Source: Thermogemmatispora sp. (GTDB taxonomy: Bacteria; Chloroflexota; Ktedonobacteria; Ktedonobacterales; Ktedonobacteraceae). Taken from it: DNA of 64,000 bases. Shown piece after piece: positions 1 to 64,000 of the stretch. The translations under genes were made by a program, and so were the position numbers. The notes under the pieces were generated by a model, which was not told the origin of the DNA, ran no database searches, and worked only from the letters and a program-made list of their open reading frames with translations. The stretch spans positions 19,323 to 83,322 of the forward strand of contig NZ_JADGIA010000003.1 in the NCBI RefSeq assembly GCF_019683635.1, given 5' to 3'. How positions within the stretch are numbered: position 1 is the first letter of the stretch; the number at the start of each line of letters is the position of its first letter.

Positions 1-771
1 GGCGTTGACCTGCATGAGGCCCTCGTGATGGTCGACGTCGGCGATATCCAGGTCATTCCCGCTCACATCGAAAAAAGCTTTGATCAGATCACCTCCGCCA
101 TCAGTTACATTGCCGAACGCGGAGCTTTTCCGGTTGTCCTCGGCGGCGATCATTCCATCGGCTACGCTACCCTCCGCGGAGTCGCGCCGCACGTCGAGGG
201 CAGACTGGGCGTGATCCACTTCGATCGGCACAGCGACTTGAGCGAGCGAACCTATGACGAGCGCATGCATGCCTCGCCTTTCTTTCACGCCACCACGCTG
301 CCGAATGTTCCCCCGACCAACCTGGTGCAGATCGGTATCGGCGGCTGGACCGGTTCTAAGAAGGGAATGCGCCTGGCTCATGAGCGGCAGGTAACCGTGA
401 TCATGCTCGATGACATTGATCGCTACGGCATCGAGCGCGTGATGGAGTACGCTCTAGAGGTAGCCTGGAAGGGGGCAAGGGCGGTTTGGCTTTCCTTTGA
501 TATTGATGTGGTGGACCCGGCCTTTGCCCCGGGCACGGGGACGCCCGAGCCAGGGGGATTACTACCACGTGAGGTCTTCAGAATGGTACGTCTGGCGGCA
601 CGTGAAGGTCTACGGGGCATGGAGCTGGTGGAGGTCGCCCCACCCTATGATGTGGCCGATCTGACAGCTCTGCTTGCTGGACGGATCATCATGGAGGTGC
701 TGGGAACTTTAGTGACACAGGGCAAACTGGGGCATCGCAGCGGGGCGAGCGGTGCGGAAGAGCGCCGCTAG
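1..771 (+). CDS. Ureohydrolase (agmatinase/arginase family), 5'-truncated by the window edge
   Basis: Metal-binding motifs GGDHS, HFDRHSD and SFDIDVVDPAFAPGTGTPEPGG. The frame is open from base 1 (GVDLHEALVMVDVGD...). Confidence 0.9.
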   Translation, partial: GVDLHEALVMVDVGDIQVIPAHIEKSFDQITSAISYIAERGAFPVVLGGDHSIGYATLRGVAPHVEGRLGVIHFDRHSDLSERTYDERMHASPFFHATTLPNVPPTNLVQIGIGGWTGSKKGMRLAHERQVTVIMLDDIDRYGIERVMEYALEVAWKGARAVWLSFDIDVVDPAFAPGTGTPEPGGLLPREVFRMVRLAAREGLRGMELVEVAPPYDVADLTALLAGRIIMEVLGTLVTQGKLGHRSGASGAEERR

Positions 772-1017
772 CTCTGTCTGTTGCCGACACAGGTATTCTA
801 TTATCAGAGGAGCAGCGCTCGATAAAGAGGGGAATGGCCTGCAGCGCTCCCACCTCCAGAAGCATGGCCATTTATGGCTAATTGCCCCGGAGAGCTTGAG
901 AAGAGCCAGCGACCCAACTGGCTGATTGCCGCGGCTGGCTTTTTATTTATGCTGAAAGCCTTGTGTTGTCGATAAAGCCTTTTTTAGCACTCTGAAAGAG
1001 AGAAAGAAAACATTCTC

Positions 1018-1046
1018 TTGACAGAAGGTGATGGTTTCCTTACACT
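1018..1046 (+). promoter_or_regulatory. Sigma70-type promoter upstream of the multicopper oxidase
   Basis: TTGACA (1018-1023), 17-nt spacer, TACACT (1041-1046). Confidence 0.6.
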
Positions 1047-1543
1047 ATCGATGGACGATAGGATTCTCCATTGAGATGCTGGTGATATCTAGCTTAATAG
1101 AAAGAGGGTGTGAGCTTTCTTGAAAAGAGGTTCTGATTGACCTGCCTGCAGGGCATTGATGCCCTCCATCTACAATGGATAGTCAACGCATCTATTGTGC
1201 AATCCCCGCTTCAAAGCCTGGCCTTGCGCGAAAGGATTTCGCGGGAGCATCCCCATGAGAACAGAGGAGACAAGCAACGGACGCTTATTCACAATGGCGC
1301 AGGCTTCTTCTCGCGCCGCGGCAACTGCCCTGCCCTGGTGACGGTGGCTCTGCCGCTCCTCACAGCGTTCGCCTCAGCATCAGTATGCCTTTAGTGCTGC
1401 TCGGTCCCCTCTCCTTTGCGCAGATCAAGGGCTGCGGGCCAGCTCATTTGCTATCGGGCCTTGAGACTGCTCCTTAGTAGCTCGCGTCTTTTGCAAGGGC
1501 TTCATGGTATCGAAGGAGGACCCTTGGAAAGGAGCATCAGCAT

Positions 1544-3730
1544 ATGGCAACTCGCAGACAGTTACTCAAGGCTGGGGTCGCCCTGGGTCTTGGCAGCCTC
1601 TTCCCGCTCTCACTGTTTACGGCTTCGCGCGTCTCAGGCTCAGTTCAGACTGCTCAGACACCCTTACCGGGGGCCGAGATTCCACAGTTTGTTGAGCCGC
1701 TGCCCACCTTTAGCGGTTTCCGGGTCAACACCTCTCAGTTTCAGGTGCGCATGGTTGAATTTCAACAGCGCATTTTACCGGCCAGTCTCTATGCACGCCT
1801 CAGTCCGCCGTTCAATGCCGGTACCTATGTTTGGGGTTATCAGGTGGACGGGCGTCCGCCGCACTATCCTGGCTACACGGTTGAGGCAAAGCAGGGAGTG
1901 CCGACGGTGGTGACCTATGTCAACGCGCTGCCACTGCCGGCCCAAGCGCAGCTTTTGCCGCTTCTGACAGTGGATCAAACCATTCACTGGGCTGATCCAC
2001 TGGAGCAGATGGGGTCGACCGCGCCCTTTGTCGGGGCCTTTCCGACGGTGGTTCATCTCCACGGTGGTGAAGATCCGTCCGCCTTTGATGGCGCTCCCGA
2101 AGCCTGGTTTACCTCCGATGGACGGCACGGCAGAGGCTACTGCAGCTATGTGCCGACGGCTCCAAATGCCGCGGTTTATTGGTATCCGAATGGACAGCCG
2201 GCGACGACGCTCTGGTTCCACGATCACACGCTTGGCGTGACGCGTCTCACACTCTTCTCTGGACTGGCGGCCTTTTATCTGATCCGCGATGCCTATGATA
2301 CAGGGCAGCCGAACAATCCCCTTGGTCTACCGAGCGGCGCTCAGGAAATCGAGCTGATGATCCAGGATCGCCAGTTTGACACGCGCGGTCAGCTGCTCTT
2401 CCCCGACGGTACGCCGCCCGACAACCCGACTGGCCTCAATGGGCCGCCGCCCAATCCCTCGATTCATCCGTACTGGATTCCCGAGTTCTTTGGCGACGTC
2501 ATTGTTGTCAATGGGAAAGCCTGGCCCTATCTGAATGTAGAGCCACGGCGCTATCGGTTTCGCTTTGTGAATGCGGCCAATGCGCGCTTCTTCCAGATGC
2601 GGCTGATAGATGCCCTGAGCCAGGAGCCAGGGCCGATCTTCTGGCAGATTGGCACGGATGGAGGCCTGCTTGACAGGCCAGGCAAGCTCAATGACCCTCA
2701 AGATAGGGCCTCGCCGTCGCTCTTGCTGGCCCCGGCAGAGCGAGCCGATGTGATCATTGACTTTGCCCCCTATGCTGGTCGGACCTTGCTCTTAATCAAC
2801 AGCGCGCCTGCGCCCTTCCCTGACGGTGACCCGCCTGATCCGGCCACCAACGGGCGAATCATGCAGATTCGGGTCTCGCTGCCCCTGTCAGAGACGGACA
2901 GGACCTACAATCCGGCCAGCGGCCTGCCGCTGCGGGGAGGCATCAACCAGCCGCCTGCGCTGGTGCGCCTGGCCAATCCTCGAACGGGCATGCTGGCGGA
3001 GGGAGTGAAGCCTGCGATCAGACGGCAGCTGGTGCTTGTTGAGGTAGAAGGACCGGGCGGGCCTGTCGAGGTGCTGGTCAATAACACCAAGTGGAGCGGT
3101 ATGCGCGAGGGGAGCAGTCAGCCATTGCCTGGGTCTCAGCCCGACGGGCAGGGGCAGGGGATTTACCTGACCGAGTTGCCGCGTGTTGGGGCAACTGAGA
3201 TCTGGGAGGTCGTGAACCTCACTGAGGATGCTCATCCCATTCACATTCATCTTGTCCAGTTCCAGCTGCTCAATCGCCAGGCGTTGGATATCGAGGGCTA
3301 TCGAGCGCGTTACGACTCACTCTTTCCTGGGGGGACCTATAACGGTCTTCGGCCAGATGGTTCCTGGGGGCCGGTACAGTACCCACCGGGGGTCTTTATT
3401 CCGGGCTATGGTCCTCCATTGCCCTATAGCCGGCCAAACGCCAGGGGAGCGCTGGGTGGCAATCCCGATGTGACGCCGTATCTGCGTGGCCCGCTGCTGC
3501 CTCCTGACGCTGGTGAGGATGGCTGGAAAGACACCATCAAGATGTATCCCGGCCAGGTCACGCGCCTGGTCGTGCGCTGGGCGCCGATCACGACGCCAGT
3601 CAATGAGGTTAGCCCGGGCCAGAATCTCTATCCCTTTGATCCTACCCAGGGGCCAGGCTACGTCTGGCATTGTCACATCCTTGATCACGAGGATAACGAG
3701 ATGATGCGCCCGTATCTGCCAGTGCCCTAG
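1544..3730 (+). CDS. Tat-exported multicopper oxidase (CotA/bilirubin oxidase-like)
   Basis: Twin-arginine leader ATRRQLLK. Cu motifs HLHGG, WFHDH, HPIHIHL and WHCHILDHEDNEMM. RBS AAGGAG upstream. Confidence 0.92.
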   Translation: MATRRQLLKAGVALGLGSLFPLSLFTASRVSGSVQTAQTPLPGAEIPQFVEPLPTFSGFRVNTSQFQVRMVEFQQRILPASLYARLSPPFNAGTYVWGYQVDGRPPHYPGYTVEAKQGVPTVVTYVNALPLPAQAQLLPLLTVDQTIHWADPLEQMGSTAPFVGAFPTVVHLHGGEDPSAFDGAPEAWFTSDGRHGRGYCSYVPTAPNAAVYWYPNGQPATTLWFHDHTLGVTRLTLFSGLAAFYLIRDAYDTGQPNNPLGLPSGAQEIELMIQDRQFDTRGQLLFPDGTPPDNPTGLNGPPPNPSIHPYWIPEFFGDVIVVNGKAWPYLNVEPRRYRFRFVNAANARFFQMRLIDALSQEPGPIFWQIGTDGGLLDRPGKLNDPQDRASPSLLLAPAERADVIIDFAPYAGRTLLLINSAPAPFPDGDPPDPATNGRIMQIRVSLPLSETDRTYNPASGLPLRGGINQPPALVRLANPRTGMLAEGVKPAIRRQLVLVEVEGPGGPVEVLVNNTKWSGMREGSSQPLPGSQPDGQGQGIYLTELPRVGATEIWEVVNLTEDAHPIHIHLVQFQLLNRQALDIEGYRARYDSLFPGGTYNGLRPDGSWGPVQYPPGVFIPGYGPPLPYSRPNARGALGGNPDVTPYLRGPLLPPDAGEDGWKDTIKMYPGQVTRLVVRWAPITTPVNEVSPGQNLYPFDPTQGPGYVWHCHILDHEDNEMMRPYLPVP

Positions 3731-4074
3731 AAACTCTGCTGAGCTGGCATCGCCTGGTGTTCCTCCTTACACTCTTTGAATTCGGTGCCATGCTCTTCTG
3801 CATGAAGGGGTGGCGCGTCTACTCATTCGCCAGGAGCTAGCTGCGCCAGCGAGAGAAGGAAGGAGCGGGGGAATATCACTGAGGCAGTGAAGTGGGCGCA
3901 GTTCCCTCGCTCCTTCCCTACCAGGGCCAACAGTGCTCGTTGGGGAAAGGGAGAATATCTAGCCAGCGTTGCCAACGAGTTGGACCCTGATCCAGGGCCG
4001 GGCCGCGCTGCTGCCGATGATCAGCCACAGCCAGGCCCGGCCCTCCCTTTGTTCACTGGGCGGGGCCGGCCTGC

Positions 4075-6678
4075 TCAGGCAGTGATAGGAACATTCCAGT
4101 TCCCGCCGCCGTTGTTGTCCCAGTTATTCGCGTCGTCATGGAAGGCGAAATTGATCTGGGTGGCATCGGTCGGCACGCTGATCGTGACCTGCCAGAAGCC
4201 ATCGCTGCGCTTCACCAGGGCGGCATCGGGAGGAATGTTCTGCCAGCCGTTCTCGCCCCAGCGGATATAGACATGGGTATGTGAGGCCAGCCAGCCGTTA
4301 TAGTAGATTGTCAGTGCCTTGCCGGGATGGAGCTGATTGGGGTCATAGTCGACCACCCAGCCGCTATGAGGCTGGTAAGCGTTTGTCACATAGCGACTGT
4401 AGGTGATCGAAGGCATGTCCACCACGCGGTGATTGGCCTCAGAGAAAAGCAAGACGATATACTCGCCCATTGCCCAGTTGAGCGGGTTCATCGACTTCGT
4501 TGGGGTACCGGGTGTATAGCCGCTAGGGGCGGCCACATCCCAAATCTGTTCGGGGATCATGCCCGAGGCGTTGGCCGCGGCCATGAGCGCGCTCAGGTAG
4601 AGATCGGCGTCACCGCCGGCGGCGATGGTATAGATCCCGCGCTCAGCCGTTAGGACTGGCCACAGGCGTCCGATGCCCGTACCATTGTAGTTCGAACCAT
4701 CGCTATGCTCACCGTAGCCATCGTGGTTGTAGCGGAACCAGTAAGGGTAGCCATTGATCGTCTCCTTGATGGTGGCATCGATCACCGGCAAGGAGAGCGT
4801 AATATAGGGCGAGTTGGCCGGCATCACTCCCAGACGCACCAGCTCCAGGAAGCCGGCATCCACAATTGTCCGCTCATCGTAGGTGCCCCCGCCGTTGGCG
4901 ATCGTAATGGAGGCGCCATCATTGGGGTTACCATTGCCATCGATGCGCTCAAAGTAGTAGCCGCCCCCCAGTGGTCCAGTGGTCGTGAAGGTCCAGTTTT
5001 GGACCATGCCCTGATAATAATCGGCGGCATTGGTATAGCGCGTCTGATCGGTCGTATCTCCGTTGATACGGGCGATATCGGCGGCGCAGAGCAGACCGGC
5101 GATCTCTGCCGCGATTGTCGACGGGCTATAGCCGCTGTTCTCCTCCCAGCGCTCTTGGCCAGTGCGCGGGCCATTATTGACGATATAGTCGGCGGCCTTC
5201 TTGATGTGGTTCACAAACGTGCTGTTATCAGTCACGCCGAGCTTCCAGGCCAGGATGATCGGAAAAGCCTGCTCATCCATCTGGATGCCGTTCCAGTAGG
5301 GTGTTCCATTGACATAGCTATTCTGCGGGAAGTGTCCATCGGACTGCTGTTGAGTATTGAAAGCCCATTGCACGGCCCGCAGGGCGTCCGCGCTGTCGCC
5401 GGCCACAATCAGGGCGCTAGCGATCTTGTACATATCGCGCTCCCAGACCAGGTGATAGCCGGCGTCGCTATCGCCATTGCTGTCACCCCAGGGAACGCCC
5501 AGGCCGGCCACAAAGGCCCCTGTCTGCTTATCCTGCGAAGCCTTCAGCACATTCGCAGCCAGGTAGTACTCCTGCTGACGGGCCTGCTGGATCGCTGTCG
5601 TGCTGCCGACGGCTGGCGGGCTGGTGAGACTGTTATCGAAGCTATTCCACTGGGTGACATAGGTCGCCAGCATGTTCGAGGTATCGCTCAAGGTGGCATT
5701 GAGCGTCTGCTCAGCGACCGTAGCAGCGGAGGTACTGCCGCTGGTCTGACCGAAGGAGAGGACGAGATTAAAGGTGATCGAGGTGGCGGTACTCGTATTG
5801 ACGCTGCCGCCGTTGGAGAGATCGAGCAGGCCTGTCTGGGCCGTATTGCCATTGCTGGCCAGGCTATACGTATAGCTCATCGTATAGTCTGGGCAGGTGC
5901 TGCTGCCGCAGTTACTAGAGGCCTTCAGGTCGGTCCAGCCATCGTTGACCCCGACAAAGCCTGAGCTGGTCATGCCGGAGACATAGGGGATCGAGGCCGC
6001 CAGGGCACTGGCATAGTTACCTGAGCTATCGGTTGTCACCAGCATTGTGCGACCGTTGTAAGTCTGGGTCGAGCTGGTATTGTTGTTGCCGGCATTGTGA
6101 ATGGCCGGGTTATAAAGGACATAGAGCAGGTAATTCGAGAGGGTGCCACTGAGGGCGGTAAACGTCACCTGCTGAATCAGCGAATTGCGAGCAGGATCGG
6201 TGTAGATGATCTTCGTGATGCGGTAGCGTCCGTTGTTGGCGGTGTTCGTCACCTGCCAGGCCAGCGAGTGGGCATTGTAGAGCTGGACAGTGGAGGTGGT
6301 GGCGACCTTCTCCTCGTCGACCCAGGTATGGCCGCTGTCGCCGATCAGGAACTGCAAATCGGTGGTGTTGGCCGTATCGGCAGTAGGGAAGAAGACCTCG
6401 CTGATGATGCCGTTGTAGCCGGTGAACCAGACATCGCTAGTAGTGTTGGCAGCGGTGCCAAGGAAAGCCTTGTTCGAGGGCGCCCAGATAGAGGAGTAGC
6501 CTGGGCCGTTGGGCGCCGTACCTGCCGCTCTCGCCTGATGGGAACCGCTAGAAAGAAGCAGCGCACAGACAAGCAGGAACGCCAGCAGGCCAGAGCGCCC
6601 GAGGCGGAAGAACCAGGCACAGGCAGCGTGCCAGTGCACAGAGTCGGGTGGTGCTGCATCATGCGTATTGCTGCCCAT
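4075..6678 (-). CDS. Secreted GH15 glucoamylase/glucodextranase with C-terminal starch-binding module (CBM25-like)
   Basis: Signal-like N-terminus and glucodextranase N-domain (VWFTGYNGIISEVFFP). GH15 motifs YHLVWERD and RWEE. C-terminal VYIRWGENGW...FAFHDDANNWDNNGGGNW. Confidence 0.88.
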   Translation of the reverse strand: MGSNTHDAAPPDSVHWHAACAWFFRLGRSGLLAFLLVCALLLSSGSHQARAAGTAPNGPGYSSIWAPSNKAFLGTAANTTSDVWFTGYNGIISEVFFPTADTANTTDLQFLIGDSGHTWVDEEKVATTSTVQLYNAHSLAWQVTNTANNGRYRITKIIYTDPARNSLIQQVTFTALSGTLSNYLLYVLYNPAIHNAGNNNTSSTQTYNGRTMLVTTDSSGNYASALAASIPYVSGMTSSGFVGVNDGWTDLKASSNCGSSTCPDYTMSYTYSLASNGNTAQTGLLDLSNGGSVNTSTATSITFNLVLSFGQTSGSTSAATVAEQTLNATLSDTSNMLATYVTQWNSFDNSLTSPPAVGSTTAIQQARQQEYYLAANVLKASQDKQTGAFVAGLGVPWGDSNGDSDAGYHLVWERDMYKIASALIVAGDSADALRAVQWAFNTQQQSDGHFPQNSYVNGTPYWNGIQMDEQAFPIILAWKLGVTDNSTFVNHIKKAADYIVNNGPRTGQERWEENSGYSPSTIAAEIAGLLCAADIARINGDTTDQTRYTNAADYYQGMVQNWTFTTTGPLGGGYYFERIDGNGNPNDGASITIANGGGTYDERTIVDAGFLELVRLGVMPANSPYITLSLPVIDATIKETINGYPYWFRYNHDGYGEHSDGSNYNGTGIGRLWPVLTAERGIYTIAAGGDADLYLSALMAAANASGMIPEQIWDVAAPSGYTPGTPTKSMNPLNWAMGEYIVLLFSEANHRVVDMPSITYSRYVTNAYQPHSGWVVDYDPNQLHPGKALTIYYNGWLASHTHVYIRWGENGWQNIPPDAALVKRSDGFWQVTISVPTDATQINFAFHDDANNWDNNGGGNWNVPITA

Positions 6679-6963
6679 GGAGTCTCTCCTTTGTTCTGTT
6701 CGGCTTTGACTGATCGGTCAAATGGTCATCTGTGACTCACATTGATCGAAGAAGCAGCTTCCAGGTCCATCCTGGACCGGAAGTCAGGGCAGGCACTCTT
6801 TTCCTGCCCTGGCTGACACTCTTCAATTGAAGCAATAATCATGCCAAATTTCTGTGTGACACACTTCGACCCGGGAAAGACCCGCTGAAACCGTGAGAAA
6901 GCCTGGAAAGAGCTGACCGTGCGAGATCCTCTCAAGGTGATTATCTTCTGTGAGCTGGATCAC

Positions 6964-6992
6964 TTGACAATAGCAAGCAAGAGGAGTAACCT
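6964..6992 (+). promoter_or_regulatory. Sigma70-type promoter for the kinase-STAND receptor gene
   Basis: TTGACA (6964-6969), 17-nt spacer, TAACCT (6987-6992). Confidence 0.55.
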
Positions 6993-7104
6993 TCTCTTGC
7001 AGGCTCATGTGCTGAACATATCAGACACAATGAGCGTGCGAAGGGGATCTTTCACTCTTGACTGATCATTGGGGCCTACCTGGAAACAATGGAGGAGCCT
7101 GGCG

Positions 7105-10100
7105 ATGATGCGTCAGGGCCAGCGACTTGGCAATTACCACCTGATTCGCCTGCTAGGCAGCGGATCATATGGGGCGGTCTATCTGGCCGAGCATCTCTAC
7201 TTGAAAACTCAGGTTGCGATCAAAGTTCTCACGCAGCTTCTGAAAGAAGAAGATGAGCAGGCTTTTTTGCACGAAGCCCAGATTCTAGCCCGCTTGCGCC
7301 ACGAACACATCGTGCCTGTGCATGAGTTTGCCATCGAGCGTGGTCTGCCCTATCTTGTCATGGAGTACCTGCCGGAAGGGACCCTACTCGACAGGCATCC
7401 GCGCGGTACGCGTCTTCCTCTTCCTACCGTCGTCAGCTACGTTTACCAGCTGGCAGGCGCTTTGCAATATGCCCACGATCGGAATATTGTTCATCGGGAT
7501 GTCAAGCCGGCGAACGTCCTGCTTGGGAGCAAAGGGCTGCTCTTAAGCGATTTCGGGATTGCTCTGCCGCTGTTAAGGAAAGAAGGGGTTGGCGAGTCGG
7601 CACCAGTTGGTACGCTGCCCTATATGGCTCCCGAGCAATTCCGCGGGCGGCCAAGCTTTGCCAGTGATCAGTATGCCCTGGCCATCATGGCCTATGAGCT
7701 GCTGTGTGGCGCGCGACCTTTCCAGGGTGGGGCTGCTGACTTGATGAACCAGCACCTCACCAAAGAGCCACCAGCGCTGCGTGAGCATGATCCTGCACTG
7801 CCGGAGTCAGTCGACCGTGTCATTCGCCGTGCCCTCGCCAAAAAAGCGGAGGACCGCTATCCGGCCATCATCCTCTTCGCCCGCGCCCTGGGGAAGGCTG
7901 TCAGTGAGGCGATGTCGAGGGAGGAGATCGACAAAAGCCTGACCTGGCGACCGTTAGAGGTACGGTCTCGTTCACGGGCTGGCGACGCTCAACACAGTTG
8001 GAGCGTGATTCTGGCCATCCAAGATGAGCAGTCTCCCATTGGCCAGCGCCTTCAGCAAGAGCTGCAGGAGCGTGGTCTGACCGTGATCATGGCGCAGCGC
8101 TATGAGCAAGCTGATGAGCTGAAGCTCCGACAGGTGATGCGTGCAGCTCAGCTCGTGCTGGTAGGACTTACGGCCCAGGATCAGGCCCTGCCTGTTTCTG
8201 AGCAGCTTCTGCAGATGGCCCACCTCTATCAGCGTCCAGTGCGCTATCTCCTGGTAGGCGCAGCGCCCCCGGCTGGGAGCACCTGGCCGCTGGCAGAGAT
8301 GGTGCCGCCGGCCCTCCTCAGCGATGGAAGCGGTGCCCGCTATCGACAAGCCCTGGATGAGATTATACAGCAGATTGAAGATGGACAGTGGGGAAGGCAG
8401 CGTCAGAAGCAAGCCATAGTTACGCTGGAAGAGGAAGGGAAGGCGCGCAATCCCTACAAGGGGCTGCGAGCCTTTACTCAGGAGGACCAGGGTGATTTCT
8501 TTGGACGAGAGCGGCTCGTGCAGGAGCTACTCGCGCGGCTCGCCACTCTGCTGGGCCAGGACCCGGCTCAGTCCTCCTCTGCGCGCCTGCTGGCTCTCAT
8601 CGGAGGCATCGGTGTTGGCAAATCGAGCCTTCTCATGGCTGGCCTGCTCCCCCGGCTGCAAGCTGGGGCGCTACCAGGTAGTGAGAACTGGCGCTATCTC
8701 TCCGCCTTCAGGCCAGCCTATCGGCCACTAGAGGCGCTCGCGGAGGTGCTGGCCGCCGGCGGCAACCAGCAAGAGAAGGAAACTATTCACACGGCCCTTG
8801 TCCAGGGAGATAGCGCCGCCCTGCACCGATTGGCCCTCACCCTGGCCCCTGATCATTCCTATCTTGTCCTGGTAATTGACCAGTTCGAAGAACTGTTCAC
8901 TCCCGAAGTAGCCGAAGCTGAGCGGAGGCGCTTCATCGATCTGATCGCCACCGCGGTCTCTATCCCTCATGGTAAGCTGCTCCTCCTCCTCACACTGCGC
9001 GCTGATTGTTACGATCGGCCTCTAGCCTACCCGTCCCTGGCGCAGCTCTTGCAGGGACCAGCGCATTGTCCGATAGGGCCTATGACCCTTGATGAACTGC
9101 GGGCCGTCATCGAACAGCCAGCCCTGCTGCCCGATGTCCAGCTGGTCTTCGATGAAGATCTGGTGGCCGACTTGCTCCTGGATATCCGTGACCAGCCCGG
9201 TGCTCTGCCTCTGCTGGAATTCACCCTGGACCAGCTCTTTCAGCAGCGGCGCGGTAGCCGTCTCACGCGGCGCGCTTACGAGGCCATTGGAGGAGTACGT
9301 GGCGCCCTGGCCCGCCACGCCGAGACCACTTACGCTTCTCTCCCCTCAGATCGCCATCGCTTCCTGGCGCGCCAGCTCTTCCTGCGCTTGGTGCAGCCAG
9401 GACGAGAGGGTCAGGCTCCCATGCGCCGCCAGGCGCGCCAGAGTGAGTTGGCGCTCCCAGATGAGCAGGAGACTCGTCTGATGCAGGAGACGTACGAGGC
9501 CTTTGTGGCCGCGCGCTTACTGACGGTCGAGCGCCGGGCGGGGGAGGTGATGTTAGAGGTCAGTCATGAGGCTCTGCTGCAGGAATGGCCACAGCTGGTG
9601 GACTGGGTGCGTCAGGCCGGCGAAGATCTTCCTCTGCAACAGAGGGTGAGCGCTGATGTGCAGGAATGGTGGCGGCGCGGCAAGCCGCGGGACCGCCTCT
9701 ACCGCGGTTCGCAGCTCAAAGATGCCTTGCGCTGGCAAGAGCGTGCCTCGCTGAGTCTCCAGGAAGCGATGTTTCTGCGCGCCAGTCGGAGAGCCAGAAC
9801 ACTGGCGCGGGTCAGGCTAGCGCTGGTCGTTCTTCTCATCCTGGGCCTGCTCATTCCTGCTAGCTGGCTGCTCTATCAGCAGGTAGCGCCACTGCAGGTG
9901 ACCTCGCTCCAGGACGACGGACCAGGCTCGCTGCGACAGGTCATTGCTGAAGCGAAGCCTGGCCAGACCATTAGCGTGCGGCCTGGCCTGACCGGTGTTC
10001 TCTCTCTCACGCACAATCTCGATATCGGCAAGAGCCTCACCATTCGGGGGCCAGGAGCTGCCAAACTCACGATTAGCGGCCAGCCGGGCCTCGAAGCCAG

Positions 10101-11637
10101 CTATGCCATCCGCATTCTGGCTCGGACAAGTGTCACTTTCAGCGACCTCAGCTTCAGTGAGCGACAGCCAAGCCCAGGTGATTTCTTCCTCAATCAGGGG
10201 AATCTGACCTTGCAACGCTGCCGCATTGCTCAGATTACCATTTCCCCCGTCAGCGAGAGCAATGGGCCATCCCTGCCCGGAGGCAGTGCGATCGAGAATA
10301 GCCAGCAAGGCAATCTGACCCTGCTACAGAGCACCATAACGCATGTCCAGGCCAGCGGAGTTGAGGCCCACGCCGCAGCTATTCTCAATAATGGAGGGAA
10401 GGCCACTCTGAACGCGAGCCAGATTACGGGCAATAGCGTTAAGGATAGTGGGACCAGCAGCAACGGTGCAGCAGGAGCGGTTATCGTCAGCCTCGGAGGC
10501 AGCCTGACCCTGAACGGCAGCAACGTTTCTGACAATCAGGTCAGCAGCCAGGAAAGTGCCTTCGGCGGCGGCATTTTCGCCCTCAATAGCACCGTTCAGC
10601 TCATCAACACGCGCCTGGTTGACAACAGCATCGTGGCAGCTCAGGACGCGGCAGGCGCAGGTCTACAGGCCTCTGGAAGCAAAGTAACTCTTAAGAACAC
10701 GCTGGTCAGCAACAACAAGGTGCAGGCCCATTTCGCTGTCGGGGCGGGCCTCTTCCTGCTAGGAGGGCAGCTGACCATCATGGAGAGCACGGTGAGTGGC
10801 AACCGTGCCAGTAGTCAGGATGACCGCGCTGCGGGAGGAGGCGTGTTTGCCGAAGGGACGCTGACGATCAGCAACAGTACTGTCAGCCATAACGTGGTGA
10901 TCTCGACCTCCTCGGTCAAAGAGGCTGCCATTGGCGCCGGCATCGGGGTTACAGGTAGCCTGGTCATGACGGCCAGTACCGTGGCAGACAATCAGGCCCA
11001 GGCCCCAGCCAGTGATGCCGAAGGTGGAGGCCTCTTAGCGCTCTCTCTGTCTTCATCTTCGGGATCTTCGGGCGTTCAGAAGACTATGCTCACGCTGGTC
11101 AATTCCACGCTTTCGGGTAATAGTGTACAGGGGAAACGGAGAAGCTCTGGAGGCGGCTTGTTCATCAACGAGAGCGATGGCCGGCTCGACTTCTGCACTA
11201 TCTATGGCAACCACGCGGCTGCCGGAGGCGGCCTGTTCATCTTACCAGGGAGTGGAGAGGGACAGGATTCACAGGTTACACTCCTGAACTCCCTGCTGGC
11301 CGCTAATACTGCTAACATGGCCCCTGACCTGTTGGGGCAGGTGACGAGCGGAGGCTATAACCTCATTCAGCGAGCCTCTGGGGCCAAATTTCTCGACCCT
11401 TCTGGACGTCACCATCTTGATCTCGTCGACACTGGCTCGACCCCACTCGACATTGATCCACTGCTGCGTGCCAACGGGGGACCCACACAGACACATGCCC
11501 TGCTGGCGGGTAGTCCTGCGATCAACCGTATTCCTGCCGCCGACTGCGATGTCGCGATCGATCAGCGCGGCCTGCGACGACCACAGCAGGGAGCCTGCGA
11601 TATCGGGGCCTACGAGTATAGCCCCACAGCGCAGTGA
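7105..11637 (+). CDS. Multidomain membrane receptor: Hanks Ser/Thr kinase + TIR-like + nSTAND1-type P-loop NTPase + TM + extracellular beta-helix (choice-of-anchor Q-like end)
   Basis: Kinase motifs LGSGSYGAVY, VAIK, HRDVKPAN, DFG and YMAPE. STAND motifs NPYKGLRAF..FFGRE, GGIGVGKSS and LVIDQFEE. One hydrophobic helix RLALVVLLILGLLIPASWLLY. Then DDGPGSLRQVI, GGG/N-rich repeats and NGGPTQTHALLAGSPAI...DQRG..CDIGAYE. Start placed at ATG 7105 after GGAGGAG. Confidence 0.85.
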   Translation: MMRQGQRLGNYHLIRLLGSGSYGAVYLAEHLYLKTQVAIKVLTQLLKEEDEQAFLHEAQILARLRHEHIVPVHEFAIERGLPYLVMEYLPEGTLLDRHPRGTRLPLPTVVSYVYQLAGALQYAHDRNIVHRDVKPANVLLGSKGLLLSDFGIALPLLRKEGVGESAPVGTLPYMAPEQFRGRPSFASDQYALAIMAYELLCGARPFQGGAADLMNQHLTKEPPALREHDPALPESVDRVIRRALAKKAEDRYPAIILFARALGKAVSEAMSREEIDKSLTWRPLEVRSRSRAGDAQHSWSVILAIQDEQSPIGQRLQQELQERGLTVIMAQRYEQADELKLRQVMRAAQLVLVGLTAQDQALPVSEQLLQMAHLYQRPVRYLLVGAAPPAGSTWPLAEMVPPALLSDGSGARYRQALDEIIQQIEDGQWGRQRQKQAIVTLEEEGKARNPYKGLRAFTQEDQGDFFGRERLVQELLARLATLLGQDPAQSSSARLLALIGGIGVGKSSLLMAGLLPRLQAGALPGSENWRYLSAFRPAYRPLEALAEVLAAGGNQQEKETIHTALVQGDSAALHRLALTLAPDHSYLVLVIDQFEELFTPEVAEAERRRFIDLIATAVSIPHGKLLLLLTLRADCYDRPLAYPSLAQLLQGPAHCPIGPMTLDELRAVIEQPALLPDVQLVFDEDLVADLLLDIRDQPGALPLLEFTLDQLFQQRRGSRLTRRAYEAIGGVRGALARHAETTYASLPSDRHRFLARQLFLRLVQPGREGQAPMRRQARQSELALPDEQETRLMQETYEAFVAARLLTVERRAGEVMLEVSHEALLQEWPQLVDWVRQAGEDLPLQQRVSADVQEWWRRGKPRDRLYRGSQLKDALRWQERASLSLQEAMFLRASRRARTLARVRLALVVLLILGLLIPASWLLYQQVAPLQVTSLQDDGPGSLRQVIAEAKPGQTISVRPGLTGVLSLTHNLDIGKSLTIRGPGAAKLTISGQPGLEASYAIRILARTSVTFSDLSFSERQPSPGDFFLNQGNLTLQRCRIAQITISPVSESNGPSLPGGSAIENSQQGNLTLLQSTITHVQASGVEAHAAAILNNGGKATLNASQITGNSVKDSGTSSNGAAGAVIVSLGGSLTLNGSNVSDNQVSSQESAFGGGIFALNSTVQLINTRLVDNSIVAAQDAAGAGLQASGSKVTLKNTLVSNNKVQAHFAVGAGLFLLGGQLTIMESTVSGNRASSQDDRAAGGGVFAEGTLTISNSTVSHNVVISTSSVKEAAIGAGIGVTGSLVMTASTVADNQAQAPASDAEGGGLLALSLSSSSGSSGVQKTMLTLVNSTLSGNSVQGKRRSSGGGLFINESDGRLDFCTIYGNHAAAGGGLFILPGSGEGQDSQVTLLNSLLAANTANMAPDLLGQVTSGGYNLIQRASGAKFLDPSGRHHLDLVDTGSTPLDIDPLLRANGGPTQTHALLAGSPAINRIPAADCDVAIDQRGLRRPQQGACDIGAYEYSPTAQ

Positions 11638-11950
11638 GAGAGGGCGCGATGCGCCTTCGACTCTGCCTGCTGCCTGCCCAGGCTCCCTGCCCGGCCCGCT
11701 CCTCGGCTCGGGCCGGGACTGTCATCAGCCACAATCATGTTTGCCCTGCCCGCTTGTCTCCGCTCCTTGCGCCTGCTCGCTCCTTGCATCCCCGTTGTTC
11801 AACTGCCGGAATCGCTGACCTTGATCATTTAGTTTGAATGTAGTATAGTTGGTAAGTGAGATAATTTGAATATCGAATTAAAGGCCGGTCGCTTCCGGGT
11901 GCTGGCGCCTGGGGAGCGTTGGCACGGCGGCCAGGCGAAGGAGGAAGGGT

Positions 11951-12724
11951 ATGAGCGGAGAGTCTGGTAGCATTGACCAGATGAGAGCCGTGACCATTTC
12001 ACGTGAATATGGCAGCGGTGGGGGTGAGATTGCCAGAAGACTGGCTGAGCGCTTAGGCTGGCATCTGGTGGATCACGAAGTTGTGGTCCAGGTGGCGCGG
12101 GAGCTGGGGGTCAGCGAGGAGGAGGCTGCTGCACGTGATGAGCATGTCGAGAGCCTCCTTTCGCGCATCCTCGCCAGCATGCAGGGTATTGCGCCAGCGG
12201 TCTATCCGGCCATTTACGATGAGAGTACACCAGTAGCTCTCTTTACCAATCCCGACGAATATCGCGAAGCCGTCAATCGCGTCATCAGGGGAGCCTTTGC
12301 CGTTGGGCACGTCGTTATTGTCGGGCGCGGGGCCCAAGTTGTGCTGAGAGAGCGGCGAGATGTCCTGCATGTGCGCATTGTGGCCTCGCTGGAGAGGCGT
12401 GTACCCTATGTGATGCGCCGTGAGGGTCTGGATGAGCACGCGGCGCGCTCGCGTATCCAGAGCAAGGATCATGATCGCGAGCGCTATCTGCAGACTGAAT
12501 ATCGGCGGCACCCCGCCGATGCGCATCTCTATGACCTGGTGGTCAATACCGATGTGCTCGATCTGGATAGCGCCGTCGATCTGATTGTACTGGCCCTAGA
12601 ACGCAAAGCGCGCCGTCTGAACGTGCCGGAACAGGAGCTTGGTCCAGGGGCGGGTCTGGCTCCCTACAGTGGACGCCCCGGCGATCTGCGCCCTCCTTAT
12701 GAGCGAGCCTCGGACAGGGTCTAG
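11951..12724 (+). CDS. Cytidylate kinase-like family protein
   Basis: VTISREYGSGGGEIARRLAERLGW, VIVGRGAQ and YDLVVNTD motifs. RBS AGGAGG. Confidence 0.8.
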   Translation: MSGESGSIDQMRAVTISREYGSGGGEIARRLAERLGWHLVDHEVVVQVARELGVSEEEAAARDEHVESLLSRILASMQGIAPAVYPAIYDESTPVALFTNPDEYREAVNRVIRGAFAVGHVVIVGRGAQVVLRERRDVLHVRIVASLERRVPYVMRREGLDEHAARSRIQSKDHDRERYLQTEYRRHPADAHLYDLVVNTDVLDLDSAVDLIVLALERKARRLNVPEQELGPGAGLAPYSGRPGDLRPPYERASDRV

Positions 12725-12934
12725 AGAGGCTCTGTCAGGCGGCCAGCAAGGACGACGTGAAGCGGCACAGAGCGGCGCCAGCCCCGGGCACCAGGCAGGA
12801 CCAGGAGCGGACCGGGCTGGCGCCCTTCACAGGCATTGCTCAAAGCCGTCCCCAACGCTGGCGGCCTTTTTCTCTGGTTGTTGTATTCATAAAGTGAAAT
12901 GTATCGTTTGAAGAGTATGTAGAGCAGGAAGAAG

Positions 12935-14734
12935 GTGAGCGAGAGCGGTATGGCACGGAGTGAGACATTAGAGCAACAGGTACAGATCAGCGGAGAGCGG
13001 CCCCAGCTTGGTCCACATTACAAGTGGATTGCGCTATCGAACACCACGCTGGGCATGTTGATGGCGACCATCAACTCCAGCATCTTGCTCATTGCGCTCC
13101 CGGCGATTTTCACCGGCATCGGCATCAACCCGCTAGCGCCTGGGGAGACCAACTATTTCCTCTGGTTGCTGCTAGGCTATATGGTTGTCACGGCCACGCT
13201 CCTGGTGACCTTTGGACGGATCTCCGACATGGTCGGGCGTGTCCGTATGTACAACCTGGGGTTTGCCATCTTCACCCTGGGGAGCATCCTCCTTTTCTTA
13301 ACGCCAGGCAAAGGCAACGCAGCGGCTCTGGAGCTGATCATCTTCCGCCTTATCCAGGGTGTGGGCGGTGGCTTCCTCTTTGCCAATAGCACAGCCATTC
13401 TGACCGATGCCTTCCCGCCGCATCAGCGAGGCATGGCGATGGGCATCAACCAGATTGCCTCGATCCTCGGCTCCATCATCGGCCTGATTCTAGGCGGCAT
13501 CCTGGCGACCATCAACTGGCGAGTTGTCTTCCTGGTCAGTGTGCCCTTTGGCCTCTTCGGAACCGTCTGGGCCTACTGGATGCTGCGCGAGACAGCCACC
13601 ATTCGGGGCCATCAGAAGATTGACTGGCTGGGCAACATTACCTTTGCGCTGGGCCTGACCATCTTACTGATTGGCATCACCTATGGCCTTGAACCGTACG
13701 GCAATCAGCCGATGGGCTGGACCAATCCTCTGGTCATTTTGGCGATTGTGGTCGGGATCATTCTATTGGTGGCCTTCGTCTTCGTCGAGCTGCACGTCAG
13801 CGATCCCATGTTCCGTCTGGACCTCTTCAAGATCCGCATGTTCACCGCGGGCAACCTGAGCAGCCTGCTAGCCAGCATTGCACGTGGTGGCCTGCAGTTC
13901 ATGCTGATCATCTGGTTGCAGGGAATCTGGCTGCCACTGCACGGATACAGCTTTGAGGAGACGCCGCTTTGGGCCGGCATCTACATGCTGCCCCTCATGA
14001 TTGGTTTTATCGCCTTTGGACCCTTGAGCGGCTGGCTGTCCGACCGCTTTGGGGCGCGTCTCTTCGCGACTCTGGGCATGGTCATCCAGGCCCTGGGCTT
14101 CCTCTGCTTGACTTTCCTGCCAGCCAATTTCGACTACATCTGGTTTGCGCTGATTCTGCTACTGATGGGCATTGGGCAAGGGATGTTTGCGGCCCCTAAT
14201 ACGACGGCCATTATGAATAGTGTACCAGCGGAGAGGCGCGGCGTGGCTTCTGGCATGCGTTCGACCTTCCAGAACTCGGCCACAGTCATGAGCATTGGCA
14301 TCTTCTTTAGCGTGGTGACCATTGGCCTGGCCACGGCTCTGCCCCCAGCGCTGGCCTCGGGTCTCACCGTTGCTGGGGTCCCGGCGGCGGTGGCGGATAA
14401 GATTGCCCATCTGCCGCCTACCTCGGCCCTCTTCGCCGCTTTCCTGGGCTACAACCCGATGGCCACCCTGCTGCCGGCTGCGGTGCTGCAGCACATCGCC
14501 CCGGCGCAGCGTGCCCATCTGCTTGGGAAGGACTTCTTCCCCAATCTCATCGCCTCGCCGTTCATGGTCGGTCTGCGGGCAGTCTTCTACCTCTCGCTCG
14601 TGCTCTGCCTGCTGGCGGCAGTAGCCTCGCTGCTGCGTGGTCGGCGTTATATCCATGACGTCGAGGCCGCTACGCTGGCAAGCGAAACACAGCAGATGTC
14701 TGCTGCTCCTGCCCAAGGAGGGGCTAAGGACTAG
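12935..14734 (+). CDS. 14-TM MFS transporter (DHA2/EmrB-QacA-like)
   Basis: GRISDMVGRVR motif A, FRLIQGVGG, many hydrophobic helices. Confidence 0.85.
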   Translation: MSESGMARSETLEQQVQISGERPQLGPHYKWIALSNTTLGMLMATINSSILLIALPAIFTGIGINPLAPGETNYFLWLLLGYMVVTATLLVTFGRISDMVGRVRMYNLGFAIFTLGSILLFLTPGKGNAAALELIIFRLIQGVGGGFLFANSTAILTDAFPPHQRGMAMGINQIASILGSIIGLILGGILATINWRVVFLVSVPFGLFGTVWAYWMLRETATIRGHQKIDWLGNITFALGLTILLIGITYGLEPYGNQPMGWTNPLVILAIVVGIILLVAFVFVELHVSDPMFRLDLFKIRMFTAGNLSSLLASIARGGLQFMLIIWLQGIWLPLHGYSFEETPLWAGIYMLPLMIGFIAFGPLSGWLSDRFGARLFATLGMVIQALGFLCLTFLPANFDYIWFALILLLMGIGQGMFAAPNTTAIMNSVPAERRGVASGMRSTFQNSATVMSIGIFFSVVTIGLATALPPALASGLTVAGVPAAVADKIAHLPPTSALFAAFLGYNPMATLLPAAVLQHIAPAQRAHLLGKDFFPNLIASPFMVGLRAVFYLSLVLCLLAAVASLLRGRRYIHDVEAATLASETQQMSAAPAQGGAKD

Positions 14735-14909
14735 GAAGAGTGCCGTTGGCGATTGGCAGGAGCCATGTGCGAGCGCGGGACCGGGACCGGAGGCAATCCG
14801 GCTGGCCCGCGCTCGCCTCATTTGGGCGGGGTGCTATCTACGCTGCTGGGGCCGCTCTCCTGTGCTGCAGCCTGTCTGTCCACAGGAGGCGTGGCCCTGC
14901 TGTCCGTGA

Positions 14910-17900
14910 CTAATCCTCGTTCAAGCGCAGGGTGCGAGCCACGGTCAGGCGTGTCACCAGCGATACAATCAAGATCAGCGCGAGTAAGCAGATGAGAGCT
15001 AACGCGGCCAGCAATGCGAGCAAAGTCGGTGGAAAAATGAGCTGCACAGCGGGCACACGCTGCGAGACGTAGAGGGCGGTACCGCCGAGAGAGGAGCTGG
15101 AGCTAGTGCTCGGGGCGCCGGTGAAGATCAGTGCTGGTACCACCAACCAGACGAGTACGAGGCCGAAGACGATTCCCAGGGCAATCGCCATCACGTAGAT
15201 CAGCCCTTGTTCCCAGGCCAGCGTCGTGGCGAGCTGGCGGGTACTGCTACCCAGGGCGCGGAGCACGGCAAATTGTAGGAGACGGCTGCGGGTGCTCTGC
15301 CACGAAGCTAGCAGGTTCCCGACGAGTGCGAGCAGCAGAGCGGCGATTACGCCGAGTGTCAACAGGCCCAGGAGATCAAGATAGAGCGGCTCGTAGCGTA
15401 ATTCCTCTAACAAAGCGCGCCGATCATAGACCTGTGTTAGCTCTACATCGCTGTTAGTCAGCAGAAAGCGGAGATGTCGCAGATCCGCGGCATTCTCCGA
15501 GGTACGCAGCCAGACATAGTTGAGCGGGAGCAGGTCGCTGCCAGCGGCGAGAGCTGGTCCCTCGAAAATATCCGCGTAAGTCCGGTAGTCGACCAGGACA
15601 CCCCCGGCAGGAATGCCGTTAGCGATATTGCCTTGGGGACTGGAAAGCACAGTAGGGATCGCCTGCACCTGGTTGACCACTACAAAGGAGGTCTCGATGG
15701 GTGGCGAGCCGGGAGTCGCGGTCACTGTCAGCGCCAGGGTTGAGCCAGTGGAGAGATGCAACGACTGGGCGGCAGCTTCATCGATGATGGCCGGTACCAG
15801 GTGATGAGCCTCGCCCCAGCTGCGGCGGGCCTGCAAGAGGGCGATCAGCGTAGGCAGCGCCGGGTCGGAGCCTTGCCGCGGCCAGAGAGCTGCCTGCGCA
15901 AAGGTTGCGCTATCAATGGCCCGCAGGGCAATGGGGAGCTGCAGAGAGCCGCCAGCGCTGGCGGTGGTGGCAAAACCAACGGAGGAAGCCAGTACCCCGG
16001 GCAGGTGTCGATAGGAGCTAGTCAGATCCCCTAGATCGTCCAGCCGACCGGTGAAAGCCAATGGCCCGCTGAAGTCGGCCCCTACCGTGTAGGTGGAGAC
16101 ATCCGAGGCTCGCTGCGTCTGTGAGCTGAGAAAGACTAGACTGAAGATGGCAAAGGCTGTCGCCAGGGCCAGCAGCAGGGTCATGCGCGCCGGCTGGCGC
16201 GGAGAGCGCTCTAGTTGAGCCACTGCCAGTAGAGGAGCAGCCCCGCGCCGTCTCGCTGCCAGTCTGCTGGCCAGGGCCAACATGTGTGGCAAAAGGCGTA
16301 AAAATAGCAAGATGGCGGCTAGTAGCAAGCAGACTGCACCGAGGAGTGAGAGCGGAGAGAGCAAGAGCAGGCGCAGGCGGGCATCGAGCACATTGCTGTT
16401 CACGAAATAGAGAGAGAGGCCGTAGCCAGCCAGCATCAGGAGCAAGAAAACGATATCGAGATGCAGGCGGCGCCAGAGCGGACGATGGCTTGCTCGCGTC
16501 ATTTCACGACGCAGGCTGACGACATTCGAGCGGAGCGGGCGCCAGAGTCCGGTGAGCAAAGCCCCCAGAGCGGCAAGAGCAGTCAGTCCTGCGGGCCAGC
16601 CCAGGGACGACAGGAGAGAATGCCAATCCTGGGACAGCAGACTCAAGACGCTCGGGCTAGTGACTGGTAAGAGACGAGCAGCCAACCACTGCACCAGCAA
16701 CCCGGCTCCACCCAGGCCCAACAGCAGGGCGAGCGCGCCCAGCAGCAGGCCCTGGCAGGCAAAAAGGCCAAAGATCTGGCTGCGGCTCAAACCGCGGCTG
16801 CGCAGCACAGCGATCGCCTCGCTCTGGCGGTCGACCAGCAAATCGGCTATTACGCTCACGAAGAAGAGCAACAGCGCCACGATGAGCACCAGGATGGCAG
16901 TGATTGGTATGCTTACCAAGGCAATACTATTCTGATATTGTGAGAGAGTATCAGAAGGCAGGGAGACCGTTGTGCCTGTCACAAATGGCTCCTGCGTCAG
17001 GGCAGCCGGGCTATCCTCAGCGCTGCGGTTGGCCACGTCGAGCTGCAGACTATGCGCACCGGTGGTAAGGGCCGAGAGCTGATCGATCGTAATGCGTGTT
17101 GGCTGCAGCTCATAGAGCCAGTAGAGCACTGGTTGAGTCGTAAGAGGAGCGGGATTCTGCTCGCCTTGCAGTTGTTGATAGAAGCTATCGAGCACCGTCA
17201 CCAGGGTAGTGGTATCGGCCAACGCCGTATAGTCCGCCCCTTCTCCATTGAGGCCCACCCCCTGATGATCAGCGCTCAGGAACGTCTCCTGATGCCAGAA
17301 CGGATCTTCGTCCAGGCTGGTCCCGTGGTACTGGTTGGCGAAAATCCCCGTGACGTGGAGCGTCAGCGTGCGAATGCGGCGCCAACTGGAAGGAACCTTA
17401 CCGGTCAAGCCTGGGAAATCGTAGACCAGCTGAATAGCCAGAGTTTCACCGACGTGGACCTGCCAGCGCTGGGCCTCCTGCTGGCTGAGGGCGATGGCCA
17501 GGCTGGCCCCTGTGGCGGTCACCTGACGCCGTGCCTGATCCGCAGTCAGTGCTGGGGGCAAGCTGCCCGAGACGACGGTCAGGTGCTGAGCGGCCTGGCT
17601 GATAGGCTGTGTAAAAAGGGCCAGGTCATCAACGGCGGGATTCAAGCGCTGACCATCGCGTGCCACCACCTTCTGCCAGGGAACATCGAGCGAGAGGTGC
17701 AACGGTCCGACGTAAGGGCCAAGATACTGATGGACATCCTGATCGATAGCGTCGGTGATAGGGCTAAGCACAGCAGCATTGATCTGCTGTGTTGTCGCCT
17801 GTACGAACACCGCGCGATTTTGGGGGCTGGCCAGCAAGACTGCCCGCAAGCTCGCCGTCATAGCCAGCGTCGAATAGAGCGGTCCTGAAGCAGCGAGGAT

Positions 17901-18074
17901 GACTGCGGCCAGCATGCCAAGCCCGGCAACCAGCAACAGGCCGCGGCTACTCCGTGTACGCCACCAGGCCAGGCGTAAGACGGAAAAGACAGGGGCTGGC
18001 CTGCCGCGCCGTGGTGGGGCTGGTGGCTGAGATGAGGGTCTCTGTACTGGCGAGCTGCGCTCGGTGGTGGCCAT
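14910..18074 (-). CDS. Large ABC transporter permease (FtsX/MacB-like), paralog 2
   Basis: Repeated AVLRSRG and AVLRALG FtsX motifs, two large extracytoplasmic loops, RBS GAGGAGG. Confidence 0.85.
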   Translation of the reverse strand: MATTERSSPVQRPSSQPPAPPRRGRPAPVFSVLRLAWWRTRSSRGLLLVAGLGMLAAVILAASGPLYSTLAMTASLRAVLLASPQNRAVFVQATTQQINAAVLSPITDAIDQDVHQYLGPYVGPLHLSLDVPWQKVVARDGQRLNPAVDDLALFTQPISQAAQHLTVVSGSLPPALTADQARRQVTATGASLAIALSQQEAQRWQVHVGETLAIQLVYDFPGLTGKVPSSWRRIRTLTLHVTGIFANQYHGTSLDEDPFWHQETFLSADHQGVGLNGEGADYTALADTTTLVTVLDSFYQQLQGEQNPAPLTTQPVLYWLYELQPTRITIDQLSALTTGAHSLQLDVANRSAEDSPAALTQEPFVTGTTVSLPSDTLSQYQNSIALVSIPITAILVLIVALLLFFVSVIADLLVDRQSEAIAVLRSRGLSRSQIFGLFACQGLLLGALALLLGLGGAGLLVQWLAARLLPVTSPSVLSLLSQDWHSLLSSLGWPAGLTALAALGALLTGLWRPLRSNVVSLRREMTRASHRPLWRRLHLDIVFLLLMLAGYGLSLYFVNSNVLDARLRLLLLSPLSLLGAVCLLLAAILLFLRLLPHMLALASRLAARRRGAAPLLAVAQLERSPRQPARMTLLLALATAFAIFSLVFLSSQTQRASDVSTYTVGADFSGPLAFTGRLDDLGDLTSSYRHLPGVLASSVGFATTASAGGSLQLPIALRAIDSATFAQAALWPRQGSDPALPTLIALLQARRSWGEAHHLVPAIIDEAAAQSLHLSTGSTLALTVTATPGSPPIETSFVVVNQVQAIPTVLSSPQGNIANGIPAGGVLVDYRTYADIFEGPALAAGSDLLPLNYVWLRTSENAADLRHLRFLLTNSDVELTQVYDRRALLEELRYEPLYLDLLGLLTLGVIAALLLALVGNLLASWQSTRSRLLQFAVLRALGSSTRQLATTLAWEQGLIYVMAIALGIVFGLVLVWLVVPALIFTGAPSTSSSSSLGGTALYVSQRVPAVQLIFPPTLLALLAALALICLLALILIVSLVTRLTVARTLRLNED

Positions 18075-18092
18075 CGACTTCTACCTCCTCTC

Positions 18093-18845
18093 CTAGAGCT
18101 GCCAACCTGGCTCACGTAGGACTCCATCTGAGATCTCAAGCACGCGGTCGGCCAGCATCACGGCCTCGGGATCATGGGTAGCCATCAGCAGGCCGATCCC
18201 TCGCTCATGGGCCACCTCCCGCAGCAACTGCATCATCGCGCGGGCCGTGGTCGTATCCAGGTTGCCCGTCGGCTCATCGGCCACAAGCAAGCGCGGCTCA
18301 TGTACCAAAGCTCGGGCCAGGGCCACCCGCTGCTGTTCGCCGCCGGACAGCTCAAGACCGCGATGGCGCAGACGGTGAGCCAGCCCCACGCGCTCCAGGG
18401 CTGCCTGTGCCCGCTGGCGGCGCTCCTTCGACTCCATATGCACCAGGCGCAATGGCACCTCGACATTCTCCTGAGCTGTCAACGATGGGAAGAGATGCGC
18501 GTTTTGGAAGACCATGCCGATGGCCTCCCGACGCAGACGAGCACGGGCCTGCTCGTTCAGGTGGCGCAAGCGCTGCCCGAGCAAGATCACCTCACCTTCG
18601 GTGGGATCGTCAAGACCGACCAAAATATTAAGCAGGGTGGTCTTGCCCGAGCCGGAGCGTCCACGCAGGATCACAAACTCTCCTGGCTCGATGCGCAGCG
18701 TCACGCCGCGCAGGGCCTGCACCACACTCTGACCGCTACGAAACTCCCGCCTGACGTTGTATGCCTCAACCACCGCCGGCACCGGCGACTGAAAAGCTCG
18801 ACTGCCCCGGAGGGGACGCTGATCAAAGTCAAGCTGCTCTTCCAT
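18093..18845 (-). CDS. ABC transporter ATP-binding protein (LolD/MacB-like)
   Basis: GRSGSGKTT, LSGGEQQRV, ADEPTGNLD, ATHD. TAATG overlap with the upstream ATPase gene. Confidence 0.92.
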   Translation of the reverse strand: MEEQLDFDQRPLRGSRAFQSPVPAVVEAYNVRREFRSGQSVVQALRGVTLRIEPGEFVILRGRSGSGKTTLLNILVGLDDPTEGEVILLGQRLRHLNEQARARLRREAIGMVFQNAHLFPSLTAQENVEVPLRLVHMESKERRQRAQAALERVGLAHRLRHRGLELSGGEQQRVALARALVHEPRLLVADEPTGNLDTTTARAMMQLLREVAHERGIGLLMATHDPEAVMLADRVLEISDGVLREPGWQL

Positions 18846-19810
18846 TACGGCTGCTCCTCCCTCGGCTCGAAGCTGCTCGCACCTACTGCTGGTCCTCCAT
18901 TGAGCAGGCTACCGACGGGCCAGAGTTCTACATGGTCGTTAGCAATCACAATCTCAGCGCGTCCATGAAAAGGAATCCGCTCCAGGGCCTCCTTGGGAAG
19001 CTGAAGCCGTCCCACACGGTCAATCAGCACCGACTCGCGGTGGGTCTTGCTGGGCAAGGCGATCACCGCGCTGGCCGCGGACACATGAGAGGGAATGCTC
19101 GGCAGCGGTGTCTCACGGCGCACGGTCTCTGTGCTCGTACGTCCATCGCGAATAGCAATCACCCGGTCCACATTGGCGGCCAGAGCCGGATCATGGGTCA
19201 CCAGGACGATAGTCAGGCCCAGCTCCTGGTTGAGGCGGCGCAACAGCTGGAGGATCTCGCCCGCCGTCTGCGAGTCCAGCTCTCCCGTCGGCTCATCGGC
19301 CAGCAAGACCTGGGGCCGATTGGCCAGAGCCACGGCAATAGCTACGCGCTGCTGCTCTCCACCTGAGATCTGGGCTGGCAGGCGCCGGGCAGCCGCTTCC
19401 AGACCGATCAGGTGTAGCAGCTCACGTGCCCGCTGAAGACGCTCGCGGCGCGCGACCCCACTTAAGAGCTGCGGCAGCTCGATATTCTCCTGCAGGCTCA
19501 GCTCTGGCAGCAGATTGCGCCCGCTCTGTTGCCAGACATGACCAACCACAAAGCGTCGATAGAAGAGGCGCTGTCGCTCGCTCAGGCGTGCCAGATCGTA
19601 GCCGGCCACCAGACAGCGCCCGGCACTGGGACTGTCGAGGCCACCCAGGATATTGAGCAAGGTCGTCTTGCCTGAGCCGGAAACGCCGACCAGAGCCAGC
19701 ATCTCGCCGGGCTGGACCTCCAGATCCAGCCCCTGTAAGGCCACTACCTCCAGATCAGCCACCTTATAAATCTTGACCAGATTGTCACAGACAATGACCG
19801 CTGACGTCAT
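18845..19810 (-). CDS. ABC transporter ATP-binding protein with C-terminal AbrB-like extension
   Basis: GVSGSGKTT, ISGGEQQRV, ADEPTGELD, VTHD. Extra tail SVLIDRVGRLQLPKEALERI...AEIVIANDHVELWP. Confidence 0.9.
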   Translation of the reverse strand: MTSAVIVCDNLVKIYKVADLEVVALQGLDLEVQPGEMLALVGVSGSGKTTLLNILGGLDSPSAGRCLVAGYDLARLSERQRLFYRRFVVGHVWQQSGRNLLPELSLQENIELPQLLSGVARRERLQRARELLHLIGLEAAARRLPAQISGGEQQRVAIAVALANRPQVLLADEPTGELDSQTAGEILQLLRRLNQELGLTIVLVTHDPALAANVDRVIAIRDGRTSTETVRRETPLPSIPSHVSAASAVIALPSKTHRESVLIDRVGRLQLPKEALERIPFHGRAEIVIANDHVELWPVGSLLNGGPAVGASSFEPREEQP

Positions 19811-19840
19811 AGAGACTCCTTAACATTGCAGCCTACCTAT

Positions 19841-22800
19841 CTAATCCTCGCTGACTCGCAGCACATAACTCACAGCAGGGCGCGAGACTGTGCGCATCAT
19901 CATTCCCAAAGCGAGGATGAAGAGTCCCAGCAGGAGGGCGGGAATGGTAGGGAGCCAGGCAGGGATCGCGAGTTGCACAGGCGGCATACTCTGCGCCACA
20001 TAGAAAGCCCCCGAGGAAGCCGCTGCCGGTGCATTGCCGCTGGTAGCAGTAAAAACCAGGGTCGGCACGCTCAGCCAGGAGAACAAGGCTCCCAGGCCGA
20101 TGCCGAGAGTCAGAGCGAACACATAGATCAAGAGCTGCTCCCAGGCCAGCGTCGCGGCGAGCTGCCCAGGACTGCTGCCCAAGGCCCGCAGCACGGCAAA
20201 TGCCGTCAGACGACGGCGCACGCTCAACCAGGAAGCCGTCAGGCTTCCGAAGAGAGCCAGCAGCAGTGCACTGGTGGCCCCGATTGTCAATACTCCGATC
20301 AGATCCAGATAGAGCGGAGCGCGCAGCAGCCCGGCGCGTAGCGAGCGCCGATCAAGCAGCGGCGAAAGCGCCAGCGCCCCTTTGCTGAGTTGCTGGCGCA
20401 GCGCAGCCAACTGGCTGCCATCGTCCACCGTTCTCAGCCAGGCGTAATTGAGCGGGGCCGCCTGGGCGACGAAGGCTTGCTGAAGCTGGCTCTGCAAGAC
20501 CGAGACATAGGTCCTATAGTCGATGAGTACGCCACCTGCCGGGATATCGTCGCTTGACGAGCCGCTCGGCAGAGATGAGGAGACAATGGTCGGAATAGCA
20601 TCAACCGTCGCTACATCCTGAAAAGCGAGTGAGATCTGACCGTCGCTGCTATTCAGCGTAAAGGTCTGATCGGGCTGGATCTGCAAGGACCGAGCGGCGT
20701 TGACATCGACAATAGCGGGTATTACATGGGCGACTATCGCCCTCTTTCGGGCTGCGACCAGCGCTTGCATCAGCGTGGGCAGAGGTACGGCGGAGTCCGC
20801 CCGCGTCCACCGGGCTGTACGGGTGAATGTCTCAGCATCAACCGCCCGTAGGGCAATTGAAAGATTCTGAGTGCCGCCCCCCGAGAGTGTCGTTGCGTGA
20901 CCGAGCGAAGCCGAGAGCACACCCGGCAGTCGGCGATAGGCCGCTGTCAGCGTTGCCAGTTCGTTCGGCGCATGAGGCTGCAAGAATGCACCGCTGAAAT
21001 CGGCACCTACCTGAAAAGCGCTGCTATCGTCGCTACGCTGAACCTGCGAAGCCAGCAGCACCTGGGTAAAAAGCAGGCAGGCGGTTGCCAGAGCCAGCAA
21101 CAGCGTCATACGCAGCGACTGGCGTGGAGCGCGCGCCATTTGGGCCAGGGCCAGCAGCGGAGCCAGGCCACGGCGGCCTGCTGCCAGATGGGCTGCGGCA
21201 GTCAGCATCAATGGCAAAAGACGTAGGAGCAGCAGCAGACCAGCGATGATCAACAAGACTGCTCCCAGTAGCGTAAGTGGAGCCAGCAAGATCAGGCGAG
21301 TATGGGCATCGAGCACATTCGAATGCGTCAAATAGAAAGCCATTCCATAGCCGGGCAACATCAGCAGCGCGGCCACCACATCGAGATGGAGGCGCTGCCA
21401 GAGCGGGGCCTGGCTTGTGCGAGCGGCCTCGCGGCGGAGGGCCAGCACATCGGAGCGCGTCGCACGTCCGATCGTGAAAGCCATCGTTAGCAGGCCCACC
21501 AGGGTGGCAGCCAGCGCATAGCCGCCGAGCGAAAACAGGGTCTGCACTGGCTGGCTGATCAGCAGCTGCTGCGTGAGTTGCCCGCTGTCTGGCAGGGACA
21601 CATGGGCCAGGCTGAGCACCAGGGCGATGGCCAGGAGCGGACCGCCAACCAGGGCCAGCATTGCCAGCAGCAGGGCCTGAAGAAAGAACATGCCAGCAAC
21701 CTGCAGGCGGCTGGCGCCCCGGCTGCGCAAGATAGCCACCGCCTCACTTTGACGATCGATCAGCAGATCGGTCATGATCGCGATAAAAAAGAGCACCAGG
21801 GCCATCACCAGCGTCACCAGAGAGAACAGAGGGATCGTGGCCGTGTTCATCTGATCGTAAAACTCCTGCAAGGCGTCGCTGGGCAGATTCACCTGCAGGT
21901 GCTCTATCAGAGGCGGAGTATTCAGCCCTGGGTTGTTGACAACCTCGCTTTCAACCTGATCGATATTGGCAAACAGCAGATGGAGATCGCTAATACTGGC
22001 CTTCTGAGGATCGATGCGGTAGAGCCAGGAAAGCGTGAAAGGTTCCTCCAAAACAAGACCATGCGTTTGCTGTCCAAAGCGGTCGAAGAGAGCCAGCAGA
22101 CTCTCGGTGGTCGTCAGGAACGTCGATTGTAGGCCCAACTGCTGGCCGTCGCTCACTCCACGAGGGGAAGCCGTGAAGGTGGCACCCTGCCAGAACGACG
22201 GGTCGGTGTGGGGTGAGAAGATTCCCACCACACGCAGTGTCACATTGTAGACGATGCGCTGAGTAGGAATCTCCACATAAGCAAACTGCACCGTAAAGGT
22301 CGAACCGGGGCGAGCCTTCAGCTGGCTGGCTTCCTGTGAAGAGAGAGCGATCTCCAAGATATCCGCCGTGGGGGCGGGCAGCGTCGCCTGGGGAAAGCGG
22401 CCTGTCAGCAAGGAAGCATGAGTGGCCAGGCTGGCCGCTGGTTCTGCCACCAGCTGAACCTCGCTGCCGCTCACGATCTGGGTCTGTGTGTCTAGAAGCG
22501 GAACGGGGGGGGTAACAATGGAGAGATTAGCGGTGCTCAAATAACTGCCAAGTAGGCGCTGGAACTCCTGATCAAGCAGAGCAGAAGCATGGCTGAGTCC
22601 AGAGACAGAGAGTTGTTCAGCACTGCTCTGTACGAGGATATCGGCGCTTTGGGGCTGAGAGTGGAAAGCTTCCTGCAAGCCGAGGGAGAGCGTCAGGGCG
22701 GAGTAGAGAGGTACAGTGCAGATAATCATGACTGCTGCCAGCAGACCCAGCGCTGTCAGCGAAAGCAGGCCCCAGGTGCGACGCAGGCGCCAGAAAGCCA

Positions 22801-22891
22801 GCCTGACAAGCGAGCGCGAAGCGGTTTCGCCGCCGTTGCCGACAGTGGGAGCTGGGCCAGCGGGACGAAGAGCGGGTAGAAAGCGAGCCAT
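19841..22891 (-). CDS. Large ABC transporter permease (FtsX/MacB-like), paralog 1
   Basis: AILRSRG and AVLRALG motifs. Shares blocks with 14910-18074 (LLLALATA, VGADFSG, LYLDL.G). Confidence 0.85.
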   Translation of the reverse strand: MARFLPALRPAGPAPTVGNGGETASRSLVRLAFWRLRRTWGLLSLTALGLLAAVMIICTVPLYSALTLSLGLQEAFHSQPQSADILVQSSAEQLSVSGLSHASALLDQEFQRLLGSYLSTANLSIVTPPVPLLDTQTQIVSGSEVQLVAEPAASLATHASLLTGRFPQATLPAPTADILEIALSSQEASQLKARPGSTFTVQFAYVEIPTQRIVYNVTLRVVGIFSPHTDPSFWQGATFTASPRGVSDGQQLGLQSTFLTTTESLLALFDRFGQQTHGLVLEEPFTLSWLYRIDPQKASISDLHLLFANIDQVESEVVNNPGLNTPPLIEHLQVNLPSDALQEFYDQMNTATIPLFSLVTLVMALVLFFIAIMTDLLIDRQSEAVAILRSRGASRLQVAGMFFLQALLLAMLALVGGPLLAIALVLSLAHVSLPDSGQLTQQLLISQPVQTLFSLGGYALAATLVGLLTMAFTIGRATRSDVLALRREAARTSQAPLWQRLHLDVVAALLMLPGYGMAFYLTHSNVLDAHTRLILLAPLTLLGAVLLIIAGLLLLLRLLPLMLTAAAHLAAGRRGLAPLLALAQMARAPRQSLRMTLLLALATACLLFTQVLLASQVQRSDDSSAFQVGADFSGAFLQPHAPNELATLTAAYRRLPGVLSASLGHATTLSGGGTQNLSIALRAVDAETFTRTARWTRADSAVPLPTLMQALVAARKRAIVAHVIPAIVDVNAARSLQIQPDQTFTLNSSDGQISLAFQDVATVDAIPTIVSSSLPSGSSSDDIPAGGVLIDYRTYVSVLQSQLQQAFVAQAAPLNYAWLRTVDDGSQLAALRQQLSKGALALSPLLDRRSLRAGLLRAPLYLDLIGVLTIGATSALLLALFGSLTASWLSVRRRLTAFAVLRALGSSPGQLAATLAWEQLLIYVFALTLGIGLGALFSWLSVPTLVFTATSGNAPAAASSGAFYVAQSMPPVQLAIPAWLPTIPALLLGLFILALGMMMRTVSRPAVSYVLRVSED

Positions 22892-23651
22892 CTTCTTGCC
22901 TTCCCGATGCGATGCTAGACAGCAGGCGATCCACCTTTAGCCGGGCCGTGAGCAGCGCCTTCCCTCCCTGGAGACGGGAGACAGGCGAGCGTGTCCAGGC
23001 ACCCTCTGTTAACAAGGAAAGGAGCAAGAGGTAGTGAGAGCAATAGGCCGTCCCGGAGACATGTGGATACCCTGCCGTCCCTCTATAGAAGAAAACGAAT
23101 AAATGAGCTGAAAGTCGCAAGTATCTGCCTCTGAGGGGAGAATGTGGGTAGCGAAGTGGAGCGAATGCCTGCGAGGCAGGAGATGCTGTTGAAGTCTGCC
23201 GGCTCCGTCCCAGCGCGCAGAAGGGCTGGTGAGTGCCAACAACCTATACAAGTTTTTTTGCCAATGGATAAGCAACCGTTAGGTCAAAAACGCCGGCGCA
23301 GCTCGCTGCAGCCCGGTCCATGCTGTTGTCTGGCGTCTGGAGAAGCCGGGCGAACAGTGCCAGATCCACGGCTCAATGGGTTGCTTTGTCCCGGTCAAGT
23401 TTGATAAACTAACGACCGGTAGGGGCATCAACGTTGCTGTGCGGACGCTCAAAGACGGATACGCACACGCGCGTATGCCGAGCGCCGGGCTTGCCTGAGC
23501 GCCTTGCTTCTCTTTATTCATTGTGCTTGTTGGGCATATTTATCGGGCTATGCCACTGATTTTTCTTAGTCTCCGCTCAGGAGCCTGTGCGGGTAGGCAT
23601 GCGGCGGGAGGACAAAGCCGTTGCCAACGTGCCCTAAAAGGAGAACACTCT

Positions 23652-25235
23652 ATGACAATGATGATGAGCCGGAAGGCCCTGGAAGAATATGGGCTGATGA
23701 ACCTGGGCAAGATCCACTGGAATCTTGCCCCGGCCATCCTGGTTGAGCATGCTCTGGCACGCGGGGAGGGAGTGCTGGCCTCAAACGGCGCGCTTGCTAC
23801 CAAGACCGCCCCACATACGGGGCGCTCTCCCAAGGATAAATACATTGTCTCGAATGAGGAGTCGGCGTCACGCATCTGGTGGGGTGAGAATAATCACCCG
23901 ATGGCGCCGGAGCATTTCGAAATGGTGCGTCGCAGCCTGGCCGCCTATCTGCAGGGGCGCGACGTCTATGTGCTGGATGCCGCTGCCGGGGCTGATCCGG
24001 CTTACCGCATACCGCTGCAGGTCATTACGGAACTGGCCTGGCATAATTTGTTCGCGCGTCAGCTCTTCCTGCGTGTGAAGGATGAGGATCTGGCCAGCGA
24101 GCGCCCGGGCTTCACGATTCTCTGCGTGCCCAATTTCCATACTGACCCTCGGACCCACGGCACGCGCTCAGAGACGGCCATCATTATCGACTTTGAGGAA
24201 CGCCTGATCTTGATCGCTGGGACCCACTACGCCGGCGAAATGAAAAAAGCGGTCTTCACGGTCCTCAATTTTATGCTGCCGTCCCAGGGAGTTCTGCCGA
24301 TGCACTGCTCGGCCAATGTGGGGGAGAAAGGCGATGTCGCGCTCTTTTTCGGCCTCTCGGGTACCGGTAAGACGAGCCTATCGGCTGATCCAACACGTCG
24401 CCTGATTGGCGACGATGAACATGGTTGGGGCGATACGGGGATCTTTAACTTCGAGGGCGGCTGCTATGCGAAGTGTATCAATCTCTCACGCGAGCATGAG
24501 CCGCAGATCTGGAACGCCATGCGTTTCGGTGCCATCTATGAGAATGTCGTCCTCGATGAGAAGACGCGCGAGCCGCGCTATGAGGATGCCTCGATTACCG
24601 AGAATACACGCGCGGCCTACCCGGTCGATTTTATCGACAACGTAGTCCTGGAGGGTCGTGCCGGTCATCCCCAGGCGATCATCTTCCTCTCGGCGGATTC
24701 CTTCGGGGTACTGCCTCCGATCTCACGGCTGACGACAGAGCAGGCGATGTACTATTTCCTCTCCGGCTACACCAGTAAGCTGGCGGGGACGGAGTCAGGA
24801 GTGACGACGCCGCAGGCGACATTCAGCCCGTGCTTTGGGGCGCCTTTCCTGCCGTTGCGTCCCGGAGAATACGCCAATCTACTGCGTGAACGCATTGTTG
24901 CCCACAAGGTGCGCTGCTACCTGGTTAATACGGGCTGGACCGGTGGTCCCTATGGGGTGGGGCGACGCATCAACATCAACTATACGCGGGCGATGGTGCG
25001 AGCGGCGATCAGCGGCGAGCTGGAGGGTGTGGAGACGGTCACAGACCCCGTCTTCGGGCTGCATGTGCCCGTGGCCTGCCCCGGCGTGCCCGCGGAGCTG
25101 CTCAATCCTCGCGCTACCTGGCCTGATCCTGAAGCCTACGATCGCCAGGCAGTGGAGCTGGCGGCGCGCTTCAAGGAGAATTTCAAGCAGTTTACGCTGC
25201 CAGGTGAGGAAGTACGCTCCGCCGGGCCGCGCTGA
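23652..25235 (+). CDS. pckA: Phosphoenolpyruvate carboxykinase (ATP)
   Basis: [46 protein letters not shown]. Start refined to ATG 23652 after AAGGAG. Confidence 0.95.
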
Positions 25236-25359
25236 GCCGCTCTCTGCGGCCTGGTCGGGTCGGCCAGGCAGAGACTGGAGGGCTGCACTTCGCTCTCGCG
25301 GGTGCAGCTCTCTTTTGCATTGGCGGTCTTAGTCCGTATTGGAGGCTGAGCTTCCCCTG

Positions 25360-26757
25360 CTAGTGATCGTGCTCTGGCTCCTGCTGCTGTCCTTTGCGCT
25401 CCTGCAAAGCGCGCACATAGGCGATGAAGCGCCGCCCTCGCTCGAATTCGTTCTGGAACATGCCAAAGCTGGTGAAGCCAGGCGAGAACAGCACGACGTC
25501 GCCTGGCTGGGCCAAAGCCACAGCGGCATCGAGGGCCTCCTCAAAGCGGTCGAAGATCCCCCGGACCGGGTCAGGGCGTCCCTGCCTGGCAGCTTCAGCG
25601 CGCAGGGCGGGCAGCAGCTCCTCCGTGCCGCTGCCCTGGAGCAGGAGCACAGCGCGGCAGCGAGCCACAATCTGGGCTGGCCAGTCTTCCAGCGGCAGGT
25701 GTTTGCTGTTGCCACCGGCGATCAGGATCAGTGGCTCATTGAAGGCCAGCAGGGCCATGCGCCCGGCGATCGGCGTGGTGCTGGTTGTATCGTTGATATA
25801 GCGCACGCCATCGATGGTGGCCACCTCCTGCAGGCGGTGTTCGACGCCGCGGAACTGGCGCACGGTGCTGGCGATGATCTCGTCGGGAATCTCTAGCAGG
25901 CGGGCGACAGTAGTGGCCAGGAGCACGTTTTCCAGATTGTGACGGCCAGGCAGAGGAGTGTCGCGGAAGGTAAAAGGCTGCAGCGCGTTGGAGCCACGGG
26001 GAAAGCTGCCACCGCGTTCAAGGCTGGCGAACCAGGTGCGGCCCGGGGCCTCCTCGCCGAAGCGGCGTGTCCAGGGATTATCGTAGTTGAAGACGGCCAG
26101 GTCTTCGGGCCGCTGATGGCGGAAAATATTGGCTTTGGCTGCGCCGTATTCTTCCATGCTGGCGTAGGTGTCGAGGTGATCGGGGTAGAGATTGGTCATG
26201 ACGGCCACAGCAGGGCTGATGTGGTGTTGCTCGAAGCCCTCCAGTTGCCAGCTTGACATCTCCAGGACCACCAGGGTTTCGGGCGTGACCTGGGGCAGCA
26301 GCGAGAGCGTTTCAACGCCAGCAACGTTGCCGCCAATGACCACAGGCTTGCCGGCGGCGCGCAGGATCTCGTAGATGAGCGTGGTGGTAGTGGTCTTGCC
26401 ACGTGTGCCAGTGACGCCGATAGTGCGTCCCGGACAGGCAAGCATAAAGAGCGCCAGCTCCATCTCGATCTGAGCGCCGTGAGCGCGGGCGATCTGCAGG
26501 TAGGGTGAATTGCGTGGAATGCCCGGGTTGCGGATAACGATTTCGGCCCAGCGAAAGTCTTCTTCACGGTGTGCGCCGAGGATGAACTCAATGGGAAGGC
26601 CCGCCAGCGCGCGAATGCTGGGGGCCAGCACGTCCGCCGGCTTCTTATCGGTCACGCGCACAATGGCGCCCTGCTCAGCAGCATAGCGGGCTGCAGCGAT
26701 GCCTGAGCCCTGCAAGCCCAGCCCCATGACCAAAACACGTTTCCCGCGTAGCTCCAT
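25360..26757 (-). CDS. murD: UDP-N-acetylmuramoyl-L-alanine--D-glutamate ligase
   Basis: VLVMGLG Rossmann start, GVTGTRGKTTTT, LEMSSWQL, NLYPDHLD, GVEHRL, YINDT, LFSPG. Confidence 0.9.
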   Translation of the reverse strand: MELRGKRVLVMGLGLQGSGIAAARYAAEQGAIVRVTDKKPADVLAPSIRALAGLPIEFILGAHREEDFRWAEIVIRNPGIPRNSPYLQIARAHGAQIEMELALFMLACPGRTIGVTGTRGKTTTTTLIYEILRAAGKPVVIGGNVAGVETLSLLPQVTPETLVVLEMSSWQLEGFEQHHISPAVAVMTNLYPDHLDTYASMEEYGAAKANIFRHQRPEDLAVFNYDNPWTRRFGEEAPGRTWFASLERGGSFPRGSNALQPFTFRDTPLPGRHNLENVLLATTVARLLEIPDEIIASTVRQFRGVEHRLQEVATIDGVRYINDTTSTTPIAGRMALLAFNEPLILIAGGNSKHLPLEDWPAQIVARCRAVLLLQGSGTEELLPALRAEAARQGRPDPVRGIFDRFEEALDAAVALAQPGDVVLFSPGFTSFGMFQNEFERGRRFIAYVRALQERKGQQQEPEHDH

Positions 26758-26938
26758 CCGTCAACAGCTCCTCTTCTCCGCTCCCCCAAAGAGGGAAGTC
26801 TCATCAGCAGTATACAGGAGGTTGTATAGCAGCCTGGGAGCGAAGCTGTCAAGCCCCTGCCCGGGAGCGGAAACGCGGCTGCCTGCCGGCCTGGTCGTCA
26901 ACCATGTGAACCGCGCGTCTGCCAGCCAGGCCAGGCGC

Positions 26939-28312
26939 CTATGTGCCGGATGAAGCGCTGTCCTCCGCCTCTGCTTGGCTAGCGGGACGACGCGGCACAA
27001 GGTGGATATCGATGTCGCTGCTCAGGCGGAGCAGGCGATTGACCAATGAGCCGCGCAGCAGCTCCTCCCAGCGGCGGCGTGTTGGGAGGCCCAGGACGAT
27101 CAGGGTGACGCGGCGCTCGCGGGCGATGGTAGCGAGCGCCTGGGCGATGTCGTGGCTGCGCACATGGAGCACCTCGGCCCCCAGGTCCTCAGCGAGCAAG
27201 GCATGTTCTTCAAGACGGCGCCGCGCAACCTCTTCCTCAGCGCGCAAGCGACGGCCATATTTGAGCAGGCGCACCAGGCGTGCCGTCATGGCGGAGAAGC
27301 CGGTTGGCTCAACAGAGACAGCGATCAGCTGAGCCTGGAGGCTGTGCGCCAGGCGCCAGGCATCGCGGATCACCTGGCGGCTGTGAGGACGGTGATCAAA
27401 GCCGACAAGGACGCGCTCGCAGGCCGGCCAGAGCTTGTTGATCCTATGCGAAGCCATGTATTGCTGCAGCTGAGCCTCGGTCTTCTCTGCGGTGCGCCGG
27501 AGCGCCAGTTCGCGCAGAGCCGTCAGGTTCCCCTCGCGGAAGAAGTTGCTGAGGGCAGCATCGATGCGTTCGCGGGGGTAGATGTTGCCGTGCTTCATGC
27601 GCTGGCGCAGGGCATGGGGCGAGATATCGATCAGCTCAACCTCGTCGGCCTGATCGAGAATCCAGTCAGGCAGCGTCTCGCGCACCTGCACGCCTGTAAT
27701 GTTGGCCACAATATCGTTGAGGCTTTCCAGGTGCTGGATGTTGAGGGTGGTCACCACATCGATGCCGGCCTCCAGCAGCTCCAGCACGTCCTGATAGCGC
27801 TTTTCGTGCCTGGAGCCGGGGACATTGGTATGGGCCAGCTCATCGACCAGCACCACCTGGGGACGTCGCGCCAGGATGGCCTGCAGATCCATCTCTTCAA
27901 GGGTCAGGCCGCGGTAGGCGATCTTCTTGCGAGGGATGACCTCCAGATCGCCGATCTGCTCGGCGGTACGTGGGCGCCCGTGGGTCTCGACGTAGCCGAT
28001 GACCACATCAGTTCCGCGACTCTTGCGCCGGTGGCCCTCGTTGAGCATCGCATAGGTTTTGCCCGCTCCCGGGGCGGCGGCCAGGTAGATGCGCAGGCGC
28101 CCGCGGCGGCCCGAAGAAGGCCGTGGGGGGTGCGCCGCCGTTGCCGGGGTTGGGCCTGTTGCTGGTCTGTGGTCGCTGCCAGCCGTAGCGGCCCCCTGTT
28201 GGGGTTGCTGCTGCCCGGCCAGATCCTCATCGCGCAGGCCGTAGCGCTGCAGCAGTTCCTCGGGAGAGGGGCGCCTATCGCTGGAATCACGGCTTGCTCT
28301 CTGCTCGCTCAT
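26939..28312 (-). CDS. kdpD: Truncated KdpD: N-terminal sensor (KdpD domain) + USP domain only, no TM, GAF or histidine kinase
   Basis: GRLRIYLAAAPGAGKTYAML, VDELAHTN, TTLNIQHLESLND and LRELALR, then USP-like ERVLVGFD...IDIHLV and stop. Confidence 0.88.
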   Translation of the reverse strand: MSEQRASRDSSDRRPSPEELLQRYGLRDEDLAGQQQPQQGAATAGSDHRPATGPTPATAAHPPRPSSGRRGRLRIYLAAAPGAGKTYAMLNEGHRRKSRGTDVVIGYVETHGRPRTAEQIGDLEVIPRKKIAYRGLTLEEMDLQAILARRPQVVLVDELAHTNVPGSRHEKRYQDVLELLEAGIDVVTTLNIQHLESLNDIVANITGVQVRETLPDWILDQADEVELIDISPHALRQRMKHGNIYPRERIDAALSNFFREGNLTALRELALRRTAEKTEAQLQQYMASHRINKLWPACERVLVGFDHRPHSRQVIRDAWRLAHSLQAQLIAVSVEPTGFSAMTARLVRLLKYGRRLRAEEEVARRRLEEHALLAEDLGAEVLHVRSHDIAQALATIARERRVTLIVLGLPTRRRWEELLRGSLVNRLLRLSSDIDIHLVPRRPASQAEAEDSASSGT

Positions 28313-28384
28313 CGTTGGCAGGCTCCTCCCTGCTGTGCTGTGGGCTTCTCCAGCTGATCCATCCCCTCTGTCACTCGGCCAGCC

Positions 28385-29011
28385 TTAGTGTTTGAGGGCA
28401 TCGAGCGCCAGGTTCAGATCGAGTACATTGACATGAGGCTCGCCGAAGATGCCCAGAAAGCGCCCCTGAACATGACTCAGTACAAGCTGGCGCACTGTCT
28501 CCTGACTTAGCCCGCGCGCCTTGGCCACACGCGGCACCTGGTAGAGCGCGGCAGCTATCGAAATGTCGGGGTCCAGGCCAGAGCCGGAGGCCGTCACCAG
28601 ATCGGCGGGCACCGGCCCCGGTGGAGCATCTGGATTCTCACGTTTCAGCTCAGCAATACGCTGCTGCACTGTCTGCACCAGGACCTTGTTGGTGGGCCCG
28701 AGATTGGAGGCGCCGGAATTCTCTGCATTGTAGGGCTGGAGGTGGCTGCCGTCGTCGCTCAGCGTGGCCGAGGGCCGTCCGTGGAAGTACTTGGGCGAGG
28801 TCCAATACTGCCCGATCAGCTCTGAACCGACCAGCCGGCCATCGGCATAGCGCAGGCTGCCGTTGGCCTGGTAGGGAAAGAGCAGCTGCGCCAGAGCGGT
28901 GACCACCCCTGGATAGAGTAGCCCCAGCAGAATAGTCAGGAGCAGCGTTAGCATCAGCGCCGGGCGGAGATACTCACGCAAGAGAGACTTCAATGATAGA
29001 TGCAGATGCAT
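28385..29011 (-). CDS. kdpC: K+-transporting ATPase subunit C
   Basis: [57 protein letters not shown]. Start refined to ATG 29011 after AAGGGG. Confidence 0.95.
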
Positions 29012-29038
29012 GGTGCTTATCCCCTTGAACAAGACGGT

Positions 29039-31252
29039 TTAGAGCGTTAAGTGCAACAGCGAAAGCAGCAGATCGATGAGCTTAATGCCCACGAAGGGGG
29101 CCACGATGCCGCCCAGGCCGTAGATCAGCAGGTTGCGCCGCAGCAGTGGCCCGGCACCGATCGGGCGGTATTTCACCCCGCGCAGGGCCAACGGGATCAG
29201 CGCGATAATGATCAGAGCGTTAAAGATGACCGCCGAGAGCACCGCGCTGTGTGGGGTAGCCAGGCCCATAATATTGAGGGCATTCAGCTGCGGATAGGTG
29301 GCCGAGAAGGCCGCCGGGATAATGGCGAAGTACTTCGCCACATCGTTGGCGATGCTGAAGGTTGTCAGCGCACCGCGCGTGATCAGCAGCTGCTTGCCGA
29401 TCTCCACGATCTCGATCAGCTTCGTCGGATTCGAGTCCAGATCGATCATATTGGCGGCCTCTTTGGCGGCCTGAGTCCCGCTATTCATGGCGACGCCGAC
29501 ATCGGCCTGCGCCAGCGCGGGGGCATCGTTGGTCCCGTCGCCGGTCATAGCGACCATGCGTCCGCCGGCCTGCTGCTCGCGGATCAGCTTCAGCTTGGTC
29601 TCCGGCGTAGCCTGAGCCAGGAAGTCATCGACGCCGGCCTCGCGAGCGATCGCAGCCGCAGTCAGGGGGTTGTCGCCTGTGATCATAATTGTACGAATGC
29701 CCATGCGGCGCAGCTGCTCGAAGCGCTCACGCATGCCGCCCTTGACAATGTCCTTCAGCTCGATCACGCCCAGTACGCGGGCCTGTTCCTGGTGATCCTG
29801 GCCGGTGTGCCAGGTCTCAGCGACCACCAGAGGCGTGCTTCCGGCGCGGGCGATCTCATCGACTGTGCGCTGCAGCAGCTCACCATGTGTATCATCGCCT
29901 CCGTGTTCACGCGCATAGGCTATAATCGCCTCAGCAGCCCCTTTGCGAATGGTGCGCACAGGAGGAGTCGCCTCCTCTTCGTCCTTGATGCTGGCAGCCT
30001 GCCCGTCGGCATCAGCCAGCACGTCAAGGCCGCTCATGCGCGTCATAGCTGAGAAAGGCACGAAGCGACTGGCCTGCTTCTGGAGACTGGTCTCCTCGCC
30101 GATTCCGAAACGCTCGCGGGCCAGCGCCACAATCGAGCGACCCTCGGGCGTCTCGTCGGCCAGACTGGCCAGCAGAGCTGCTCGGGCCAGAGCCTGCTCG
30201 TCGATGCCGGGCAGGGGGAGAAAGCGTGTTGCCTGGCGATTGCCCAGGGTAATAGTTCCCGTCTTATCGAGCAGCAACACATCGACATCGCCGGCGGCCT
30301 CTACAGCGCGTCCGCTCATGGCCAGCACATTGCGCTGTACCAGGCGATCCATGCCCGCGATACCGATGGCGGAGAGCAGGCCGCCGATTGTCGTCGGGAT
30401 TAAACAAACCAGCAGGGCGATGAGGGTTGCAATCGAGACCGGGCTTCCCGAGTAAATGGCGAATGGCTCCAGCGAGACCACGACCAGCAGAAAGATGATG
30501 GTCAGGCTGGCCAGCAGAATATTGAGGGCGATCTCATTCGGGGTCTTCTGGCGCTGCGCTCCCTCGACCAGGGCGATCATGCGATCGAGAAAGGTTTCGC
30601 CGGGATTGGCGCCGATGCGCACGATAATCCAATCTGAGAGCACGCGTGTCCCGCCGGTCACAGCGCTACGGTCGCCGCCGCTCTCGCGGATGACCGGGGC
30701 CGACTCGCCAGTGATGGCCGATTCGTCGACCGCCGCCACCCCCTCGATCACCTCGCCATCGCCAGGAATGACATCGCCAGCCTCTACCAGCACATAATCG
30801 CCTTTGCGCAGGGCGGGTGCGGGCACCTCCTCCCAGGGAGCCGAGCGCTCGGGACGGCGCAGGCGCTTGGCCATTGTGGTCGTACGCGCGCGGCGCAGTG
30901 TCTCAGCCTGAGCCTTGCCGCGTCCCTCAGCCATTGCCTCTGCGAAGTTGGCGAAGAGCACCGTAAACCAGAGCCAGAGACTGACGGCCAGCACAAAGAG
31001 CGTCTCGTTATGTAAACGCTCAGCAGGGAAGGTCGGCCCGGGGGCGGTCAGTAGCAGGCGCACGAACTCGATAGTCGTGATCACGCTACCGACCTCCACC
31101 ACGAACATCACCGGATTCTTGATCTGCCAGCGTGGATCAAGCTTACGGAATGCATCCAGTAAGGCATGGCGCACGATCTGCGGATTGAAAGACGAGACGG
31201 CTCCTTTGCGCCGTGTCTTCCACGGTCGCACTTCCAGTGTGTGGCTACTCAT
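29039..31252 (-). CDS. kdpB: K+-transporting ATPase subunit B (P-type ATPase)
   Basis: [44 protein letters not shown]. Confidence 0.97.
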
Positions 31253-31255
31253 TCT

Positions 31256-32992
31256 TTAAAAGGTCCTTCCTGCCAGCATCAGCAAGTGTTCAACAATTGG
31301 CCCGAGGGCGTAAGCCGGGAAGTAGGTCAAAGCTCCCACGATCAGGATAACTCCCACCAGAAGCGAGACGAAGAGCGGCCCTGTCGTCGGGAAGGTGCCT
31401 GGTCCGGCGGGGACCACGCGCTTACTGACGAGCGAGCCGCCAAAGGCCAGGATGGGGGTCAGGAAGGCGAAGCGCCCGATCAGCATGGCAAAGGCCCCGG
31501 TCCAGTTGTAGAAAGGCGTATTGCCAGCCAGGCCGGCGAAGGCTGAACCGTTGTTGCCGTTTGAGGAGGTATACAGATAGAGAATCTCCGAAAGGCCGTG
31601 CGGGCCGGTGTTTGTCGTCAACGCAGCCAGGCCCTGGGGCAAGACGCTGGCCACGGCGGCAAAGCCCAGGATCGTGGCCGGGCTAATCAGCAGTGCCAGA
31701 GCGGCCATCATGACCTCTTTACGCTCGATCTTCTTCCCGAGGTACTCTGGCGTGCGCCCCACCATCAGCCCGGCGATAAAGACCGTCAGGATGGCGAACA
31801 TCAGCATGCCGTAGAGGCCCGAACCGACACCGCCGAAGATCACCTCACCCAGGGCTATATTGGCCAGAGGTACCAGACCGCCAAGCGGTGTATAGCTATC
31901 GAGGAAGCTATTGACAGCCCCACAGGAAGTAGCGGTTGTCGTCACCGTAAAGAGCACAGAGTCAGTGATGCCGAAGCGCACCTCCTTCCCCTCCATGTTG
32001 CCGCCGGGCTGCAGGGCGGAAGCCTGCTGGTTGACCCCAAGATGCGCGAGTAAAGGATTCCCGCCTTGCTCGGCGGGCAGGGCCACAGCCAGGCCGAGGA
32101 CAAAGAGGATGGCAGCGGCGGCCCACAAAGCCCAGCCCTGACGGGTATTGCCGACCATGCGTCCGAACATGTAGAACATGCCGGCACCGATGCTGATGAT
32201 CGCCAGCATCTCGATCAGATTCGTCAGGGCGGTCGGGTTCTCATAGGGGTGGGCTGAGTTGGCGTTGAAGAAGCCGCCGCCATTGGTCCCCAGCTCTTTG
32301 ATGATCTCTTGGGAGGCCACTGGTCCCTGAGCGATGACCTGCAGCCCTCCGTCGAGGGTATGGACGACCGTGTAAGAATTGAAATTCTGAACCACGCCCT
32401 GTGAAACCAGCATCAGGGCCCCGACCAGGCAGATGGGCAGCAGGATATAGAGCGTGGCGCGCGTCAGGTCAACCCAGAAATTGCCAAGGTGCTCGGCGCT
32501 GCGGCGCGCCAGACCGCGCACTAAAGCCACGGCCAGGGCCATACCGGTGGCCGCCGAGATAAAGTTATGATAAGCCAGACCGGCCATCTGGGTCAGGTAG
32601 CTCATGGTCTGCTCACCAGCGTAGTTCTGCCAGTTCGTGTTCGTCGTAAAGCTGGCGGCTGTATTAAACGCCAGCTGTGGCTCAACTGGCCCCAGATGCT
32701 GCGGATTGAGCGGCAGCCATTGCTGTGTCCGCTCCAGCCCGTAGAGCAAGAGCATGCCAGCCAGATTAAAAACCAGCATGGCGATCACGTAGCCGGTCCA
32801 GCGTTGTTCCCGTGCGGGATCAATACCGCAAGCGCGGTAGAGGAAGCGCTCTAGCGGAGCGAAGACCGGCGACAGCCAGGTGCGCTCGCCGTTGAAAACT
32901 CTGGTCATATAGAGACCGAGCGGCTTCGTCAGCGCTAAAACTAGCGCTAAGAAGAGCACGATCTGTACAAGGCTATTGAACGTAATGAACAT
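31256..32992 (-). CDS. kdpA: K+-transporting ATPase subunit A
   Basis: [41 protein letters not shown]. Confidence 0.97.
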
Positions 32993-33027
32993 TGCGAAAG
33001 GCCATCCTCTATAGATGAGTGAGAGGT

Positions 33028-33123
33028 TTAGAAGCGTTCTGGCTTCAGCAGTGCGATGAACAGGTAGATGAGCAGCAGCAGCGCGCTCAAACCAGTCAGC
33101 AAGTACTCTAGTGGTGTATTCAT
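33028..33123 (-). CDS. kdpF: KdpF stabilising peptide (31 aa; below the ORF-track cut-off)
   Basis: [31 protein letters not shown]. Typical YL..ALL.PE.F end, GAGGAG RBS, directly upstream of kdpA. Confidence 0.9.
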
Positions 33124-33156
33124 CGAAGTGCTCCTCTGTACGTCAACATGGCCTGC

Positions 33157-33240
33157 TCACAAGCGCTCGCAGGCCAGCGTGAAACCGACGAAGATCAAGA
33201 ATGTGAGCAAGGTCACCAGCACAATCAGCGTATCAAGCAT
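33157..33240 (-). CDS. 27-aa hydrophobic micro-peptide upstream of kdpF
   Basis: MLDTLIVLVTLLTFLIFVGFTLACERL with its own GAGGAG RBS; single TM helix. Confidence 0.65.
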   Translation of the reverse strand: MLDTLIVLVTLLTFLIFVGFTLACERL

Positions 33241-33251
33241 AGAGCCACTCC

Positions 33252-33707
33252 TCAGAAGCTGGCCTCTCTGTATCCGGTAGAGCGGAGAGAGAGATGAGCA
33301 ACCTGCTCCCCCCGCTGGTGTGCGCAAGCTCTGGCAACCAGCCGCAGCACAGCGCCAAGCGGACAGAGACGAGGCAGACAAGCAAGCGGACGCAGCTCAG
33401 ATCTGTGCCACATCTGAAGCGGATTAGCAGACAACAGGATGACTGGGAGACAGGGATCACCCTGCTCCGTAGCCCGCGGCGCGAGTAAGCCACGCGCGTG
33501 GGCCTGGCGCAGCAGACCCCAGCCAGTGTCGTCGCTCAGCGCCAGATCGACGATTAGCAGGGCGGCTCTTCTCCCTGTAAGCTGAGCCAGGGCAGCCGCT
33601 GCAGTCTCGCAAAGCGTTGTCTCGTAGCCCTGGGCTTGCAGTGCCCGCTGCAGCAGAGAGCCGAGGAATGCATCACTTGTCGCAATCAAGATATGTTCCG
33701 TTGCCAT
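33252..33707 (-). CDS. Stand-alone atypical receiver (REC)-domain protein
   Basis: HILIATSD (acid pocket eroded), LLIVDL (Asp kept), LPVILLSA; the conserved KP is absent. Confidence 0.6.
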   Translation of the reverse strand: MATEHILIATSDAFLGSLLQRALQAQGYETTLCETAAAALAQLTGRRAALLIVDLALSDDTGWGLLRQAHARGLLAPRATEQGDPCLPVILLSANPLQMWHRSELRPLACLPRLCPLGAVLRLVARACAHQRGEQVAHLSLRSTGYREASF

Positions 33708-33799
33708 TGCTTAATATATACCTCTGCTCTATTGAGCATAACAAAACCAACGAACCGTGATTGATAGCTCTCTAGCGTCTCTGGCCTTAGTGAGGCTAT

Positions 33800-34300
33800 C
33801 TAACGAGCGCTGCCAATGCGAGCCAGTCGTCCAAGGCTGTGGACTCTCAGCCAGGCGCAGAGCCGTTGTATAAGTGAGAGACCCTCAGACTGCTCTGGCA
33901 GGTAAAAAAGCATCAGGGGCACCAGGCGCTCACGCACGAGCCGCTGGACCTGTGATGCGGGCAGCAGAGCATCGCCGTGCGGACGACGGATGACGAGAAC
34001 TCGATCGCAGGCAAACTCGTGAGCAAAGCTCACAATGCTTTGCCCGACATCGTTGGTCAATAGCTCATAGGCTTCGCCTTTGACCCTGTAGCGCTGGCGC
34101 TTCCAGCGCACCACTTCCAGGAAATCCTGTGACTGCTGCCAGTGCTCGGCGCGCAGCTTACAGGGCGAGCGTGTCGTTGCTCCTGGCAGCAGAGAGAGCG
34201 CGATCAAGCTTGCTCCCTCCAGAGCGGCGAGACGCATAATGGCATCGATCGCCTCTACATCGACCTCCCAGCTAAAGGGGAGTAACCAGCGTCGGCTCAT
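33800..34300 (-). CDS. Universal-stress-protein-like protein
   Basis: RWLLPFS..VD..AIDAIMRLA...GASLIALSL, DVGQSIVSFAHEFACDRVLVI. Start refined to ATG 34300. Confidence 0.6.
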   Translation of the reverse strand: MSRRWLLPFSWEVDVEAIDAIMRLAALEGASLIALSLLPGATTRSPCKLRAEHWQQSQDFLEVVRWKRQRYRVKGEAYELLTNDVGQSIVSFAHEFACDRVLVIRRPHGDALLPASQVQRLVRERLVPLMLFYLPEQSEGLSLIQRLCAWLRVHSLGRLARIGSAR

Positions 34301-34390
34301 CTTGATTTGTCCCTTCTTGCGGCTTCGCCATCGCATCGCCGCCGATAGCGAAGCCTTGGCACTTCTCTGCTTCGGCTTGCTCTCAGCTAG

Positions 34391-34490
34391 AGTGTAGATC
34401 AGGATCGCTCAGGATGCGTTCCAAGTTTGCCCCACTTTGCTCAAGCTTTTCTCCAGAGGGCGGAGCAAGGACTCAAGACAAACTCAAGAC
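34391..34490 (-). promoter_or_regulatory. Putative activator-dependent promoter with phased direct repeats (candidate KdpE boxes)
   Basis: Minus-strand -10 TACACT (34391-34396) with no good -35. Direct repeats TCAGGAT x2 (34399, 34409) and ACTCAAGAC x2 (34471, 34482). Confidence 0.4.
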
Positions 34491-35218
34491 TCCGAAGGGT
34501 CAGGTTCACGAGCGGCCTCGACCTCATCGCTGAAGCGGTAGCCCACACCGGGAATGGTCAAGATTAAGCGTGGATTGCCGGGTCGAGGCTCGATCTTCTG
34601 CCGGAGCTGTGCCACATAGACGTGGAGGCTATGCATGCGATCATGTGAGGCTGCCCCCCAGAGCATTTGCAGCAACATCTGGCGTGTCAGCAGCTTACCG
34701 CGATGGGTTACGAAGATTCTCAGCAGCTCATACTCGGTCGGGGTCAGGGCCACATCGTGTCCACTGAGCAACACCCGGCGATTTCCCAGGTCGACCACCA
34801 GTGGCCCGATGCGCACCTGCTCCTCCGCGGAGTGTCCATTTTGTCGCTCCAGCCGGCGCAGGGCTACGCGGATACGGGCCAGCACCTCGGCGATCCCGAA
34901 CGGCTTGGACACGTAGTCGTCGGCTCCCAAATCCAGGGCTTCTACCTTATCGTGCTCACTATTTTTCACCGAGAGCACAATGATTGGCGTCGACGAGACA
35001 GCCCGGATACGGCGACAGACCTCCAGGCCGCTTACATCAGGCAGCAGCAAATCGAGCAGCACGAGATCGGGATGAGCGCGGCTGAACAGCGTCAGCGCCT
35101 CCTCGCCGCTGCCGGTACACTGGACCCGGTAGCCGTGAGCAATCAGACTGCGCTCCAGAGCGCCGGCCAGTTCCGGCTCATCCTCGACCACCAGGATGGT
35201 GGCCCCAAAGCTTGCCAT
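34484..35218 (-). CDS. kdpE: OmpR-family response regulator KdpE
   Basis: ILVVEDE, LVLLDL, DYVSKPF, LTPTEYELL, LHVYVAQLRQKIE, TIPGVGYRF. Start refined to ATG 35218. Confidence 0.88.
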   Translation of the reverse strand: MASFGATILVVEDEPELAGALERSLIAHGYRVQCTGSGEEALTLFSRAHPDLVLLDLLLPDVSGLEVCRRIRAVSSTPIIVLSVKNSEHDKVEALDLGADDYVSKPFGIAEVLARIRVALRRLERQNGHSAEEQVRIGPLVVDLGNRRVLLSGHDVALTPTEYELLRIFVTHRGKLLTRQMLLQMLWGAASHDRMHSLHVYVAQLRQKIEPRPGNPRLILTIPGVGYRFSDEVEAAREPDPSES

Positions 35219-35693
35219 AGTATGACACCTCCCGCAGCCAGGCAGCAGAACCAGACCATCTGCGTCTCCGCTGCTACTGGACCGTTTGTCCTTAACTACC
35301 CTCAGCAAGGGCCAGTATAGCCTGAGAACAGTCAAAAAACGGGCAGAGGTTCGGGGTCTGGTTCTCAGGATTTCCTCAAAAAATGACCCTGTTCTGCCTC
35401 GATGCCTCAGCCCCTGGAAAGCAAGCTGCCAGCTATGTCGAGCCGAAAGAAGGGGAGGCCTTGCGCAATCAATAAGGATGAGGTTGGAGAAAAGAAGAGA
35501 GTGGGAGCCGGGCAGGACCGCTGCCTGCCCTCACAGCCGTGCGAGGCGGGCCATCGAGGGCGGGCGGCGGCGATGGGTCAGGAGCAGACGCAGGGAGTGT
35601 GGCCCGTGGCCGTCCTGGCCCATCGTCGCCTGGCCGAGAGAGAAAGAGGAAGGGAAAAGCCAGACGTCAGCGGCCTGTGTCTGCGTAGGAGAC

Positions 35694-36776
35694 TTAGCCC
35701 CAGACCTCGCGCGCCACACTCGCCACCAATTCCAGCTTGCGGCGCTGGTCTTCGAGCGACAGGCGATTCCCTTCGATGGTAGAAGCGAATCCACACTGCG
35801 GGCTAAGCGCCAGCCGCTCCAAAGGAATATAGCGCGTCGCCTCCTCAATACGCCGGCGCAGCTCATCGCGGCTCTCCAGCTGCGGCTTCTTCGTCGTCAC
35901 CAGGCCCAAGACCACAAAGCGGTCCTCTGGCATATAGCGCAGTGGCTCGAAGCCGCCCGAGCGCTCATCGTCATACTCCAGCAGGAAGCGCTGGAAATGC
36001 GTCTTCTGGAAGATGCGAGCGATTGGCCCATAATCGCCGCTGGCATAAAACTTGCTTTGATTATTGCCGCGGCAGATATGGATACCGAAGGTAATTCCCG
36101 GATGGCCATCGATAATGGCATTATCCAGCTCGATGCAGCGATCGATGAGCTTCTCGGGATCGTTGCCGCGCTGGCGATAGCCCTCGCGGATCTGGGGGTC
36201 GAGCAGGGCAGCGTACTGAGGGGCATCGATCTGGATATAGGTGCAGCCCAGGCGGATCAACTCCTCGACTTCGCGGCGAGAGATATCAACGATATCGGCG
36301 AGGTAGGCATCGAGCGTAGGGTAAGCACCCTTCGACTTCTCGGGGTCGTAGTAGGCTGCGGCCTGCTGGGCGCTAATCATGGTCACCTTACCAGCGTGCT
36401 TCTTGCGCGCACGCAGATAGACCCATTCTTCGCTGCACATGTTGCGTCGCCAGCGCAAGCGATCTACCACCACTGGGCGGCGCATTACCAGCTCCTCGCC
36501 GCTTTCATCACGGAAAGGAATAGCCCAGCCGCCATACTTATCAAAGCCGTCGAGAGCCTCGATGAGATGGCCGAAGAAAGCATAACGTCGCTGCTCTCCA
36601 TCGGTAATCACCTCGATGCCGGCCTCCTCCTGCAGCGCGATCGCCTCATCAACGGCCCGGTCCTCGATCGCCTTAAATTCGGCGGCGCTGATCGCTCCCT
36701 CCTCTAACTGCTGGCGCGCTTGATGGAGATAAGGGGGACGGAGCAAACTGCCGATTACTTCGCTATGGTAGACCAT
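35694..36776 (-). CDS. Cobalamin-independent methionine synthase II family (stand-alone MetE catalytic barrel)
   Basis: VIGSLLRP, ITDGEQRR, IQIDAP; Zn ligands HICRGN, LEYD and PQCGFAS. Confidence 0.85.
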   Translation of the reverse strand: MVYHSEVIGSLLRPPYLHQARQQLEEGAISAAEFKAIEDRAVDEAIALQEEAGIEVITDGEQRRYAFFGHLIEALDGFDKYGGWAIPFRDESGEELVMRRPVVVDRLRWRRNMCSEEWVYLRARKKHAGKVTMISAQQAAAYYDPEKSKGAYPTLDAYLADIVDISRREVEELIRLGCTYIQIDAPQYAALLDPQIREGYRQRGNDPEKLIDRCIELDNAIIDGHPGITFGIHICRGNNQSKFYASGDYGPIARIFQKTHFQRFLLEYDDERSGGFEPLRYMPEDRFVVLGLVTTKKPQLESRDELRRRIEEATRYIPLERLALSPQCGFASTIEGNRLSLEDQRRKLELVASVAREVWG

Positions 36777-37218
36777 TGCGCTTCTCCTTCTTCATGCACT
36801 TCTCGTCTTCTGGCTCACTGACTGACCACTCTCCCTCTGGTCCGCGGTCGTAAGCGGGGAAGGGTTTTACCGGCTGTCTCGGCCAGCCCCCGGCCAGGCA
36901 GCGGCTCTATCTCACCCGCCGCTCGCAGATGGACTGGCGACCGACGATGTGCCGTTCGGGCCTAATCAGCGAACGCGAAAAGCGAACAGCCAGCAACATC
37001 TCAGTCTAAACTGAGTGGGCGGCAGGCGAAAAGCCACCGCCTCAGATCCTGTCGTGGGAGGCCCGATCAAGAAACGGAGCGGCCTGGAGCGCACGGAAAG
37101 CCAAACCACTGTTTGGCCCGATAGCCACATGTAGCAACCAGTGGAGATCAGCGACATGGTTACTGGCCAGGCCGGTCACAGCAGATCAAGAGCGAGAGCG
37201 ATCCGCTCTTGTCCCCTC

Positions 37219-38232
37219 TCAGAGGGGATCGAAGACAGGAGCTGGGGTCTGTCCACCCTGACCGGCCTGCACTGTCTCGATGACCGGCGTTCCGTAGGTC
37301 TTAAAGCTCTCTGGCAAGGCGCCGCCCCAATAGACGCCGCGCCCGCGCTGCTCGCGGCGCCAGACAATCGGCTCCCAATCGGGAGCAAAAGCAAGGTAGC
37401 CGCCGGAGTAGACTTCGACCCGATTGCCGCCTGGCTCGTACAGGTAGAGGAAGAACGCCTGTGAGACGTTATGGCGCGCTGGTCCCGCCTCAATAAAGAT
37501 ATCATGTTCTGACAGAATATCGGCGGCGCGTAGCACCTCCTCGCGGCTATCCAGCCAGTAAGCGATGTGATGCAGGCGTCCATGCGCGCCGCTGAAATCG
37601 CGCATATAGGCGATATCGTGAGTGAGCGGCGTCACACTGAGCCAGGCCCCTTCCTCAACACCGTTCTCCTCCGGTTGCAGTAGCTCGCGCAGACGGAATC
37701 CGAGCTGTTCCTGCAGGAAGAGGCGATTGGGTGTGATATCGTGGCACATCAGGTTCACATGATCGATGCGCTTCACCCCCACGCCGTGGCCGGTAAACTT
37801 CTGAGGCTGATTGTAGAGGCGGGAGCGTAGCTCTGCCGAGGCCAAATATTTTTTAGCCTCGTAATACAATTCCATGATATGCCCATCGGGATCAGTAAAG
37901 CGGTAGGCGCGCCCGTGGCCGACATCGCCATCGATCCAGCCCTGGCCGTAGCCCTGAGAAGACAGCGCCTGAACGCGGCGTTCCAGCGCCTGGGGGCTGA
38001 CGGTGCGCCATCCGACATGACCGAGGCCGGCGTGCGGCGCCTCGGTCAGCTTGAGAGTACAGTGTTCGTAATCGCCGTAAGCGCGGAGGTAGACCGACTG
38101 GCCCTGGCGGTCGGTCACCGTCATCCCGAGTATCTCTGTGAAGAACCAGAGGCTCTCGGCAGGTCGAGGGGTAAGCAGCTCAACATGGCCCAAGTGGGCA
38201 ACATCCCTGATTGGCTCCTGAAAATCCGTCAT
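37219..38232 (-). CDS. xylE: Catechol 2,3-dioxygenase (extradiol, VOC family)
   Basis: HLGHVELLTP, RIDHVNL, GRLHHIAYW, GPARH...FFLYLYEPGGNRVEVY. Start refined to ATG 38232 after GAGGAG. Confidence 0.88.
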   Translation of the reverse strand: MTDFQEPIRDVAHLGHVELLTPRPAESLWFFTEILGMTVTDRQGQSVYLRAYGDYEHCTLKLTEAPHAGLGHVGWRTVSPQALERRVQALSSQGYGQGWIDGDVGHGRAYRFTDPDGHIMELYYEAKKYLASAELRSRLYNQPQKFTGHGVGVKRIDHVNLMCHDITPNRLFLQEQLGFRLRELLQPEENGVEEGAWLSVTPLTHDIAYMRDFSGAHGRLHHIAYWLDSREEVLRAADILSEHDIFIEAGPARHNVSQAFFLYLYEPGGNRVEVYSGGYLAFAPDWEPIVWRREQRGRGVYWGGALPESFKTYGTPVIETVQAGQGGQTPAPVFDPL

Positions 38233-38385
38233 GGGGCCATCTCCTCTCTTGGTTGCGGCATTGCAGCGCGGCGGAGAACAGGCTCTGACCTTGCCTGCGG
38301 CTGCGGTCGGCCCTGCTGAGCACAGCACAGGATGGAGATCTGTCCTGTGACTGGCAAGGCTCACGTCCTGCTCTTCCGTCTCGCG

Positions 38386-38832
38386 TCAACGTGGTTCTGA
38401 CTCCTTTGAACCATGCTGGTCTTCATCCGCGACCAGTTGCTCAAGAATTTGCGCACCGAGGTTGCCAGCAGGCAACCCGCGAAAGAGAAAAGCCAGATTG
38501 ACCACCGCGTTGAGTTCTTCCCAGGTGGCGCCAGCGCGCCGGGCGGCGCGTGCATGCAGGTGAGCCGCATCAGAGAGCAGCACCAGCAGCATGCCGAAGA
38601 GCATTAACTGGGCTGTCTTCGTGTCAAAGCATGAGGGATACATAGCGCGCCGGCGGATCTCTTCCTGGAGCAGAAGGAAGTCGGGATCGAGGCGGGCTAG
38701 CAGATCGGTTCGGGCCTGAACCCGCGGGGGAACAAAGCCAATCAGCTCGCTATAGCGCTGGCGAAGCTCCGCCAGCTGCTCCTGGCTCAGCTTCAGCTCA
38801 GGAAGCTGATCTCCCCCTTGAGAGTGGCTCAT
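38386..38832 (-). CDS. Carboxymuconolactone decarboxylase/AhpD-like protein (no CxxC)
   Basis: FDTKTAQLMLFGML...HLHARAARRAGATWEEL CMD signature. Start refined to ATG 38832. Confidence 0.75.
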   Translation of the reverse strand: MSHSQGGDQLPELKLSQEQLAELRQRYSELIGFVPPRVQARTDLLARLDPDFLLLQEEIRRRAMYPSCFDTKTAQLMLFGMLLVLLSDAAHLHARAARRAGATWEELNAVVNLAFLFRGLPAGNLGAQILEQLVADEDQHGSKESEPR

Positions 38833-39175
38833 ATGCGCGTCTCTCTCCTTGCCCTTCAGTGGGCTGACTGAAATAGCCGGCCTGCATACGAGGCGAGCGT
38901 CTTTGTTTGTATACATGATACCATAAAATGACCGTCAGGCTGCAGACGAAACCCCGCAGGCCGACCGCGTTTGTAGGACCCCGAGAACGCTCACAAAGCC
39001 ATCCCACAGTCAGGACAAGGGCCAGAAAACCAGGCTGGGAGAGGCGAACGTCTTTGTCGTTGGAGGCCCTCATGGGAGTCGGGTCACTCAGACCCGGTGG
39101 AAGGAGTGCAAGCGTCTTAAAAGGGAGCTGGCAGTAGGGAGAAAGCTCTACTGAACAAGCTTTATCTTAGCGGGT

Positions 39176-40333
39176 GTGATCTGCCTGATAGGTGTGGGCA
39201 TTGGTCTGATAGTCGCCATCATTGGTGGCTATCTTTGGGGATGGGAATGGACGGGCGTCTCGTCCTACATCGGGCCAGTGCTCAAGCCAAATCAGCCATA
39301 TCGACCGGAAAAGACTTTGTGGGACTGGCTGCAGCTCTTAATTGCTCCCATCGTTCTCTTGTTGCTGGGGGTCGGCTTTGCCCAGTGGCAGCAGAAGCGA
39401 GATCATACTATTCAGCAACAAAGGTATCAAGCAGAGCAAGAACTTGCTATTGATAATCAAAGGGAATCTGCTCTCCAGGAGTATATTAATAAGATCTCTG
39501 AGCTTCTGCTGGACAAGCAATTACGCTCATGTGCAAAAGAGGCTGAGGCTCAGAAAATTGCCCGGGTCAGGGTGTTGACGGTGCTGCCGCGTCTGGATGC
39601 CAATCGTAAGAGGAGCGTTGTGCAGTTTCTCTATATGCGTCCCGTGGGCATGGTAAGTTTGAAAACGCTGGTGCGTATCATGCTCAAAGATTACCCGACG
39701 CGCTCGCTGCTGGGCTTCTCCCTGTTGGTTGGCCAGGCCTTTCTCTATAACGCTATCTTTTTCACCTATGGTCTTGTGCTTGCACGCTTTTATCGTGTGC
39801 CGGATGAAGCCATAGGCTTGTATCTGATCCCGTTCGCGGTTGGCAATTGCTTTGGCCCGCTGCTCCTGGGGCGTTTCTTTGACACGCTCGGCAGGCGCAA
39901 GATGATTAGCTTTACCTATATCCTGCCGGGAATACTGCTGGTGCTCACTGGCTGGCTCTTTATGCGGGGGAGCTTAACGGCAGCCACTCAGACGCTCTGC
40001 TGGTCGGTCATCTTCTTCTTCGCCTCAGCAGGCGCCAGCTCAGCCTATCTCACAGTCAGCGAAATTTTCCCCTTGGAGGTAAGAGCGCAGGCCATTGCCC
40101 TCTTTTATGCGGTTGGTACAGGTGCTTCAGCGGTGGCGCCGCTCCTCTTTGGCCTGCTGATCCAGTCCGGCGAGGCTATCAATGTCTTCTTCGGCTATCT
40201 CCTGGGGGCTGTAGTTATGGCGGCTGCAGGAGGTGTAGAAATGGTTTTTGGGGTTGACGCAGAGCGGCAATCGCTAGAGAAGGTAGCTCGTCCTCTTTCA
40301 GTAAGTGAGTTCTGCGATGAAGGTCATGGCTGA
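39176..40333 (+). CDS. Chimeric ORF: pentapeptide-repeat-protein-type N-terminus fused in frame to the C-terminal half of an MFS transporter (possible pseudogene)
   Basis: N-part KTLWDWLQLLIAPIVL...QRESALQEYINKISELLL...RVLTVLPRLD...VVQFLY. From ~39635: YPTRSLLGFSL..GQAFLYNAIFFTY, GRFFDTLGRR, SSAYLTVSEIFPLEVRA. Confidence 0.7.
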   Translation: MICLIGVGIGLIVAIIGGYLWGWEWTGVSSYIGPVLKPNQPYRPEKTLWDWLQLLIAPIVLLLLGVGFAQWQQKRDHTIQQQRYQAEQELAIDNQRESALQEYINKISELLLDKQLRSCAKEAEAQKIARVRVLTVLPRLDANRKRSVVQFLYMRPVGMVSLKTLVRIMLKDYPTRSLLGFSLLVGQAFLYNAIFFTYGLVLARFYRVPDEAIGLYLIPFAVGNCFGPLLLGRFFDTLGRRKMISFTYILPGILLVLTGWLFMRGSLTAATQTLCWSVIFFFASAGASSAYLTVSEIFPLEVRAQAIALFYAVGTGASAVAPLLFGLLIQSGEAINVFFGYLLGAVVMAAAGGVEMVFGVDAERQSLEKVARPLSVSEFCDEGHG

Positions 40334-40512
40334 TTGCGCCAGGGCACCAGCCAGGCAAACAGCAAGCCTGGCTGGTGAGTAAGGTGCCTGCTCCGATGGC
40401 TCCCTGAGCTTGCTGGAGACAAGACATGGAAGGCACTAGGATAGGTAGCTGTCTTACCGCTCAGCCTGGTGCCAGACTGAGCCTGTGAGCGGCAAGCGAG
40501 CCACGTCTGCCT

Positions 40513-42090
40513 TCAGGGGGTATCCCACTCGCGACCATCGCGCCGGATCAGCTCCTCCGCCTCGGCGGGCCCCCAGGTCCCAGCGGCATAAGGGCGCACA
40601 CTTTCTGCTGGCATCTGCTGCCAGGCCGTTGTAATAGAGTCAATGATGCGCCAGGCGGTCTCAATCTCATCGCGGCGGATAAACAGGGTCGAATCCCCGA
40701 GCATGCAATCAGCGATCAGGCGCTCATAGGCATCGGGTGGCTCGGTCTGGAAAGCTGTTGCGTAAGAGAAGGTCATGTCAACCGACTTAAGCCGCTGGGC
40801 GGCGCCGGGTACTTTGGCCCCGAACTTCAGGGTGATTCCCTCTTCTGGCTGGATACGTACCGTCAGACGGTTAGGGATCAGCTCACGGGCCTCGCTTGGC
40901 TTGTAGAGCAGATGAGGCACGCGCTTGAACTGAATAGTCACCTCAGTGCTGCGCTTCGGCAAGCGTTTCCCTGTACGGATATAGAACGGTACATCGGCCC
41001 AGCGCCAGTTTTCGATAAAGAGTTTGAGCGCCACGAAGGTCTCGGTCGACGAATCGGCAGGAATCCCTTCCTCCTCACGATAGCCGGGAACCTCCTGGCC
41101 GTTGATAGTACCGCGCGTATACTGGCCGCGCACCACCTGATGCGCTACCTCCTCGGGGGTCAGAGGAGGAATAGCGCGCAGCAGCTTCACCTTCTCATCG
41201 CGGATCGCATCAGCCTCGAAGGCGACGGGTGGTTCCATTGCCGTCAGGCAGAGCACTTGAAAGATATGGTTTTGCACCATATCACGAATGGCCCCAGCCT
41301 CATCATAGTACTCGGCTCGTCCGCCAATACCGATATCCTCTGCAACCAGGATCTGCACGTGATCGATATATTTCTGATTCCAGAGTGGCTCAAAGATGCC
41401 GTTTGAGAAGCGCATGGCCAGAATATTCTGTACCGTCTCTTTCCCCATATAGTGATCGATGCGATAGATCTGATCCTCGTGCAGGATGCGGGCGATCTCG
41501 CGGTTAAGTTTCTGGGCGGAAGGAAGATCGCGCCCGAAAGGCTTTTCAATGATCACGCGGCTCCAGGGGCCATGATGATTGGCACGATGGCCGCCGTGAG
41601 GGCGATGGACGAGTCCATTTTCTCCGAGCATGTGCACTACCGGAGCATAGAGATCAGGGGGGATAGCCAGATAGAAGATGCGATTGCCGCGGGTCTGGTA
41701 CTGCTGATCCAATTGCTCAAGCAGCTGAGCGAGTTTCTGATAGCCTGCGGACTCGTTCAAGTTAGCCTGGCAATAGAAAGTACGCTGGGCGAAAGACTGT
41801 CTGGCCTCCTCATCCAGGCCCAGCTCGGGTGGACTGTTCTCGGCAAGAGCTTGCACGACAAGCTGGCGCCATTGTTCCTGTGTGAAAGGGCGGCGGGCGA
41901 AAGCTACCACTACGAAACCCTGGGGTTGCGGGTGGGCGTGCATCAAGTGGGCCAGGGTTGGGAGCAGTTTGCGCCGGGTCAGATCGCCCGTGGCCCCAAA
42001 GATGACCACAATGCAAGGCTCAGGATGAATACCATCCTGCCAGATAACGTGAGGCTGAAGAGAGGATTGCACCTGTGTATCATTCGCCAT
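40513..42090 (-). CDS. zwf: Glucose-6-phosphate 1-dehydrogenase
   Basis: IFGATGDLTRRKL, IEKPFG, YRIDHYMGKETVQN, DMVQNH, WADVPFYIRTGK. Start refined to ATG 42090. Confidence 0.96.
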   Translation of the reverse strand: MANDTQVQSSLQPHVIWQDGIHPEPCIVVIFGATGDLTRRKLLPTLAHLMHAHPQPQGFVVVAFARRPFTQEQWRQLVVQALAENSPPELGLDEEARQSFAQRTFYCQANLNESAGYQKLAQLLEQLDQQYQTRGNRIFYLAIPPDLYAPVVHMLGENGLVHRPHGGHRANHHGPWSRVIIEKPFGRDLPSAQKLNREIARILHEDQIYRIDHYMGKETVQNILAMRFSNGIFEPLWNQKYIDHVQILVAEDIGIGGRAEYYDEAGAIRDMVQNHIFQVLCLTAMEPPVAFEADAIRDEKVKLLRAIPPLTPEEVAHQVVRGQYTRGTINGQEVPGYREEEGIPADSSTETFVALKLFIENWRWADVPFYIRTGKRLPKRSTEVTIQFKRVPHLLYKPSEARELIPNRLTVRIQPEEGITLKFGAKVPGAAQRLKSVDMTFSYATAFQTEPPDAYERLIADCMLGDSTLFIRRDEIETAWRIIDSITTAWQQMPAESVRPYAAGTWGPAEAEELIRRDGREWDTP

Positions 42091-42593
42091 CGAGGTCTCT
42101 CCTGCTTCCTTGGCGTCTGGACCGGTCTTTTTTTGGGTCAGATCAGTGGCTCGTTGCGGATAAAGCAAAGGGCCGGCCAGCGGCCTTCTCTGTTTCCTAC
42201 CCTCATTGTAGCAAAAGAGGATGGTCAGCTGCTATCTACCAGGGGTTACATGGTCTGACTGCGGAGACAGACTGGCTGTTGACCGGCGGTCGACGGCAAG
42301 AGATCAAAGTGGGGACCAGGCGGGGGAGGAATGGAAGCGAGCAGGCTCTTTGAGCAGCGCTCGCAGTCCTCCCTGCCCTGGCCTCAAGTAAATACACTCA
42401 CAGAAAGGCTATCAAGCTTCAACGTGTTGGTATAGGTGGCGACCGAGGCCCGTCGTCACGTCAGCCCTCGCCTGTTTCCGCCGGGCAACGAGGAGACGAA
42501 GCGGGTCGCAGGAGAAAGCCAGGTGACAGGCGGGCTGACGGCCTGCTCAGATCGGTGGAGGATAGGGAGGGAAAGCCAGTTCATGGACTGGCG

Positions 42594-43043
42594 TCAGGCT
42601 TCGATTTGGAGAGCCTCCAGCACTGCGCGTCGGCTCTCTTCGCGCGAAGGTAGAGAGCCGCGTAAGTAGAGCGAATGGCGAGCGATAGCGGCATTCGCGG
42701 CCTGACGTAGGGTGATGTGGTAACCATACGTGCGATTGAGGGCCTGGGTAACATCCTGAAAGTCCTCCAGCTCCTCGATGCTTCCTTCGGCGCGACAACA
42801 GAACGCATAGAGTGCCATGTCGGCATAGTGAATGACCCACCAGCGGCGACGCTGCTCCCAGGGCGAGCACTGCGACTCGGAGAAAGCGGCGTATGATTGC
42901 TGGTAGCACTTGCGGAGCATTGCGGCGGTCCAGTAGCAGGGAGGCTCATGGAAGACACTGGCCAGCTTGCTGGCTAAATTGCAGACCTCGTTGATGATAT
43001 CGTCCTGTTCAGTGGCCTGGTGCAGTTGCAGCTGATTCGACAT
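42594..43043 (-). CDS. Hypothetical protein (149 aa, helical, Cys/Trp/Tyr-rich)
   Basis: Open frame with RBS AAGGGGAAGG before ATG 43043; no recognised motif. Confidence 0.55.
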   Translation of the reverse strand: MSNQLQLHQATEQDDIINEVCNLASKLASVFHEPPCYWTAAMLRKCYQQSYAAFSESQCSPWEQRRRWWVIHYADMALYAFCCRAEGSIEELEDFQDVTQALNRTYGYHITLRQAANAAIARHSLYLRGSLPSREESRRAVLEALQIEA

Positions 43044-43090
43044 AACCTTCCCCTTTCCGTTCCTTCCTTGCCACGAACGGGGGTAGCGAC

Positions 43091-43189
43091 TGTAGACTGG
43101 AAAGCTACACGACCCCCCTTGTATAGGGTACATGAAAGACAAAAATTTGTCTAGCGCAATTCAAGTTTTTTCTTGTTATACAAGAAAAA
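43091..43189. promoter_or_regulatory. Cluster of palindromic operator-like sites
   Basis: TTTTTCTTGT-TAT-ACAAGAAAAA (43167-43189), AGACAAA-AA-TTTGTCT (43137-43152), TGTA-TAGGG-TACA (43120-43132). Confidence 0.45.
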
Positions 43190-43251
43190 TTGCATGAAGA
43201 AAAGCGAGAAAGAGCGTCTGCGTTGGCTGAATATCGAACTTATGGAGTAAA

Positions 43252-44226
43252 TCACGTTTTAGTGGCAGAGGACTTTCTGGGTGTGCTAGAGTAGTACGTT
43301 GCCATTGCCACGCGGAGTCGGGAGAAGATGGTGATCAATACCAGACAGATCAAAATTGGAACATAGAGAGAAACAGCCATTGGAAAGTGTAATACAAAAT
43401 AGAACAGTGATTGAAGCACTGGCAGAGGTACAATGAGGAGCAAGACCGAGAGAGTTACGGCCAGTGACCAGCGTCCACCAAGGTGGGAGACCAGCGTCTT
43501 GTAGCGTAGCTCAGCCTGTTCACGGATACTCTGCTGCATCTGCAGGAGCTGCTGACGCTCGCTGGCGATCTGCTGGCGTTCGTGGGCCAGCTCCTCTTCA
43601 AGCTGACGGGCCCGGCGCTGCGCATCGCGTATCAGATAGAGGGCGGCAGCCGCCTGTTCATCTTCCTCCTGGCGTACTTTCAGCTCAATTGTCTTTTTAA
43701 CATCCTGGAACAGAGAAGGGACATGCTCGGGACGCATAATGATCGTATTGGCCGCCTCTGCTATCATCTTGTGGGCCTCTTCCTCGACTGCTTGCTGGAA
43801 ATTTCTCTGAAGATCCTTGTACTGATCTTGCAGGCGCTGCTTCTCTGCCTGGAGTTGGCGATTCTCAGCCAGCATATCGCGGAGGTGGGCCTGATACTGC
43901 TCAATCTGTTGCTGATGTCCTTCTTTCAAGGCTGCCAGCTCCTCGTCGAAGCTAGTCTGCTGGGCATTATAAGCGGCGACCAGGCGTTCCAGCTCGGCGC
44001 GCTGCTCGGCCAGCTCACTGCGCAGGCGCTTATTCTCCTCACGCAGTAAGACAAGCTGGCGTTGAAGATTACGTGTTTGGGCCAGGTTGATCTCGCGGTT
44101 CTGGCTGGCTGACCACGGCTTGAGCATGCTGGCGGAGGCGGCCTCATGCTGGTTGGCTGAGTGCTGACTCTCGTCGGGGGTTGGAGTACGCTGCTCGGGT
44201 GGTCTCTCCTCTGAAGAGCGTGTCAT
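43252..44226 (-). CDS. Long coiled-coil protein with two C-terminal TM helices
   Basis: Q/E/L/R heptad-rich central region followed by two hydrophobic segments. Confidence 0.75.
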   Translation of the reverse strand: MTRSSEERPPEQRTPTPDESQHSANQHEAASASMLKPWSASQNREINLAQTRNLQRQLVLLREENKRLRSELAEQRAELERLVAAYNAQQTSFDEELAALKEGHQQQIEQYQAHLRDMLAENRQLQAEKQRLQDQYKDLQRNFQQAVEEEAHKMIAEAANTIIMRPEHVPSLFQDVKKTIELKVRQEEDEQAAAALYLIRDAQRRARQLEEELAHERQQIASERQQLLQMQQSIREQAELRYKTLVSHLGGRWSLAVTLSVLLLIVPLPVLQSLFYFVLHFPMAVSLYVPILICLVLITIFSRLRVAMATYYSSTPRKSSATKT

Positions 44227-44612
44227 GGTGCTTTTCCTATATCTAAATATACCTGAAATGGTCTGTATCTTGACCTATGGAGAGATGTCAGCAGACACTA
44301 TCTATCACATGATAGTATAGCACGCTTCTTGACCTGCTTGAAGGAGCAGCAAAATAGAAGCACATCACGCCGGTACAGTTCTCTCTACAGCAATTATGCC
44401 TCGAATTGAGAGAGGTTTCAAGGGATACAGCGCTGTATCTCCCGAGGCAGTGGCAGGAAACGCTCCTGGTTGGAGGGCAGGCCAAAAAAACAGGCCCGGC
44501 TCCAGACGCTACTGGCACCTTGGACCTGGGTGCCTTCTAGCGTTGAGCCGGGTTGCTACTCAGCTCGCTCTCGGGCAGACGAGCACCGGGGGCGCAACCA
44601 GAAAAGGTGGCC

Positions 44613-45296
44613 TCACTGGTGAGGAGTGACCGTACCTCGCGGTGGCCCCGGAGGGGACGTCACTGTGATCGTCACAGTCGGGAACGGCGCGGCAGTAGCC
44701 GTAGCCGTGGGTGTTGACGTTTCCTGTGTCGGGCTACTTGTCACTTGAGGGCTGGCCGTCTTGGTGGCCGTCGCTGTCCCACCGCTGCTGATTGTAAAGT
44801 AGGCGGCCTGGGGCACGGTACAGCCTGGTGTTCCCTCTTTGTTGAAGGTCACGTTCACCAGCGTCAGCTTGCCGACAGCATCCGCTCGGGGTGGGATAGA
44901 AAACACCGCCAGACCGTCGCTTGTCGTCTGCACTGTCTGCGTCGTCACACTGCCATCCCACCAGCGCACTGTGGCTGTCGCAGTTGCATCGCCCACTCCC
45001 ACCGGGTTCCCATCGACAGTGTGCACAAACTTTGCGTAGACCATGATCATCTTCCCGCTACTGATCTGCGGTGAAGTATCGGTCGCCCACGCACCACAGA
45101 GGTAGTCTGGCAGGGACGGGGTGGGAGAATCGTTCGTGCCGAAAACAATGGTAGCCGTTACGCTTGGACTCTCCAGGTTCGCTTGCGAGCTATTATTGCC
45201 GCAGGCGGCAATCACTGCACAAAAAGCTAAAAACAGACCCAGAGAGCCAAATTTCAATACCCGTTTATAAATGGAAGAAGGAATTGTCTTCTTCAT
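44613..45296 (-). CDS. Lipoprotein with Thr/Pro-rich C-terminal tail
   Basis: Lipobox VIAAC-G, beta-rich core with Cys, low-complexity T/S/P tail. Confidence 0.7.
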   Translation of the reverse strand: MKKTIPSSIYKRVLKFGSLGLFLAFCAVIAACGNNSSQANLESPSVTATIVFGTNDSPTPSLPDYLCGAWATDTSPQISSGKMIMVYAKFVHTVDGNPVGVGDATATATVRWWDGSVTTQTVQTTSDGLAVFSIPPRADAVGKLTLVNVTFNKEGTPGCTVPQAAYFTISSGGTATATKTASPQVTSSPTQETSTPTATATAAPFPTVTITVTSPPGPPRGTVTPHQ

Positions 45297-45758
45297 CAGC
45301 CATCATCTACAAAAATAGCAGCAACTGCTTTCTATTCAGCCAGCGTTTCAGGCTGCCGGATGAGGGGCCGCTGCTTGAGACTGACTTGAGTATAGCATAT
45401 CGATCCTGGCCATCTGTGGATCGGCGTCTGCTTGTGACAAAAAGTACTAGCAGGCGCGTAGGACCCAGGGCAGCGGCGGCCAATCTGAGGGGGGAAGAAG
45501 GGAATGGTAGTAACAAGCGAGCACAAGGGCTGGTATAGAAGGGGAGAGGAGCGATCTCCATGCGAGCGAGGGCCGGCGGACCAGAGGGCTTCCTGTCCTC
45601 TGTGACAGGCGACAGGTAAGAGCGATCTCCGGCGATCCGGCCCTCTCGCTTTTGCGCAGTGAGCCGCTGTTCTCTATCAGGGGGACGCCTTCAGCGGTCT
45701 CCTGCTCATGCAAGCCTTGCTGCTTCTGGCTGGCCTGGGAGCGGCCTCGCTTGTCCTG

Positions 45759-46154
45759 CTACTGGACGATAACGGTTAGCTGCATGTTGGGATGGATGGT
45801 GCAAAGTAAATGATAGGTGCCAGCGGTGGTGAAAGGTGGAGTTGTAGCGCTTTCACCCTGAACTCCATTGAAGTTCAGATCCACCGTTGGGGCGCCAGCC
45901 TCCTTTGTCACCTCGGGGTTGGAGCCTTTCCAGGTGCCGTTTTTGATCACGTGGGGGACGGCCACATCATCCACCAGGGTAAGCGCCTGGCCCTTCTTTA
46001 TGGTAATCTGCGTCACCTCGAACGCAGTTGAACTCATCTTCACCGTCGGACCAGTGTTTGTCGCACCCGCGGCTGTATCGCGAATACCGCAGGCTGCCAG
46101 AACCAGTGTGAGGAGTCCCAGAAGTACCAGACCCGTAACAACCTTTTTATACAT
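45759..46154 (-). CDS. Cupredoxin (plastocyanin/azurin-like) lipoprotein
   Basis: Lipobox LAAC-G; type-1 Cu ligands PH-VI and YHLLCTIHPNM. Confidence 0.82.
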   Translation of the reverse strand: MYKKVVTGLVLLGLLTLVLAACGIRDTAAGATNTGPTVKMSSTAFEVTQITIKKGQALTLVDDVAVPHVIKNGTWKGSNPEVTKEAGAPTVDLNFNGVQGESATTPPFTTAGTYHLLCTIHPNMQLTVIVQ

Positions 46155-46400
46155 AGAAAGACATCCCTTTCGTCATGGAGAGATAAAAAGGAGCAGGCGA
46201 GCGAGATCCTGCTGTCGTCAGCCTGACGCGAGCCTGCTGATGCGGGAGTCAGCGTAGCCGGCCAGGTAGTCCAGTGCTCGCTACATGAACAGGTGCGGTG
46301 CCCCTGCTAATAACTATAGCAAAAGCCAGCGGTGGCGAGAAGGGAAAAGGACCTCTCCCTATACACAATCTTGCCAGGGGGCAACCGTACCGTGCCAGCA

Positions 46401-46442
46401 CAAACAAAAGGCCCGAGGCGCAGCTGGCCAGCGGGCCTCGGG
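46401..46442 (-). terminator. Intrinsic terminator after tRNA-Glu copy 1
   Basis: Minus strand CCCGAGGC...GCCTCGGG stem followed by CCTTTTGTTTG. Confidence 0.7.
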
Positions 46443-46452
46443 CGAGAAAGGG

Positions 46453-46526
46453 TAGCGCATACGGGATTTGAACCCGTGATCTCCGCCTTGAGAGGGCGGT
46501 GTCCTAGACCGCTAGACGAATGCGCC
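46453..46526 (-). tRNA. tRNA-Glu: tRNA-Glu (anticodon CTC), copy 1
   Basis: GGCGCAT/ATGCGCT acceptor, CCGCC-CTCTCAA-GGCGG anticodon arm, ACGGG-TTCAAAT-CCCGT T arm; CCA not encoded. Confidence 0.96.
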
Positions 46527-46575
46527 ATGTGAGCGATGCACTCAGGTCAGCAGGGACTCAACTGCTGGCGCGGTT

Positions 46576-46604
46576 ATCATACCCGATTCTTGGCTGCCTG
46601 TCAA
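46576..46604 (-). promoter_or_regulatory. Sigma70 promoter of tRNA-Glu copy 1
   Basis: Minus strand TTGACA-17 nt-TATGAT. Confidence 0.75.
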
Positions 46605-46770
46605 GGGTTTCCGGAGCCAAGGCCAGCGGTTGGCTTGCTGAGCGCTGAGACCGCGGCTCGGGTCTTCTCGCTGCCGGGGCGTCCCAGCGTGTGTGCATGG
46701 CTGAGGAAGCCTGAGCTAGCGGCCAGGCTAGATCAGGTGGCCGAGAAGAGGAGAGGGGGGTGGGAGGGCA

Positions 46771-46812
46771 CAAACAAAAGGCCCGAGGCGCAGCTGGCCA
46801 GCGGGCCTCGGG
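46771..46812 (-). terminator. Intrinsic terminator after tRNA-Glu copy 2
   Basis: Identical to 46401-46442. Confidence 0.7.
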
Positions 46813-46822
46813 CGAGAAAGGG

Positions 46823-46896
46823 TAGCGCATACGGGATTTGAACCCGTGATCTCCGCCTTGAGAGGGCGGTGTCCTAGACCGCTAGACGAATGCGCC
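46823..46896 (-). tRNA. tRNA-Glu: tRNA-Glu (anticodon CTC), copy 2
   Basis: Identical to copy 1, offset 370 nt. Confidence 0.96.
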
Positions 46897-46946
46897 ATGT
46901 AAGTGATGCACTCAGGTCAGCAGGCGCTGAACTGCTGACGGCAACT

Positions 46947-46975
46947 ATCATACCCTACCCTTTGCCATTTGTCAA
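46947..46975 (-). promoter_or_regulatory. Sigma70 promoter of tRNA-Glu copy 2
   Basis: Minus strand TTGACA-17 nt-TATGAT. Confidence 0.75.
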
Positions 46976-47050
46976 GTACTTTTCTCAGAAGGACTGTCAT
47001 CGCGAGTGCGGGCTGAAGTTGAGACCCAGCAGCCACAGATCTGCAGCCAG

Positions 47051-48313
47051 TCATTCGCTGCGAGTGGAAGGGGAAGGCTCACCCGAGGTGGTAGCCGTAG
47101 ATTGTAAGGGATCAGCCACAGTATAGTATGCTCCCCAGTGCTCGCGGGCAATGGCCGGTCCGGCGACCAGCGCAGCCACACTAGCCACGGCACTAAAGAG
47201 CAGCATAATCCCGAAAGCATCGCTGTAGCTGGCCGTTTGATCGAGCAAGAAGCCGATCAGAGGTGGACCCATAATCAAGGTAGGCGAAGAGATCACGCTT
47301 ACCAGGCTCTGGGCCACGCCTTTGCCGACGCTGCGCAGAGAAGCGGCCTCATTAAAAATGGCCGCGTAAGGAGCGCTAGAGCCAATCGCCGTCAAAGTGA
47401 TCCCGATCCAGCTCAGAGGGGCGCTATGCCAGGGCAAGGCCAGGCAGATGATGCCTGCGCAGCAGAATAAGGCCATCAGACGGACCAGGGTGATGCTGCC
47501 CAGCCAGCGCCGCCCAAGGATCAAGCCACCCAACGGGCGGAAAAGCATCCCGCTCAGCAGAGCCAGCGAGCCACAGGTCGCTGCCAGGGCCAGGGGCAGG
47601 TGATCCAGCTGCACCAGGTAGAGTGCGATCCAGGTAGCGATGGCATTCCCCAAACCAAACGTCCCCATATGCGCCAGTCCCAGGCTCCAGACGGCTCCCG
47701 AGCGTAGTCCGTGCCTCAGTCCCCCCTGGCGCAGCGGATGCTGCTCCTCAACGTCTACCAGGAGCCAGATCAGCGCGCCGAGCAGGCCGGGGAGGCCCCA
47801 GCAAAAGAAAGCTCCACGCCAGCCGAGCAGCCGGGCGAGATAGGGGGTCAAGAGCAGGCCCAAGCCGGCCCCCACCTGGGTTGAGCCGCCGTAGAGGCCC
47901 TGGGCCAGGGCCGCCAGGCGACCGCTACCTGCCGCCACACTGGCGCCCGCCACGAAAGCTCCGCCGATCCCCAATCCAGTCAAGAGCCGCATGGCCAACA
48001 GCCAGCCGAAATGCGGAACAAGAGGCAGCAGCAAGGCCCCACAGGTTGCCAGCAACGTCGAGGCCAGCAGTACTGGACGAGCGCCGTAGCGATCGATCAA
48101 CACCCCTGCTGGCAGGTAAGCCAGGGTGAGGCCGAGAAAGAGCAGAGTCGAAAAAAGGCCGACTTCGCCAGCGCTGATCTGCAGCGTGGCCCGCAGCTCA
48201 GGGATCAGCGGGCTGTAGTTCGTGTATTGCACCGTCAGAATCAGCAGCGTCAGACAAGCAGCAAAAATACGCCAGGGCGCGCTGCGTCGTCGCTCGAAGG
48301 GAGGGAAGCGCAT
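47051..48313 (-). CDS. 12-TM MFS transporter
   Basis: GVLIDRYGAR motif A, LAMRLLTGLG, hydrophobic helices. Start refined to ATG 48313 after AAGGAAGG. Confidence 0.85.
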   Translation of the reverse strand: MRFPPFERRRSAPWRIFAACLTLLILTVQYTNYSPLIPELRATLQISAGEVGLFSTLLFLGLTLAYLPAGVLIDRYGARPVLLASTLLATCGALLLPLVPHFGWLLAMRLLTGLGIGGAFVAGASVAAGSGRLAALAQGLYGGSTQVGAGLGLLLTPYLARLLGWRGAFFCWGLPGLLGALIWLLVDVEEQHPLRQGGLRHGLRSGAVWSLGLAHMGTFGLGNAIATWIALYLVQLDHLPLALAATCGSLALLSGMLFRPLGGLILGRRWLGSITLVRLMALFCCAGIICLALPWHSAPLSWIGITLTAIGSSAPYAAIFNEAASLRSVGKGVAQSLVSVISSPTLIMGPPLIGFLLDQTASYSDAFGIMLLFSAVASVAALVAGPAIAREHWGAYYTVADPLQSTATTSGEPSPSTRSE

Positions 48314-48785
48314 CAGGATAACCTTCCTTGTCAGCCGCACTGGAGCAAGCAAGAGCGGCGGTCACCAGGTCAGCAGATATCATATCGCAGCCGAGCCGCG
48401 GGACGTCATCTTAGAGAGGCCGCCGCTGGCAATCTTCACCTGGATCTTCTTGCTCCATACAGAAAAAGGATGCCAGCCAGAGAGCGGGGCGTCAAGTACC
48501 TGGTAGCCGGGATCAAATGCGGGCATAAGAGAGCATAGCGAGCCAAGACTTGACAGATGCGCAGAGGAACGGGTACAGTCTTGCTATAAGCACAGGCAGA
48601 GCGAGAGGTAAGGTAGCGCTGCCAGCGTTGGAAGCGCAGATGAGCTGTCCTCTCCTCCTCGTCTGCGCCGTCAGCCAGACCGGAGGTCGAATCCAAGCCA
48701 GGCCAGGTCAAGCCACGCCGCGCGCGACCCCCAGGCCGGCCAAGTATGGCAGCCGAAGCCAAGAGAAGAGAGGGGGAGAAACCTC

Positions 48786-50162
48786 ATGGAAATCGGCAAA
48801 GACTCAGGCGAAGTAGCCATGAGCGCCGCAGCGACTGCGGAGCTTCCTAGCCGTCGAGTGTCGCTCCTCGAACACATCAACATCAACGTCTTCTGGTTTG
48901 CCAACAACTTCCACTGGCAGGCGCTGCTGGCCATCGTCATTCCCAGCATGGTGGCCAAATTCCTGCCAGTCAGCCAGGAGGCCATCAACCTCACCACCGT
49001 CGTTCTCTGGGGGACAATCGTCGCCGTGATTGTCAACCCGCTGGTCGGAGCCATCTCCGACTATGCCACCTTTCGTTTGGGGCGACGGCGTCCCTTCATG
49101 ATCATCGGCACCGTCTTCAATATCATCGTCCTGGTGGCTTTTGCCTTCGCCCCCGGCTGGGCCAGCTCTACGGCCTTGCTCGCGCTTTTCGCCGCCCTCT
49201 TCATCCTTCTCCAGATCACCAACAACGTCGCCAATTCCCCCTGGAGTGCTATTATCGCTGACAAAGTCCCCCAGAGCCAGCGCGGCCTCGCTGCCGGCTT
49301 CAATGGACTGCTCTCGCTGCTTGGAACTGCCGTCGGCTCGCTCGTTGCCGGAGCCATTGTCAACAAGCACGATCCTCTCCCGGTCTACCGTCAAGAGATC
49401 GTCCAGATCTTCCTCCTCATTGCCGCCGTCCAGATCATCTTTGTTGCCTACACGGTCCTCACCGTCAAAGAGACGCCCCTTCCCATGACGGGTCAGGAGC
49501 GCTTCAGCTTCAGACGCTTTATCCGTCGCTTCCTCTTCAATCCCCTCCACTATCCCGACATGGCCTGGGTTCTCCTTGCCAGGTTGCTTGTTATGATGGG
49601 GATCTGGACCGTCTACTATTTCCTGCAATACTACTTTGACAACGTACTGGGGGGACCGGGGGTACGGACCATCATCTACAATACGCCCTTCTCGGGCGAG
49701 TTTTTCAACGGCCTCGTCTTTCAACCGGCTCTCTTGCTCACGGCTCTGCTGACCTCGATCGTCGGCGGCTGGGCCTCGGACCACTGGGGCCGAAAAGGAC
49801 TGGTCTATCTCTCTGGGACGATGATGGCCATCGTCTGTCTTGTCTTTATCTTCTTTCAGACCCAATACGGAGCCTTTGTTGCGGCTCTCATCTTTGGCAT
49901 TGGCTTCGGGGCCTACACGAGCGTCGACTGGGCCCTGACCACCGATGTTCTGCCGCCAACCAATGAAGCCGGTAAATTTATGGGCTTCTGGTCAATGATG
50001 GGCATTCTGCCCCAGGTCATTGGGACGGCCATCGGGGGCGTCATCCTCCAGCTGCTACAGAGCCTGCCCAATCATCTCGGCTACACGGTCCTCTTTGCCG
50101 TGACTACGCTCTACTTTGCTATTGGCACCCTCGCCATCAAGCAAGTTCGGGGAGCGCGCTAG
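48786..50162 (+). CDS. MFS transporter (glycoside/sugar porter-like)
   Basis: GAISDYATFRLGRRRPF, WSAIIADKVPQSQRG, GWASDHWGRK, VDWAL. Confidence 0.85.
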   Translation: MEIGKDSGEVAMSAAATAELPSRRVSLLEHININVFWFANNFHWQALLAIVIPSMVAKFLPVSQEAINLTTVVLWGTIVAVIVNPLVGAISDYATFRLGRRRPFMIIGTVFNIIVLVAFAFAPGWASSTALLALFAALFILLQITNNVANSPWSAIIADKVPQSQRGLAAGFNGLLSLLGTAVGSLVAGAIVNKHDPLPVYRQEIVQIFLLIAAVQIIFVAYTVLTVKETPLPMTGQERFSFRRFIRRFLFNPLHYPDMAWVLLARLLVMMGIWTVYYFLQYYFDNVLGGPGVRTIIYNTPFSGEFFNGLVFQPALLLTALLTSIVGGWASDHWGRKGLVYLSGTMMAIVCLVFIFFQTQYGAFVAALIFGIGFGAYTSVDWALTTDVLPPTNEAGKFMGFWSMMGILPQVIGTAIGGVILQLLQSLPNHLGYTVLFAVTTLYFAIGTLAIKQVRGAR

Positions 50163-50469
50163 CAAGGCGATCAATGCGAAGCAGTCGTCGACGGAGACGG
50201 TTCAGGCGAGGGAGAGAAAAAGAGCAGGAGAGGCCACGGATCTGCGCTGGCTTGAGTGGCTTGAGACGGAGCAAGCCGTCCTGCGTCCTGCGAGAAGAGA
50301 GGCAGCATGGACAGGTAGAGCGCTAGAGCGAGCCGGCGTGCTGCCTATGCCAGTGCATGAACACAGCCAAGGGCTGGTCAACCCCAAACCAGGCGACCAG
50401 CCCTGCGTCTTCAGACAGGACCGCTGTGGCGGCCCTCACCCATCGTGCTCCTTACAAGAGCAGCTGAGC

Positions 50470-51393
50470 TTAGCGGATAGATCCCTCGTAGATGCCCATC
50501 ACTGTGTTCAGGAAGCGCAGAGCCTCGTCCTTGCGGCGCTGGAAGGAATTGCGTCCAATGATCGAGCCGAAACCGCCGCCATCGCGGATGGCGCGCACTT
50601 CCTCAAAGACCTGCTCGTCGGCAGCTGCCGGCCCGCCCGAGAAGATCACAATGCGCCGGCCATTAAAGGCGCTCTGCACCACATGGCGCACGCGATCGGC
50701 CAGGGTAGCAATTGGAATTTCATACTTCTGATAAACCTTTTGCGCCTCTGGCTTTTCAATCTTCTCGGTGGGGAGCTTCACCTTAATAATGTTCGCGCCG
50801 AGCTCGGCGGCGATGTGCACCGCATAGGCCACCACGTCGATGGCCGTCTCGCCCTCCTTGCTCAGGCCACTGCCGCGGGGATAGGACCAGACGACCACAG
50901 CCAGGCCGTGGGCCTTGGCCTGGCGAGTCAGCTCACGTAGCTCCTCGTACATCGTGTCGCGAGCAGCCGAGCCGGGGTAGATCGTAAAGCCGATCGCCGA
51001 GCAACCGAGGCGCAGAGCGTCCTCGACGCTAGAGGTCAAAGCTGGCAGAGGATCACGCGACTCATAGAGCAGGTCGTGGTTGTTGCACTTCAGAATGAGT
51101 GGGATCTCACCGGCGAACTCTGCGGCGCCGGCCTCCAGGAAGCCCAGCGGGGCGGCGTAGGCATTGCAGCCTGCCTCGATAGCCAGCTGGAAATGGTAGC
51201 GGGGATCATAGCCAGCCGGGTTCGGCGCGAAGCTCCGCGCCGGACCATGCTCAAAGCCCTGATCGACTGGCAAGATCACCAGCTTACCAGTTCCTCCCAG
51301 GCGGCCATGATTCAGAATACGGGCCAGGTTCGTTAAGACGCCGGGGTTCTCGCCGGCGTACCAGCTCAGAATCTCGCGAATGCGCTCGTTCAT
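50470..51393 (-). CDS. fbaB: Class I fructose-bisphosphate aldolase (DhnA/FbaB type)
   Basis: ILPVDQGFEHGP, AIGFTIYPGS, VVWSYPRG, NIIKVKLP, FSGG, GSIIGRNSFQR. Start refined to ATG 51393. Confidence 0.92.
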   Translation of the reverse strand: MNERIREILSWYAGENPGVLTNLARILNHGRLGGTGKLVILPVDQGFEHGPARSFAPNPAGYDPRYHFQLAIEAGCNAYAAPLGFLEAGAAEFAGEIPLILKCNNHDLLYESRDPLPALTSSVEDALRLGCSAIGFTIYPGSAARDTMYEELRELTRQAKAHGLAVVVWSYPRGSGLSKEGETAIDVVAYAVHIAAELGANIIKVKLPTEKIEKPEAQKVYQKYEIPIATLADRVRHVVQSAFNGRRIVIFSGGPAAADEQVFEEVRAIRDGGGFGSIIGRNSFQRRKDEALRFLNTVMGIYEGSIR

Positions 51394-51707
51394 ACGTGTT
51401 GCTCCTTCCTCCATCAACAGCGACAAATACGTTGGTAAACAGGATCTGTAAGCGTAGCTCAGCTAGAGAGAGTTCACAACCTTTATTGTACCACGGCGGA
51501 AACCGCGGTCCTGACCAGGACAGACAGCGAATCGCACGAGTCGCCGGTCCGGCCCGGCCCGGGCAGGCATAAGCAGCTTCGCCAGTGCCTGGAACCTGCT
51601 CCTCTACGAGCGGGCATAGCTCTGCTCAATGCTATTGAGCTGACCGCTTGGGATTGGCCAAATCGACGGCGCACCTGCTGAGCGCCTGCCGACCTTCTCA
51701 GATTAGA

Positions 51708-53726
51708 TTACCAGCGCTTCACCATATGCGCCACCTGCATTCCGCCACCTGGAGTGATCTCGTAGCTAATGCGATCGGGGTTAATATCCTCAATCCTGGG
51801 CACCTCGTCGGCGGGGACAATCGTATCGTGAGGGTGAACGATCTGCCAAACGCGGGCGATCGTTCCCGGCTCATAGGGACGATAGACATAGCGGCGGGTG
51901 CTGATTTTAGCGCGGCGAGCCTGGCTTTCGGCTTTCCCGAAGAGTTCCTTGGCCTGTTCATCCTCCAGGTAGGGATCGACTACCTCGAAGAGGCGTGGCG
52001 TTCGGGCCACGCGTGGCTCGCCAACGTAGAGGAAGACCACCGGGCGCCCGTCGGCGCTCTGGAGTGCCGTACGGATCACATCCTCATTATGAGGATTATT
52101 GGCTGTTAGCACTGCCAGAATGGAGCCGTGGAGATGGTCCTCGATCGTTGTCACTGGCACAGGCAAGCGACCCATCAGGCGGTGGCTGCGATAGTTATAG
52201 AAAGCCACCCCCATGCCCAATAAAGCGACCGAGCCGCCGAAGGCCGTAGCCAGCGGCTTTGCCACCAGGTTAATTGACCAGGCCAGCGTCACCAGGAAAG
52301 TGGTAAGGACCCCCAGATAGAAATCGATTGTGTACCAGAGGCCACGCCAGCCCTCGTATGAACGCTCGGCGCTCTCCACGATCTCGCCCTGAGTGGATCG
52401 CCGCGAGGTTTGAGGCTCGTGGTGGCCGTTGAGGGCCGGGCCACTGTCGGCGGTGAGCGCCAGGTCTGCCTTTGTGGGCGCGTGACCATTCTGCTGGCTC
52501 TCTCGCAGCTCCGCCAGGGCGGCAGCCCGATTCTGAGCTGTGTGTCGCTCGCGCCAGCGCACGACATCCAGGCCCAGGCAGGTCAACGAAAAAGCCCCCA
52601 GCAGGCCAAAGGCGTACATATCACCGAGCAAATCTAACTGGCCGTGAACGAGCAGCAAGACTATGATCGGAACGCCAGTCGCCAGAGCAATCGAATAGTG
52701 GGGAGTGCCGCGCAGGCGGTTCCGCTTGAGCACGAAGGAGGGCAGGAACTCCATGCGCGAGAGGGCCATAAACACATGGTAAGCGCCGATGATCGCCGTA
52801 TTGCTGGCAAAGACCAGCAAAGCGCTGGCGCTGATCGCCACCTCACTTTGGAGCCAGATATTACCCCAATGGCCGGCCAGCAGCGAGACAAGCTGGCTGT
52901 TCTTGAGGGGGTCACTTGCCTCCTGGGGTTGCAGGAGCGTCGAGAAAGTCGTGAGCAGGGGACTGGTGAGGCCGATCGTAACGACGACCAGCAGCAGAGC
53001 CAGGCCAGCGACCTTTTTGCGAGGTGTCTTCATGACCGGCGACAGCTGAGAGATGCTCTCCAGGCCCGAGAAAGCCAGGAAGGCCCCTCCGAAGCCGACC
53101 AGCAGCTTGACCGGAGTCACGGCATTGCCGGCGAACATGCTTTCGAAGAGATGGAGGGCCTCAGCGAGTGAGATGTGGCTAAAAACTGTGATGAGAATGG
53201 CCAGATCGCTGACAAAGGCGATCAAGGCGCCGATCAAGCTCACCGTGGCGCTTTCGGTGATACCGATCCAGTTAAGAATGCCCAGAAGAGTCAGGACAGC
53301 GATGGTAATCCAGAGAGCGTTGGGTCCCAGGGCTGGGAAGACGACGCTGAAATAGAAGATGCCCGAGAGACAGCTCAGAGCTGCCGTCAAGAAGTAGTCC
53401 ACCAGGATAAACATACCGCCCAGGGCGCCGAACCAGGGATTGAGAGCGTGGGCTGCCACACTGACAACACCGCCGCCCTGGGGGAAGCGTGCCGAGACCT
53501 CAGCGTACTTGAGCGTGAGCAGTATGAAGACAAACGTTGTGAGGAGGACAAAGAACCCGGCCAGTTTCCCCACGGTAACGTAGAGAATGCCGGGCGTATA
53601 GTACACTGAAGTGCCGATGTCGGCGAAGACGACTGCCCAGCAAAGCAGCGGGCCGAGGCGGCCACGGCCCGACTGATGCTCCTGCGACTGGTCTGTTGTT
53701 GCTGCCTGTGTCACCGATTCCTGCAT
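51708..53726 (-). CDS. APC-superfamily transporter, KimA/YdaO-like, with cytoplasmic C-terminal domain
   Basis: ADIGTSVYY, RFPQGGG, ILVDYFLTAALS, FSGLESISQ..PVMKTP; soluble USP-like tail. Start refined to ATG 53726. Confidence 0.75.
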   Translation of the reverse strand: MQESVTQAATTDQSQEHQSGRGRLGPLLCWAVVFADIGTSVYYTPGILYVTVGKLAGFFVLLTTFVFILLTLKYAEVSARFPQGGGVVSVAAHALNPWFGALGGMFILVDYFLTAALSCLSGIFYFSVVFPALGPNALWITIAVLTLLGILNWIGITESATVSLIGALIAFVSDLAILITVFSHISLAEALHLFESMFAGNAVTPVKLLVGFGGAFLAFSGLESISQLSPVMKTPRKKVAGLALLLVVVTIGLTSPLLTTFSTLLQPQEASDPLKNSQLVSLLAGHWGNIWLQSEVAISASALLVFASNTAIIGAYHVFMALSRMEFLPSFVLKRNRLRGTPHYSIALATGVPIIVLLLVHGQLDLLGDMYAFGLLGAFSLTCLGLDVVRWRERHTAQNRAAALAELRESQQNGHAPTKADLALTADSGPALNGHHEPQTSRRSTQGEIVESAERSYEGWRGLWYTIDFYLGVLTTFLVTLAWSINLVAKPLATAFGGSVALLGMGVAFYNYRSHRLMGRLPVPVTTIEDHLHGSILAVLTANNPHNEDVIRTALQSADGRPVVFLYVGEPRVARTPRLFEVVDPYLEDEQAKELFGKAESQARRAKISTRRYVYRPYEPGTIARVWQIVHPHDTIVPADEVPRIEDINPDRISYEITPGGGMQVAHMVKRW

Positions 53727-54219
53727 TGTAGAGTCCTTAGCTGAGCTCAGAGGATCTTGGATTGGGCCACCCCCTTTTTGGGTTACCCCTAATGGGGGAG
53801 GGAGAGGCACCTGAGCCGGCGCGTCGGTTGTTCCGGCTATAACTGTAACATGCAATCTTAACCCGGGGCAAGGGGAAAACGCCTCACTCTGGGCCAGTGG
53901 CCAGAGCGCGACCATTGTTACTTCGCTGCCGCTCAACCGTTCTAAGCCAAAGAAATGTTTCTCGGGTAATCACGCTGTTTCACTGGTCGGACAGACCTGG
54001 TGACAGGCGCATCTAGCTGGTGGTGTATCGGTGTGAGGTGGTCGGATTAGCGCCTGGACGAGGCAAGAGAGCGGCAGGTGTCTCACGCTGGAGAGTGGAG
54101 AGCAGGTCAAGAGGGTATGCTCCGTCTCTATCTTGTCTGTCTCCAGAGTTCGCGGGCAGCGGTTGGTCGTGGCTGATCGGATCGTCAGGTCTGCAACTGG
54201 AGAGGAGAAACTGAATACG

Positions 54220-54900
54220 ATGACAATAAGTGGCGATACCTTTGATCGTCTTCTAGAAGCAATCTATGCCCAACAGCGTCTATTAGAAGAGCTTGAGAGA
54301 GAGAATCGCGAACTGCGCCAGCAGCTGCAGGATCTACGCGAGGGGCGAGGAATTTTTGTAGAGATTCTGGGGGTGCGCTATCCCCTGTCTGTAATGGGGG
54401 AAGTAGAGCGGCAGGTTACTGCGCCTGCGCCAGCAGTCGCTGCGCAGCCTGAATACATAGCCATGCCGCCTTCCTACCAGCCGGTGTCAGAGCGGCAAGA
54501 AGAGCGCCCTGGGAGGCAGGACCAGCAAGAAGTAACGCCGGCGGAGGAGCGCCCTGGAAAAATCGCGCAGATCAGGGCCTCGATCGGGCCGCTGGAGGCC
54601 CAGCAGATGGCCCAGTCCCTGCCTCTGGCCCAGGCTCCAGCCCTGGAGGGGCCACGACTCTCCCCTTCGTATCTCGAAGAAATGTTGTTTGATGAATTTG
54701 CCTCCGCTGCCACAGGGCCGCTCGGGGCCTTTGCCAGCTCTGGTACTGAACCTGGATCAACCGAACCCCAGAGCGCAGAACATCCATCTGAGCAAAGACT
54801 GACTCAAGGCGGACCTGCAGGCCCTACACCTACGGCCCTCGACGAAGAAAGCAAGGCGGCCCTCAGGCGTGAGCTGATGGGTAGCTTCCTGCTGGACTAA
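54220..54900 (+). CDS. Hypothetical protein: N-terminal coiled coil, disordered Pro-rich middle, short C-terminal helix
   Basis: RBS GAGGAG; LLEELERENRELRQQLQDLREG heptads; ends ALRRELMGSFLLD. Confidence 0.7.
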   Translation: MTISGDTFDRLLEAIYAQQRLLEELERENRELRQQLQDLREGRGIFVEILGVRYPLSVMGEVERQVTAPAPAVAAQPEYIAMPPSYQPVSERQEERPGRQDQQEVTPAEERPGKIAQIRASIGPLEAQQMAQSLPLAQAPALEGPRLSPSYLEEMLFDEFASAATGPLGAFASSGTEPGSTEPQSAEHPSEQRLTQGGPAGPTPTALDEESKAALRRELMGSFLLD

Positions 54901-54960
54901 GCGCCGGCGCGAGTCAGAAACCGCTGCTTTTCGCTGCTCCTGTGGAACACAACTGCTGCT

Positions 54961-54992
54961 GTCCCTGGAAGGGGGGATCTCCTTCCAGGGAC
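54961..54992. terminator. Perfect 12-bp hairpin between convergent genes
   Basis: GTCCCTGGAAGG ... CCTTCCAGGGAC. Confidence 0.6.
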
Positions 54993-55129
54993 ACGTCCTT
55001 CTGACCAGCTCAACGGCTGGTTCTCCTCGCCTCTGCTCTTTGCTGTGTGTTGGCTCGCCTTTGACCCGCGGTAGTGATGGACGAACTACCTGCCAGTGGC
55101 GACCTATCTGGACGGAGGGGGATGCAAGG

Positions 55130-56233
55130 CTAGGATGTCAGGTGAATAGTCGTGCTGGCGCTCTGCATGCCGCTGCCGGACTGGCCCATTATCAGAGTGA
55201 ATTGCTGATCCTGCTGAGGAACACTAAAAGTGACCGTACCACCCTGGCCATGAGCTCCCTGGGCAAAGGCCACGGGCAAGGTGCTATAGCTAGGGGCAAT
55301 TCTGTCACCCTTCGCTGTCTGGAGACGGATATAATCGTACGGGGAGCCGGGGATCGCCGTCTGGGCCAGCGTGTTCTCAACCGTCAGCGTCAGGATCAAG
55401 AAGACCTTGCCTCGTGGGGCCTGCTGGCCCTCAGTGCTCCAGACCAGCATTGCTCTGGTAACGGTCCAGTTCAGTCCGAAGTACTGCAGTTGCGTATTCA
55501 ACTGCACGCTGCGGGGAGCATAGCGTGAGAGATCCGGCTTACTCGTCAGAGGGATATCCATCTGAGCCTCATTGTCCGTGCCCAGACGCAAAATGAGCTT
55601 GCTGAGGGGGACATTCAGTGAGGCGGCAAAGTCCAGCAGATTGTTGCGGCTCGCCTGGGGAGCAAGCGGGCCATTGGCAGTCACAAGCAACGGGGCCTGC
55701 GCACCTTTCCCGGGCACAAGCAGATGGGCACACTGGTAAAGATTATACACGATTGGGCTGGCTGTCGGATTCTCCTCATGCAAGGAGATACGCAGCATCC
55801 CGTCTGCCGTAGCTTGGGCATCATCGGCGAAGGTCTGCGCCTGTTGAACGCTCTGGATCGTCAGGCGAGCGCTAGCATAAGTCACCGTCGTATTCAGCGT
55901 CAGCGTCGTCACCGGTCCCTGTGCGTGGCTCTGGAAACCTGGCACGGGCAGACCGACGAAGCCAGCGACGATGTAGCCGAGGACAACGAGGAGCACAAGG
56001 GCGAGCAAGACGGGGAGCAGCCAGCGCTGCCGTGGAAGCCGTCTGGCGAGCGGACGCGCTGCCACGGCGGGCGCCGCTGGTGTCTGCTGCCCAGATACAG
56101 GCTGCGGTGGCTGTGCGCTCAGGTAAGAGAAAGCCTCGTCCGCGCTCAGGCCACAGCTAGGGCAGAAACGCTGGCCGGGTCTCGCCGGGGCGCCACAGCG
56201 GGGGCAAGACGACAATGGCGAATCCTGCGCCAT
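55130..56233 (-). CDS. Zinc-ribbon + TM + extracytoplasmic Ig-like (DUF4352-like) domain protein
   Basis: CPRCG...CPSCG, TM WLLPVLLALVLLVVLGYIVAG, FLILTLTVEN...GTVTFSVP. Confidence 0.7.
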   Translation of the reverse strand: MAQDSPLSSCPRCGAPARPGQRFCPSCGLSADEAFSYLSAQPPQPVSGQQTPAAPAVAARPLARRLPRQRWLLPVLLALVLLVVLGYIVAGFVGLPVPGFQSHAQGPVTTLTLNTTVTYASARLTIQSVQQAQTFADDAQATADGMLRISLHEENPTASPIVYNLYQCAHLLVPGKGAQAPLLVTANGPLAPQASRNNLLDFAASLNVPLSKLILRLGTDNEAQMDIPLTSKPDLSRYAPRSVQLNTQLQYFGLNWTVTRAMLVWSTEGQQAPRGKVFLILTLTVENTLAQTAIPGSPYDYIRLQTAKGDRIAPSYSTLPVAFAQGAHGQGGTVTFSVPQQDQQFTLIMGQSGSGMQSASTTIHLTS

Positions 56234-56572
56234 AACCAAAGACTCCTTGGGTGGGTACTCTCTCTGGGCTTGGCGTAGTGACAAAGGCGGGGGCTTCTCC
56301 CCCAAGCCTCTCGCTACCATTGTAGCATAACGCCTCGTAAAGACAGTGTAACTCAACCCTGCCCCAGAGTCCCATGTCCGTACCTGTCCGGGCTTCCTGA
56401 ATGGCAAGCGCCGGGCGGCCAGGCGAAAGAAAGGGTCGCTACTGGGGAGAGAAGATGATATAATGGTGAGGACTTTCGGAGACTCGACCGTAGGCCCAAG
56501 CCACCATCAACGCAGAGGACGTAGACAAGTATCAGTAGGCAAGCGCTAAGAGACATGAGGGGGTCAAGACCT

Positions 56573-58570
56573 GTGCCTGAGTTCAAAGTAGAGTCACCAT
56601 TCACACCAACCGGTGATCAACCGCAGGCCATAGCGGCTCTCGTCGAGGGCCTCAAAAAAGGTTATCGCATGCAGACGCTGCTCGGAGTCACTGGCAGTGG
56701 CAAGACCTATACGATAGCCAAGGTTATCGAGCAGGTGCAGCGACCAACATTAGTGCTGGCCCCCAATAAAACCCTAGCAGCGCAGCTCTACAGCGAGTTC
56801 AAGGAATTCTTTCCAAATAATGCAGTAGAGTACTTTGTTTCTTACTACGATTACTATCAGCCAGAGGCTTATATTCCACGCACCGATACCTATGTAGAGA
56901 AAGAGAGTCTTCTCAACGAAGAGATAGAGAAGCTCCGTCTCTCAGCAACCAGGAGCCTCTTTGAGAGGCGCGATGTTCTGATCGTGGCCTCAGTTTCCTG
57001 CATCTACGGCCTGGGCAGCCCGGAAGAATACGGTGAGGTAGTACTCACGCTGCGCGTTGGTGAGGAGCGGCGGCGTGATAAAATCTTGCGTCATCTCACC
57101 GAGATTCAGTATGAGCGCAACGACACCAACTTTACTCGGGGGCGTTTTCGTGTTCGTGGAGATGTGCTGGAGATCTTTCCGGCCTATGAGGACGTGGCGG
57201 TGCGGGTTGAGTTCTTTGGCGATGAGATTGAGCGCATGACGGAGATCGATCCGTTGACTGGCGAAGTGCTGGGAAGGAGGCAGCGCCTGGACATCTATCC
57301 AGCCAAGCACTGGGTCACGACACGCGAGCGCCTCAACCATGCCATCGAATCGATCCAGGCCGAGCTGCAGGAGCGCCTGGCCGAACTGGAGGCCCAGGGG
57401 AAGCTGCTGGAGGCGGCCCGTCTGAAGCAGCGGACGAATTTCGACATTGAGATGCTGCGCGAGACCGGCATCTGCTCGGGTATCGAGAACTATTCGCGAC
57501 ACCTCTCAGGACGTGCCCCGGGTGAGCCGCCCTGGACGCTGCTCGATTACATGCCCGATGACTTTCTGCTGGTGGTCGATGAGTCGCATATTGCCCTGCC
57601 CCAGGTACGCGGCATGTACGAGGGCGATCGCTCGCGCAAGCAGGTACTGGTGGACTACGGCTTCCGCCTGCCCTCGGCTCTCGATAATCGCCCGCTGACC
57701 TTCGCCGAATTTGAGCGCCAGATCAACCAGGCGATCTTTGTATCGGCCACGCCTGGCCCCTATGAATATGAGCACAGCGAGGCAGTCGTCGAACAGATCA
57801 TTCGCCCGACGGGCCTGGTTGATCCCGAGATCTTGGTGCGTCCGACCCGGGGCCAGATCGATGATCTGGTGGCTGAGATTCGCAAGCGGGTCGAGAAAGG
57901 GCAGCGCGCCCTGGTCACAACCCTGACCAAGAAAATGGCCGAGGATCTGGCCGACTATCTGCAGGAGCTAAACATCAAAGTCCATTATCTGCACTCGGAG
58001 ATCGACACCATCGAGCGAGTCGACATTCTGCGCGATCTGCGTCTGGGTGTTTATGACGTGGTGGTGGGCATCAACCTCTTGCGCGAGGGTCTGGACCTGC
58101 CGGAGGTCTCACTGGTGGCGATTCTGGACGCGGATAAAGAGGGTTTCCTGCGCTCGGAAGGCTCGCTTATTCAGATGATCGGGCGAGCCGCGCGCCATGT
58201 CGAGGGCACGGTCATTATGTATGCGGATACGATCACTGGCTCCATGCGGCGGGCCATTGATGAGACGAACCGCCGACGTCGCTTGCAGATGGCCTATAAC
58301 GAGCAGCATGGAATAACCCCGCGTGGTATTAAGAAAGGGGTTAAAACGCTCTCGGAGCGTATCAAAGCCATGAGTGCGGCGGGGGCCGATGAGGGTCATC
58401 AGGAGCAGAAGGCTGCCGTAGCCCTGGCAGGTATTCCCAAGGAGGAAGCCCTGCGTCTGATTAAGAATCTGGAGGCTCAGATGCGCGCCGCTGCCAAGCA
58501 GCTGGAATTTGAAAAAGCCGCTGAGCTGCGCGATCAGATCATTGAGATCCGGCGCGCGATGATTGAATAA
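56573..58570 (+). CDS. uvrB: Excinuclease ABC subunit B
   Basis: [49 protein letters not shown] tail [12 protein letters not shown] 56573 preferred (ATG 56555 is possible). Confidence 0.97.
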
Positions 58571-58808
58571 GCCGGCCAGGCACGCTCAAGCGTCAGTCGC
58601 GTGCTGGATCATTACCTGGCCGGATGCATTGGCAGAAAGAGCAAGAGGGCAGGAGCACTTTCTGCGGCGCTCACTTTGCCAGGCCCCCGTGCCTGGCTCG
58701 AAAAGAGCAAGTTATTTACATGTGTGCCTGCTTGAAAGTCAGGCTTGCCGGAGTCCGGCACCACTACCTACCCGACCAGGAAGGAAAGGATTGGCAGTAC
58801 TATCAGCT

Positions 58809-59672
58809 ATGGCCCAGCAGAGTCCACATTGTCGGCAGCAGACCCAGCACGGTTATCGTACAGCGACCCAGGAAGCCGGACAGTCTGAGCAATCCGAGCA
58901 ATCTGAGCAGTCGGAAGAACGTCTCTTCCACACCGATCGGTGGTGTAGTCCTCATCTGCCTCCTTGTTGGCGGCGGCAGTTAGAGGCAGGCAGCGCAGTA
59001 GCAAGTGACCACCACTTCGCTGAAGCTGATCATATTGCGTGCTGGCAGGAGGCAGCACGTTTCTTTGTAGCAAGCGCGGCACGTGGCACAGACATACAGC
59101 GACAGCAGCTCATCCTCAATAGGAACGACGCCATTGCTTACCCCGCGTTCCCTCAGCCGCTGAGAGCGGCGATACAGGAGGAAGCCCGCGACCTCACCAT
59201 CAAGGTCTGGCCAGCTCGAAGGGTGCCGCAGCGGAGTTCCTGCGTCAGTAGCAAGGTCTGGCCTGCCTCGGTCTCTGGCCTGATCGTGATCAGGAAGCGC
59301 CAGATCCACACGGCCTTAAGGAGTGGACCGTTGGTGCTTAAGGCGCGGGTCTTTGACCAGGAGCCGATGACCAGCTTCCTCCTGGTACAGCAACTGAATC
59401 TTCTACTACCGCAGCTGGGCGGCCCACGGGATAGTGGGCGTGACCTGAAGAGGCCGCTCTCTACCGCGATGACCGCCTGGCGGATTGCCAAGCCTGAGTC
59501 TGAGCGACGCACAAGCGCAACGATCAACTGCGCCCACTGGACCAAGGTGGTCCACTTGCTGGTAACCTGTCCTGCCAGCAGGGCCTGGCTCCCTCTACGC
59601 AAGCCCCTTCGCGACCGGCGCGCTGCGTGGCTGGCGGGTGCAAAGTGGCTCTCTCGTCGCCAGGCTTGTTGA
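58809..59672 (+). CDS. Possible hypothetical protein with (QSE)4 repeat
   Basis: Open frame. The 9-nt repeat at 58881-58916 varies only at synonymous third positions in this frame. Confidence 0.35.
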   Translation: MAQQSPHCRQQTQHGYRTATQEAGQSEQSEQSEQSEERLFHTDRWCSPHLPPCWRRQLEAGSAVASDHHFAEADHIACWQEAARFFVASAARGTDIQRQQLILNRNDAIAYPAFPQPLRAAIQEEARDLTIKVWPARRVPQRSSCVSSKVWPASVSGLIVIRKRQIHTALRSGPLVLKARVFDQEPMTSFLLVQQLNLLLPQLGGPRDSGRDLKRPLSTAMTAWRIAKPESERRTSATINCAHWTKVVHLLVTCPASRAWLPLRKPLRDRRAAWLAGAKWLSRRQAC

Positions 59673-60224
59673 GCGCTGGGGAGCGGTGGCTCTGGGCTTC
59701 TGCGCCCCGGTTGATCCTTTTCCCATGCAGCGCCCGCCATTCCTCCCCAAACTGCTGAGCTGATCTCTTTCCATTCGCTTGCTCTGGGGAAGATGTCTGC
59801 CCATGTCTCCCCGGCTGATCCCTGCTGGGAGGCTGCGCTGACCAGCGATCGAGGCACGCTTGCTTGTGGATGAAGAGCAGCTTAAGCTCAACCGTAGTGA
59901 TACTGTAACGATGGTGTTCGATTACTCGTTCAGATGAGGAGGCAGGCCAATGATGCGGCTCCCCTTAGTCATCATCCGGGAGCTGGATGCATTTCTGGTT
60001 CAGCGTCGGCTCTGAGTTCCCTCTTCCGAGGGGAGAGAGCCAGTTGGCTGGGCTGCGACAGCAGTCGCCTTGTGGTTCCGTTGACCTGCTACCGTATAAT
60101 ATCACCTGTGCTCAAAACGGCACTTGAATTGATTGCAGCGAGTCGCTAACCTGGCAGTCTGGGCCGAGTAGGAGTGAAGACTCGCAGATTTCATACTTTT
60201 GACGTCTACAGGAGGAGTAGCCCG

Positions 60225-60686
60225 ATGCTTGTGCATTTAATGCTGGAGTTGTACGGCTGCAAACGGGAACTCTTGATCAGTGAGCCGCTGCTCAGGCGCG
60301 TGCTGGACGAATTCCCGGCTCGGGTGGGGATGGAGAAGGTCAGTCCGGTGCACCTCTACGACATCGAGACGCCGAATCCGCTCGACTCCGGCATGTCCGG
60401 CTTTGTGATCATTGCCCAGAGCCATATTAGCCTGCACGCCTGGCCCGAGTACGGCGAGGTTGATATAGATATCTGCTCCTGCAAGGAATTCAGCCAGGAA
60501 GACGCCATTGCCTATGCCAAAGAGATGTTCCAGACGGAGGATGTCGAGGCCCATTTTGTAGTCCGTGCCACGCGCTCACTGCGCCCGGACACGCCTGATC
60601 CGGTGCGCTATGCCGAAGCAATGGCGGCCCGTCGTGCCAGGCAGGCGGCCCTGGGCGAATCCAGGTTGACGACGGAGGTGTCCTAA
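60225..60686 (+). CDS. speD: S-adenosylmethionine decarboxylase proenzyme (pyruvoyl, class 1b fold)
   Basis: HLMLELYGC, SGFVIIAQSHISLHAWPE, DIDICSCKEF. RBS GGAGGA before ATG 60225. Confidence 0.8.
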   Translation: MLVHLMLELYGCKRELLISEPLLRRVLDEFPARVGMEKVSPVHLYDIETPNPLDSGMSGFVIIAQSHISLHAWPEYGEVDIDICSCKEFSQEDAIAYAKEMFQTEDVEAHFVVRATRSLRPDTPDPVRYAEAMAARRARQAALGESRLTTEVS

Positions 60687-60760
60687 AGGCAAGGACAAGA
60701 GGCCGGGGAGTGGCGCCACGGCCCTTCATCATCAGTGTCGTCCGGGTATCCATCCCGGCT

Positions 60761-60799
60761 GAGGAGCTATCTGCGACAAGTGGATAGCTCCTCATTTTG
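60761..60799 (+). terminator. Hairpin terminator after speD
   Basis: GAGGAGCTATC...GATAGCTCCTC 11-bp stem followed by ATTTTG. Confidence 0.6.
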
Positions 60800-60950
60800 T
60801 CTCATAGGTCCTGGCTTGTGGAGCTGAGGGAGCGGCTTTATCCGGCCAGGAACGCTCGGCTTGTCTCCAGGCCAGTTCGTCTGTTATCCTGAGAAAGTGC
60901 GCGGTCCCAATTGGGGGCTGCCTTCATCTTGCAAGCGGGAGGAAGCAGCA

Positions 60951-61769
60951 ATGGACCCATCCAGCGCTGGAGCGCCAGTGATGCGCCTGAGCTATGGCCC
61001 TTTGCCCCTGCACTTTGGCGAACTGCGCCTGCCGTCTGCTCCAGGACCTCATGCCGTGGCGGTGCTGATTCATGGCGGCTTCTGGCGCAATCCTTATGAT
61101 CTCTCTCTCATGCACGGGCTGGCCGAGGATCTGACGGCCCACGGTCTGGCCACCTGGAACATCGAGTACCGCCGCCTGGGCGACGACGGAGGAGGCTGGC
61201 CTGGCACGCTGCAGGACGTCGCCCAGGCCGTTGATGCCCTGCGGCAGGTGGCGGGGAGCTATCATCTTGACCTCGAACGGCTCGTCTCTGTTGGTCATTC
61301 CGCGGGAGGGCATCTTGCTCTCTGGCTGGCGGCGCGGCCTCTGCTCCTGCAGCGGGCGAGCGGTCCTGAAAGAGAGCTGTTTGCCAGTGAGGGAGCCTTG
61401 CCCTTGCGGGGCGCAGTTAGTCTGGCGGGGGTAATCGATCTAGAGGCCGGCTGGCGGCGCCATCTGGGACGTGACGCCGTGGCTGAGTTGCTGGGAGGCG
61501 GCCCCGATGAAGTGCCGGAGCGCTATCACCTGGCCTCGCCGGCGGCTCTGCTTCCGCTCGGCGTCCCCCAGATCTTGATTCATGGAACGGCAGATGATCG
61601 TGTACCTGTAGAGATCAGCCGCGATTATGCAGCTCGCGCCCGTGCTGTGGGTGATCAGACCACGCTTGTCGAGCTGCCCGGCGTCGATCACTTTGCCCTC
61701 ATCGATCCCCATTCATCGGCCTGGCAAACAACCCGCGACCTGGTGCTCTCCCTCTCTCGCCGGAGCTGA
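60951..61769 (+). CDS. Alpha/beta hydrolase (HSL-type esterase/lipase)
   Basis: HGGFW oxyanion motif, GHSAGG nucleophile, HGTADD, DHF. RBS GGAGG. Confidence 0.88.
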   Translation: MDPSSAGAPVMRLSYGPLPLHFGELRLPSAPGPHAVAVLIHGGFWRNPYDLSLMHGLAEDLTAHGLATWNIEYRRLGDDGGGWPGTLQDVAQAVDALRQVAGSYHLDLERLVSVGHSAGGHLALWLAARPLLLQRASGPERELFASEGALPLRGAVSLAGVIDLEAGWRRHLGRDAVAELLGGGPDEVPERYHLASPAALLPLGVPQILIHGTADDRVPVEISRDYAARARAVGDQTTLVELPGVDHFALIDPHSSAWQTTRDLVLSLSRRS

Positions 61770-61913
61770 CACGAGGACGGTGGGCGAACGGGCGCGATCG
61801 GGATGGGGAGCGCGGCGGCGGTGGTAAAATCTCGGGGACAAACGACCAGCATCGACGCCGGGCACCCTCTCGTCGCGGCGCTCTCCTGGCTCAGCCTGCT
61901 CGCTCCAACTCAA

Positions 61914-62672
61914 CTAAGAGGACGTGCGTTTCGCCCACAGGCCAGTTTGGGAGACAAAGACATCGTAGCTACCATCAGCTGGATTGAAAACGGCATTGCC
62001 GTAAGAGGCCTCCACGAAATTTGAGAGCCAGCTGCCCTGCTGATTGCGCATCGTCTGGAAGAAGTTATCATCGCCCCCGTTCAGAACCACGACCGTGTGC
62101 TTGGCATTCGCCTCCAGGTTGGGATCGTCGAAACGCCCCTCCAGGCGCGTCAGCTTGTAACCCGAATGAAGGCCCAGGACATTCAGCCAGGCCGGGTACT
62201 TAACGATGTCGCCCTGGAGCATCCACTCATCGCCGGCCACAATGTAGAAGTTATCCGAAAGCTGGCTGCCATCCTGGCCATAGAGAATCAGCTCGACATT
62301 CATGGTGTGGGGCATATTAGCAACAGGATGAGCCCGAACCTGGGCCACCTTGATGTCGCCGGTCAGTCCAATATAAGTCTGCATCAGCGAAGTCAGCCAA
62401 AGCAGCAAGATTGCGAACAACAATAGAACCAGTCCCCCAAGACCGTGGCCCACGCGATAGCGCCGCCGATAGCGAAAAAAGCGTCGGTGAGGATGGTCAT
62501 ACCAGCCGTGCTCCCAGGCTTCTTTCTCGCTGCGATAGGGATGCTTTTGACGGTAGTAGACCTTCTCGCCACGGACCACGCCGTGGATGGCGTAGATAAG
62601 CAGGGCCAGGCCAAGGAGTGCGATGGCGAAAAGCAAAAGCTGCTGCCAGCCGAAGACAAAAGGTGTATTCAT
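61914..62672 (-). CDS. Hypothetical membrane protein (2 TM + soluble domain)
   Basis: Two hydrophobic helices flanking a His/Arg-rich loop; C-domain GDEWMLQGDIVKY...LGLHSGYKLTRLEGRF. Confidence 0.75.
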   Translation of the reverse strand: MNTPFVFGWQQLLLFAIALLGLALLIYAIHGVVRGEKVYYRQKHPYRSEKEAWEHGWYDHPHRRFFRYRRRYRVGHGLGGLVLLLFAILLLWLTSLMQTYIGLTGDIKVAQVRAHPVANMPHTMNVELILYGQDGSQLSDNFYIVAGDEWMLQGDIVKYPAWLNVLGLHSGYKLTRLEGRFDDPNLEANAKHTVVVLNGGDDNFFQTMRNQQGSWLSNFVEASYGNAVFNPADGSYDVFVSQTGLWAKRTSS

Positions 62673-63062
62673 CGGGCCTTCCTTATCGTTTCTGCTCCCC
62701 GGTATTGCGGGAAGGTTGCTTCCCTTCAGCCATTGGAAAACGCTTCTCTAACAGAAAACACGTCCTGCCGGGGGTTGTGGTTCTCTTCGAGAAGAATCTT
62801 ACCGGGCGCGGTCGGGGGGGTCAAGTGACAGCAGATCGAGAAAAAGGACGGCGAGGAAGAGCGGGCCAGGCGATCGAGAAGAGAGTTGTCGGTGCCAGGC
62901 CGAAGGGCGGGACTGATTCCGCAGGAGGAGGGTGTAAGCTGGTCCGGTCGGCGCCGCCTGCGGGCAAGAGGTTGCTGCAAGAGAGCCGAGATGACAGCAA
63001 GCGCCGACACAGACCAGACAGGATAAGAGGAACACAATAGGCACGAGCGAGTAAGCGGCTAG

Positions 63063-64000
63063 CTAGATCTCTGGGAGCAGCGCAGAGGGATGGCGCTGCA
63101 GGGCGCCGCAAGACTCGCGGATCACAAGGCTGGTGGGCAGAACAATGCGCGGCGCCTCACGCGGCGACTCCTCGGCTGTAGCAGGTAGGGTCTGCCGTCG
63201 GCGTCGCGGCATTTGCTCCTGCTCGATCATCTCCAAGAGCAGTTTGATGGCCTGCTCGCCCATCGCGTGTACTGGCTGACGCACTGTCGTCAGGGCGGGC
63301 CGCACATGGGCCGAAGCTGGATTGTCGTCGAAGCCGACCAGGGCCAGATCTTGGGGGATACGCAGACCGAGCGTTTCGGCAGCGGCGATCACGCCATAGG
63401 CCATGTAGTCACTGGCGGCAAAGATCGCTGTGGGCCGCTCGCTGGCGGGGCGCGAAAGGAGAGCAAGGGCACAGCGCTGACCGCCCGCGGGCATAAAATC
63501 GCCCTCCAGAACAAGTGAGGGGTCAACTTCCAGGCCCGCCTCCTGGAGCGCGTCACAGTAGCCCTGATAGCGCTCGTGGGAAACGCAGTATTTGAGCGGC
63601 CCCTGGATGTGAGCGATGCGCCGATGACCCAGCTCGATCAGGTGGCGCGTGGCTTCGTAGGCACCGCGCCGATTGTCGGCCCCAATCCAGGGAATGCCCT
63701 CCGGCGGCGGACTCTGGTCATCAATAAGCACAACCGGAAAGCCCTGGCGACGCAGCCGTGTCAGGTGCTGGCTGGATTGGCCCGGGAAGACGGCCAGCAG
63801 CCCGGCGGTCAGCCGCGTGGCGAGAATACGGTCGATGATCTTGCCACAGTCTCGCTCGTGGTTGGAGCTGCTGATGCTGTAGAGCACCATCTCATAAGAG
63901 GTGCTCTCGACAACAGACGCCACACTCAACAGCAGTTCGGGGATCAATGGCCAGGTCAGAGCTGGCACCAGTACGCTGATCAGGGGATTGCGCCCAGCGG
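63063..64000 (-). CDS. LacI-family transcriptional regulator (sensor domain; HTH lies beyond the window)
   Basis: IGADNRRGAYEATRHLIELGHRRIAHIQGP, PTAIFAASD, DLALVGFDD, LTTVRQP. The frame is open to base 64000. Confidence 0.92.
   Translation of the reverse strand, partial: AGRNPLISVLVPALTWPLIPELLLSVASVVESTSYEMVLYSISSSNHERDCGKIIDRILATRLTAGLLAVFPGQSSQHLTRLRRQGFPVVLIDDQSPPPEGIPWIGADNRRGAYEATRHLIELGHRRIAHIQGPLKYCVSHERYQGYCDALQEAGLEVDPSLVLEGDFMPAGGQRCALALLSRPASERPTAIFAASDYMAYGVIAAAETLGLRIPQDLALVGFDDNPASAHVRPALTTVRQPVHAMGEQAIKLLLEMIEQEQMPRRRRQTLPATAEESPREAPRIVLPTSLVIRESCGALQRHPSALLPEI

What the first reader, a model, noticed from the sequence alone, without database searches (positions are those of the whole stretch)
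7105..11637. One-piece transmembrane NLR-like receptor: kinase - TIR - STAND - TM - extracellular beta-helix
Seen: an intact Hanks kinase (~7105-7900), a TIR-like fold (~7995-8390), an nSTAND1-type NTPase (NPYKGL ~8446; Walker A GGIGVGKS ~8602-8625; Walker B LVIDQFEE ~8863-8892) and one TM (~9810-9880). About 580 aa of GGG/N-rich right-handed beta-helix follows, ending in a choice-of-anchor Q-like motif. Knowledge: STAND NTPases (NLRs, Avs) usually sense cytoplasmic ligands through C-terminal repeats and oligomerise to activate N-terminal effectors. Inference: here the sensor is outside the cell and resembles a polysaccharide-binding beta-helix. A surface or glycan cue could drive STAND oligomerisation and kinase autophosphorylation, like a receptor kinase and an NLR in one chain. 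It may act in development, contact sensing or immunity. This is the best candidate for an undescribed system in the window.
Basis: partly seen in the sequence, partly recalled or inferred. Interest (0 to 1): 0.75.

Follow-up and report, generated by a model that had tools for sequence, protein, structure and literature searches.

The report
Membrane-spanning kinase–TIR–STAND receptor with outside beta-helix
This Thermogemmatispora gene encodes one 1510-residue membrane protein with an active kinase, a degenerate TIR and an NLR-type ATPase switch inside the cell and a long beta-helix outside. It belongs to a large, uncharacterised family of membrane-spanning NLR-like proteins in Chloroflexota.

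Summary
ORF 7105-11637(+) encodes Pkinase (4e-44), a TIR-derived domain, nSTAND1 (1e-108), one strong TM (aa 905-923), a ~585-aa right-handed beta-helix (AF2 pLDDT 85) and a choice-of-anchor Q end (1e-21).

An N-in/C-out topology is well supported:
- Positive-inside rule holds in 96 of 100 homologs.
- Composition shifts sharply after the TM.
- Stand-alone relatives of the ectodomain carry a signal peptide where this protein has its TM.

The gene is not a one-off. TIR-nSTAND1-TM-variable ectodomain (beta-helix or WD40) is widespread in Chloroflexota, and 82% of the closest nSTAND1 clusters have the TM. The kinase is an addition seen in Ktedonobacteria.

In Thermogemmatispora the gene appears single-copy. 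It is syntenic among housekeeping genes and under purifying selection in every module. Its TIR falls below Pfam detection and has Gln at the family's conserved Glu.

Most likely it is an outside-in receptor. Ectodomain clustering would drive STAND oligomerisation and kinase activation.

nSTAND1 with kinase or TIR effectors, and "transmembrane STAND" sensors, are already mentioned in the literature. I therefore rate it a new variant of a known kind, with no experimental work behind it.

The parts
7090..7096 (+). Shine-Dalgarno-like GGAGGAG ahead of ATG 7105
   Evidence: Read directly from the sequence. The database protein of 1510 aa starts at this ATG.
7105..11637 (+). Complete CDS, 1510 aa plus stop. 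It is flanked by intergenic gaps of about 430 bp and 310 bp, so it is probably monocistronic.
7135..7860 (+). Hanks-type Ser/Thr protein kinase domain (aa 11-252). All catalytic motifs are intact.
   Evidence: Pfam Pkinase 4.3e-44. Motifs confirmed. K40, E57, HRD, N137, DFG and APE are conserved in 119-120 of 120 homologs. dN/dS is about 0.15.
7915..8001 (+). Variable linker (aa 271-299)
   Evidence: dN/dS is 0.5-1.5 and identity is 16-66% among orthologs.
8002..8394 (+). TIR-derived domain (aa 300-430), degenerate in this clade. Gln367 sits at the family's conserved Glu/Asp column, with Glu366 next to it.
   Evidence: 28 of 32 homologous segments hit TIR_2, but the window segment does not. 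AF2 pLDDT 80. Foldseek top hits are SARM1, RPS4/RRS1 and TIR-STING with TM 0.5-0.57. Column analysis. dN/dS 0.17-0.27.
8452..9690 (+). nSTAND1 NTPase module (aa 450-862). Walker A is at 8602-8625, Walker B at 8866-8892, and the sensor Arg is R632.
   Evidence: Pfam PF20703 1e-108, 364.8 bits. K506, S507, D592 and R632 are invariant in 120 of 120 homologs. dN/dS is 0.09.
9691..9801 (+). Conserved juxtamembrane segment (aa 863-899; RLYRGSQL..A..W...E..FL..S), followed by an Arg-rich stretch.
   Evidence: Y866, G868, L871, W877, E887 and F890 are invariant in alignment A2.
9817..9873 (+). Single transmembrane helix (aa 905-923), predicted N-in/C-out.
   Evidence: KD 2.71. Present in about 110 of 120 homologs and 116 of 141 nSTAND1 representatives. 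96 of 100 obey positive-inside.
9880..10194 (+). Ectodomain N-terminal cap (aa 926-1030) with the VT.L.D.GPGSLRQ.I motif. It is the most conserved part of the ectodomain.
   Evidence: dN/dS is 0.04-0.07 against L001/L003/L004 and 0.18 against L005. Invariant columns. The same motif follows the signal peptide in stand-alone relatives. There is a weak profile match to the VexL cap.
10195..11304 (+). Right-handed parallel beta-helix core (aa 1031-1400). About a dozen coils carry GGG[ILV] turns and Asn ladders.
   Evidence: Pfam Beta_helix. AF2 pLDDT 84.8, pTM 0.89. Foldseek hits are to AlgE4, PL6, GH87 and tailspikes. Motif census. dN/dS 0.2-0.5.
11461..11619 (+). Choice-of-anchor Q domain (aa 1453-1505; DQRG..RPQ..ACDIGAYEY) with a conserved Cys pair.
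   Evidence: NCBIfam NF041518 1.1e-21, 76.8 bits against a cut-off of 25. C556/C573 (ectodomain numbering) are invariant.

Best explanation
The gene encodes a single-pass membrane receptor of the nSTAND1 family. 

Shown by sequence analysis:
- The N-terminal 900 aa are cytoplasmic. They hold a catalytically intact Hanks kinase, a TIR-derived domain that has lost the family's conserved Glu, and an intact P-loop STAND NTPase.
- One TM helix follows a strictly conserved juxtamembrane segment.
- The C-terminal 585 aa form an extracytoplasmic beta-helix of the CSLREA / Pmp-like / choice-of-anchor Q surface-protein type.

Inferred mechanism:
- The ectodomain is the sensor. It lies across the membrane, so it cannot clamp the NTPase directly as cytoplasmic STAND sensors do.
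- The signal is therefore most likely ligand-driven clustering or re-orientation of ectodomains on a polyvalent surface or cell-wall ligand.
- That change passes through the TM and the conserved juxtamembrane segment. It permits nucleotide exchange and STAND oligomerisation at the membrane.
- Oligomerisation brings the kinase domains together for trans-autophosphorylation and phosphorylation of cytoplasmic targets.
- The degenerate TIR serves mainly as an assembly scaffold.

Inferred role: in Thermogemmatispora it behaves like a conserved physiological sensor of the envelope, a surface or cell contact, rather than a fast-turning-over defence gene. Paralog-rich relatives in other Ktedonobacteria look more like an NLR-style repertoire.
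For: - Domains and motifs.
- TM and topology:
  - KD 2.71, the only strong segment.
  - The TM is conserved about 400 aa after Walker A in about 110 of 120 homologs and in 116 of 141 nSTAND1 cluster representatives.
  - K/R counts are 4.0 on the N-side against 0.8 on the C-side, and 96 of 100 members obey the rule.
  - Charged residues are halved and S/T/N/G rise from 18% to 43% after the TM.
- Ectodomain as a surface module:
  - The AF2 model is a beta-helix.
  - Stand-alone relatives are named CSLREA, outer membrane repeat or choice-of-anchor Q proteins. They co-occur with DUF11, PKD, Chlam_PMP and T9SS-tail domains.
  - 62 of the 106 relatives that start with Met begin with a signal peptide followed directly by the same cap motif.
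  - Paralogs with post-TM WD40 propellers can end in SH3_3.
- Sensor position: family members without a TM carry WD40 repeats in the same place. N-terminal modules stay constant while the C-terminus varies.
- No other cytoplasmic sensor domain exists between nSTAND1 and the TM.
- All modules are kept by purifying selection out to saturating dS.
- Gene context:
  - One copy was found per Thermogemmatispora genome.
  - Synteny is identical in T. carboxidivorans.
  - The neighbourhood is housekeeping, with no PP2C, FHA, STAND, TIR or mobile genes.
- STAND activation by oligomerisation is established knowledge (MalT, PMC4381067).
Against: - There is no experimental or expression evidence of any kind.
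- Topology is predicted, not shown.
- A single TM is a poor conduit for conformational signals, so the clustering model is an inference.
- The ligand is unknown, and no conserved partner or substrate gene was found. An FHA-wHTH neighbour occurs only in one subclade.
- Family membership (nSTAND1 'conflict systems', a TIR, paralog expansion with module swapping) fits an immune role at least as well as a physiological one.
- Glu366, next to the lost Glu, might still support TIR catalysis.
Confidence: 0.5

Rival explanations
1. It is an NLR-like immune or conflict sensor. The ectodomain detects an invader at the cell surface, such as phage adsorption, a competitor's enzyme or non-self hyphae. STAND oligomerisation then triggers growth arrest or death of the cell or hyphal compartment through the kinase, and possibly the TIR.
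For: - nSTAND1 was defined in predicted counter-invader systems with kinase and TIR effectors.
- TM-type sensors on bacterial NACHT proteins are proposed to sense periplasmic signals, and 'transmembrane STAND ATPases' appear as defence sensors.
- Other Ktedonobacteria and Chloroflexota genomes hold several paralogs with swapped N- and C-terminal modules.
- Some paralogs sit next to integrase, TIR-NACHT or TIR-TPR genes.
- The beta-helix core is the least constrained folded part (dN/dS up to 0.5).
- The host is filamentous and multicellular (my own knowledge of Ktedonobacteria).
Against: - In Thermogemmatispora the gene appears single-copy. It is syntenic across species with dS of about 1 and sits among housekeeping genes.
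- Every module, including the ectodomain, is under purifying selection.
- The TIR lacks the family's conserved Glu.
- PADLOC hits are kinase-only. No Avs or NACHT defence model is among the 25 best of 34 PADLOC families.
Confidence: 0.3
2. It is an inside-out or anchoring device. The beta-helix is an adhesin or cell-wall-active module displayed on the surface. The cytoplasmic kinase-STAND part either regulates it or is simply tethered by it to a place in the envelope.
For: - Relatives of the ectodomain are stand-alone surface or adhesin-like proteins.
- Structural neighbours are polysaccharide epimerases, lyases and hydrolases.
- There is a weak match to the VexL depolymerase cap.
Against: - No catalytic-site match was shown. 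The only PDB sequence match covers the N-terminal cap.
- The post-TM module is swapped for WD40 propellers in paralogs while the cytoplasmic part stays fixed. That pattern is typical of a sensor, not an effector.
- Energy-dependent regulation of an extracellular domain through one TM has no obvious mechanism.
Confidence: 0.1
3. The hydrophobic helix is not a membrane span, and the whole protein is cytoplasmic. It would then be an ordinary soluble nSTAND1 protein with a repeat sensor.
For: - WD40 repeats, usually cytoplasmic, follow the same helix in many paralogs.
- No topology experiment exists.
Against: - KD is 2.5-3.1 over 19 residues, and the positive-inside bias holds in 96 of 100 members.
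- Composition switches strongly after the helix.
- The ectodomain type is otherwise found behind signal peptides.
- Choice-of-anchor Q and SH3_3 are surface-associated modules.
Confidence: 0.04

Closest known systems
nSTAND1-centred predicted conflict systems (Kaur, Iyer, Burroughs & Aravind 2021, PMC8195603)
   Same: The NTPase clade is the same (PF20703, 1e-108). The N-terminal effectors are of the listed kinds, S/T/Y kinase and TIR, with a variable C-terminal sensor.
   Different: The described forms carry cytoplasmic FGS/lectin sensors, often with DGRs or EAD adaptors. Here there are two N-terminal modules in tandem, a conserved TM and an extracytoplasmic beta-helix. No EAD, DGR or partner gene is present.
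Bacterial NACHT proteins with 'TM region' C-termini (Kibby et al., bioRxiv 2022.07.19.500537) and 'transmembrane STAND ATPases' of Pepco/protease modules (bioRxiv 2025.11.14.688446)
   Same: Both are STAND NTPases whose sensor side includes membrane spans and is predicted to read periplasmic or intramembrane signals.
   Different: Those are NACHT-clade proteins typified by multiple TM regions, or protease-linked proteins from Actinobacteria and cyanobacteria. This one is nSTAND1 with a single TM, a large folded ectodomain and kinase plus TIR. None of these has been characterised experimentally for the TM sensor.
Receptor-type Hanks kinases (M. tuberculosis PknB with PASTA, PknD with a beta-propeller)
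   Same: Cytoplasmic N-terminal kinase, one TM and an extracellular sensor domain. Some paralogs even carry a post-TM beta-propeller. The PknB/PknD architecture is from my own knowledge.
   Different: About 600 aa of TIR plus STAND NTPase sit between the kinase and the TM. The NCBIfam PknB_PASTA score of 209.9 is far below the 450 cut-off.
M. tuberculosis PknK (a kinase fused to a MalT-like STAND)
   Same: A Hanks kinase fused N-terminally to a STAND NTPase (PMC4381067).
   Different: PknK belongs to the MalT/LuxR-type STAND clade, is soluble and has cytoplasmic repeats. It has no TIR, TM or ectodomain.
Toll-like receptors, plant LRR receptor kinases and TIR-NLRs (analogy only)
   Same: A solenoid ectodomain, a single TM and a cytoplasmic TIR and/or kinase. 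A TIR followed by a STAND NTPase, as in plant TNLs. Activation by induced oligomerisation (my own knowledge).
   Different: The polarity is opposite (ectodomain at the C-terminus). The solenoid is a beta-helix, not LRR. The NTPase is a different STAND clade. All three modules are in one chain. There is no evidence of common descent of the architecture.
Sea cucumber membrane NLRs (AjNLRC4 and AjNLR-new; PMC13133943)
   Same: STAND (NACHT) proteins with a TM, localised experimentally to the membrane in that paper.
   Different: They are eukaryotic, NACHT-clade and carry Ig domains. They lack kinase and TIR, and the architectures arose independently.

Membership tests
Hanks-type Ser/Thr protein kinase (PF00069) | Profile match above the gathering score | tested here: met
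   151.3 bits against 31.7, aa 11-252.
Hanks-type Ser/Thr protein kinase (PF00069) | Catalytic residues: Gly-loop, VAIK Lys, alphaC Glu, HRD Asp, Asn, DFG Asp, APE | tested here: met
   All are present and conserved in 119-120 of 120 homologs.
Hanks-type Ser/Thr protein kinase (PF00069) | Phosphotransfer activity | not testable with these tools
   Needs an autophosphorylation assay.
nSTAND1 (PF20703) STAND NTPase | Full-length profile match above the gathering score | tested here: met
   364.8 bits against 27.1, covering profile positions 1-378 of 379.
nSTAND1 (PF20703) STAND NTPase | Walker A GxxxxGK[ST], Walker B hhhhD plus acidic residues, sensor Arg | tested here: met
   GGIGVGKS at 500-507, VLVIDQFEE at 588-596 and R632. 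K506, S507, D592 and R632 are invariant in 120 of 120 homologs; E595 is conserved in 117 and E596 in 113.
nSTAND1 (PF20703) STAND NTPase | Nucleotide-dependent oligomerisation switch | not testable with these tools
   Needs biochemistry or cryo-EM.
TIR domain (PF13676 TIR_2) | Profile match | tested here: not met
   The window segment has no hit at E<=0.01, and the whole protein has none at E<=1. 28 of 32 homologous segments do match, with a best E of 1.2e-13.
TIR domain (PF13676 TIR_2) | Flavodoxin-like TIR fold | tested here: inconclusive
   AF2 pLDDT 80 with alternating beta/alpha elements. The best Foldseek hits are TIRs, but with TM 0.5-0.57, E about 1e-3, and mixed with other flavodoxin-like folds.
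TIR domain (PF13676 TIR_2) | Catalytic Glu at the start of alphaC (NADase-type TIRs) | tested here: not met
   The family column is E in 94 and D in 13 of 120. The window and its orthologs have Q (R in one), with Glu at the preceding position. Equivalence to the catalytic Glu rests on the profile alignment to TIR-SAVED and carries a register uncertainty of 1-2 residues.
Right-handed parallel beta-helix (PF13229) / choice-of-anchor Q (NF041518) surface proteins | Profile matches above the cut-offs | tested here: met
   Beta_helix 39.7 against 25.9. choice_anch_Q 76.8 against 25.
Right-handed parallel beta-helix (PF13229) / choice-of-anchor Q (NF041518) surface proteins | Beta-helix fold | tested here: met
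   AF2 pLDDT 84.8, pTM 0.89, with repeating three-strand coils. All listed Foldseek hits are beta-helix proteins.
Right-handed parallel beta-helix (PF13229) / choice-of-anchor Q (NF041518) surface proteins | Export to the cell surface | tested here: inconclusive
   This protein has no N-terminal signal peptide. A TM signal-anchor precedes the cap motif exactly where relatives carry a signal peptide. Localisation is not testable here.
Known anti-phage STAND systems (Avs, bNACHT) in PADLOC | Match of the NTPase or sensor to a defence-system model | tested here: not met
   The 25 best of 34 PADLOC hits all cover only the kinase domain (PD-T4-6, mad6, MkoA, PglW).
PknB/PASTA receptor kinases (NF033483) | Equivalog score and PASTA ectodomain | tested here: not met
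   209.9 bits against a 450 cut-off, kinase domain only. No PASTA domain was found.

The most novel reading that the evidence does not exclude
Chloroflexota possess a large class of true transmembrane NLR-like receptors. In these, an extracellular solenoid or propeller sensor is coupled through one TM helix and a conserved juxtamembrane segment to a STAND oligomerisation switch. Binding of a surface ligand would assemble a membrane-attached signalosome with kinase and/or TIR output. In effect this is receptor-kinase, Toll-like-receptor and NLR logic in one bacterial polypeptide. It would use an activation mechanism (clustering across the membrane) that differs from the intramolecular sensor-NOD autoinhibition of all characterised STANDs.
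Probability: 0.35. Interest if true: 0.8.

Novelty: new variant of a known kind. Interest (0 to 1): 0.55.

Why it matters
All STAND/NLR proteins with a worked-out mechanism, as far as I know, read cytoplasmic ligands through a sensor that directly restrains the NTPase. If the TM-bearing nSTAND1 proteins signal from outside to inside, the paradigm extends to surface sensing, and a different coupling mechanism is required. The family is large and the closest nSTAND1 clusters mostly have the TM (116 of 141). It occurs in filamentous, multicellular bacteria, where self/non-self, contact or envelope-damage sensing is plausible. This ortholog is a convenient entry point because it appears single-copy, is conserved, comes from cultivable thermophiles (T. 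tikiterensis T81, T. aurantia, T. carboxidivorans) and has a readily assayable kinase output.

Tried and rejected
1. Expression evidence. No RNA runs were indexed for the T81 ortholog or the window. The Islam et al. 2019 supplement held as text covers Thermomicrobium roseum only. No expression data were obtained.
2. A conserved partner or substrate. An FHA + Trans_reg_C gene sits 36 bp upstream of paralog P0016. It recurs only in that subclade (L007, remnant in L013) and is absent near the window gene. Rejected as a general partner.
3. Paralogs in the window. None were found by tblastn with each domain.
4. My first reading was that Glu366 is the retained TIR catalytic Glu. A 120-sequence alignment puts the family Glu at column 367, where the window has Gln, so I corrected this.
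5. A single-sequence PDB search with a TIR_2-positive homolog segment gave only noise.
6. A PDB profile search with the ectodomain matched only the VexL cap. This is not enough to assign an enzymatic function.
7. PADLOC hits (PD-T4-6, mad6) are generic kinase-domain matches, not evidence of membership in a defence system.
8. The promoter/terminator scan gave only weak consensus matches and no usable conclusion.
Full report
**1. What is there**

The window holds one long ORF, 7069/7105..11637 on the + strand. ATG 7105 is preceded by GGAGGAG at 7090-7096. The identical 1510-aa protein is on record in the protein collection.

Profile searches place four modules (numbering from ATG 7105):
- Pkinase at aa 11-252, E 4.3e-44.
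- nSTAND1 at aa 450-862, E 1e-108, covering 378 of 379 profile positions.
- Beta_helix at aa 1030-1223, 39.7 bits against a 25.9 cut-off.
- choice-of-anchor Q at aa 1453-1505, E 1.1e-21.

The kinase has a complete catalytic set: GSGSYG, VAIK K40, HRDVKPAN, DFG and APE. The NTPase has Walker A GGIGVGKS (aa 500-507, window 8602-8625) and Walker B VLVIDQFEE (aa 588-596, window 8866-8892). These residues are conserved in 113-120 of 120 homologs, and most are invariant.

A Kyte-Doolittle scan finds one strong hydrophobic segment, aa 905-923 (window 9817-9873), scoring 2.71. Nothing else exceeds 1.7.

**2. The TIR-like region**

The window protein gives no Pfam TIR hit. The segment at aa ~300-430 aligns without difficulty to the equivalent segment of relatives. 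Of 32 aligned segments, 28 score as TIR_2 (best 1.2e-13) and 18 as ThsB_TIR. Only the four Thermogemmatispora sequences fail.

An alignment-backed AF2 model is confident (pLDDT 80, pTM 0.75) and has alternating beta/alpha elements. Its best Foldseek matches are the TIR domains of SARM1, RPS4/RRS1, TIR-STING and SPARTA. The scores are weak (TM 0.5-0.57) and other flavodoxin-like folds are mixed in.

So the domain derives from a TIR. In this clade it is degenerate:
- The betaA 'vFLSxAxxD' motif has become 'VILAIQDEQ'.
- The 'SPxTRSS' motif has become 'TAQDQAL'.
- The family's conserved acidic column (Glu in 94 and Asp in 13 of 120) is Gln in the window and its orthologs, and Arg in one. A clade-specific Glu sits one residue earlier.

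In the profile alignment to TIR-SAVED (7qqk), the family Glu lies at or next to the site of catalytic E84, whose E84Q variant is dead. The exact register is uncertain by one or two residues. I first read Glu366 as the retained catalytic residue and corrected that after the larger alignment. The domain is still under purifying selection (dN/dS 0.17-0.27). A structural or assembly role is therefore more likely than NADase activity.

**3. Topology**

Nothing here is experimental, but several independent lines agree on N-in/C-out:
- The TM is conserved about 400 aa after Walker A in about 110 of 120 homologs. It is also present in 116 of the 141 closest nSTAND1 cluster representatives scored.
- In 100 homologs, the 15 residues before the TM hold 4.0 K/R on average and the 15 after hold 0.8. 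In 96 of 100 the N-side has more, and in none does it have fewer.
- After the TM, K+R and D+E are each halved, and S/T/N/G rises from 18% to 43%.
- The post-TM module is a type normally exported. Its stand-alone relatives are named CSLREA, 'predicted outer membrane repeat' or choice-of-anchor Q proteins. They co-occur with DUF11, PKD, FG-GAP/VCBS, Chlam_PMP and T9SS-tail domains.
- 62 of the 106 stand-alone relatives that start with Met begin with a signal peptide followed directly by the same 'VTN..D.G.GSLRQAI' cap. In the window protein this cap follows the TM by about 8 residues.
- In paralogs the post-TM module is a WD40 propeller. In two of the four examined it ends in a bacterial SH3_3 domain after a Thr/Pro-rich stalk.

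**4. The ectodomain**

An AF2 model built on 14 homologs is confident (pLDDT 84.8, pTM 0.89) and consists of repeating three-strand coils. Every listed Foldseek hit is a right-handed beta-helix: AlgE4 epimerase, PL6 lyases, GH87 glucanases, chondroitinase B and phage tailspikes. TM-scores are low, so this is fold-level likeness only.

The only PDB sequence-profile match is the N-terminal cap of the Vi-antigen depolymerase VexL, at E 1.6e-4.

The coils carry GGG[ILV] turns and Asn ladders. Some relatives score as Chlam_PMP repeats. The ligand is unknown, and 'polysaccharide-binding' remains a guess.

**5. Family and distribution**

The closest genome is Thermogemmatispora tikiterensis T81, at 95% amino-acid identity. 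T. aurantia (90%), T. carboxidivorans (79%) and a Thermogemmatispora MAG (71%) each have one copy among the reported loci. The window's DNA is held in wood-decay metagenome runs.

A census of 77 genome loci shows the following:
- The widespread core is TIR-nSTAND1-TM-variable C-terminus. It occurs in Ktedonobacteria, Anaerolineae and Aggregatilineales, and in one Acidobacteriales MAG.
- The kinase is an extra N-terminal module seen almost only in Ktedonobacteria.
- Several MAGs carry four to seven paralogs with different N- or C-terminal modules.

nSTAND1 as a whole is very large, with 14,853 clusters at 50% identity scoring E<=1e-30.

**6. Evolution and context of this ortholog**

Among five Thermogemmatispora orthologs, every module is under purifying selection out to dS of about 1:

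| Module | dN/dS |
|---|---|
| nSTAND1 | 0.09 |
| Kinase | 0.15 |
| TIR-like | 0.17-0.27 |
| Ectodomain cap (aa 926-1030) | 0.04-0.07 (0.18 against the most distant ortholog) |
| Beta-helix core | 0.2-0.5 |
| Linker (aa 271-299) | about 1, neutral |

The juxtamembrane segment before the TM holds family-invariant residues: Y866, G868, L871, W877, E887 and F890.

Synteny with T. carboxidivorans is complete: GH15 glucodextranase (divergent), this gene, cytidylate-kinase-like, MFS, then FtsX/ABC. The rest of the window is housekeeping: PEPCK, a Mur ligase, the Kdp system, G6PD and UvrB. It contains no PP2C, FHA, second STAND or TIR gene, or mobile element.

Distant family members sit in unrelated contexts, some next to integrase, TIR-NACHT or TIR-TPR genes. 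An FHA-wHTH gene lies directly upstream of one paralog. It is restricted to that subclade.

**7. Mechanism**

Shown by sequence: an intact kinase, an intact P-loop STAND, one conserved TM, a conserved juxtamembrane segment and an exported-type beta-helix.

Inferred:
- The ectodomain is the sensor. It occupies the position where soluble members carry WD40 repeats, and no other candidate sensor exists on the cytoplasmic side.
- In characterised STANDs the sensor and arm restrain the NOD intramolecularly until the inducer binds (MalT, PMC4381067). That is impossible across a membrane.
- The most economical model is ligand-induced clustering or re-orientation, transmitted through the TM and the juxtamembrane segment. 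This would favour nucleotide exchange and STAND oligomerisation.
- Oligomerisation would juxtapose the kinase domains for trans-autophosphorylation. The degenerate TIR would act as a scaffold.

For this ortholog, apparent single-copy status, synteny, housekeeping context and uniform purifying selection favour a conserved physiological sensing role (envelope, surface or contact) over a fast-evolving defence gene. The paralog-rich relatives look more like an NLR-style repertoire. An immune role is the main rival (confidence 0.3).

**8. Comparison with what is known**

- nSTAND1 was defined by Kaur et al. 2021 in predicted counter-invader systems with TIR and S/T/Y-kinase effectors and cytoplasmic FGS sensors.
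- Kibby et al. list 'TM regions' as a class of bacterial NACHT C-termini likely to sense intramembrane or periplasmic signals.
- Kaur et al. 2020 note TM plus extracellular domains in other conflict systems.
- Doré et al. 2024 predict a periplasmic CLec domain on one NACHT DGR target.
- A 2025 preprint names 'transmembrane STAND ATPases' as sensors fused to Pepco-associated proteases.
- Membrane NLRs have been studied in sea cucumber.

I found no paper describing the kinase-TIR-nSTAND1-TM-beta-helix family, or testing any bacterial TM-STAND sensor. Functionally the nearest analogues are receptor-type Hanks kinases (PknB, PknD) and the kinase-STAND fusion PknK. By analogy only, it also resembles TLRs, plant receptor kinases and TNLs.

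**9. Verdict**

The gene is a new variant of a known kind. It is a member of a large, uncharacterised, TM-bearing subfamily of nSTAND1 proteins, with an unusual kinase plus degenerate-TIR effector side and a beta-helix ectodomain. Interest is moderate to high because it offers a tractable entry into surface-sensing STAND signalling. The concept is already in the literature, and the mechanism is inference only.

Noticed in passing
window 26942-28312 (-), with 29042-32992 (-) and 34487-35335 (-): A 457-aa protein has the KdpD N-terminal sensor domain plus Usp but no histidine-kinase portion. It lies next to kdpB/kdpA-like genes, with an OmpR-type response regulator about 6 kb away. This looks like a truncated or split KdpD arrangement.
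   Followed up: no
window 4075-6678 (-): A GH15 glucodextranase-like gene (Glucodextran_N, Glyco_hydro_15 and CBM53 in the T. carboxidivorans ortholog) is divergently transcribed from the receptor gene across a ~430-bp intergenic region. The arrangement is conserved in T. carboxidivorans. Whether there is any functional link to a glycan-like ligand is unknown.
   Followed up: partly
L061, L070, L073, L077 (genome loci of family members): In several MAG loci the nSTAND1 gene is split into two consecutive ORFs in different frames. In L070, for example, kinase-TIR-nSTAND1[460-555] is followed by nSTAND1[6-313]-TM-ecto. These are either pseudogenised paralogs or assembly frameshifts.
   Followed up: no
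L029:7904-11830 and L068:7915-11307: The post-TM regions of these TIR-nSTAND1 paralogs have long 'TLTPIP/TLTPV' repeat stalks, then WD40 propellers, a Thr/Pro-rich linker and a C-terminal bacterial SH3_3 domain. This implies extracytoplasmic WD40 propellers tethered to the wall.
   Followed up: partly
L080:7240-7965: An FHA + Trans_reg_C (winged-helix) regulator lies 36 bp upstream and co-directional with paralog P0016. It is 90% conserved in L007 and a remnant survives in L013. It is a candidate kinase substrate or output for that subclade only.
   Followed up: yes
L002:9032-9580 and L002:19205-21799; L080:1-2483: Distant family members sit near a phage-integrase gene, an HTH + TIR_2-NACHT pair and a TIR_2-TPR giant protein. 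This suggests defence-island-like neighbourhoods, unlike the housekeeping context of the window gene.
   Followed up: no
L054:5866-8868 and L054:9001-10119: Two TIR-nSTAND1 genes lie in tandem. The first has no TM by the threshold used, and the second is cut off by the contig end before the TM position. This is a local paralog duplication in an Aggregatilineales MAG.
   Followed up: no
window 35286-36704 (+), 43255-44226 (-), 58563-59669 (+), 61917-62672 (-): These sizeable ORFs (252-473 aa) have no Pfam match at E<=1e-6. Some overlap ORFs on the other strand and may not be genes.
   Followed up: no
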